From an uncultured archaeon (GTDB lineage Archaea; Asgardarchaeota; Thorarchaeia; Thorarchaeales; Thorarchaeaceae): a DNA stretch of 23,087 nt. The stretch covers positions 1 through 23,087 of the forward strand of contig CAYYQL010000038.1 of NCBI GenBank assembly GCA_964473825.1, read 5' to 3'. The notes under the pieces were generated by a model. It was given only the letters and a program-made list of their open reading frames with translations. It had not been told where the DNA came from and ran no database searches. The translations under genes were made by a program, and so were the position numbers. Positions 1 through 23,087 of this stretch are shown here, one piece after another (position 1 is the first letter of the stretch; each line of letters begins with the position of its first letter).

Positions 1-18
1 AGAAATTACAACAAGGAC

Positions 19-771
19 TTATCGGAAGAGATCCTCTTCTGGAGGGCGCGCGATATCTCTTGCCTTCTCATTTCCCGAGGCGTAACGATACCCTCTGATG
101 ACTGCTGCAGGGATTCCCTCTGCGCTCTGTCCAATCACAGGTTCCGCAGCAGAGGCAAGTTCATCTGCTTGGCATACCATGGATTGTTCTAAGACTCGCC
201 CAAAGAGGTCTCTCTTGCCTTTGTTATGTTTGAATGCGTTCAGCCCATCTGTTCCTATGGCAACACCCACTGATCCCTTCCGCCAAGGTCTGCCCTGTGA
301 ATCCGAAATCACAACACCTACATCTATCCCAAGAAGACCTCTGATTCCATCCCTTATTGTCTGTGCACTCAGGTCTGGATCCTCTGGGAGCAGTACGTAC
401 GTTTCTGGTTCTGTGTTGGATTTGTCCACTCCACTGAAGTTGCATATCTGGCCATTCTTCGTTTCAGTGATCAGAACTCGTTCGGCCCGGATGATGTTTC
501 TGCTCTCTCTTAGAGCCAGCTCGACCTGAACTGGATCGAAGTTGTTCCTCTTGGCGATTTGTGCCGCTCTATCGGTGACTTCCACATCAGATGACTTGAT
601 GATACGGCCTTCTGCCTTGGACACTATCTTCTGGGTCACCACTAGTACATCTCCCTCTTGAATCACTATGCGGCTTTCTCTTATTGCATTCACAAGGAGT
701 TCTGCGATGTTATCTCCAGGTCGGACCATCGGTACACCTTGTACACCAATAACGCGAACTACTCCTGACAC
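19..771 (-). CDS. cofE: Coenzyme F420-0:L-glutamate ligase
   Basis: 250 aa, GTG start; CofE motifs VPMVRPGDNI, VVTQKIVSKAEG, SGVDKSN, LLPEDPD, VISDSQGRPWRKG, ADELASAA, EGIPAAVIRG. Confidence 0.93.
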   Translation of the reverse strand: MSGVVRVIGVQGVPMVRPGDNIAELLVNAIRESRIVIQEGDVLVVTQKIVSKAEGRIIKSSDVEVTDRAAQIAKRNNFDPVQVELALRESRNIIRAERVLITETKNGQICNFSGVDKSNTEPETYVLLPEDPDLSAQTIRDGIRGLLGIDVGVVISDSQGRPWRKGSVGVAIGTDGLNAFKHNKGKRDLFGRVLEQSMVCQADELASAAEPVIGQSAEGIPAAVIRGYRYASGNEKARDIARPPEEDLFR

Positions 772-1069
772 AGATAGAACATCCTAGGCGCACGCTGGTG
801 TCGTCTACAACGAATATCCTCTTATATGCACGCTTAGAACACGTGTACTAAGTTGCACCGAAGCCGCAATAGAATCAATATGAACATGGCTCAGAAGGAG
901 GCTGTGGTGCTTCATAGCTTCCACGGGAAAACAATAAATGCAGACTGCGTTAGCTCAAAGCAGTTGGCTCGTATATGACCATATAGATTGTGGTCTGTCG
1001 CAGGTAATGAAGGGCGAAGAATCCGTAGCCTGCAACCAAAGCAATAATCGCGAAGATGGAGTGGATCAA

Positions 1070-3058
1070 TTGAGTTCCTCAAAAAGAAGTGAATCAGCTG
1101 GCAAGAAGCGGTCCCATGAAACAGGGGACATCAAACAGGGTACAATAGCGAAATTCATGAGAAAGAGGACTCAGTTGGTTGGATTTGAGACAGGCCTGAA
1201 CAAGCATACACAGTACGCTATCGAGTTCTTAGATAACGCCATTGATGCTCTTGAGAGCTGGTGGTGGAGAAAGAAACGTAAACCGAAGCTGACTGACCAG
1301 CTTGGTCCAGAGATTATCAAGGAGATACGCGAGAAGCTTGAAGGAAAGACGATCGATTCAATTGCACGGTCCAAGAAACTGGAGAGAGACACCAAGGCAG
1401 GTCGGGAGGTAGATGTTCCTCCACGACAAAAGGAAACGTTGGATGAACGTATCAAGAGATTTAGGAAATTCCTCATACCGTTCCGCACGTTGATCAAGAA
1501 GAATGAGCCCTTTGCAGTGATGAAGCTTACTGAGGTCCATATGCCAGATCTTGTGGCGTTAGATGACGAGGAAGGTTTCAAAGTCTACGAGTTCACATGC
1601 TTCGATAATGGTATTGGGATGGTTCCTCAGGACCTTGAGAAGTTCGGCATCTATCTTGCATCAAGCAAGTCTGAGAAGCTTCGTCAGACACGAGGAAGTC
1701 AAGGCTTCGGAGCTCCGTCAGCATTCAGTGACGCGCAGAACACTACGGGGAAGCCCATCTTTACGGTCTCCAAGCGAATGGGTTCGAAGATGTCCACCGT
1801 TGCAGACTTCTACACAACGACCGAAAACACAAAGGACTATGTTGGCGGACCTAAACAGATGAAACTCCCATTCAAGCATGGGACTTACGTTCGGCTCAAC
1901 TACCTGAATATCCAGTATCGCAGAGGCTATGCAGACATATATGCAGAGATGGCCTCGCTTCTGAATTCACATGCTACGATTATCTTCATAGACCCCTATG
2001 GTGAGGTCCACATCTATCCGCGACGAGTCAACAAGTTTCCTGAAGAACCCAGATTTGCCCAACCTCATCCTGCAAGCATCAGAATCGGTGAGTTTCAGGA
2101 CCTTCTACGAGAAACCAAGGAGAAGACTATCAAGAGATTTCTGACGAAGGCTTTCACCCGTTTGTCTACAAATAAGGCGAAGGACATCGTCAAGGCGGCG
2201 AATGCGGAGCTTGGGAAGAGACATCTTGATAAGATTAAACTCGGCGCTCCTCCTAGGAGCCTGAGTAAGGTTCAGGTAGAGCTGCTCTATCGTGCTTTCT
2301 CTAGTGAGGACTACTACTCTCCCCCTACCGACACCGTCGTCCCAGTAGGTGAAGAGGTATTCGAGCAGACGATAAAGATGGCCTACAAGCCCGACTTCGT
2401 GACATCGGTTACCAGGAAGCCAACATCGGGCAAAGGTCTCTCTTTTGCTGTTGAGGTGTGTATTGCATATGGAGGAGAGATTGAACCCGCAACATCTGCG
2501 CCGATGGTTCTCTGGAGATTCGTCAACCGTGTACCCAAGTTGCGTGATAACAGCGATTGTGCTACCTGGAAAGCCTGTACTATGGTGAACTGGAAGAACT
2601 ACAAGCTGAAAACATTTGACAACGGTATACCTCGAGGCCCTGTTATGGTCTTCATCCATGTATGTGGTGCCTACGTGCATGTCATGTTCAAAGGACAGAG
2701 CAAACAGGCCTTAGCTGAGGATGAGGTTCTGCTCAAAGAAATCAAGCTTGCTCTTGAAGAGGCCGGCCGTAAATTCAGGCGTTATATCACGCGAAGAGAA
2801 ACTGCGAAGCGCAAGGCAAAACGAGCGGGCATTCTTGCTATGTACGCTGATCAGTTCACACACAGTCTCGTCACGATAGCAAATGGTTATGTGGGAAAGG
2901 AGGTATACGATGCGGAAACTCTGGCAAGCAAGATACGTGATTCGATTACCGGATTTGAAACACAAGAAGACCTAGATGAGACCGAAACGGACTCTGAAGG
3001 AAGCGATTTAGTTTCTGATGTGCCGCTTGGTGAGGGTGAGGAATCTGAGGAGGAATAG
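1070..3058 (+). CDS. top6B: DNA topoisomerase VI subunit B (GHKL ATPase, H2TH and transducer domains) with an ~80-aa insert and an acidic C-tail
   Basis: GHKL boxes EFLDNAIDA, DNGIGM, QTRGSQGFG, HGT; PHP; RFVNRVP; VNWKNY; GQSKQAL; directly upstream of top6A. The ORF is open from 938, but TTG at 1070 (GGAG 8 nt upstream) or GTG at 1061 is the more likely start. Confidence 0.93.
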   Translation: MSSSKRSESAGKKRSHETGDIKQGTIAKFMRKRTQLVGFETGLNKHTQYAIEFLDNAIDALESWWWRKKRKPKLTDQLGPEIIKEIREKLEGKTIDSIARSKKLERDTKAGREVDVPPRQKETLDERIKRFRKFLIPFRTLIKKNEPFAVMKLTEVHMPDLVALDDEEGFKVYEFTCFDNGIGMVPQDLEKFGIYLASSKSEKLRQTRGSQGFGAPSAFSDAQNTTGKPIFTVSKRMGSKMSTVADFYTTTENTKDYVGGPKQMKLPFKHGTYVRLNYLNIQYRRGYADIYAEMASLLNSHATIIFIDPYGEVHIYPRRVNKFPEEPRFAQPHPASIRIGEFQDLLRETKEKTIKRFLTKAFTRLSTNKAKDIVKAANAELGKRHLDKIKLGAPPRSLSKVQVELLYRAFSSEDYYSPPTDTVVPVGEEVFEQTIKMAYKPDFVTSVTRKPTSGKGLSFAVEVCIAYGGEIEPATSAPMVLWRFVNRVPKLRDNSDCATWKACTMVNWKNYKLKTFDNGIPRGPVMVFIHVCGAYVHVMFKGQSKQALAEDEVLLKEIKLALEEAGRKFRRYITRRETAKRKAKRAGILAMYADQFTHSLVTIANGYVGKEVYDAETLASKIRDSITGFETQEDLDETETDSEGSDLVSDVPLGEGEESEEE

Positions 3059-3061
3059 TTC

Positions 3062-5302
3062 ATGGCTACGAAGCGAAAGAAAGGGGAAACTGTTCAGATG
3101 ACTCTAGATGCTGCCAATGCGAAGAGTGAGAAGATGCAGAGCAAACTGATGGACTTGTCCGGTGTTGGAGAGAAGACCGTCGAGAGCCTTCTCAAGGCAG
3201 GATACGACTCTCCGGAAAAGATAGCAAAGTCGAGCGTAGGTACTCTGGCCAAAAAAGTAGATGGAGTGGGGAAAGGAACGGCGGAGACAATTATTGCAGC
3301 TGCCAAGAAGATGGTGAAAGCACCGACGACGAAGACCAGCCGAAGGAAGACCACCAAAGGGGTGAAGAAGAAACCTCAATCTGCGATCTCGATGACCAAG
3401 CTTCCAGGTGTGGGCGCGAAGACAAGAGAAAGTCTCATTGCAGCTGGTTATGATTCTGTTGAGAAGATTTCAAGCTCGAAGCCGTCCGAGATTGCGAAGG
3501 GCGTCGAGGGGGTAGGAAAGAGCACCGCGGAGAAAATTGTGAGAGCAGCCAAGAAGATGTCAAAACCTCCGAAGAAGAAGTCAAAACCGAAGAAGAAATC
3601 CAGAACCGAACAACCAACGAAAAGCGATGCTCTTGAAACATCAATGACATCTCTTCCGGGTGTGGGGGCCAAGACGCGGGACAGTCTTATTGCAGCTGGC
3701 TACGACTCCGTGGAGAAGATTTCACGTTCGAAAGCATCAGTGATTGCCAAAAATATTGACGGTGTTGGTACGAAGACAGCTGAAGCCATTGTAAAGGCGG
3801 CAAAAGAGATCTTACCACCGGAAGAGCCGGAAAGCCCTGATATTTCCATGAAGGATCTTCCTGGCGTCGGCCCCAAGACAAGGGACGCTCTAGTTGATGC
3901 AGGGTATTCATCAATAGCGAAGATATCAGAGACAAAGCCAACTGAGATTGCGAAGGCAGTTGACGGTGTTGGAAAAACCACGGCCGGGAAAATTGTTAAA
4001 GCGGCACAGGAGCTAGTGGGATCAGAACAAGAATCTGTGGAAGAGCCCAAGCCCTCTATGAGGCCTGTCAGACCACTCAAGAAGGTTCCCGAACGAGAAA
4101 GGGCTAAACCCGTGAAGAAGAAGTCTGGCCTGCCAGTGCCCGAGACAGTCATACAACTTGAGAAGGAAATGAAGGAGAACTGGGCGGAGGCTCAGAAGAA
4201 GATTGACCAGAGAGAAGTCCAGAAGACAATGAAGGTCTCGGCACTCACTGCCGATGAGACCGAGGAACGGTTGGTCAAGGAAGTTGAGATGATTCTTAAT
4301 GAAATAGTTACCACCGGGCGGCCTGCCTTCGAGATTCCTAGTAGGTCATCGGATAATATCGTATGGGACGAGGTGCGCGACCTGCTACTTCTTGGTATGA
4401 AGAAGATATCTCGCCCCTATCACTCACTCGGTTCTGTTGTTGATGCAACGCGCACGGCACGTCTGATGGAGATTGTCTTCCAACTGCTTCAGTCTAATCT
4501 ACACGCAACAAAGCGAGAAGTATTCTATAGTGATGTCAATCTATTCCGAGACCAGAAGTACAGTGATAGAATCATGGAAGATGTAGCCTCGATGCTTCAG
4601 ACAACCCGTGACAGCATCCACATTGTAGCTTCTGCCAGAGGTTCTGCGATGGGAAGGGTCGTAATACGAGATGGAGGTGACCTGATTGACCTGACAAAGA
4701 TGGGCACTGGTGGATGGGCTATCACCCCGTTTCTTGATCAGGTCGACATCGTCGAGAGCGATGCCGAATTCATCATCATGTCAGAGAAGGACGCTGCTGT
4801 CATGAGGTTAGCTGAGGCAAAATACTGGAACCGACAGCCGTGCATTGTACTGACTGGGAAAGGTTCAGGAGACATCGCTACTCGCGCATTTTTGAAGCGC
4901 CTTGTTCGAGAACTGGAGATTCCGGCCTTTGCTCTGGTAGATTCCGACCCCTACGGGCACTATATCTACTCTGTGTTTCTGCGGGGTTCCAAGAGGCTTT
5001 CATACGAATCGCCATTCATCGCCACACCCGAACTGAAGCTTCTGGGTGTTCTGAGCCGTGATCTTGATGCGTATAACATCCCCAAAGCCGTGCGTATCCC
5101 AATGGAGCCGACGGACATGAAACGTGTCAAGGATATGCTGAAAGAAGATTTTGTTCAGAGCAATAAGGAATGGGTGGAGGACCTCCGGCTGATGCTCAGG
5201 CTCAAAGAGAAGGCAGAGATTCAGGCCTTTGCCAGTCATAGCTTCGAGTTTCTCACAGACGAGTACCTTCCTACCAAGCTGGAAACCGGCGATTGGATCT
5301 AA
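3062..5302 (+). CDS. top6A: DNA topoisomerase VI subunit A (Spo11/Top6A family) with an N-terminal array of four (HhH)2 domains
   Basis: C-terminal ~350 aa contain the catalytic-Tyr motif ATKREVFY, TOPRIM SEKDAA, TGKG, DSDPYG and KAEIQAF. N-terminal ~320 aa hold four LxGVG...AGY...GVG repeats. GAGGAGG SD upstream. Confidence 0.93.
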   Translation: MATKRKKGETVQMTLDAANAKSEKMQSKLMDLSGVGEKTVESLLKAGYDSPEKIAKSSVGTLAKKVDGVGKGTAETIIAAAKKMVKAPTTKTSRRKTTKGVKKKPQSAISMTKLPGVGAKTRESLIAAGYDSVEKISSSKPSEIAKGVEGVGKSTAEKIVRAAKKMSKPPKKKSKPKKKSRTEQPTKSDALETSMTSLPGVGAKTRDSLIAAGYDSVEKISRSKASVIAKNIDGVGTKTAEAIVKAAKEILPPEEPESPDISMKDLPGVGPKTRDALVDAGYSSIAKISETKPTEIAKAVDGVGKTTAGKIVKAAQELVGSEQESVEEPKPSMRPVRPLKKVPERERAKPVKKKSGLPVPETVIQLEKEMKENWAEAQKKIDQREVQKTMKVSALTADETEERLVKEVEMILNEIVTTGRPAFEIPSRSSDNIVWDEVRDLLLLGMKKISRPYHSLGSVVDATRTARLMEIVFQLLQSNLHATKREVFYSDVNLFRDQKYSDRIMEDVASMLQTTRDSIHIVASARGSAMGRVVIRDGGDLIDLTKMGTGGWAITPFLDQVDIVESDAEFIIMSEKDAAVMRLAEAKYWNRQPCIVLTGKGSGDIATRAFLKRLVRELEIPAFALVDSDPYGHYIYSVFLRGSKRLSYESPFIATPELKLLGVLSRDLDAYNIPKAVRIPMEPTDMKRVKDMLKEDFVQSNKEWVEDLRLMLRLKEKAEIQAFASHSFEFLTDEYLPTKLETGDWI
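3146..4015 (+). repeat. Four degenerate ~168-bp (56-aa) intragenic repeats encoding tandem helix-hairpin-helix domains: 3146-3313, 3392-3559, 3644-3811, 3848-4015
   Basis: Consensus L(P/S)GVGxKTxxxLxxAGYxSxxKIxxxxxxxIAKxV(D/E)GVGxxTAxxIVxAAxx seen four times; copies 2 and 3 are also clearly similar at DNA level. Confidence 0.92.
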
Positions 5303-5427
5303 AAGCACGCGTCCAGTGCTATCAAGGGCAACAGATACGGCTCTCTTGCAGTGTGAAGAAACTCATAAGACCCAATGCAATTATGTATCGTAGACTATGC
5401 ACCTAGAGTTCAAACGAGGAATTACCC

Positions 5428-6366
5428 ATGGTTGTTTCAAAGCTCGGAATACGCGTTGTTGATTCACATGCTCATTTCTTTACTTATGATAATATGAAAA
5501 AATGGCTGGAGGATGAAGAGAATGTGGAGCGAATGCAACAGAGGGTCAAATACCAAACCGACATGGATGAGCTCAAGCTTCCTGACGATCCCTGGGATGT
5601 CGGGAAGATGTGGATTGATGAGCTTGATAAGTACGGCATCTCTGCAATTGGGATGATGGTATCTCCGGAGGCGTGGGATGAGTTCAATGAGGCACGTCGA
5701 CGCTTTCCCTATCGATTCATGGGTTACGCAAACATAGATCCCACTCGTGATGATGTTGTTGAGCTTGTTGCACGGGCTGGAAGTGACGATTTTCAGGGAA
5801 TCAAGCTGTATCCGAGTACATGGGACTTCCCTGTCTACGACGAAAGAGTCTATCCGATCTACGAAGAGGCATTGCGTCAGGAATTGCTAGTTATACTCCA
5901 CTTCGGAATTACGATCGGTTCCAAAGCGAATCTACGCTTTGGCAATCCGTTGGATATCCAAAAGCCAGCTCAGGACTTCCCTGATCTCAACTTCATGGTT
6001 GCTCACTTTGGAGCCGGTTTCTTTCGAGAAGCACTTATGCTCATGTACCAAGTACCAAATGTCGTCATGGACACGAGCGGTAGCAATAGCTGGATGGACT
6101 ATCAGCCAATTGATTTGACAATCACCAAAGTATTCGAGCGAGCTCTGAAAGCTGGTGCATCTTGTCGGGTAGTCTTCGGGACAGACTCTTCATTCTTTCC
6201 GCGTGGCTTCCGTTACAACATCCTAGAGGAGCAGTTCAATGCAGTGAAGGCTATCTGCTCTCAAATGTGCTATTCATCCGATGATGTAGACCTGATCTTT
6301 AGCGGAAACATCCTGCGACTGACAGGATTTCGTCCGGCTGACTGGAGTGAATGGGTGCAGGACTAG
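5428..6366 (+). CDS. Amidohydrolase family protein (TIM-barrel metal-dependent hydrolase, Amidohydro_2-like)
   Basis: VDSHAH (HxH), FQGIKLYP, VILHFG, FPDLNFMVAHFG, VVFGTDS, IFSGNILRL; GAGG SD. Confidence 0.88.
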   Translation: MVVSKLGIRVVDSHAHFFTYDNMKKWLEDEENVERMQQRVKYQTDMDELKLPDDPWDVGKMWIDELDKYGISAIGMMVSPEAWDEFNEARRRFPYRFMGYANIDPTRDDVVELVARAGSDDFQGIKLYPSTWDFPVYDERVYPIYEEALRQELLVILHFGITIGSKANLRFGNPLDIQKPAQDFPDLNFMVAHFGAGFFREALMLMYQVPNVVMDTSGSNSWMDYQPIDLTITKVFERALKAGASCRVVFGTDSSFFPRGFRYNILEEQFNAVKAICSQMCYSSDDVDLIFSGNILRLTGFRPADWSEWVQD

Positions 6367-6372
6367 AGATGG

Positions 6373-7629
6373 CTAAGCTTTTCGTATCTTTTTCTCAAGG
6401 CCTCTTAGCCTCTTCTGGTCATCGCCCAGTCGGAACTTCTCTGCGGCCTCTTGATATAACGCAAGAGCATCACGTGACATTCCCTTCTTAACCAAGTCGT
6501 CTCCCTCTGACTCGATGAGCTTCCCCCAATCCGAATAGCATTCGCGGACCTTCTCAGCACACTTTCCACGCATCTTGGCATTTGTGGTGAACATGTAAAT
6601 CTCTCTTGCCTTCTTGTATTGCACAATAGCCCATTCGAACTCGTCTTCTTTCTTGTGCTCTTCTGCCTGGTCATAGTGGAATTCCGCCATGGCCTCATAT
6701 CCGTCATCTATTTTCTTGCGAGCATCATCAACCGCTTTCTCGTAGTTGGCTCTTTCAAATAGCTTCTTTGCCATTTCAAAGGACTCTATAGCTTTCTCAT
6801 GTTCATTTGCTTCGAGTAGCTCTTCTCCGTGCTCAATTCGCGCCTTTCCCATGGCTTCAAACACGTAGTCCGGATAATCGAATCCGTCTCCGGTGATTGC
6901 TGCTCCGCAACTCGGACAGCTTGGAGTCTTCAATTCCTTCATCGGTTCGTCGATTCCTATCCTCTCGGGTTTGCCGACTATTACATCGATGAACTCCTTC
7001 GAAGTTACCCCTCTTCCACTGGGAAACAGATGTGCAACCGTGTCAGTGGGGTCCTCGCATTCTCCATGGGGGAACAGATGATCGCGTGCTTCGCTCATTG
7101 ACGATTCTTCACACCGGCCATCCTCCACTATATCCGGAGGTTCAACCTCGATGAAGGGGTTTCCTACTTTCACATCATCTGGTGTTATGACCCTGTCTTC
7201 TGGAGCCTCCCATGTCAGGCTTTCTTCATCCATGCTCTTCGCTGATTCATCTTCATCCGAACGGATATCATCTACTTCCCAGCTGAGTGCCATGTCCGTT
7301 ACCTCCTGATCGGTTCCTTCGTCATGCAACTCCTCCGGCTCTTCTGTGAGAGGTTCTAGGTCTGACTCCTCAAGAGGCGGCAAGATATCTAACTCATCAC
7401 CCTCCTCTCTTGTAACCTCCAGACTGTCGCCATCTGCAAGCATGTTAGTCATCTTTGATTTCAGGGCCTCGAGTTCGGGATTAAGCTGAGTGGTATCCCC
7501 TCCTTCTTTGGGTGATTCCTCTTTAGCCTCCTCTTGTGGCCCGAGTCTCGTACCACATGTCATGCAATGGGTCGACCCTTTTCCCACGCGAGCTCCACAT
7601 TCTGGACAGAAGTTGATATCGGCCACCAT
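6373..7629 (-). CDS. Hypothetical protein: double zinc ribbon, long acidic linker, C-terminal TPR/SNAP-like helical repeats
   Basis: FCPECG...HCMTCG at the N-terminus; E/D-rich low-complexity middle; lone CPSCG; three helical repeats with A-x3-(F/Y)-x2-A-x3-(F/Y) patterns. Confidence 0.75.
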   Translation of the reverse strand: MVADINFCPECGARVGKGSTHCMTCGTRLGPQEEAKEESPKEGGDTTQLNPELEALKSKMTNMLADGDSLEVTREEGDELDILPPLEESDLEPLTEEPEELHDEGTDQEVTDMALSWEVDDIRSDEDESAKSMDEESLTWEAPEDRVITPDDVKVGNPFIEVEPPDIVEDGRCEESSMSEARDHLFPHGECEDPTDTVAHLFPSGRGVTSKEFIDVIVGKPERIGIDEPMKELKTPSCPSCGAAITGDGFDYPDYVFEAMGKARIEHGEELLEANEHEKAIESFEMAKKLFERANYEKAVDDARKKIDDGYEAMAEFHYDQAEEHKKEDEFEWAIVQYKKAREIYMFTTNAKMRGKCAEKVRECYSDWGKLIESEGDDLVKKGMSRDALALYQEAAEKFRLGDDQKRLRGLEKKIRKA

Positions 7630-7777
7630 ATGTATCCGCCAAATTATTCTGGACTGGAATAGATAAGGTAACTTGGTCTTTCCTTACAAATCGAAGAAAC
7701 CCATACCTCATTTGTGAATGTAAAGATCAGTCCACCATTTATCTCGCTCTAGTCATTTCATAAGAGTTACTCGTATC

Positions 7778-8404
7778 TCATGCCGGGGCGTATAGAGTCG
7801 CGTATACTGCCAGAGTTATCACAATTCCAATGAGGAGCCCCAAGAGTCCTTGTTCTAGGGAGTGTTGTTTCAGAGTCATCCGCGACCATACCACAAGAAA
7901 CCAAATGGGAACGACAAGTAGCGCCACGACACCGTACATCCAGATAAGAGCAGTCCCCGGTCCTGAAACCCCCGCGGCATGGACGGAGACCTTCGTATAA
8001 TGATTGGTCATCGTTACACCGGAGGTGACAAAGACGTACGCAGCAGCCAGTATGGCCATCACTGTGCATTGTGTCAGTGAGTATAATATGTAGGCCAACG
8101 CATAGCAGGCGATTGAGAATAAGAAGTATCGTCCTCTGTGTTCCCGCCGGGATACATCGAGGTCAACATGCCCTCTCCAAGCATTGATGAGAATCGGACT
8201 AATAGGCAATATCACCATGGTCAGGGCACATATGAACACCAGCTCAATAGGCCCGAGGACCGGGCCTAGTCCAATGGGCGAAGTGAGCGCAATCAGGAGT
8301 GCGATATAGAGGTTGAACAGGGGCGCAGCTGTCAAGCGTGAGATCACTCTTGCTAGACTGACCTTTCGGCCTTTCAGTTTCAAGACTTGATCCCCGAATA
8401 GCAT
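7778..8404 (-). CDS. Integral membrane PAP2-superfamily phosphatase-like protein
   Basis: About 6-7 hydrophobic helices; KVSVHAAG and WSRMTLKQHSLEQ match PAP2 motif 2 and motif 3 (SRxxxxxH) variants. Confidence 0.7.
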   Translation of the reverse strand: MLFGDQVLKLKGRKVSLARVISRLTAAPLFNLYIALLIALTSPIGLGPVLGPIELVFICALTMVILPISPILINAWRGHVDLDVSRREHRGRYFLFSIACYALAYILYSLTQCTVMAILAAAYVFVTSGVTMTNHYTKVSVHAAGVSGPGTALIWMYGVVALLVVPIWFLVVWSRMTLKQHSLEQGLLGLLIGIVITLAVYATLYAPA

Positions 8405-8565
8405 AACTCATTCCTCAGTCATGAAGGGCTTCTGCTCTGTCTTTTTGAAGTGTTTGGTATTTGAATTGCTCCAGCTGTTAGGTGTTCTTCATGTAGAAAG
8501 ACAGGGAAAACCTTTATTCACTGAAATTACTCCTAGCAGACAACAGTTTTCGTGAACCCTTACGG

Positions 8566-8886
8566 ATGTGCTCCAAAATGCCAGCAATGCCAAAGCGCGA
8601 GATGTTCGAACAGATAATACAGAGCATTACGACTAAATTTCCTGATGTATACGCTGCCCTCTTCATTAGTCCTGAAGGCTTCCCAATCAACACGTGGGGA
8701 GTGTCTATGGAGCGCGCTGAAGAAATCTCGGCGCTTCTGAGTTCGCTTATTGGCAAGACTAAGGAGATCATATGCCAGGTAAGCGAAGGTGCTGCAATGC
8801 AGTTCATCCAGATTGCAACTAATATCGGGTCTATCAGGATCGCTCCTCAAGAGGAGTATATCCTTGTGACACTGGCGAAGAACTGA
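8566..8886 (+). CDS. Roadblock/LC7 (MglB-like) domain protein
   Basis: ~100 aa with pattern helix-DVYAALFISPEGFPI-helix(EEISALLSSL)-IQIATNIGSIRIAP-YILVTLAK; alternative ATG starts at 8578 and 8587. Confidence 0.85.
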   Translation: MCSKMPAMPKREMFEQIIQSITTKFPDVYAALFISPEGFPINTWGVSMERAEEISALLSSLIGKTKEIICQVSEGAAMQFIQIATNIGSIRIAPQEEYILVTLAKN

Positions 8887-8993
8887 TACGCTTTTCTGAT
8901 TCGCTGATGCTATGCATGCAAGGGTGCAGTTCGTGTTGCGTCTATGAGACCATAACTATAACTATCTCTCACTCGGTGGAACCACTAGTGCCA

Positions 8994-9002
8994 TTTTTAT
9001 AA
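8994..9002 (+). promoter_or_regulatory. Putative archaeal TATA box of radA
   Basis: TTTTTATAA ending 35 bp before ATG 9037 in an intergenic region. Confidence 0.45.
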
Positions 9003-9036
9003 GATACAGAGTAACTCAACACTAATAACGTGCTTC

Positions 9037-10095
9037 ATGAGAGATGGACACGTCAACTCAAGACTGAGGGAGGTCAGAAAAATTTCACCCGACGATAATG
9101 AAGATGTAGACTATGAAGAATTCGAGGAAGAGGAAGAGGACTTCGAAGAGGATGAAGAGGATATCGAAGTTCAGGATCTGCCCGGAGTAGGTCCGGCAAT
9201 CAGCAAGCGGTTGGCTGAGGCAGGGTACAAGAGTGTTGAGGCTATAGCCGTAGCCTCTCCCAGTGAGTTAGCTGCCGCGGGTTCAATTGGCGAAACCACT
9301 GCAACGAAGATTATCAAGGCTGCTCGGGAGATGCTTGATATCGGCTTTGAAACAGCAGACCTTCTGCTGGAGCGCAGACACAACGCAGGGAGAATCACGA
9401 CCGGCTCAAAAGCCATCGATGAGCTCTTTGGTGGTGGGGTGGAAACACAAAGCATAACTGAGATGTATGGTTCGTTTCGTTCGGGCAAGACACAGATGGC
9501 CCATCAGCTGGCGATAAATGTACAAATGCCCCCGGGTGAGGGCGGACTGGGCGCCACTGCAATCTATGTCGACACAGAAGGCACTTTTCGCCCTGAACGT
9601 CTTGTGGATATGGCAGAGCCCCTCGGACTCGATCCGGAAAAGGTCCTGAAGAATGTTGTCTGGGCCCGCGCGTACAACTCTGATCATCAGATACTCCTGT
9701 GCGACCAAGCCATGGAAATGGCTCCAGAGAAGAATGCCAAACTCCTAGTTCTTGACTCGGTGACCAGTCACTTCCGTGCTGAGTACACCGGCCGAGGAAC
9801 CCTTGCAGCTCGACAACAGAAACTCAACAAACACCTACACCATCTACAACGGGGTGCCGAAGTCAACAATATGGCTGTCTACATCACCAATCAGGTCATG
9901 TCGCGACCCGACGCTTTCTTTGGGGATCCAACTGCACCTGTCGGTGGCCATGTTCTCGCGCATGTACCCCAGACAAGGTGCTATCTCAGAAAATCAAAGG
10001 GTGAGAGGCGCATCTGCAGATTAGTGGACTCACCAAACCTTCCCGAAGGAGAAGCAGTCTTTACAATCACAAAGAATGGAATTGGCGATGTGTAA
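9037..10095 (+). CDS. radA: DNA repair and recombination protein RadA (Rad51/Dmc1 family)
   Basis: N-terminal HhH domain DLPGVGP, polymerisation motif GFETA, Walker [21 protein letters not shown], Walker [37 protein letters not shown]; start uncertain (see findings). Confidence 0.97.
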
Positions 10096-10098
10096 CTG

Positions 10099-10124
10099 GA
10101 TCCGCCTCAGATGAGGGGCGGGTC
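10099..10124 (+). terminator. GC-rich hairpin between convergent radA and GGR genes (possible terminator or 3'-stabilising stem)
   Basis: GATCCGCCTC-AGATGA-GGGGCGGGTC: 10-bp stem with two G-U pairs on the + transcript, 3 nt after the radA stop. Confidence 0.4.
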
Positions 10125-10134
10125 TTGTCCCTGG

Positions 10135-11487
10135 CTATGAGAAGTCTGCCTGCTCAATTATACCTAAGACTTGCTCATTCCATTTCTCAAGTCCGTCTGG
10201 CCTTAATGGGTAGTTCTCGTAAAGAATCCCTATTTTCTTCATGAGGCTTGCTGCTCTCTGAATCTTTATGAGAAGTCGGATGTTCTTCATTCCCCTTCTG
10301 AATCGTTTGAGTTTCTCCGATAGACCCATTGAGAATCCTTCTCCCCTGTTGGCGTTCATCAAGTCTTCAGCCTCAAGTAGACGCTTCTCAAAGCCGAAAT
10401 CCATCTCTTCATCCGAAACTTGCTGTAAAAGCCTTCTGAATATCTCTAGCGATGCCAACCTACTTCCAAAGTCAGAGAGATACCTTGTATTGTACGTCCA
10501 GAGTCCTTTTGCAGTTGGTTTTCTTCCTGCAATCGCCTCTTTCGCTACTTCTCCCAGTATGGTCCCGGCTCTCATCCCAGCTCCAATGCCGCCTCCATGA
10601 ATGGGGTTGGTCTGCAGCGCCGCGTCGCCGACGAACGCTACGCCATCACCGACAAGACTCATCATCGGGCGTCTCACGGGAACTGCTCCACCGGAACTCT
10701 CCAACACTTCACTTTCGTTAAACAACGGATATTCCTTCTTGAATTCCAAGAAATGGGACTTGGGTGAACCCCTTCCCTTGCCTCCACAAACTCCAACACC
10801 GACGTTGACTTGCTCGACGCCCTTGGGAAACATCCAAGCATAACCTCCGGGCGCAATGCTCCCTCCGAGGAATACTCGCGCAACTTCTGGCTCTCGAAGA
10901 GGTCCACTCAGCTTCAGTATCTCCCTGTAACAGAGGGCTACATCCTCTTTGTCTATCTCCTTCTCTATGTACGGATGGTCAATCTTGTTGCGGAGGACCC
11001 CAGCAAAGCCACTTGCATCAACTACAAGCTTCGAATACACTCTGTGGTCTTCTCTTGTGTTCAGGTCTCGGTATGCAATCCCCACCACTTGTTCAGATCT
11101 CAGTATTGGTTCTTTGACATGGCAATCAGGATAGAAGTATACTCCGGCTAGTATTGCCTCTTGAAGCAATCTTTGGCCAAACTTCCATCTGTCAACTGTC
11201 CATCCGTCGAAGTCCTTCCATCCCCGAACCCGCAGTTCATTAGACAGACTGGGGGGATATACATCTGCCCCTGCTATCACCGTGGATATCTCATCTCCGC
11301 CTGGATAGTCGATACCTGTGGCCTCAAAATGGGATTTGCTTATCTCATCTCCACAGACCTTTGATCCAACTTGCTCTCGTGGTTTTCTGTCAAGCATGAG
11401 TGTTCTAAGACCCATCTCACAACACCTACGAGCTGTGACGCAACCTGCAGAGCCTGCTCCAACAACAACGACATCTGGATGCTTCAA
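10135..11487 (-). CDS. Geranylgeranyl reductase family flavoprotein (digeranylgeranylglycerophospholipid reductase-like)
   Basis: DVVVVGAGSAG, KVCGD, VVDASG, APGGYAWMFPKG, VNVGVG, GGAVP, VGDAA, NPIHGGGI; TTG start. Confidence 0.88.
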   Translation of the reverse strand: MKHPDVVVVGAGSAGCVTARRCCEMGLRTLMLDRKPREQVGSKVCGDEISKSHFEATGIDYPGGDEISTVIAGADVYPPSLSNELRVRGWKDFDGWTVDRWKFGQRLLQEAILAGVYFYPDCHVKEPILRSEQVVGIAYRDLNTREDHRVYSKLVVDASGFAGVLRNKIDHPYIEKEIDKEDVALCYREILKLSGPLREPEVARVFLGGSIAPGGYAWMFPKGVEQVNVGVGVCGGKGRGSPKSHFLEFKKEYPLFNESEVLESSGGAVPVRRPMMSLVGDGVAFVGDAALQTNPIHGGGIGAGMRAGTILGEVAKEAIAGRKPTAKGLWTYNTRYLSDFGSRLASLEIFRRLLQQVSDEEMDFGFEKRLLEAEDLMNANRGEGFSMGLSEKLKRFRRGMKNIRLLIKIQRAASLMKKIGILYENYPLRPDGLEKWNEQVLGIIEQADFS

Positions 11488-11656
11488 TTTTAGTCACGAG
11501 TGCAGTAGTTGCCGTAGATATAAATCCGACTTCTTAGATTGCCTCCTTCTCTCCCATCTTGATCGATGTATGTCCTCTCTTGGGTGAGAGATAGCTGACA
11601 GTTAACCTGACTCCTGCACAAGTGTTATCAAGGCTTTTAGGTCCGGGCCAAATCGG

Positions 11657-12964
11657 TTGAGTATGGCTAATCTCGTTATCCTCGGTCTCCAATGGGGTGA
11701 TGAAGGAAAAGGGAAGATTGTGGACTATCTGTCCGCAGGATTTGACATCATTGTTAGATTCCAAGGGGGGAATAATGCAGGCCATACTGTCAAGATTGGA
11801 GATAACACATACCGACTCAGGTTGATTCCAACCGGTGCTGTACGGGGAAAGAGAGTTGTCATCGGAAATGGTGTGGTTGTGGACCCGCGCACGTTGGTAG
11901 ATGAGATATCTGACCTCAAGAACGCAGGTATCACTGTTGATCTCCTATTGAGTAACAGGGCGCACATAACCACTCCTTACCATGTCAAGATTGACGAGCT
12001 TCAGGAGATCGAGAAGGGGGAAACCCAGATTGGTACAACGAAGAGAGGCATTGGTCCAACATATTCGAACAAGATAGACAGAGTCGGTCTGAGAGTTGCC
12101 GATTTCTTGACCGAATCCGCGGAGTCAGTTGACAGATTTCGAGAAATGACATCGGCGAAGGTCGCTGCTCTCTTCGGCATCGAGCCGACAGACGAGCTCA
12201 AAAATGAGTATGAGCTGTGCTATACACTTGTGCGATCTCTTGAACCGCATATTGGCGACACCGGTGAGTACCTGAGAGCGGCGATACAGAGAGGCGAACG
12301 TATGCTTTTCGAGGGCGCTCAGGGAGCCATGCTAGACATAGATCACGGAACCTACCCATTTGTGACATCTTCCAACTGCAGCGTTGGGGGTGTTTCAACA
12401 GGAACTGGAGTTCCCGTATCTCAAGTTGGTTCTGTTCTTGGAGTCACGAAGGCATATGTTACGAGGGTGGGAACCGGCCCCTTTCCCACTGAATTACACG
12501 ACAGTGTTGGTAAGACTATCCAAGCACGAGGGAACGAATTCGGTACAGTCACAGGCAGACCAAGGCGGTGCGGCTGGCTTGACTTGGTTGCCCTACGATA
12601 TGCAGTAGCGCTGAATGACGCACGCCATCTTGCAATCACCAAGATAGACGTGCTTTCTGGCCTCTCAAAGCTTAAAGTCTGCACAGGCTACGAATTGAAC
12701 GGTTCCGAGACCTCATCCATTCCTGCACATGCAGACGACTACGAATTAGTAGAACCCATCTATGAAGAAGTGAAAGGGTGGGCTGCTCCCGACGAAGGGG
12801 ACTGGACCAAGGTCTTGGAATGCGGGCCTGATTCTCTGCCAGCCAATCTCCCAGAGTATGTAGAGCTGATCGAGAGATTCACCAAGTCAGAAGTGAAACT
12901 GCTCTCATTTGGACCTAAGCGAGAAGAGACCTTGGTCTTGGATGAGAAATGGTTTCAAGGCTAG
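11657..12964 (+). CDS. purA: Adenylosuccinate synthetase
   Basis: GLQWGDEGKGK, RFQGGNNAGHT, IGTTKRGIGP, FEGAQG, DHGTYPFVTSS, KAYVTRVGTGPFPTE, EFGTVTGRPRRCGWLD; start is TTG 11657 or ATG 11663. Confidence 0.97.
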   Translation: MSMANLVILGLQWGDEGKGKIVDYLSAGFDIIVRFQGGNNAGHTVKIGDNTYRLRLIPTGAVRGKRVVIGNGVVVDPRTLVDEISDLKNAGITVDLLLSNRAHITTPYHVKIDELQEIEKGETQIGTTKRGIGPTYSNKIDRVGLRVADFLTESAESVDRFREMTSAKVAALFGIEPTDELKNEYELCYTLVRSLEPHIGDTGEYLRAAIQRGERMLFEGAQGAMLDIDHGTYPFVTSSNCSVGGVSTGTGVPVSQVGSVLGVTKAYVTRVGTGPFPTELHDSVGKTIQARGNEFGTVTGRPRRCGWLDLVALRYAVALNDARHLAITKIDVLSGLSKLKVCTGYELNGSETSSIPAHADDYELVEPIYEEVKGWAAPDEGDWTKVLECGPDSLPANLPEYVELIERFTKSEVKLLSFGPKREETLVLDEKWFQG

Positions 12965-13506
12965 ATGTGTTTGAACTCAATTATCACTATTGACAGGATG
13001 ACTATCAGTACTATCAGAAGCAGGATTGGAGGCATCCAGTTGAGAAAGAGCTCGAAGTATCCAACAATCGTTGATGGGTCAAGTGCGATAACAACGAGGT
13101 GGGCATAGATCAAAAGGAACCCATAGACTGCAAATATGGGGTAGAATACTGGACCGCCGCTTATGACTAGAAGCAGAACAATGAGTGCTAGACGACTCTT
13201 GGTTGGGTCAAGAAGTGAGACCGGTATTGTTTCATCATCATCGAACTGGAAGTAGTAGCTCGGAAGAAATGTTGGTTTCCGAACCCGTAGTAGTTCGAGT
13301 ATCTGTACTCCTAGTTGCACTGATAGGAGTACTAAAGTATGCACAAGCATATAGCCCAAGATCAAAGCATTGAGTATCGGCAAGTCCTCTTGGAAGATTT
13401 GAAAGCTGTCAACAACACTAACAAGAACGCAGAAGTTGATGGCAAAGAGGGCCAAATGTCCGAACACACCTCTGATTAACTGGGCCCTTTCTGGCATTGC
13501 AATCAA
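12961..13506 (-). CDS. Hypothetical multi-pass membrane protein (about 4-5 TM)
   Basis: 181 aa with several long hydrophobic segments and one polar loop (RKPTFLPSYYFQFDDDETIP); 17 bp downstream of the Rab-like gene on the same strand; ATG 13497 is an alternative start. Confidence 0.75.
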   Translation of the reverse strand: MIAMPERAQLIRGVFGHLALFAINFCVLVSVVDSFQIFQEDLPILNALILGYMLVHTLVLLSVQLGVQILELLRVRKPTFLPSYYFQFDDDETIPVSLLDPTKSRLALIVLLLVISGGPVFYPIFAVYGFLLIYAHLVVIALDPSTIVGYFELFLNWMPPILLLIVLIVILSIVIIEFKHI

Positions 13507-13523
13507 TCCGTTTGTCCTTTAAG

Positions 13524-14126
13524 CTAGGTCATTTTGGATGGTTTTCCGGGTGTTATCGATCCTGTCTGCTTCTTCCCGGATTGACGTGCCTGTTTCTGTT
13601 TTTCAATCGCCCTCTGTACAAGGTCTGTAAACAAGTCGTTAACGTTCTCACCAGTCTTGGCTGATGTTTCATAGTGCATGACATCCAGCCATTTCTTGAC
13701 CATCTCTCCGGCCTCAGGAGGCACAAGTCTATCCGGACGGTCTATCTTGTTTGCGACAACCGTTACAACGGCATTAGGGCAGACTGCAATAAACTTGGTG
13801 AACCACTCACCTATGTCCAGGAAGGTCTGAGGACGCGTTACGTCGTATACGATTATCGCCATCGATGCGCCGGCCATGTATCGTCTTCTGAGCTCATTAT
13901 AGGTGGGCTGGCCAGCGAGGTCCCAGAGCACAACACGAGCTGTGATATCGCCGCCATCGGGCATTTCCAGATTCACTGTCTTTAGCGCGAATGTCGTACC
14001 AATGGTCATGATGTAGCGTTCGCTGAAGCTGTCCTCCGTGTATCGCTTGATACAGCTTGTCTTGCCAACAGCCCCATCTCCTAGGGCAACAAGCTTGAAC
14101 ATGTGCGATATCTCTTTTGTGGACAT
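13524..14126 (-). CDS. Ras-superfamily (Rab-like) small GTPase, paralogue 1
   Basis: G1 GDGAVGKT, G2 TIGTTF, G3 WDLAGQ, IVYDVT, G4 NKID, G5 ETSAK; GAGGT SD; basic tail with no C-terminal Cys. Confidence 0.93.
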   Translation of the reverse strand: MSTKEISHMFKLVALGDGAVGKTSCIKRYTEDSFSERYIMTIGTTFALKTVNLEMPDGGDITARVVLWDLAGQPTYNELRRRYMAGASMAIIVYDVTRPQTFLDIGEWFTKFIAVCPNAVVTVVANKIDRPDRLVPPEAGEMVKKWLDVMHYETSAKTGENVNDLFTDLVQRAIEKQKQARQSGKKQTGSITPGKPSKMT

Positions 14127-14371
14127 CTTGATAACGACCTCTGGTACACTGCCTCGAAAGAAACCATCTGTCCATTTAATGATTCTGGGAATGTCCTCCC
14201 ATCAATGTTTCAAGGTGAATACTGTCTATGTTCACCGGCACACCTCTAAGGAAGTGCTCCAAGAGCGTCCGGTTCGGATGTCACCTTCTTGAAGCACGCA
14301 ATAGACACCCTCAAAGCTTTTTTCTACTAGGTGTGTATGTCTGATATGACGATTATAGCAGGTGAAGTCCT

Positions 14372-15118
14372 ATGGCAGAGCAGTTTCTGAACAAACTGAA
14401 TGAGATCGAGAAGAGCATAGACTCTCTTGGTGATACCCTGAAACGCATGATTACGATTCTCTCGACACTCAACGAGATCAAGTCGGAGGTTCGGGTCTCG
14501 AAGGAGGAAATCATCAATCGGATGCAGCAGATGTCGTCTCAGCCTGCAGATACCACCGCCGGAGAAGCGACTCAGAAGTTGACTGCTGAAGTTCAGTCTG
14601 TGAAAGAGGAGCTGATTTCTGCTATCTCTGCAATGGGGGCTTCACAGTCGGGCGTATCACGGGACGAAGTAAACGAGATAGTCAAGTCCGAGATTGATGA
14701 GTTGGGCAAGTTCATCATCGAAAGCATCGAAGACATGAAAGAAGACTTGATTGTGGCACTGAAGTCAGCTCCTACGGCGGTTGCAGCACCACGAGTAGCA
14801 GAAGTTCAGGGAGAAACAACTCCCGTGGCCTCTGACGCGACTCTTGCTCCTGACCGTGCAATGAAGATTGCTGATCAGCTCCAGGTGATCTTGGATTCGC
14901 TCAAGATGGGATGTGTCGCGGGGGACGTTCTGGAGACCATGAATGAGGCCAAGTCCAACATCATGAGTATCGTACCGAGCGACCCAATCATGGTGAAAAT
15001 CGACAAGTGGGCTGGTGTTGTAAAGGCATATTCAAAGAGGCACGAGCTGCAGGCACGTGACATCCTGAAATTGAAAAAGGACTTGCGTGAAGAGATTTCG
15101 AAGTATAGACCTGCCTAG
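14372..15118 (+). CDS. Coiled-coil protein with a C-terminal Vps28-CTD-like four-helix bundle (tentative)
   Basis: AGGTGA SD; helical N-terminal 130 aa, Ala/Pro/Thr linker, and a C-terminal 85 aa with LDSLKMxxxAxDxL...KIxxW...S...L...IxxLxxDL resembling the Vps28 CTD as I recall it. The CDS is secure; the domain call is by eye. Confidence 0.6.
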   Translation: MAEQFLNKLNEIEKSIDSLGDTLKRMITILSTLNEIKSEVRVSKEEIINRMQQMSSQPADTTAGEATQKLTAEVQSVKEELISAISAMGASQSGVSRDEVNEIVKSEIDELGKFIIESIEDMKEDLIVALKSAPTAVAAPRVAEVQGETTPVASDATLAPDRAMKIADQLQVILDSLKMGCVAGDVLETMNEAKSNIMSIVPSDPIMVKIDKWAGVVKAYSKRHELQARDILKLKKDLREEISKYRPA

Positions 15119-15519
15119 TCTTCAGAGGCTCCCCCTGCAATCATCTTCATAGTTGCAAGTACACGGATCAAGTCTGTTGTAGTGACCATTCCTATCGTCT
15201 GATTACCATCTACAACAGGGATGTGTTTCTTCCCTGTTCTATCCATAAGGGCGATGGCCTGCCAGAGGTCTGCGCTGGGGGATATGCTGACTACTTCAGT
15301 TGTCATGATGTCACCCAGTCTGAGCCCCTCGTAGGCTTCCGGAGAGAGTAGTTGTGCAGAGATGAGATCTCTCTGGGTCACAATGCCCACCATGGTATCT
15401 CCCTTGGTGATAACGAGACTGCCGATGTCTTCAGCAGCCATGAGCTTGGCAGCATCCGACACATGCATCGATATATCTGAAGTCACCAGAATTGATGTCA
15501 TGAACTCTCTCACTTGCAT
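15115..15519 (-). CDS. Stand-alone CBS-pair (Bateman) domain protein
   Basis: VREFMT...AAKLM...IGSLVI...VGIVTQRDL and LGDIMT...AIALM...HIPVVD...IGMVTTTDL; GGAG SD. Confidence 0.92.
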   Translation of the reverse strand: MQVREFMTSILVTSDISMHVSDAAKLMAAEDIGSLVITKGDTMVGIVTQRDLISAQLLSPEAYEGLRLGDIMTTEVVSISPSADLWQAIALMDRTGKKHIPVVDGNQTIGMVTTTDLIRVLATMKMIAGGASED

Positions 15520-15553
15520 CGTCTATGTGCTCCTGTCCGTAGAACTACCGCGG

Positions 15554-16162
15554 CTACATCTCAGTATCACGTTGCTCTTCTAACTTCTTCTCCAGAATCA
15601 AAGTGCCTATCGCTTGAAACACATCTGCCACGGCCGTTCCAGTCTTAGCTGATGTTTCGTAATAGGGTGCTTGGAACCAGTTTCTTAGCATGTGTCCTGG
15701 TTCAATTGGTACCATCCTCTCATCCTTAAGATCTATCTTGTTGGCTGCCAATACTACTTCTGCATCTGGACAAGTCTCTCTGAATGACTCAAACCAGTTG
15801 TTCATGGCCATGAATGTTTCAGGCCTGGTGACATCATAGACAATAATCGCGCCTGCGGCTCCCTTCATGAACTGTCTTCGGAGTTCTCTGTATGTTTCTT
15901 GCCCTGCCATGTCCCAGATTACAAGACGCACATTTCTGGTTTCTCCATCTTCTGATGTGACGGATACATCTCTGCTGGCAAAGGTTGTGCCTATGGTCTG
16001 TTTATACTCTTCATCGAAGACATTCTCAGTGAAACGTCTTAAGACGGAGGTCTTGCCGACCCTTGCATCACCTAGAAGTACAACTCGGAACTTGAATCCA
16101 TCGAAACTTCCACCATCCTCAGTGGGGCTTCTGCTGGTAGAGCTGGAATTCCCTGATGTCAT
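15554..16162 (-). CDS. Ras-superfamily (Rab-like) small GTPase, paralogue 2
   Basis: G1 GDARVGKT, G2 TIGTTF, G3 WDMAGQ, IVYDVT, G4 NKID, G5 ETSAK; GAGGTG SD; Ser-rich N-terminal extension; no prenylation Cys. Confidence 0.93.
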   Translation of the reverse strand: MTSGNSSSTSRSPTEDGGSFDGFKFRVVLLGDARVGKTSVLRRFTENVFDEEYKQTIGTTFASRDVSVTSEDGETRNVRLVIWDMAGQETYRELRRQFMKGAAGAIIVYDVTRPETFMAMNNWFESFRETCPDAEVVLAANKIDLKDERMVPIEPGHMLRNWFQAPYYETSAKTGTAVADVFQAIGTLILEKKLEEQRDTEM

Positions 16163-16282
16163 CCGTTTGCACCTCTGCTGGTTGGCTCGTTATCTCCGCT
16201 TACCCATATTCGAAAAGGATGACTATCTTATATGTTTTCTTCGCAGTTTCTACCGCCACACGTTGGGCTCACCAATTGCGGG

Positions 16283-17944
16283 TTACCATGCCCCATCCTG
16301 AGGTAGATTCATCTCGAAGGCTACGACGGGGTTTCCTATCTCGAAATTCGTTAAGACTATCGGATTGATTTCTCCCACAATGCCCACATCTTCCTGATCT
16401 ATCAGTATTCTGGCGGAACGTCCAGTGATGAAAGAGGGATCTCTACATGATGCAAATCTGAAGCGTCCTTTGAGTCCCATTCCCCTAAGAACGAATGTCA
16501 ACTCGCGAAGCAATTCGGTCACATCAACTCTGTTGTTCGTAGTCATTGCACAGAGTGCAGTGAGCTGACGTGTTCTGGTCTCTGCATGTTGGTCAGGCAG
16601 CACAATGTCTCCCACCTCAAACACCTTCTGAGGATAGTCTGCGTGTTGGTTTCTTGCTGCGAAATCCAGAATGACAGGGAGTAGCGAGTTTCTAAGAACC
16701 GAGAAGTCTCTACTCTTCGGATTTGCTGTACTCACGTAGGGTGCATGTCTTTCCATCTTCAGATTGAGGGCTTCTGGCGATGTCATAACATAGCTCATGA
16801 CCTCTTGGTAACCCGCGCCCACCATTAGATCTCGGACTTTGTTCTTCAACCGGGTCATCGTACGCAAGCCTCCAATGGTCATGGTCTCCGGCAGTGTTGG
16901 GTCTATGTTATCAAAGCCGTATCCTATGGCAACATCTTCGATGATGTCAACAGGGTGTAGAACGTCCACTCTAAATGCAGGAACCTTGACTTTCGCTGTT
17001 CCCTTCTTCACTTCTGCACCATAGCACATTCTTCTCAGACTCTCTCTGATTTCCTTATACGTCAGGTCAAGTCCTAGTAGCTGTCTGATCCGCTGCACGT
17101 CAACTTCCATATTCCGGGGCTCAAGGACTGGTGTTTGCATAGTAGTTCCATCAGGATATAGAATCTCCACAGATTCTATCTTTCCCCCACGTTCGGCTAG
17201 AGAAGTAGTCATGATATTGAGGCACTGCTCTACCGTGGGTAGGTGAGTTCCTGTCACCTCGACGAAGATGTTCTTTGTGTCTTCGGAGATCTTTCCAAGG
17301 TCGTTGCTGTTGATAATCGGGGGGAGGCTTAGAATCTTACCTGCATTATCCGCTAACAGTGGCCACCTCTCGAAGTCAGAGATGACATGCCCAAATTCGA
17401 TTCCCTTCTCATGCTTTTTCAGTATTGTTGGGCCGTCCATCGGCTCATCATAACCTAGTGGGACAAACTTGATCTTTTCAGGGTCCTCCGTTCCGTAATA
17501 TACAGGGAAGTCAAGCTCGTCGTGTACATAGAGTCCAATACTCGCCTTGTTTCGATTCCGACCATGAGTTGATGTCAACATCTCTTGAAGACGCATGTAT
17601 TCTTTGATGAGCTGGTCACTTGTCTCTACGCCTTTCACTATGCCGCAGGCAATGTACTTCCTGATCTTTTCTAGTCCTCTCTCAACCACTATTTTCTTTC
17701 CTGATTCCTTGACCGGGAACCTGGGCAGACCAGGGCTGATATCAAGGAATGCCCGTAATGCCCGTGCAATCCCCTCGGTGGAAAGCATGTCCTGCCTGTC
17801 AGGGTTCACCTCTATGTCTATCGTTCCGTCGCCGAAACCTTCAACTTCGGATTTGAGGAGGAACAGCTTATTCTCGAGCTGCTCTTCTGTCATCTTATGG
17901 CCTATGAGCTTCAGGAGACTCTCAATCATACATGTTACAATCAT
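16283..17944 (-). CDS. pheT: Phenylalanine--tRNA ligase beta subunit (archaeal/eukaryotic type)
   Basis: IEVNPDRQDMLSTEGIARAL, HGRNRNKASIG, LSLPPIINS, VPAFRVDVLHPVDIIEDVAIGYG, LRNSLLP, PQKVFEVG; GAGGTGA SD overlapping the pheS stop. Confidence 0.96.
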   Translation of the reverse strand: MIVTCMIESLLKLIGHKMTEEQLENKLFLLKSEVEGFGDGTIDIEVNPDRQDMLSTEGIARALRAFLDISPGLPRFPVKESGKKIVVERGLEKIRKYIACGIVKGVETSDQLIKEYMRLQEMLTSTHGRNRNKASIGLYVHDELDFPVYYGTEDPEKIKFVPLGYDEPMDGPTILKKHEKGIEFGHVISDFERWPLLADNAGKILSLPPIINSNDLGKISEDTKNIFVEVTGTHLPTVEQCLNIMTTSLAERGGKIESVEILYPDGTTMQTPVLEPRNMEVDVQRIRQLLGLDLTYKEIRESLRRMCYGAEVKKGTAKVKVPAFRVDVLHPVDIIEDVAIGYGFDNIDPTLPETMTIGGLRTMTRLKNKVRDLMVGAGYQEVMSYVMTSPEALNLKMERHAPYVSTANPKSRDFSVLRNSLLPVILDFAARNQHADYPQKVFEVGDIVLPDQHAETRTRQLTALCAMTTNNRVDVTELLRELTFVLRGMGLKGRFRFASCRDPSFITGRSARILIDQEDVGIVGEINPIVLTNFEIGNPVVAFEMNLPQDGAW

Positions 17945-17950
17945 ATCGAT

Positions 17951-19462
17951 TCACCTCGTGAAATACTTCCTTCGTATCCATGTCAGGTCTCGACTGAACA
18001 CATTCCTAATATCATCAATATCCATGGCCGCCATGTACATTCGGCTTGCTCCCAGCCCCCATGCCAACACAGTTTCTCTTATTCCCAATGGATGGGTGAC
18101 CTCTGGTCTGAATATGCCTCCAGGTGCCACCTCGATCCAACCAAGCTTTTCATGTTTAGCATAGCCTTCGACGCTTGGCTCTGTGAATGGAAACTGACCG
18201 GGTTTGAACTTCAGTTTCTTAATCCCCACGCTCCTGCATATCTCTCGGATATAGCCCATCAGGTCCCTCAGCGTCAGTCCCTCGTCCCATATGATCCCTT
18301 CGCACTGGTCGAACTCTTGGCCATGCGTGGCACTGAGGGTTTCAGACCTGAAGTTACGTTCAATTATGAACATCTTATGTGGAGGTTCGGAATGTGCGGC
18401 TAAGTACCTGGCCGAAACAGGCGTTGTGTGGGATCTCAGGCAGAGCCTTGTGGCAATCTCTCTGCTGAATTCGGCCTGCCACCCCTTAGAACCTGTGTTT
18501 CCTCCATCTTCATGAACCATTTTGACCTGTTCGAAGTGTTTTTCGTCAGGTATAGTTCCATGGTCATAAGGCTCATCTACGCGGAACTGATCCTGGACTT
18601 CTCGGGCTACGTGGTCTTGAGGCACGAATAGCACATCATTGTTCCAGAATTCTGTTTCAACATAAGGCCCCCACCATTCTGTGAATCCAAGACCGATTAG
18701 CTCCTCCTTCAGCCAGTCGATGAATTCTGCATAGGGATGCTTCCTGCCTGCATTGGCCGAGGGTGGAATGATCTCCATGTTGTAAGGTTTGAAGCTCTTG
18801 CCATGCCAGTCACATGATGCAAGCATCCTTGGAGTCAGATTGAGTATGTCTTCCCCTTCTATACCGATCAGTGTTTCAGCTTTAGATTTGTCAATGGCCA
18901 GAGAGGCAACGAATACCTTCTGTATGCTGGTTTGAACAAGGGTTCTTTCTTGGGCCTGTCGAAGCCCTTCTAGAAGCCCCTTCTCAATCTCAGTTACTCC
19001 ACTGCTGAGGAGATTGAGCAGCTCCTGAACTGAGGAAGCCATGTCCTCCTTCAACACTTCAAACACTGACTGTCCATCTTTCTTCGTTATGCTCAGCCAA
19101 TCGTTCTTCCGGCACCAACTGATTGCAATCCCCTTGGTCTTCGCGCTCAGGCCAGCGGCCGAGACAGCTGCATCCATATCTGCGGTTCCTCCAGCATTTT
19201 TCACCGCTTCGAAAAGTCGAATCTCCGGCAACCCGTCAGTCGCGTACTCAAGTCCCTCTTCGGTCAGCCCGTAGGACTCGACCTCTTGAATCTCCAAGTT
19301 AACGAGTGACTTCTCGGCCAAAGAATTCAGGATTGAAACGACTCTTTCTCTCCTGTCATTCATCCTCCTCGCCAACAGCTCAGCATGGGCCCTATCGTCT
19401 ATCTTTAGAAGCTCTGAGACAACTCTTCTCTCTCCTTCTGTCAACTGGATGTCGTCAGTCAA
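17951..19462 (-). CDS. pheS: Phenylalanine--tRNA ligase alpha subunit (archaeal/eukaryotic long type)
   Basis: LTEEGxEYxxxGLPE, GRKHP, FWNNDVLFVPQDHVARE, LRSHTT, FRSE, EFDQCEG, FPFTEPS, GIFRPEV, LAWGLG. The ORF is open to 19528; TTG at 19462 is the more plausible start. Confidence 0.96.
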   Translation of the reverse strand: MTDDIQLTEGERRVVSELLKIDDRAHAELLARRMNDRRERVVSILNSLAEKSLVNLEIQEVESYGLTEEGLEYATDGLPEIRLFEAVKNAGGTADMDAAVSAAGLSAKTKGIAISWCRKNDWLSITKKDGQSVFEVLKEDMASSVQELLNLLSSGVTEIEKGLLEGLRQAQERTLVQTSIQKVFVASLAIDKSKAETLIGIEGEDILNLTPRMLASCDWHGKSFKPYNMEIIPPSANAGRKHPYAEFIDWLKEELIGLGFTEWWGPYVETEFWNNDVLFVPQDHVAREVQDQFRVDEPYDHGTIPDEKHFEQVKMVHEDGGNTGSKGWQAEFSREIATRLCLRSHTTPVSARYLAAHSEPPHKMFIIERNFRSETLSATHGQEFDQCEGIIWDEGLTLRDLMGYIREICRSVGIKKLKFKPGQFPFTEPSVEGYAKHEKLGWIEVAPGGIFRPEVTHPLGIRETVLAWGLGASRMYMAAMDIDDIRNVFSRDLTWIRRKYFTR

Positions 19463-19874
19463 TATGTTCCAAAACCCCTTGTTGTGTCGGTTGATCGGGG
19501 ATACGTACCTGGTATGAACACAGTCCACGTGAGAAGTAGTCCCTTACCGGGCTGGAAGAAATTGGTAGTACATTCCACCGTTCACCTGTAGACGTTTCAG
19601 GACTGGATGTTCCTTTTTAATCTGTCGTATCGATCAGGACTTAGGACACCTTTTCTGCTCTTCGACTGAAGTCATGCCTCCCCTTTTTTGATAAGCGACA
19701 GCATAATGCACGGTATTCTCACCCCCTCATCGGGCAAGACACAGTATTGGTGGAACGATAGAGTGGCATGTCGCAATGTTAAAATACTGTGCGCAGTTGG
19801 TCTGTTTCAGGCAGTTGCCCTTGGCAGACTTGTTCTGATGAAGTTCAACGTTTGACAGCACAGAGGCGAGAAGA

Positions 19875-20951
19875 TTGGACCTGAAGCGATTGAAGCTAAA
19901 GCGGAAGATAGCAGAACTAAAAGAGCTGAAGGGTCGTCATAGCTCATTTACCACTCTGTACGTTCCCCCTGACAAGAACTTGACTGATGTTATCAACTTC
20001 GTCAAGGCTGAGCTGGCCGGTGCGGAGAATATCAAAAGCAAGGCAAACCGAAAGAATGTTTCTGACAACCTCACTGCGATATTGAGCGAACTCACAAAGA
20101 TTCCCGAGCTGCCTGAAAATGGAATTGCATTCTTCTTCGGGATTCAGGAAGAAGGCGGTACTCAGGAAGAAATCCGTGACATTGTTGTGCCTCCCGCCCC
20201 TATTTCTCAATTTGTCTATATTTGTGGCCGTGAATTCGTGACTGAAGAACTCGAGAGCATGGTGGAACCAAAGAGCCTCTCTGTCATCGTCCTTATTGAG
20301 GGTGGTAAGGTTACAATCGGCTATCTGCGCGGTAAGCACATAGAACTAGTACGAGATGAGGATTTCTATATCATCGGGAAGACGCGCGCGGGAGGGCAGA
20401 GTGCTCGTCGATATGACCGCATTCGCGATGAGAAGATGCAAGACTTCTTCAAATATGTAGCAGAACTGCTTCAGGAGCTGCTTATCGACAAGCTCGACCA
20501 AGTCGACGCTATAATACTCGGTGGAAACACGATTCGTGCCCAAGAGTTTCTTGAAAAGGGTGGTCTCGACTATCGCCTCAGAGAGAAGGTAGCAGATGCA
20601 ATAATCTCCGTAGGTATGATCGATGAGACTGGACTGTATCAAGCAGTCAAAGAGGCTTCGCGGATAATGCGTGAGAGCGAGATATATGCTGAGCGCAAAG
20701 AATGGGATTCTTTCATGGAAGACCTGATGAAAGGTATGAACACCGTGACATATGGGAAGAAGGAAGTTATGCAGGCTCTTGAACAGGGCAGAATTGACAC
20801 GGTAATGGTCTTGGAGGGGCATGAGCTGCTGGATGAGCTGGTTCAAGAAGTGGAAAACTACGGCACGGAGATTATGGTCTTTTCAAACCAAACCGAGTCA
20901 GGTGCCCAGCTCGAGTCGCTTGGGGGCATTGCTGCTCGACTTCGGTGGTAA
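19875..20951 (+). CDS. prf1: Peptide chain release factor aRF1
   Basis: TLYVPP, NIKS, PENG, YICGREF (YxCxxxF), GKTRAGGQSARRY, TYG, LGGIAARLRW; TTG start with GAGG SD. Confidence 0.95.
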   Translation: MDLKRLKLKRKIAELKELKGRHSSFTTLYVPPDKNLTDVINFVKAELAGAENIKSKANRKNVSDNLTAILSELTKIPELPENGIAFFFGIQEEGGTQEEIRDIVVPPAPISQFVYICGREFVTEELESMVEPKSLSVIVLIEGGKVTIGYLRGKHIELVRDEDFYIIGKTRAGGQSARRYDRIRDEKMQDFFKYVAELLQELLIDKLDQVDAIILGGNTIRAQEFLEKGGLDYRLREKVADAIISVGMIDETGLYQAVKEASRIMRESEIYAERKEWDSFMEDLMKGMNTVTYGKKEVMQALEQGRIDTVMVLEGHELLDELVQEVENYGTEIMVFSNQTESGAQLESLGGIAARLRW

Positions 20952-20961
20952 TGAAGAAATA

Positions 20962-21384
20962 CTACTCTCTTGGGGGTCTTGGTAGCTCGCTCAGATTCAC
21001 AATGTCCTCAATCCACGCAGCAAGATGGTCGGAGATATCCTCCACGTATCTCATCAGAGCTTCCTGGAATCTGTGAAGCTTATCATGGTCCAGCTTCCTC
21101 GTTTTTGATTTGTAGTCTTCAACCCTTCTGGGTAGACCCATTGCCCACTTCCTCAGGCTGACCTCAGCTTTTCGGTCGGACAGAATTCTTTTTGCGGTCC
21201 CATCTTTCCTCCAGGTTTCAATCAGGTCTTCAACCAGTCGCTGGACTCCAATCAGCGCTGCAACAGCCTCTTTTGCGTCATCCTTCTTGGCTCGATTGCG
21301 GGTTGTATAGTATACTTCCTTCAGCTCGCGCTTCGCATTCATGACCTTGCCAAGGAAACTCCTGAGTTCTTGCATGACTGTCAC
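20962..21384 (-). CDS. Hypothetical basic all-alpha-helical protein
   Basis: Only long ORF filling the gap; amphipathic helices. The ORF is open to 21471, overlapping the upstream gene; GTG 21384 or ATG 21375 is more plausible. Confidence 0.7.
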   Translation of the reverse strand: MTVMQELRSFLGKVMNAKRELKEVYYTTRNRAKKDDAKEAVAALIGVQRLVEDLIETWRKDGTAKRILSDRKAEVSLRKWAMGLPRRVEDYKSKTRKLDHDKLHRFQEALMRYVEDISDHLAAWIEDIVNLSELPRPPRE

Positions 21385-21449
21385 GTGTGCTTTGACCAAG
21401 ATTACTCTTTTGCATCTAATTCGGTTCATGGTATGTTCTATACGATTTA

Positions 21450-22103
21450 CTAGATGATCGAGTACTGGCATCTGCCGTCCCGACTGAAGGGACAGATTAT
21501 GCAGACGCTCCTATTTGGATTAGGCTCGGGTGCCTTGTTACGAAACCAGTAGTCATCCATCTTCCGCAATTGCGAAATCGTCCGTGATGGTCTGAATCTC
21601 TCAACCATAACCGAGGCATTCTTGCATCTAACGCAGTTGGCGACATTTTTCTTCTGGCAGGCTCTCGCATGCTCTTGAAGGCAGTAGATCGTGACCAGTT
21701 TGGTGGTGCTGCACGAAACACCCGAGTCTTGGAGAGCAAGAGCATAGAGACTTGCTTGGAAGAAATCCTCTTTCCGTGGTTCTCGTGGCAGAAATCTGGT
21801 CGGGTATTTCCTTTCAATGACAGCCTCAAGAATTCCCACTTGATTGAACCCCAAGACCGCAGCGTCGAATCTTCCTGTGTATCTATGAGTCAACGAAATG
21901 ACACTTTGTTCTCTGAAGAGCCATCGCTTGCGACTTCCGTCAAGGTCTTGTTCAAGGAATTCACGTAATGGTATGGGGGATTGTGATGCAGTCGCTATAA
22001 CATTCCGAATCCTTGACGCCCCGCCGTTAGCCCTTATCATAGAGAGCAAGAATGCTCCAATGATGAAGAATGCAAGAAGAATCATGCTTGATATTTCGCT
22101 CAA
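21450..22103 (-). CDS. Cas4-like PD-(D/E)XK nuclease, catalytic C-terminal part with an N-terminal TM helix
   Basis: TM ILLAFFIIGAFLLSMI; YTGRFD (motif II), VIERK (ExK), QASLYALAL (QxxxY), C-terminal CIICPFSRDGRC; lacks the first Fe-S Cys motif. Confidence 0.78.
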   Translation of the reverse strand: MSEISSMILLAFFIIGAFLLSMIRANGGASRIRNVIATASQSPIPLREFLEQDLDGSRKRWLFREQSVISLTHRYTGRFDAAVLGFNQVGILEAVIERKYPTRFLPREPRKEDFFQASLYALALQDSGVSCSTTKLVTIYCLQEHARACQKKNVANCVRCKNASVMVERFRPSRTISQLRKMDDYWFRNKAPEPNPNRSVCIICPFSRDGRCQYSII

Positions 22104-22369
22104 AGTAATCCCACCATCACCCAGAGAATGCCAGCTATCACCGTCAAGATGGCAATAAAGACAAAGATTACCTCGTCATCGATGACGCGGTGTTCTGCTG
22201 AGGCTCGATCCGTCCTGTGGAGATGAGTGCCAACTCTCTGTGCTTGGCTCTTAGGGGATCCGAACTTCTGTCGAAGATAAAGTCGATACTCGCAGAGATA
22301 CTGGACTCTCAGTTCAGAAACCTGACGAAACTTTTTCATCTGTGTTCGCTTTGAAGGCATGTGTCTCAA
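22100..22369 (-). CDS. Cas4-like N-terminal part (first Fe-S Cys and GxxxH helix) with a C-terminal TM anchor
   Basis: VSELRVQYLCEYRLYL and AQRVGTHLH match the Cas4/AddB-type N-terminal signature; ends in VIFVFIAILTVIAGILWVMVGLL; TTGA stop/start overlap with the next ORF; start is TTG 22369 or ATG 22360. Confidence 0.72.
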   Translation of the reverse strand: MRHMPSKRTQMKKFRQVSELRVQYLCEYRLYLRQKFGSPKSQAQRVGTHLHRTDRASAEHRVIDDEVIFVFIAILTVIAGILWVMVGLL

Positions 22370-22471
22370 ACAGCCTGTTCCTGATATGCTCTCATAAGCC
22401 CCTATTTCTTGCAGTCTACCTCAAGAAAACAGCTGAAATCGTGTGCCAAGCAAGAAGATAAACAGAAGAGC

Positions 22472-22483
22472 TTTATTTATATG
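22472..22483. promoter_or_regulatory. AT-rich TATA-like element in the divergent intergenic region
   Basis: TTTATTTATATG between the divergently transcribed cas4-like pair and the AbrB-ACT gene. Confidence 0.35.
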
Positions 22484-22559
22484 AGTCGCAATAAGAGGAC
22501 TACAAGGCCAGTCTTGCTGCAACTGGATATGGGGAAAACCAAGCAGGTGAATATTCAAT

Positions 22560-22976
22560 ATGTCCGAGTACGAAGGAGCCACAGCCGGTCGAGTCCTAGC
22601 TTTTGATGAGAGTGACAGTGTTACTTTTCCGAGTTCATTCAAGGAGGCACTTGGAACAGACCGAGGGCTTATGGTGCTTGTACACAAGGACCGTCTAATC
22701 AAAATCTTCCCGTTGGATGCCTCAGAAGTGAGTTACCTTTCTCTTGAGATCGGAAAACTCACGAATGACTTCCTGACCCGACTCTCACAAATTTTCAAGA
22801 AGTCAGGCCTGATTGATTTGCTATTCTCCACTGGAGTCTGCTTGCGAGGAACTCGCTGCTTCTATGAATGCTATTTCTCACCTGAACAGCTGACTCTTTC
22901 ACTGGACGAACTGAGGGACTCACTTGGAGAACTTGATGGAGTGAGGCGGGTCGTAATCAAGGAAGTAGGGAAGTAG
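22560..22976 (+). CDS. Putative regulator: degenerate AbrB/MazE-like N-terminal domain plus ACT-like domain
   Basis: AGGTGA SD; FDESDSVTFPSSFKEALG resembles the AbrB (D..G.ITIP...R..LG) pattern; C-terminal beta-alpha-beta-beta-alpha-beta pattern ending LGELDGVRRVVI. Confidence 0.6.
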   Translation: MSEYEGATAGRVLAFDESDSVTFPSSFKEALGTDRGLMVLVHKDRLIKIFPLDASEVSYLSLEIGKLTNDFLTRLSQIFKKSGLIDLLFSTGVCLRGTRCFYECYFSPEQLTLSLDELRDSLGELDGVRRVVIKEVGK

Positions 22977-23021
22977 TCCTTCAGAACCGCCATCCGGCCA
23001 CCAGTTCTTCTTCTGGACAGC

Positions 23022-23087
23022 TCATTCCAACATATGCTGTAAATCTTGAGCCACAAATTGTGCGAGCCGACCATCAACTATCTCGAG
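23022..23087 (-). CDS. 3' end of a gene entering from the right edge, possibly an ABC-transporter ATP-binding protein
   Basis: The only minus frame open from the edge reads LEIVDGRLAQFVAQDLQHMLE*; LEIVDGRL resembles the last strands of LolD-type ABC ATPases; only 21 aa are visible. Confidence 0.35.
   Translation of the reverse strand, partial: LEIVDGRLAQFVAQDLQHMLE

Follow-up and report, generated by a model that had tools for sequence, protein, structure and literature searches.

The window analysed here, a 23,087-nucleotide stretch of DNA from an uncultured archaeon of the Thorarchaeaceae, carries two adjacent genes for the subunits of a topoisomerase VI (Topo VI), both on the forward strand, to which all coordinates below refer. 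Spo11, which makes the breaks of meiosis, and plant Topo VI are both relatives of this archaeal enzyme. The upstream gene (938..3058) encodes Top6B, a protein of 706 aa with a GHKL ATPase and a transducer domain, and its TAG stop codon (3056-3058) lies 3 nt upstream of the Top6A start. The Top6A gene (3062..5302) encodes 746 aa plus a stop, as assigned by Pfam, NCBIfam and homologues, and an SD-like GGAGG (3049..3053) can be read in the sequence 8 nt upstream of its ATG.

Top6B is matched by Pfam (Topo-VIb_trans, 8.9e-44) and NCBIfam (Topo VI-B, 1.2e-105) and aligns to M. mazei 2q2e_B, with the N-box at aa 67-106 and the remainder from aa 202. The motifs DNGxG, RGxQGxG and WKNY and the switch SKQ, including the switch Lys, are all present; the protein also has ~95 aa inserted behind the N-box and is extended by about 58 aa at its N-terminus. 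At all Asgard loci fetched, Top6A is preceded by a Top6B orthologue. Top6A would be co-transcribed with this cognate Top6B, with which it is predicted to form an A2B2 holoenzyme performing strand passage. Open frames of 1,400-1,600 aa around Top6A in another Asgard family, considered as candidate B-A fusions, turned out at the one such locus fetched (L018) to be separate genes with an insertion-enlarged Top6B.

The Top6A core and its boundary

The 746-aa product is a bona fide Top6A with an intact active site. The Topo VI-A models of NCBIfam begin to align at aa ~398, and Pfam places TP6A_N at aa 463-521 (4e-19) and the Top6A/Spo11 Toprim domain PF21180 at aa 570-740 (4.3e-53). The 5Y-CAP (winged-helix) domain (4448..4624) carries the catalytic Tyr489 (nt 4526-4528, in KREVFYSD), and the Toprim domain (4769..5281) carries Glu575 and the Asp627/Asp629 pair of VDSDPYG. 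Across an alignment of 53 sequences, Tyr489, Glu575 and Asp627 never vary, and Asp629 reaches at least 90% conservation. A first full-length AF2 model, computed from a shallow alignment, gave the core a pLDDT of 30-50; remodelled from a more diverse alignment, the core (aa 341-746) reached a pLDDT of 93.5 and a pTM of 0.90, and matched the DNA-bound M. mazei Top6A (9o0g_A) with a TM of 0.89 and an rmsd of 2.0-2.2 A (2.2 A over 358 columns).

Canonical archaeal Top6A proteins (M. mazei 2q2e/9o0g, S. shibatae 2zbk, M. jannaschii 1d3y) share with this product the 5Y-CAP plus Toprim fold, the catalytic Tyr, Glu and DxD and an adjacent Top6B, yet identity in structural alignments is 24-31% and the N-terminus is far longer here. 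Residues 27-388 of S. shibatae Top6A align to aa 411-746, which leaves about 380 residues before the canonical start. This comes close to the ~390 extra residues proposed in the sequence-only reading; however, aa ~345-389 are common to shorter Asgard orthologues, so that the Thor-specific addition amounts to about 340 aa. Between the addition and the catalytic domains lie two N-terminal helices (aa 355-418; 4124..4315), conserved in the alignment and common to other Asgard orthologues, which are placed at aa 361-383 and 397-417 in the core model (pLDDT 78-98). They sit at the start of canonical Top6A, and non-Thor orthologues align from about aa 340-390. By analogy with the published holoenzyme structures 2zbk and 2q2e, they are presumed to form the Top6B-docking element.

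Architecture and reality of the N-terminal arm

The added residues form an arm that begins with a short tip motif (aa 9-19, ETVQMTLDAAN; 3086..3118), recognized by its conservation in homologues. Four (HhH)2 modules follow, each supported by HHH_5, a custom HMM and the model: module 1 (aa 25-86; 3134..3319), modelled with a pLDDT of 89-95, module 2 (aa 109-168; 3386..3565), module 3 (aa 193-252; 3638..3817) and module 4 (aa 261-320; 3842..4021). The four HHH_5 stretches reported by Pfam (E 1.1e-45) lie at about aa 28-83, 108-168, 188-245 and 263-320. Both G-h-G hairpins (PGVG and DGVG or EGVG) are retained in all four modules, which are diverged copies with 46-70% aa identity among themselves, the highest value being that of modules 2 and 3. 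Pfam, NCBIfam and the model thus bear out the earlier description of a 746-aa frame in which four HhH-pair repeats precede a Top6A core, and the linkers are likewise Lys-rich or Pro/Glu-rich as described. By composition, linker 1 (aa 87-108; 3320..3385) is basic, with a net charge of +8, and is predicted to be disordered; linker 2 (aa 169-192; 3566..3637) is a basic Lys/Pro tract of net +6, also seen in the model and partly encoded by an 18-21 nt tandem Lys-codon repeat at 3551-3610; linker 3 (aa 253-260; 3818..3841) is the acidic Pro/Glu stretch PEEPESPD, of net -4. A mixed, mostly basic disordered linker (aa 321-354; 4022..4123) connects module 4 to the helices. Overall, the arm has a net charge of about +32, versus -9 for the core. 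In the AF2 model the module helices are confidently folded (pLDDT 81-95) while the linkers remain below 50, and the modules appear as beads on disordered linkers that do not pack on the catalytic domain.

The tip follows a family consensus of basic residues and then (T/I)(V/I)-Q-x-T-L-G-(E/D)-(L/V)-(V/I/L), in which Q, T and L are invariant in 35/35 aligned sequences; Q-x-T-L occurs in 113 of 120 homologues. The dN/dS is 0.12 for the tip, 0.25 for the array and 0.004 for the core, such that the array is under purifying selection that is much more relaxed than that of the core.

The sequence-only reading had allowed that the junction might be a misassembly or that translation might begin past the repeats, and a gene-call error would have a similar effect. 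The source genome is indeed of the metagenome type, assembled into 103 contigs, and assemblers can be misled by repeats. However, a 746-aa gene of the same architecture is present at 94% aa identity in another genome of the genus (G384), long frames are found in 78 of the 85 genomes of the family, and independent assemblies supply over 500 homologous proteins. The repeats are merely 46-70% identical, and no long DNA tandem repeat occurs in the gene apart from the short Lys-codon repeat in linker 2, making assembly collapse or expansion unlikely. Misassembly is ruled out by the independent genomes and the hundreds of metagenome proteins that carry the arm, and an internal start by the conserved tip, the SD-like site and an array dN/dS below 1. 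The artefact explanation is effectively refuted.

Orthology, distribution and relatives of the modules

The gene is the orthologue of the main conserved Asgard Top6A. Its core shares 57-62% identity with the Top6A that other Asgard families have in single copy, versus 27% with the Top6A paralogues of its own genome, which also encodes two further, ordinary Topo VI pairs. In the tree (SH-aLRT 99-100), the HhH-bearing sequences form a clade (support 100) whose sister is an arm-less family of the same order (99), and this clade is nested within the conserved Asgard clade (99). The possibility that the HhH gene is one of the extra Topo VI copies was rejected, as pairs 2 and 3 fall elsewhere in the tree. 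The main text of PMC12680538 reports the conserved Asgard-type Top6A as the sister of eukaryotic TOP6A/SPO11 and does not mention HhH. Compared with the conserved Asgard Top6A, the orthologous core, the Top6B-Top6A operon and the extra N-terminal helices are alike, and the difference is the added residues with their four (HhH)2 modules.

Within one Thorarchaeota family the arm is present in 78 of 85 genomes and in each of the 16 genera, and the sister family is without it. Other Asgard orthologues are 396-453 aa long and lack HhH, and the HhH-Top6A architecture was not found, at the sensitivity used, in 315 Asgard genomes outside the family. Among the top 150 global matches, which rank ahead of ~3,300 weaker ones, the 10 cluster representatives with long N-termini have no HhH arm but unannotated extensions or inteins instead. 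Within this one family, the architecture is widespread. Literature searches turned up no paper describing a Topo VI with an HhH arm, in agreement with the sequence-only reading.

Module number varies across lineages (2, 3, 4, 5 or 7), with arms of about 290 to 590 aa. Two modules are the usual state (107 of 120 homologues) and the ancestral one, and forms with four, five or seven are lineage-specific expansions; the four-module state first described is that of the window's genus. Added copies cluster by lineage in the module tree, which suggests separate expansions. Homologues with 2-5 modules have a median arm charge of about +50. In forms with seven modules, most of the Lys tracts have disappeared and the arm charge is about -8, which fits modules and lysine tracts acting as interchangeable nucleic-acid binders.

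The same module is found on other proteins of this genome: eL32 and eS25 each carry two HHH_5 modules, which in eS25 follow KEPKK repeats, and HHH_5 fusions are also seen in Rpo6, in a HEAT protein and in an LRR protein. The Rpo6 extension of Thor has been noted previously (PMC13257274). The genome has 23 HHH_5 matches, versus 5-14 in four other Asgard genomes. The (HhH)2 fold is also that of the RadA/Rad51 N-terminal domain, which superposes on a module with an rmsd of about 1 A over 58 residues and 33-40% identity; unlike RadA/Rad51, the Top6A product has no recombinase core, and Pfam found no RecA-type ATPase in it, RadA models matching in their N-domain part alone. Capture of the N-domain of RadA specifically was considered and found no support: identity of the Top6A modules is 43-57% to the eL32/eS25 modules versus 40-48% to the genome's RadA, to which they are thus no closer. 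A RadA gene lies in the window, 4 kb downstream.

Possible roles of the arm

Our favoured reading, to which we give a probability of roughly 0.6, is that the arm serves as a flexible DNA tether of a conserved Asgard-type Topo VI, retaining the enzyme on DNA. To the A subunit of the main Topo VI, whose active site is intact, one Thorarchaeota family has added a long, flexible and strongly basic N-terminal arm that combines (HhH)2 modules and disordered, Lys-rich tracts with a short conserved tip of the docking type. Four modules per A subunit would give eight per A2B2 enzyme. The arm meets the core at the N-terminal helices, the canonical Top6A-Top6B stalk contact, which would place the two arms beside the DNA gate. 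Most likely, the HhH hairpins and lysine tracts would bind the backbone of duplex DNA independently of its sequence, as expected from the HhH family, such that the enzyme stays on or near DNA between strand-passage cycles. The outcome would be a higher DNA affinity, together with processivity or a more efficient local search. Module type and charge are what suggest this function.

Support for tethering comes from the nearest solved sequences and folds, namely the RadA/Rad51 N-domains and the (HhH)2 array of Methanopyrus kandleri topoisomerase V (5hm5 and, in complex with DNA, 8df7). Topo V is the best PDB sequence match for the arm (E 2.5e-8), with a structural match over 369 columns, and both proteins carry a tandem (HhH)2 array on a topoisomerase. 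These matches are confined to the HhH region of Topo V (residues 400-466, 624-692), and the Topo V catalytic domain, which is type IC and unrelated to the type IIB domain found here, is absent. The likeness to Topo V drawn from the sequence holds for the type of module but not for its packing: the 12 (HhH)2 domains of Topo V contact DNA (PMC9489208), are closely packed at the C-terminus and in some cases have AP-lyase sites, whereas the arm family has 2-7 N-terminal modules on disordered basic linkers. As these modules are not predicted to pack on the catalytic domain, the analogy is limited. Grafting of Topo V HhH motifs onto polymerases increases their processivity and salt tolerance (PMC8313265). 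Among other topoisomerases, the arm differs from the C-terminal beta-pinwheel of GyrA/ParC and from the C-terminal region of eukaryotic Topo II in fold, position and geometry, and no wrapping surface is predicted for it. Functionally, those regions are analogous as non-catalytic DNA-binding appendages that tune DNA handling.

Two observations fit a pure DNA tether less well: the dN/dS of the array is far more relaxed than that of the core, and the invariant tip motif, superfluous for such a tether, points to a protein partner. The arm could instead be a leash whose tip docks a partner, PCNA being the obvious candidate, and which places Topo VI at replication forks. We consider this recruitment role unlikely as the main function, although it can coexist with DNA tethering. 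The conservation of Q-x-T-L, the basic flanks and the low dN/dS of the tip speak for it, as do candidate C-terminal PIP-type motifs in ORFs of the genome (Q-S-T-L-E-S-F-V, Q-S-T-L-T-D-F-L and Q-S-R-L-T-D-F-F), which lie near the tip consensus Q-[AS]-T-L-G-[ED]-[LV]-[VIL]. However, a PIP box is defined by an aromatic pair, which the family consensus lacks, having L/V plus V/I/L at these positions; the positions are Ala-Ala in the window (QMTLDAAN) and Ala-Ser in a homologue of the same genus (P0002), and a canonical PIP box, Q-x-x-[LIM]-x-x-[FYW]-[FYW], was accordingly rejected for the tip. A more distinctly improbable alternative is that the arms remodel the reaction itself, lying on the flanks of the G-segment or capturing the T-segment, and thereby alter wrapping, bending or the recognition of crossings, and with it topological preference; changes in wrapping or crossover recognition were the stronger inference of the sequence-only reading. 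Their attachment at the N-terminal helices beside the A-B junction and the eight modules per A2B2 enzyme would suit such a role, and accessory DNA contacts are what let Topo VI sense crossings and bends (PMC5922973). Yet the long disordered linkers predict no fixed geometry, a defined wrap is hard to square with module numbers and arm lengths that vary so widely, and the two additional Topo VI pairs kept by the genome leave a new activity without evident need.

The occurrence of the module on eL32, eS25, Rpo6, HEAT and LRR proteins suggests that the role of the arm may be more general than topoisomerase function, such as binding RNA or duplexes, contacting proteins or determining localisation. 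In its strongest form, a promiscuous HhH and Lys-rich cassette would act as a tag that brings ribosomal proteins, RNA polymerase and Topo VI to one shared partner or nucleic-acid-rich environment, and would not tune the chemistry of the topoisomerase. The fusions, the closer identity of the Top6A modules to those of eL32/eS25 than to RadA, the excess of HHH_5 matches and the Rpo6 extension agree with this proposal, but they amount to a census; moreover, eL32-HhH fusions are found in other archaea (NCBIfam PRK12766 match), so that the cassette is not unique to the Thorarchaeota lineage, and one of the comparison Asgard genomes (G117) also has 14 matches. We regard such a generic tag as very unlikely. 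The preferred reading remains the DNA tether, which might also be set in a broader, decidedly speculative frame in which a lineage-wide Thorarchaeota cassette on Topo VI, eL32, eS25 and Rpo6 co-localises or couples these machines on nucleic acid and makes Topo VI tethered and processive, with a module number (2 to 7) tuned by lineage. Should this be true, a distributive, crossing-sensing Topo VI would have become a tethered, processive enzyme.

The Topo VI of M. mazei, the model enzyme, is slow, acts on supercoils in a highly distributive manner and is a poor binder of linear DNA (PMC8837201), a puzzling behaviour by contrast with which an arm-bearing variant is of interest. The arm can also be viewed as a natural likeness to the engineered grafting of Topo V HhH domains onto polymerases. 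Its module series, together with the apparent trade-off with lysine tracts, offers a ready-made test of how tethering affects the processivity and substrate choice of a type IIB enzyme. For this Thorarchaeota family, the finding means a natural, family-wide Topo VI with a built-in, predicted nucleic-acid-binding arm, in the Asgard clade for which a sister relationship with the eukaryotic enzymes has been reported.

Locus layout and integrity of the long Top6A

The window carries a two-gene Topo VI locus on the plus strand, composed of a Top6B gene (938-3058, 706 aa) and a Top6A gene (3062-5302, 746 aa). Sequence inspection shows a gap of 3 nt between the TAG stop of Top6B and the ATG of Top6A, which is preceded by GGAGG 8 nt upstream. 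Within Top6A, Pfam detects four HHH_5 stretches, i.e., pairs of helix-hairpin-helix motifs or (HhH)2 modules, at ~aa 28-83, 108-168, 188-245 and 263-320 (whole-protein E-value 1.1e-45), followed by TP6A_N (aa 463-521) and the Top6A/Spo11 Toprim domain (aa 570-740). NCBIfam Topo VI-A models begin to align only at ~aa 398, and aa 411-746 correspond to residues 27-388 of S. shibatae Top6A, so that ~380 residues lie ahead of canonical Top6A. The sequence-only reading, which had described four HhH-pair repeats in ~390 aa joined by Lys-rich or Pro/Glu linkers, is thereby borne out: net charges are +8 (aa 87-108), +6 (aa 169-192) and -4 for PEEPESPD (aa 253-260), with ~+32 for the entire extension and -9 for the core. 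An 18-21 nt tandem repeat of ~3 copies (3551-3610) encodes KKKSKPKKKS of linker 2 and is likely a hotspot for length variation of this basic linker. Downstream of the operon lie an Amidohydro_2 family gene (5428-6366, plus strand) and a gene for a 418-aa protein whose N-terminal zinc ribbon is accompanied by a long acidic stretch (6373-7629, minus strand); no connection between these genes (5428-7629) and the Topo VI operon is evident.

The two subunits appear to be catalytically competent. The Top6A active-site residues Tyr489 (KREVFYSD), Glu575 (SEKDA) and Asp627/Asp629 (VDSDPYG) are present, and an alignment of 53 diverse Top6A proteins shows them to be invariant or almost invariant. The core model built on this alignment (aa 341-746) reaches a mean pLDDT of 93.5 and a pTM of 0.90, and matches DNA-bound M. 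mazei Top6A (9o0g_A) with a TM-score of 0.89 and an rmsd of 2.2 Å over 358 columns. The upstream gene product is Top6B (NCBIfam, 1.2e-105), and alignment to M. mazei Top6B shows that the N-box, DNGxG, RGxQGxG, the WKxY motif and the switch lysine are kept. It also bears an N-terminal extension of ~58 aa (aa 1-58) and a charged insertion of ~95 aa (aa 107-201) straight after the N-box helix of the GHKL fold. Since several further Asgard families carry this insertion, two of them in a shorter version, it is not Thorarchaeota-specific. In two other Asgard families, large insertions, possibly inteins, bring Top6B to about 990-1140 aa (L018, G166:C91; L011, G397:C1).

The long form of Top6A recurs in the window's genus, where the G384 orthologue also has 746 aa with the same layout and is 94% identical, and G383 has an 845-aa frame similar to the five-module homologue P0002. 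Between the window and G384, dN/dS is 0.12 for the tip, 0.25 for the array and 0.004 for the core, which indicates that the extension is translated and under purifying selection, far looser than on the core. Among 5.8 billion proteins searched, more than 500 homologues were found; all 120 listed (531-953 aa) unite HHH_5 with Top6A domains, and the named ones are nearly all labelled Thorarchaeota MAGs. The N-terminal Q, T and L residues are invariant in a 35-sequence alignment, and 113 of the 120 have Q-x-T-L within their 45 N-terminal residues, so that an internal translation start after the repeats is not credible. Nor is there any sign of a repeat-driven assembly error, the four modules being 46-70% identical pairwise and the gene showing only one short Lys-codon repeat at the DNA level. 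Neither of the artefacts raised by the sequence-only reading, misassembly or an internal start, was found.

Origin of the arm and variation in module number

The window's genome (G000; 3.27 Mb, 95.7% complete) encodes two Top6B-Top6A pairs besides that of the window. Pair 2 (contig 33, L006: 329-2895, minus strand; 505 and 350 aa) has a canonical appearance and retains Tyr, Glu and DxD. Pair 3 (contig 1, L004: 541-3212, plus strand; 508 and 382 aa) is divergent; its Top6A, very divergent, lies on a long branch and reads D-M-S at the DxD position, which may compromise its metal binding and cleavage. Both are distant from the window pair (26-27% identity for Top6A, 27-29% for Top6B).

A search of 400 Asgard genomes with the full window Top6A recovered long-frame orthologues (~650-950 aa, 59-94% identity) in 78 of the 85 genomes and all 16 genera of the window's family, the seven genomes without a match being 52-85% complete. 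In other Asgard families, the best match spans only ~aa 340-746 (57-62% identity) in frames of ~395-416 aa. Fetched loci from the sister family of the same order (G311, 420 aa) and from seven further Asgard families (396-453 aa) encode Top6A without HhH. An orthologous Top6B lies 5′ of Top6A in each locus with upstream DNA fetched; the G124 locus stops at the contig edge. Elsewhere, some Top6A representatives of ~770-950 aa (P0135 and similar ones) carry a LAGLIDADG intein in the Toprim region.

In a maximum-likelihood tree of 64 Top6A cores, the HhH-bearing proteins form a single clade (SH-aLRT 100), sister to the arm-less family of the same order (99) and nested with it within a conserved Asgard clade (99); the Top6A of pairs 2 and 3 belong to the other major clade (99). 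This topology indicates that the conserved Asgard Topo VI gained the arm once, at the base of the window's family. In 2025 the conserved copy was reported as the sister of eukaryotic Top6A/Spo11; according to the same paper, various Asgard clades have a second copy and Thorarchaeia a third (PMC12680538).

When the 120 listed homologues were scanned with a profile of the four window modules, two modules were found in 107 proteins, three in two, four in six, five in one and seven in three, plus a single module in one partial protein. The four modules of the window stand, but the two-module form prevails and the architecture is widespread in one family. Judged by frame lengths, expanded forms occur in 4 of the 16 genera: the window's own and those with frames of 848-863, 777-779 and 951-954 aa. 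These expansions look independent, since added modules cluster by lineage in a module tree that is itself short and weakly resolved. Arms measure 292-422 aa with two modules and ~585 aa with seven, the seven-module orthologues (P0003, P0004, P0007 and L015, G388:C171) totalling 950-954 aa. Median net charge is ~+50 for arms of two to five modules and ~-8 for those of seven, in which the Lys tracts are mostly lost. Structure prediction, a check proposed in the sequence-only reading, gave modules at pLDDT 81-95 and all linkers below 50 in the full-length model; the arm is thus predicted to be beads on a flexible string.

Relatives of the modules and proposed role of the arm

Among solved structures, the best sequence match of aa 1-389 is to the (HhH)2 domains of Topo V (E-value 2.5e-8), then to P. 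furiosus Rad51/RadA (4.6e-8), other RadA N-domains, HhH-bearing eL32 and Hel308. The array aligns with the Topo V-DNA complex 8df7 over 369 columns, and RadA N-domains superimpose on single modules at ~1 Å rmsd. Within the window's genome, the nearest relatives are modules of eL32 and eS25 (43-57% identity, against 40-48% for the RadA N-domain), and the likeness to RadA is real but not specific. eL32 carries two N-terminal modules with a Lys/Pro linker (C3:128239-129270, L019), and eS25 has KEPKK repeats and then two C-terminal modules (C4:129224-130237, L020). Single HHH_5 modules occur in Rpo6 (C1:281504-282175, L022), a HEAT-repeat protein (C20:16557-17186, L021), a large LRR protein (C10:3-2306, L023) and a 659-aa protein with no further Pfam match (C25:19422-21398, L024). 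An extended N-terminus of thorarchaeotal Rpo6 was described in 2026 (PMC13257274). This genome yields 23 HHH_5 matches, versus 5, 6, 7 and 14 in four other Asgard genomes; the (HhH)2 module is a promiscuous cassette in the Thorarchaeota lineage. That the arm is simply a generic nucleic-acid tag across this lineage seems very improbable.

We favour a role of the arm as a DNA tether, with a probability of roughly 0.6. HhH hairpins bind the phosphate backbone without sequence preference, as established for the family; those of the arm would grip DNA of any sequence, with the Lys tracts contributing electrostatic affinity. In the model, the arm meets the core at helices aa 361-383 and 397-417, where canonical Top6A starts in the S. 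shibatae alignment; judging from the 2zbk and 2q2e holoenzymes, the A subunit would contact the Top6B stalk at this junction. In that case, each A2B2 enzyme would have a pair of flexible arms near the DNA gate, with eight modules between them in the window form. The Topo VI of M. mazei works slowly, acts in a highly distributive manner on supercoils and is a poor binder of linear DNA (PMC8837201), and grafting Topo V HhH motifs onto polymerases increased processivity and salt tolerance (PMC8313265). Between cycles, the arm could plausibly hold the enzyme on DNA. A defined change of crossing or wrapping behaviour is a rather improbable alternative. A leash recruiting a partner, which is compatible with tethering, is unlikely as the arm's role. 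In the family consensus of the tip, basic residues precede (T/I)(V/I)-Q-x-T-L-G-(E/D)-(L/V)-(V/I/L); this sequence resembles the C-terminal PIP-type motifs of the genome (QSTLESFV, QSTLTDFL, QSRLTDFF) over the first six positions. Aliphatic residues replace the PIP aromatic pair in the family, and Ala-Ala in the window; QMTLDAAN is thus not a canonical clamp-docking PIP motif. It is plausible that the invariant Q-T-L docks a protein.

In agreement with the sequence-only reading, which knew of no such Topo VI, the literature on Topo VI, Top6A or Spo11 combined with Asgard, Thorarchaeota or HhH yielded no account of HhH modules in a type IIB topoisomerase; the main text of the Asgard Top6A paralogy paper (PMC12680538) does not mention HhH. 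Public labels of the homologues read 'helix-hairpin-helix domain-containing protein', 'hypothetical protein' or 'meiotic recombination protein SPO11'. The architecture of the HhH-armed Top6A is clear and apparently has not been described before. Since accessory appendages that bind DNA are common among topoisomerases, the likely function of the arm is unsurprising; what the window newly brings is the expansion to four modules, together with the pattern by which module number varies.

Follow-up and report, generated by a model that had tools for sequence, protein, structure and literature searches.

Asgard archaea offer the best window on how eukaryotic membrane trafficking was assembled, and the Thorarchaeota among them possess an ESCRT-II/III/Vps4 core without a recognised cargo-recognition front end (ubiquitin, Vps23 and a full Vps28). 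The locus described here is part of a 23,087-nucleotide stretch of Thorarchaeota DNA (hereafter the window) and encodes a coiled-coil protein, P0001, among genes for Rab-like GTPases. An original prediction, made from the sequence, held that this protein ends in a domain resembling the C-terminal domain of the ESCRT-I subunit Vps28 (Vps28-C) and suggested that it forms part of a GTPase-directed ESCRT recruitment module. The questions raised by the locus are what the C-terminal domain is, and whether it works with the neighbouring GTPases, with ESCRT, or with both.

Architecture of P0001 and its surroundings

In the AlphaFold2 (AF2) model of the whole of P0001, long helices lead through a disordered linker into a compact four-helix bundle (Table 1). 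The N-terminal helix is predicted at residues 2–55, with pLDDT values of 81–86 over residues 1–40, and its L9, L19, L23, R25, M26, T28 and I29 columns are invariant in an alignment of 40 sequences. In the same alignment the middle region differs among homologues in both length and sequence and aligns poorly, and residues 133–157 of the linker have pLDDT values below 50 in the model. The C-terminal 92 residues have a mean column identity of 78%, and the bundle reaches a pLDDT of 92.1 and a pTM of 0.83 when modelled by itself.

A database search returned 339 homologues of P0001, and those that carry names are nearly all Thorarchaeota ‘hypothetical proteins’, the one exception being labelled Lokiarchaeota. 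A Shine–Dalgarno-like GGTGA motif lies 7–8 nt 5′ of the ATG and AT-rich stretches are found farther upstream, in what is probably the promoter region of the gene. There is no Rfam match around the gene. The sequencing runs that contain this DNA carry the label microbial mat metagenome.

Table 1. Positions in the window of P0001, its parts and the neighbouring genes
Feature	Coordinates	Strand	Description
Target gene P0001	14372..15118	+	248-aa coiled-coil protein with Vps28-C-like tail, from translation
N-terminal heptad helix, conserved, aa 1–45	14372..14506	+	Candidate coiled-coil or partner-docking element
Middle region of variable helices with a flexible linker rich in Pro/Ala, aa 46–156	14507..14839	+	From alignment and pLDDT
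C-terminal four-helix bundle, aa 157–248	14840..15115	+	Remote Vps28-C homologue
Divergent intergenic region, GTPase 1/target gene	14127..14371		245 bp; putative promoter role
Rab-like GTPase 1 (P0002)	13524..14126	-	Pfam Ras 3e-40; divergent from target; basic tail, without C-terminal Cys
Multi-TM (4-TM) protein P0003	12961..13506	-	17 bp downstream of GTPase 1; hydrophobic segments in translation
CBS-pair protein P0004	15115..15519	-	Pfam CBS 1.1e-26; convergent with target, 4-bp overlap
Rab-like GTPase 2 (P0005)	15554..16162	-	Pfam Ras 2e-46; GTPase 1 paralogue

The two flanking Rab-like GTPases of the original prediction are both confirmed by strong Pfam Ras matches. They are 51% identical to each other (BLASTP 8e-63), and the best PDB match for both is 7EZB, a ‘Thorarchaeota Rab’; among the PDB matches of GTPase 1 that follow 7EZB, Sec4 is one of the strongest. 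The 4-TM protein gave no match in Pfam, NCBIfam or the Atlas. The window contains no ESCRT or ubiquitin genes, as had been noted, and the ESCRT cluster of this genome is found on another contig.

The C-terminal bundle and Vps28

The tail of P0001 is predicted to form an up-down four-helix bundle of about 90 residues that can be superposed on Vps28-C. In a Foldseek search of the PDB the Xenopus Vps28 C-terminal domain (2j9w_A) ranks first, both for the whole model and for the tail, and the tail gives TM scores of 0.70–0.72 to 2j9w, 2j9v and 2g3k. The rmsd is 2.9–3.1 Å to 2j9w_B, 2j9v and 2g3k and 4.4 Å to the first-ranked chain, 2j9w_A, and the best Foldseek E-value is weak (0.03). The top three VIA-align scores for the tail also belong to Vps28-C structures (Z = 10.6, 10.3 and 10.3). 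Because designed and unrelated bundles reach Z scores of 9.7–10.1 against the same tail, the fold alone is insufficient to identify it as Vps28-C. An ESM Atlas shape search places Vps28-C in three of its first five rows (a 788-residue Asgard PCI/UFM1-ligase-like protein, a Vps28 from a eukaryote and a fungal fusion protein with Vps28). The top match of the tail in a protein-language Atlas search is an Asgard cluster without a name, and its score of 0.80 is under the useful level.

Pfam VPS28 (PF03997) is the sole Pfam match to the tail. It covers profile positions 104–182 of 188 in the correct register and scores 13.1 bits (E = 0.084), far under the gathering cut-off of 24.5 bits. VPS28 is also the commonest Pfam family among members of the P0001 family (6 of 40, at profile positions 107–182), with a best E-value of 0.0047. 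HMMER profiles of the narrow family fail to reach canonical or eukaryotic Vps28. When the PDB was searched with such profiles and with single sequences, apolipoprotein and coiled-coil noise was returned and no Vps28, and the narrow profile reached no Vps28 among 1.84 billion representative proteins. In hhalign, the shallow alignments A2 and A1 gave Prob values of 2.4 and 0.9 against A3, out of register.

An hhalign signal is seen only when the query is broadened to the family, a divergent paralogue (B) and the tails of Baldrarchaeia proteins, and when the target is the wider set of 35 canonical Asgard Vps28 sequences obtained from genome hits. This comparison places 83 columns exactly on the C-terminal domain of Vps28 (Prob 78.5, P = 1.7e-5, score 37.2). 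The similarity exceeds chance: the highest score among 40 column-shuffled queries was 18.1, reversed profiles scored 14–15, and unrelated alignments gave P values of 0.045–0.18. The alignment runs from D-x-LK through K-I-x2-W to L-x4-I-x2-L, reproducing the motif spacing that had been recognised by eye, and sets the family-invariant W213 against the invariant Trp in helix 3 of Asgard Vps28. Taken alone, paralogue A (P = 8.5e-4), paralogue B (P = 6.4e-6) and the Baldrarchaeia tails (P = 2.6e-4) each align in register with Vps28. The Vps28-CTD-like domain on a coiled-coil stalk of the original prediction is supported. The residue string quoted for that domain is present in the translation and starts at A163 instead of residue 160, a trivial offset; the coordinates 14849–15118 correspond to residues 160–248 plus the stop codon.

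The strongest evidence for homology is transitive. Profile A4, which was made solely from the tails of Thorarchaeota paralogues A and B and of the Baldrarchaeia proteins, was run over 151 Asgard genomes and matched, with E-values of 1e-5 to 1e-7 per genome, PF03997-assigned stretches of Loki-type proteins of about 790 residues. The matched stretches correspond to PF03997 positions 87–182, and three of them exceed the Pfam cut-off (G040:C36, 77937–78170; G129:C121; G147:C1). Several proteins of about 200–230 residues from other Asgard families are matched both by A4 and by the Asgard Vps28 profile. Within the 151 genomes, the relatives detected by A4 outside Thorarchaeota come only from other Asgard families, and a homologue search for longer proteins with A4 gave the Thorarchaeota family only among the best 120, with no new fusions. 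By hhalign and A4 the tail falls within the Vps28-C superfamily, a placement that narrow HMMER profiles alone fail to make. Since A4 transitively re-finds Pfam-defined Vps28-C, and since the hhalign alignment is in register, the homology is well supported, and we consider it very probable.

P0001 is a remote Vps28-C homologue, not Vps28 proper. Its N-terminus shows no likeness to the N-domain of the 35 Asgard Vps28 sequences (hhalign Prob 0.4, P = 0.13), in line with the different N-terminus that had been described. Neither P0001 nor anything else in a scan of its own genome scores above the PF03997 cut-off; one match in that scan, of 11.7 bits, lies within a 630-residue ORF (L001). Canonical Asgard Vps28 loci have the gene order Vps23, Vps28, Vps22, and P0001 has neither Vps23 nor Vps22 as a neighbour: its gene is on C38. 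The ESCRT cluster of the genome, comprising a candidate steadiness-box (SB) protein, a Vps22-like protein (the Vps22–SB fusion, 10076–10834), Vps25, Vps4 and Snf7, is on another contig, C10. Across Asgard genomes, PF03997 is found above the cut-off in 101 of 151, but in 0 of 26 from the GTDB family of P0001. The narrow bundle profile A2 matches all 26 family genomes, the single sister-family genome (1/1) and, elsewhere in the 151, just one Baldrarchaeia genome. A 414-residue Thorarchaeota family with a weak full-length PF03997 match (16.8 bits) was considered as the true Vps28 and rejected (hhalign Prob 0.4).

The N-terminus of Thorarchaeota Vps22 is a Vps28 N-domain (hhalign Prob 98.2, P = 6e-14; also found by Pfam), an arrangement already described by Makarova et al. 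(10.1101/2024.02.06.579148) as Vps22 fused to SB. The Thorarchaeota ESCRT list of Hatano et al. (2022) contains SB, Vps22, Vps25, two ESCRT-III proteins and Vps4, and neither Vps28 nor Vps23. In Thorarchaeota the Vps28 N-domain takes the place of the Vps22 N-terminus, so Vps28-C may lack its customary docking site there; and because Vps22 carries that N-domain, it is the C-terminal half of Vps28 that appears to be ‘missing’. The P0001 bundle is probably not that half, split off from a Thorarchaeota Vps28, since its hhalign P value is 3.7e-8 with the GTPase-fused tails described below and 8.5e-4 with canonical Vps28-C, which places it nearer to the fused tails, and since the Baldrarchaeia carry both canonical Vps28 and a GTPase-fused tail. 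The coexistence of the two forms in Baldrarchaeia indicates that the bundle subfamily is a paralogue.

Association of the bundle with small GTPases

GTPase 1 is 75–85% identical across the family and adjoins the P0001 gene in 19 of the 20 other family genomes, and the three-gene unit, in which P0001 points away from GTPase 1 and the TM protein, is intact in 19 of these 20 as well. GTPase 2 is present in 20 of 20 family genomes and the CBS-pair gene in 17 of 20, being missing from the three genomes of one genus. Within the family this linkage is weak when taken alone, because most of the wider neighbourhood is syntenic, down to housekeeping genes (PheRS, AdSS and RadA). Retention of the trio in the sister family is more telling: it is kept at both loci (2/2) despite rearranged surroundings, and with a target protein about 30–32% identical to P0001. 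Neither the CBS gene nor a second GTPase copy was found at the sister-family loci examined. The GTPase neighbourhood that the original prediction read from the flanking genes extends beyond the family for GTPase 1, and in terms of comparative genomics the link between P0001 and a small GTPase is genuine.

The same type of bundle occurs covalently joined to GTPases in other Asgard lineages. A Baldrarchaeia protein of 380 residues (28 members) consists of an N-domain, an Arf-like GTPase at residues 117–269 and a C-terminal bundle, and this bundle aligns with the P0001-type tail at an hhalign Prob of 96.4 (P = 1.3e-9). Like fusions are found in two more Asgard families (L098, 374 residues; L097, 364 residues), and A4 detects the fusion tails of families f8 and f3 with E-values of 3.4e-12 and 2.3e-6. 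Three Asgard families outside Thorarchaeota (f15, which is Baldrarchaeia, f8 and f3) therefore have this tail subfamily on Arf-like GTPases, and the extra C-terminal tail of the Baldrarchaeia ArfL protein belongs to the same bundle subfamily as P0001. The fused Arf-like GTPases are only 27–33% identical to the Rab-like neighbour of P0001. The N-domain of the Baldrarchaeia fusion has no Pfam match, there are no ESCRT genes around the fusion gene, and a 275-residue GTPase encoded beside it has no bundle. The fusion evidence is independent of synteny. It is evidence of the Rosetta-stone type for a Vps28-C-like branch that works with small GTPases, and it suggests that the bundle is the output module.

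Other members of the bundle subfamily stand apart from GTPases. Thorarchaeota paralogue B (about 172–215 residues), which has the same tail and is also headed by an N-terminal helix of the P0001 type, adjoins a 112-residue tail-anchored protein, and paralogue C (about 330–420 residues, same tail) shares its gene row with, among others, a D-aminoacyl-tRNA deacylase. Neither paralogue has a GTPase beside it. Proteins that combine a coiled coil with Vps28-C and have no GTPase neighbours are common in the Asgard genome scan. For the GTPase-directed ESCRT recruitment that had been proposed, the GTPase half is upheld by the 19 of 20 family genomes, the two sister-family loci and the three fusion families, and the ESCRT half has the domain homology as its support, no ESCRT genes being found beside P0001 or the Baldrarchaeia fusion.

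A candidate adaptor and its relation to known systems

The reading we prefer, with a probability of about 0.5, is that P0001 is a Thorarchaeia-wide adaptor that works with Rab-like GTPase 1 and the 4-TM protein and uses the bundle as its output module. In this explanation the bundle comes from a branch of the Vps28-C superfamily that is distinct and associated with GTPases, as the profile comparisons suggest. Membrane-bound, GTP-loaded GTPase 1 would dock the conserved N-terminal helix of P0001, an interaction that would stand in for the covalent GTPase–bundle link of other Asgard lineages, and the tethered bundle would then recruit a partner downstream. The analogy with Vps28-C points to ESCRT-II/III (the Vps22–SB fusion, Vps25 or ESCRT-III) as the candidate partner, in which case P0001 would recruit ESCRT. 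This last step derives from domain homology only, because P0001 has no ESCRT neighbours, its paralogues are found away from GTPases and the fused GTPases are Arf-like. We regard as unlikely the fuller scheme in which Thorarchaeota, lacking ubiquitin, Vps23 and canonical Vps28, might feed ESCRT-II/III by way of a membrane-anchored Rab-like GTPase, P0001 and its bundle, with the GTPase–bundle fusions of Baldrarchaeia and two other Asgard families as single-chain versions of that pre-eukaryotic route.

P0001 might instead be an ESCRT accessory adaptor that operates without GTPases, docking ESCRT-II/III as paralogues B and C would, perhaps in place of the C-terminal half of Vps28, with its GTPase neighbourhood no more than inherited synteny. 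The complementary distribution in the family, where canonical Vps28 is found in 0 of 26 genomes (101 of 151 across Asgard archaea) and the bundle in 26 of 26, fits this account, as do the Vps28 N-domain on Thorarchaeota Vps22, the list of Hatano et al. with no Thorarchaeota Vps28, and the abundance of coiled-coil and Vps28-C proteins outside GTPase neighbourhoods. It is at odds with the closer kinship of the bundle to GTPase-fused tails (P = 3.7e-8 versus 8.5e-4), with the possession by Baldrarchaeia of canonical Vps28 as well as the fused tail, with the separate contigs of P0001 and the ESCRT cluster, and with a pairing to GTPase 1 and the TM protein that survives rearrangement in the sister family. 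We hold it to be a tentative alternative, somewhat improbable as it stands.

A role as a regulator of GTPase 1 (GEF, GAP or GDI-like, acting through the coiled coil or the bundle) with no tie to ESCRT seems less probable again. The divergent pairing with the GTPase is conserved, the N-terminal helix is conserved to a degree unusual for a plain coiled coil, and Sec4, whose GEF is the coiled coil Sec2, is among the strong PDB matches of GTPase 1; Sec2/Rabin8 are coiled-coil GEFs. However, the Pfam, NCBIfam and PDB searches revealed no likeness to a known GEF or GAP family, and in the fusions the bundle occupies the position of GTPase tails or output domains. The disfavoured reading, and by our estimate a very improbable one, is that the resemblance to Vps28-C is convergent: the tail would be an up-down bundle of four helices of a generic kind, in a coiled-coil protein specific to the lineage. 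The high Z scores of unrelated and designed bundles (9.7–10.1), the Foldseek E-value of 0.03 at best, the negative shallow hhalign comparison of A2 with A3 and the HMMER searches of the PDB and 1.84 billion representatives without Vps28 speak for convergence. Against this, independent methods all rank Vps28-C first, paralogues A and B and the tails from Baldrarchaeia are each in register, with clean controls, and the family profile re-finds Pfam-defined Vps28-C with E-values of 1e-5 to 1e-7 per genome.

As a protein that is conserved across the order, Vps28-C-like and tied to a Rab-like GTPase, P0001 is a concrete candidate for the missing ESCRT input of Thorarchaeota. If its tail binds Vps22–SB and its coil binds the GTPase, GTPase switches and ESCRT would have been wired together before eukaryotes arose. 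If neither binds, P0001 would be a further case of Asgard domain shuffling.

Among known systems, P0001 is like Vps28 (PF03997; 2J9W, 2J9V, 2G3K) in its four-helix bundle of about 90 residues, flexible linker, helical N-terminal part and helix-3 Trp in register. Unlike Vps28, it is without the N-domain (SB), scores 13 bits against the Pfam cut-off of 24.5 and is not encoded beside Vps23/Vps22. It may also be likened to the eukaryotic coiled-coil Rab effectors and tethers, in that it is encoded with a Rab-like GTPase and could plausibly dock through its coil and deliver its output through a terminal domain; this is a functional analogy only. Another parallel is provided by the Asgard longin-ArfL GTPases with an extra C-terminal tail (f15, f8 and f3), which have the same bundle subfamily as P0001. 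There the bundle forms one covalent chain with an Arf-like GTPase and a putative longin N-domain that has no Pfam match, whereas the bundle of P0001 belongs to a protein of its own, whose gene adjoins that of a Rab-like GTPase.

The novelty claimed in the original prediction was overstated, since it is already published that Asgard multidomain proteins outside ESCRT-I re-use Vps28-C, as is a suggested tie to GTPases. Such re-use is described by Liu et al. (10.1101/2020.10.19.343400) and Makarova et al. (10.1101/2024.02.06.579148), where separately encoded Asgard Vps28-C genes are also reported and a connection with the regulation of small GTPases via longin domains is suggested for the re-users. 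New here are the HMMER-level transitive homology, the pattern over 151 genomes, the order-level conservation of the trio and the identification of the ArfL tail. P0001 resembles the other re-users, namely the PCI/UFM1-ligase-like proteins of about 790 residues and the separate Vps28-C genes, in that its bundle is C-terminal, lies outside ESCRT-I and is confined to Asgard archaea, and in that its family profile cross-matches theirs. It differs from them in that the partner of the bundle is a short conserved coiled coil, in being universal in one order and unannotated, and in belonging to a sub-branch with GTPase-fused tails. With a coiled coil joined to a Vps28-C-type domain in an Asgard-restricted protein, P0001 is a new member among the known Vps28-C re-users and the product of a real and strongly conserved gene.

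Paralogues of the target protein

Two further Thorarchaeota proteins, paralogues B and C, share the bundle of the target. Paralogue B begins with the same N-helix and has a more Vps28-like tail; compared as a family with Vps28, it gave P 6.4e-6 (hhalign). With a broader profile, almost every genome of the target's family yielded matches that can be assigned to paralogue B. Paralogue C, whose relatives span 332–422 aa, lies in a co-directional row that also holds genes for a coiled-coil protein of 425 aa and for a D-aminoacyl-tRNA deacylase. A coiled-coil family of ~410–425 aa gave weak full-length Pfam VPS28 matches (16–19 bits) in five Thorarchaeota genomes and was rejected as a Vps28 relative, since hhalign indicated no relationship (Prob 0.4); the matches are probably coiled-coil noise.

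Features in the window and in Asgard loci (L, loci cut from Asgard genomes; G000, the window's own genome; C, contigs; f, Asgard families)
Feature	Location	Strand	Remarks
Top6A/Spo11 homologue, 746 aa	window 3062-5302	+	Pfam HHH_5 x4, TP6A_N, Toprim
Roadblock/LC7 protein	window 8566-8886	+	Pfam E 6.6e-9
Paralogue B, 172 aa	G000:C29, L046:3997-4515	+	target's N-helix, Vps28-like tail
112-aa protein	G000:C29, L046:4636-4974	+	C-terminal hydrophobic anchor; after paralogue B
Paralogue C, 338-aa coiled-coil protein	G000:C37, L093:2578-3594	-	ends in target's bundle
Coiled-coil family, ~410-425 aa	G000:C37:10048-11280	-	L025-L027 in relatives
Fusion protein, f8	L098:754-1878	+	
Fusion protein, f3	L097:497-1591	+	
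Fusion protein, Baldrarchaeia f15	L048:1205-2356	-	
Co-directional row	L091:827-5268		upstream of Baldrarchaeia fused GTPase
Thorarchaeota 'Vps22'	G000:C10, L035:10076-10834	+	relatives in L022-L024

Variation around the GTPase module

In L073, L076 and L077, which come from three genomes of a single genus, the target and GTPase 2 have no CBS gene between them. In genome G131 (L086) a 1.3-kb insertion adjoins the target, and neither GTPase 1 nor the TM protein was detected beside it. The Roadblock/LC7 gene lies ~5 kb upstream of the module, a synteny kept in other Thorarchaeota (L028, L030), and its product is a possible GTPase-regulatory partner. Elsewhere in the window, the Top6A/Spo11 homologue carries four HHH_5 stretches ahead of its TP6A_N and Toprim domains, an unusually long N-terminal extension.

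GTPase–bundle fusions

In three Asgard families, proteins of ~364–383 aa start with a ~115-aa N-domain with no Pfam match, followed first by an Arf-like GTPase and then by a Vps28-C-like tail. The Baldrarchaeia row is possibly a further GTPase module; its products are an HTH protein, four small unknown proteins and a 275-aa N-domain–GTPase that lacks the tail.

The Thorarchaeota 'Vps22'

The Thorarchaeota 'Vps22' is a chimera: hhalign identifies its first ~85 aa as a Vps28 N-domain (Prob 98.2, P 6e-14), and the EAP30 winged-helix part comes next. It is consistent with the 'Vps22 fused to SB' (steadiness box, the Vps28 N-domain) already described by Makarova et al. 2024 (10.1101/2024.02.06.579148). 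In other Asgard lineages Vps23, Vps28 and Vps22 are encoded by separate neighbouring genes, whereas in Thorarchaeota the Vps28 N-domain is carried by 'Vps22' itself.

Follow-up and report, generated by a model that had tools for sequence, protein, structure and literature searches.

The locus described here raises the question of whether two short adjacent reading frames, which between them carry the residues of a Cas4/EXO5-type nuclease and which each also encode a hydrophobic helix, are two genes for the halves of one enzyme or a single gene that has been broken, and, if they are two genes, what a nuclease divided in this way might do. Both frames, termed A and B, are found in the window, i.e. 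the whole 23,087 nt stretch of DNA that was analysed, and have the following features:

ORF A, 22100..22369, minus strand: N-terminal nuclease half, tail-anchored.
A Cys23, 22292..22294, minus strand: first Fe-S staple ligand, inside an EXO5-type Q..CE motif.
A His48 (G..LH), 22217..22219, minus strand: equivalent of EXO5 H121 and SSO0001 H62.
A C-terminal membrane helix, 22103..22171, minus strand: tail anchor with almost no outer tail.
A-B junction, 22100..22121, minus strand: SD-like GGTGA/GGTGG and a TTGA stop-start overlap.
ORF B, 21450..22103, minus strand: N-terminal membrane helix, PD-(D/E)xK core and three staple cysteines.
B N-terminal membrane helix, 22038..22094, minus strand: predicted N-out, C-in.
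B catalytic core (D80, E97, K99, Q116, Y120), 21744..21866, minus strand: aligns to the EXO5 D182/E196 region.
B four-Cys insert (C141-x7-C149-x7/8-C157-x2-C160), 21624..21683, minus strand: invariant in 64/64 pairs.
B staple cysteines (C201, C204, C212), 21468..21503, minus strand: three C-terminal cysteines, invariant.

The motifs of A read VSEL..QYLCEYRLYL and then GTHLH, and its C-terminal hydrophobic run extends over 23 residues (best 19-residue Kyte-Doolittle mean 2.95, residues 64-82). B starts with the TTG at 22103, has its hydrophobic helix at residues 4-22 (mean hydropathy 2.43) and carries GRFD (D80), E97-R-K99, Q116-xxL-Y120 and C201-x2-C204-x7-C212. A first-pass annotation had recorded the coordinates and strand of both frames, these motifs, the two helices and a TTGA overlap with SD-like bases upstream, all of which were confirmed in the sequence. 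Two of its points required correction. It began A at the TTG at 22369, whereas the ATG at 22360 or 22339 is the likelier start because a close orthologue is annotated at 79 aa (A residues are numbered here from ATG 22360), and its inventory of cysteines was incomplete, as C141, C149, C157 and C160 of B had been missed. Pfam and NCBIfam searches gave no match for either A or B of the window taken singly, so that the kinship of these proteins is visible only through family profiles. The orthologues are annotated as hypothetical proteins of Candidatus Thorarchaeota with adjacent locus tags.

The pair is conserved across the family of the source genome, which excludes a chance occurrence. B is present in single copy in 70 of the 85 genomes of this family, matches in other Asgard families being weak, and A lies directly upstream of B in 68 of 69 distinct loci and is fused to it in none. 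No fused form was found among 1.84 billion representatives searched, in which the strong matches were all 190-252 aa in length and without the A motif, and a sequence search seeded by the A alignment reached Thorarchaeota only. The frame of B relative to A is offset by +1 in 34 cases and by +2 in 32, with an in-frame stop in a further two, and the spacing between the genes ranges from -19 to +20 nt.

In the source genome, A and B overlap by the four bases TTGA, and GGTGATGGTGG stands 7 nt ahead of the TTG of B. An SD match of at least five bases was found at the stop of A in 47 of 64 pairs compared with 2 of 64 at the stop of B, and B has a start of its own in 61 of the 64 intact pairs, mostly at +7 (counted from where the A stop codon begins) or at -1, where the two genes overlap. 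Coupled subunit genes typically show such short start spacing (PMC10666635). Promoter and terminator scans of the locus gave results at chance level only, with tools that were built for bacterial promoters, and no RNA holder is listed.

The rival explanation, which the first-pass annotation had partly allowed for as a frameshifted single gene, is that A and B yield one polypeptide by recoding (frameshift or read-through), or that the locus is misassembled or a pseudogene in decay. In its favour are the four-base overlap in the source genome, the termination of A in TGA in 58 of the 64 pairs and the broken copies in a few genomes. However, three different frame offsets and the range of spacings are incompatible with one shared recoding rule, the prevalence of TGA is already explained because TGA belongs to the SD motif for B, B mostly has its own start, and in a second split family, described below, the two halves may stand 470-810 nt apart. 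Against an assembly error, the junction was free of indels in contigs from four public runs, one of them from a diverged relative and one possibly the source of this assembly. Against decay, selection on both genes is purifying, with a median dN/dS of 0.37 for A and 0.18 for B over the 64 intact pairs. Almost nothing is left of this rival in any of its three forms: A and B are two genuine, separate genes, and the frameshift alternative is rejected.

Two further observations indicate that the genes have descended and been lost together. The B tree tracks genus labels with as few changes as are possible, and distances among the A proteins correlate with those among the B proteins at 0.84. In addition, A and B are both cleanly absent, with both flanking genes kept, from four genomes that are 93-99% complete (three in one genus, the fourth in another), and in one further genus the pair is decaying, with insertions in A or replacing it. 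Such joint clean loss with retained flanks makes A-B one dispensable unit, outside which the downstream gene, ORF C, falls. Among individual damaged loci, a transposase-like end takes the place of the A start at L009, A is broken at L013, A is truncated and B gone at L097, a 723-aa ORF replaces A at L103, and at L022 a TAG lies two codons after the first ATG of B.

The genes that flank the pair are as follows:

ORF C, 20962..21471, minus strand: helical-bundle protein downstream of B, with the true start likely further 3'.
ORF D, 22560..22976, plus strand: divergent conserved neighbour, weakly matching PRK08577 and outside the nuclease.

ORF C belongs to no known family, is present in 23 of 23 high-quality genomes of the family and converges on aRF1; modelled from its single sequence (pLDDT 66), it resembled no known fold clearly, the atlas leads being all under 0.9. 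We considered ORF C as a third subunit and rejected this, as it is retained where A and B have been deleted, and it is probably a neighbour rather than part of the nuclease. At one locus (L102, contig C220 of G383), a 12-kb block with a 1755-aa ORF separates B from C, so adjacency of B and C is not obligatory. ORF D is highly conserved (65-96%). Both C and D stay in genomes from which A and B are gone, indicating that the translation neighbours are not partners of the pair.

What, then, do the two chains carry? Q20, C23, G44 and H48 of A, and G77, D80, E97, K99, Q116, Y120 and all seven cysteines of B, are invariant in 64 of 64 intact pairs. Cys23 of A aligns with the invariant cysteine of a soluble EXO5-like family. 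In human EXO5, H121 sits on the crossover helix, beneath which the DNA exits, and its mutation abolishes activity (PMC8710748); H62 of SSO0001 is a metal ligand (PMC13621843). As the equivalent His48 is on A and the core is on B, it is the active site that is divided and not only the cluster, so that the claim of the first-pass annotation that the split affects the Fe-S cluster held and is extended. These data clearly show that the catalytic and staple residues are intact yet divided between the products of two genes that are jointly conserved and jointly lost, and that each chain has one membrane helix located exactly at the break.

The four-Cys insert of B, judged from sequence alone, is likely to form a second metal site for Zn or Fe-S. 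Most soluble relatives lack it, as does the second split family; some soluble EXO5-like relatives (P0032, P0033 and P0045) also have four cysteines inserted at this position, but spaced differently, suggesting that metal modules are easily acquired there.

Both helices are kept in all 64 pairs, with a mean hydropathy of 2.75 for A and 2.65 for B. Lysine and arginine residues are more numerous before than after the A helix in 57 of 64 pairs, and after than before the B helix in 63 of 64, and by the positive-inside rule this would place both soluble parts, and hence both nuclease halves, in the cytoplasm. The single-chain Cas4 described at the end of this section, with four membrane helices at the break site, fits an arrangement with both halves on one side. 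Folded alone, B gave a confident model except in its C-terminal cysteine region (pLDDT 52-72). The predicted A-B complex scored 0.86 against 0.00 for the best control. A score this high was obtained for 58 of 80 solved complexes and for 2 of 110 mismatched pairs; the model runs share at least 77% of contacts, with a partner pLDDT of at least 70. The modelled interface comprises A 20-30 and 47-51, B 80, 200-206 and 211-212, and both helices, and so takes in the regions of C23 and H48 of A and of C201-C212 and D80 of B. Split-gene halves tend to pass such a test through likeness to solved folds, and the model therefore supports pairing of A with B but does not show binding. The earlier proposal of two membrane-tethered cytoplasmic chains, one supplying one and the other three Fe-S cysteines, is thus supported as an inference, for which there are no biochemical data. 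Of the findings that the first-pass annotation had named as refuting it, none was made.

The first-pass annotation had labelled the pair Cas4-like, and this held only in part. By fold, B resembles Cas4, MGME1 and EXO5 equally (against the Cas4 structure 7MI4, Z 10.5 and rmsd 3.0 over 141 residues), while sequence profiles show that the nearest relatives of A-B are EXO5-like and not CRISPR Cas4 proper. The best PDB sequence match of the B profile is human EXO5, and its best atlas structure match is of EXO5 type (TM 0.63). The nearest unsplit relatives are soluble one-chain proteins of 250-270 aa, and 9 of 10 of them score above the Pfam cut-off for Exo5. A aligns to the N-terminus of these proteins (hhalign probability 97%) and B to the remainder (99.7%), so the similarity of A to a Cas4-type N-terminus that the first reading required was found. 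The profile of this soluble family matches human EXO5 at E 5e-21 and the SSO0001 Cas4 at 4e-5, and in the genomes of the source family it found the split genes alone, plus one weak ordinary Cas4.

Compared with EXO5 (PF09810; human structures PDB 7LW7-7LWA), A-B shares the PD-(D/E)xK core, the Q..CE and W...R.P motifs, the catalytic set including the Q...Y motif (D80, E97, K99, Q116 and Y120) and the 1+3 cysteine pattern of the 4Fe-4S staple (A C23 with B C201, C204 and C212), and the crossover-helix histidine (human H121) has its counterpart in His48 of A, on a separate chain from the core. In contrast, EXO5 is one soluble polypeptide and A-B is the product of two genes with two membrane helices, the break and the helices falling just after the crossover helix of the EXO5 fold; the four-Cys insert is an addition in B; and B does not reach the Pfam gathering score for Exo5 (best E 0.1 among 30 B members). 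Furthermore, the DNA-binding R200 of human EXO5, two residues after the Lys of ExK, is Pro in 63 of 64 B proteins, a position that is not Arg in the soluble archaeal consensus either, and in the absence of an R200 equivalent the substrate and polarity of A-B may differ from those of EXO5.

Cas4 (DUF83; PF01930 and TIGR00372; 4IC1, 8D3L and 7MI4) has the same fold, staple and catalytic set as A-B. Unlike CRISPR Cas4, A-B is split and membrane-bound, is without the YC.R motif and is not linked to cas1, cas2 or an array. Matches to TIGR00372 were weak in 23 of 30 B members and, at its cut-off (65 bits), the B of the window gave no match, the sole match of the genome being a separate true Cas4 gene at a CRISPR locus on contig C19. 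Solo-Cas4 proteins (Hudaiberdiev et al. 2017, PMC5704561), including the Solo-Cas4 of M. mazei (PMC12501428), are like A-B in their non-CRISPR locus, vertical descent and purifying selection, but those described in these two papers are one chain with four cysteines, whereas the staple cysteines of A-B are divided; term searches of both papers found no split or membrane-anchored form. By its inferred activity A-B would thus work like EXO5 or solo-Cas4, outside CRISPR, but it fails the single-chain form and score cut-offs of both.

A side observation concerns another Asgard family, f23, in which 12 of 12 genomes encode one-chain proteins of ~320 aa (L238:254-1213 and L239) that alone match human EXO5 at E 1e-22 over nearly their whole length. 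They may be the Asgard proteins most closely related to eukaryotic EXO5, and the literature that we searched for Asgard and EXO5 together contained nothing on this.

The content of the window is that of housekeeping genes (topoisomerase VI, radA, purA, two Ras-like GTPases, pheST and aRF1), and in relatives the A-B pair stands at a constant locus adjoining aRF1 and pheST; its direct neighbours are translation genes and are uninformative on the substrate of the nuclease. No cas1, cas2 or CRISPR array lies within the window, as had been noted at first pass, and cas genes and arrays are absent from the A-B neighbourhood in relatives as well, but the genome does have a CRISPR locus, its cas1, cas4 and arrays being confined to contig C19 and unlinked to A-B. 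That locus (C19 of G000, 33-18475) has two arrays, cas1, cas2, cas4 and an effector module that resembles type I-D, a subtype inferred from resemblance only. Two other genes of the window may be recorded here. The aRF1 (19875-20951, plus strand) is compact at 358 aa and has GGQ, NIKS and YxCxxxF, with GRHSSF replacing the usual GTS loop, and is conserved at ~70% identity in relatives. Topoisomerase VI subunit A (3062-5302, plus strand; 746 aa) has a long N-terminal run of helix-hairpin-helix repeats.

On balance we lean towards A-B being the coupled subunits of an EXO5-like metal-dependent DNase that trims single-stranded DNA at the membrane, the activity being inferred. In this proposal, B would be inserted N-out/C-in and A via its tail, with both soluble parts facing inward; the helices would then pack and the strand and helix of A settle on B, where Cys23 would complete the 4Fe-4S staple and His48 the active site, leaving each chain inactive by itself. 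These two steps of insertion and assembly, although inferred, are jointly well supported and very probably correct. By analogy, on the strength of homology to EXO5, the enzyme would probably thread single-stranded DNA from a free end and degrade it in the 5'-to-3' direction. The weakest step is the last, a putative housekeeping role in trimming ssDNA ends or fragments at the membrane during repair, recombination or clean-up, in which the tether would keep the nuclease off the bulk chromosome; for this inferred role we could argue as readily for as against. It is in keeping with the housekeeping traits of the pair, i.e. single copy, a fixed locus, a tree that follows the genera and its being the sole EXO5-like gene found in the genomes of the family, and with the position of the second split family, described below, next to ssb, NAD kinase and recN. 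Against our preferred explanation as a whole stand the dispensability of the pair, the missing R200, the failure of B to reach the Exo5 and TIGR00372 cut-offs, and a fold that is equally that of Cas4.

The same heterodimer could instead serve DNA uptake or exchange, trimming incoming ssDNA at an entry pore before RadA recombination. The membrane position at the cytoplasmic face, the preference of EXO5-type enzymes for free single-stranded ends (PMC8710748) and the presence of radA 11 kb away in the window speak for this. Against it, ComEC was not found in the five genomes searched, and full-length DprA was detected in one genome that has the pair and one that lacks it, and not in the source genome; with no ComEC and with DprA not tracking the pair, DNA uptake is unsupported here. 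The conserved neighbourhood showed neither pilus nor uptake genes, and we consider this role unlikely.

A role in defence, in which the heterodimer would degrade DNA of viruses or plasmids on its way through the membrane or be triggered by membrane damage, is similarly unlikely. It would suit a location at the entry site and the loss of the pair in some lineages, and Cas4-family nucleases aid Argonaute defence elsewhere (PMC12094033). However, the pair is in single copy, of vertical descent and at one fixed locus amid housekeeping genes, all of which fits housekeeping better than defence; no defence genes were seen beside it; PADLOC gave just a weak generic Cas4 match; and the A-profile and motif search found nothing in the viral contigs and plasmids searched. 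The first-pass suggestions of roles in uptake or defence therefore have no support from the genomic context.

A third possibility is a redox- or metal-sensing membrane module, with the nuclease site acting on RNA or on a DNA end in a protein complex. The second invariant four-Cys site in B, the missing R200 equivalent and the neighbouring aRF1 and PheRS genes could be cited for it, but the DNase site shows no variation at any catalytic residue and, as set out above, the persistence of C and D without A and B argues against translation partners, making this very unlikely. The membrane-tethered EXO5-like DNase remains our preferred reading.

A division of this type is not confined to Thorarchaeota. 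The atlas contains many short A look-alikes labelled Chloroflexota and Bacillota, and this second, mostly bacterial family, whose taxonomy rests on atlas labels, was gathered by a short-motif scan of metagenomes and then checked on 120 retrieved loci. At 76 of the 120 loci, an adjacent gene encodes a helix plus a Cas4 core and none is fused; six loci have the wide spacing given above, and at some loci A stands alone. The common neighbours are ssb (34 loci), NAD kinase (30) and recN (18). Like the Thorarchaeota pair, these proteins are broken after the His helix and have one helix per half with the same charge pattern. In contrast to it, they have the Cas4-type signature ASEIG..YC.R.WW, P.E.K and QL.AY and no four-Cys insert.

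Profile comparisons place the two families apart. Against the soluble EXO5-like proteins, Thorarchaeota A scored 63 and Thorarchaeota B 172, while against the corresponding bacterial halves they scored only 26 and 42. Bacterial B preferred Cas4 (131 against 90), with PDB matches that were all Cas4. In the best tree, the second family is nested in Cas4 and a 99/93 branch separates it from the Thorarchaeota pair; this tree requires two changes of state, and the join of the Thorarchaeota pair to EXO5 is supported by only 93/73. An AU test did not reject a single clade of both split families (p 0.19). Profiles and the best tree thus tilt the case towards two independent origins of the split, although one origin is not excluded. 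A bolder reading, to which we give rather less than even credence, is that Fe-S staple nucleases were split twice independently at the same point, from EXO5-like and Cas4-like ancestors, that cluster and active site would form only where the two chains come together in the membrane, that assembly there would be the on-switch, and that this may represent a widespread unrecognized ssDNA-processing step located at the membrane in prokaryotes.

If the proposed arrangement is true, a natural Fe-S cluster and a nuclease active site would each be built from two membrane proteins, in an EXO5/Cas4-type family otherwise known only as soluble single chains, and Asgard archaea would have an EXO5 relative stationed at the membrane. 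Two independent origins of the split would mean that the design brings a real advantage, e.g. by restricting where or when a hazardous enzyme acts. The underlying chemistry is probably ordinary. Current annotation overlooks the pair by labelling both genes hypothetical, and A-B offers a testable handle on the role of CRISPR-independent Cas4/EXO5-type nucleases in prokaryotes. A split or membrane-anchored Cas4 or EXO5 was undescribed in the literature searched, which mostly did not cover subscription journals; what is new here is the evidence of joint loss, the direct comparison of the two split families and the one-chain form with four helices.

Two loci of the second family may be added. A bacterial-type pair (L250, contig C112 of G024) was seen in a Thorarchaeota assembly that also carries the Thorarchaeota-type pair; it lies on a small contig, and contamination or transfer is possible. 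The four-helix form is a 338-aa ORF (L251, contig C229 of G207, a short contig with its genome assignment unchecked) that encodes a one-chain Cas4 of the second-family lineage, in which the four membrane helices occupy the position where the chain is otherwise broken, and it is possible that this form is an intermediate of the split.
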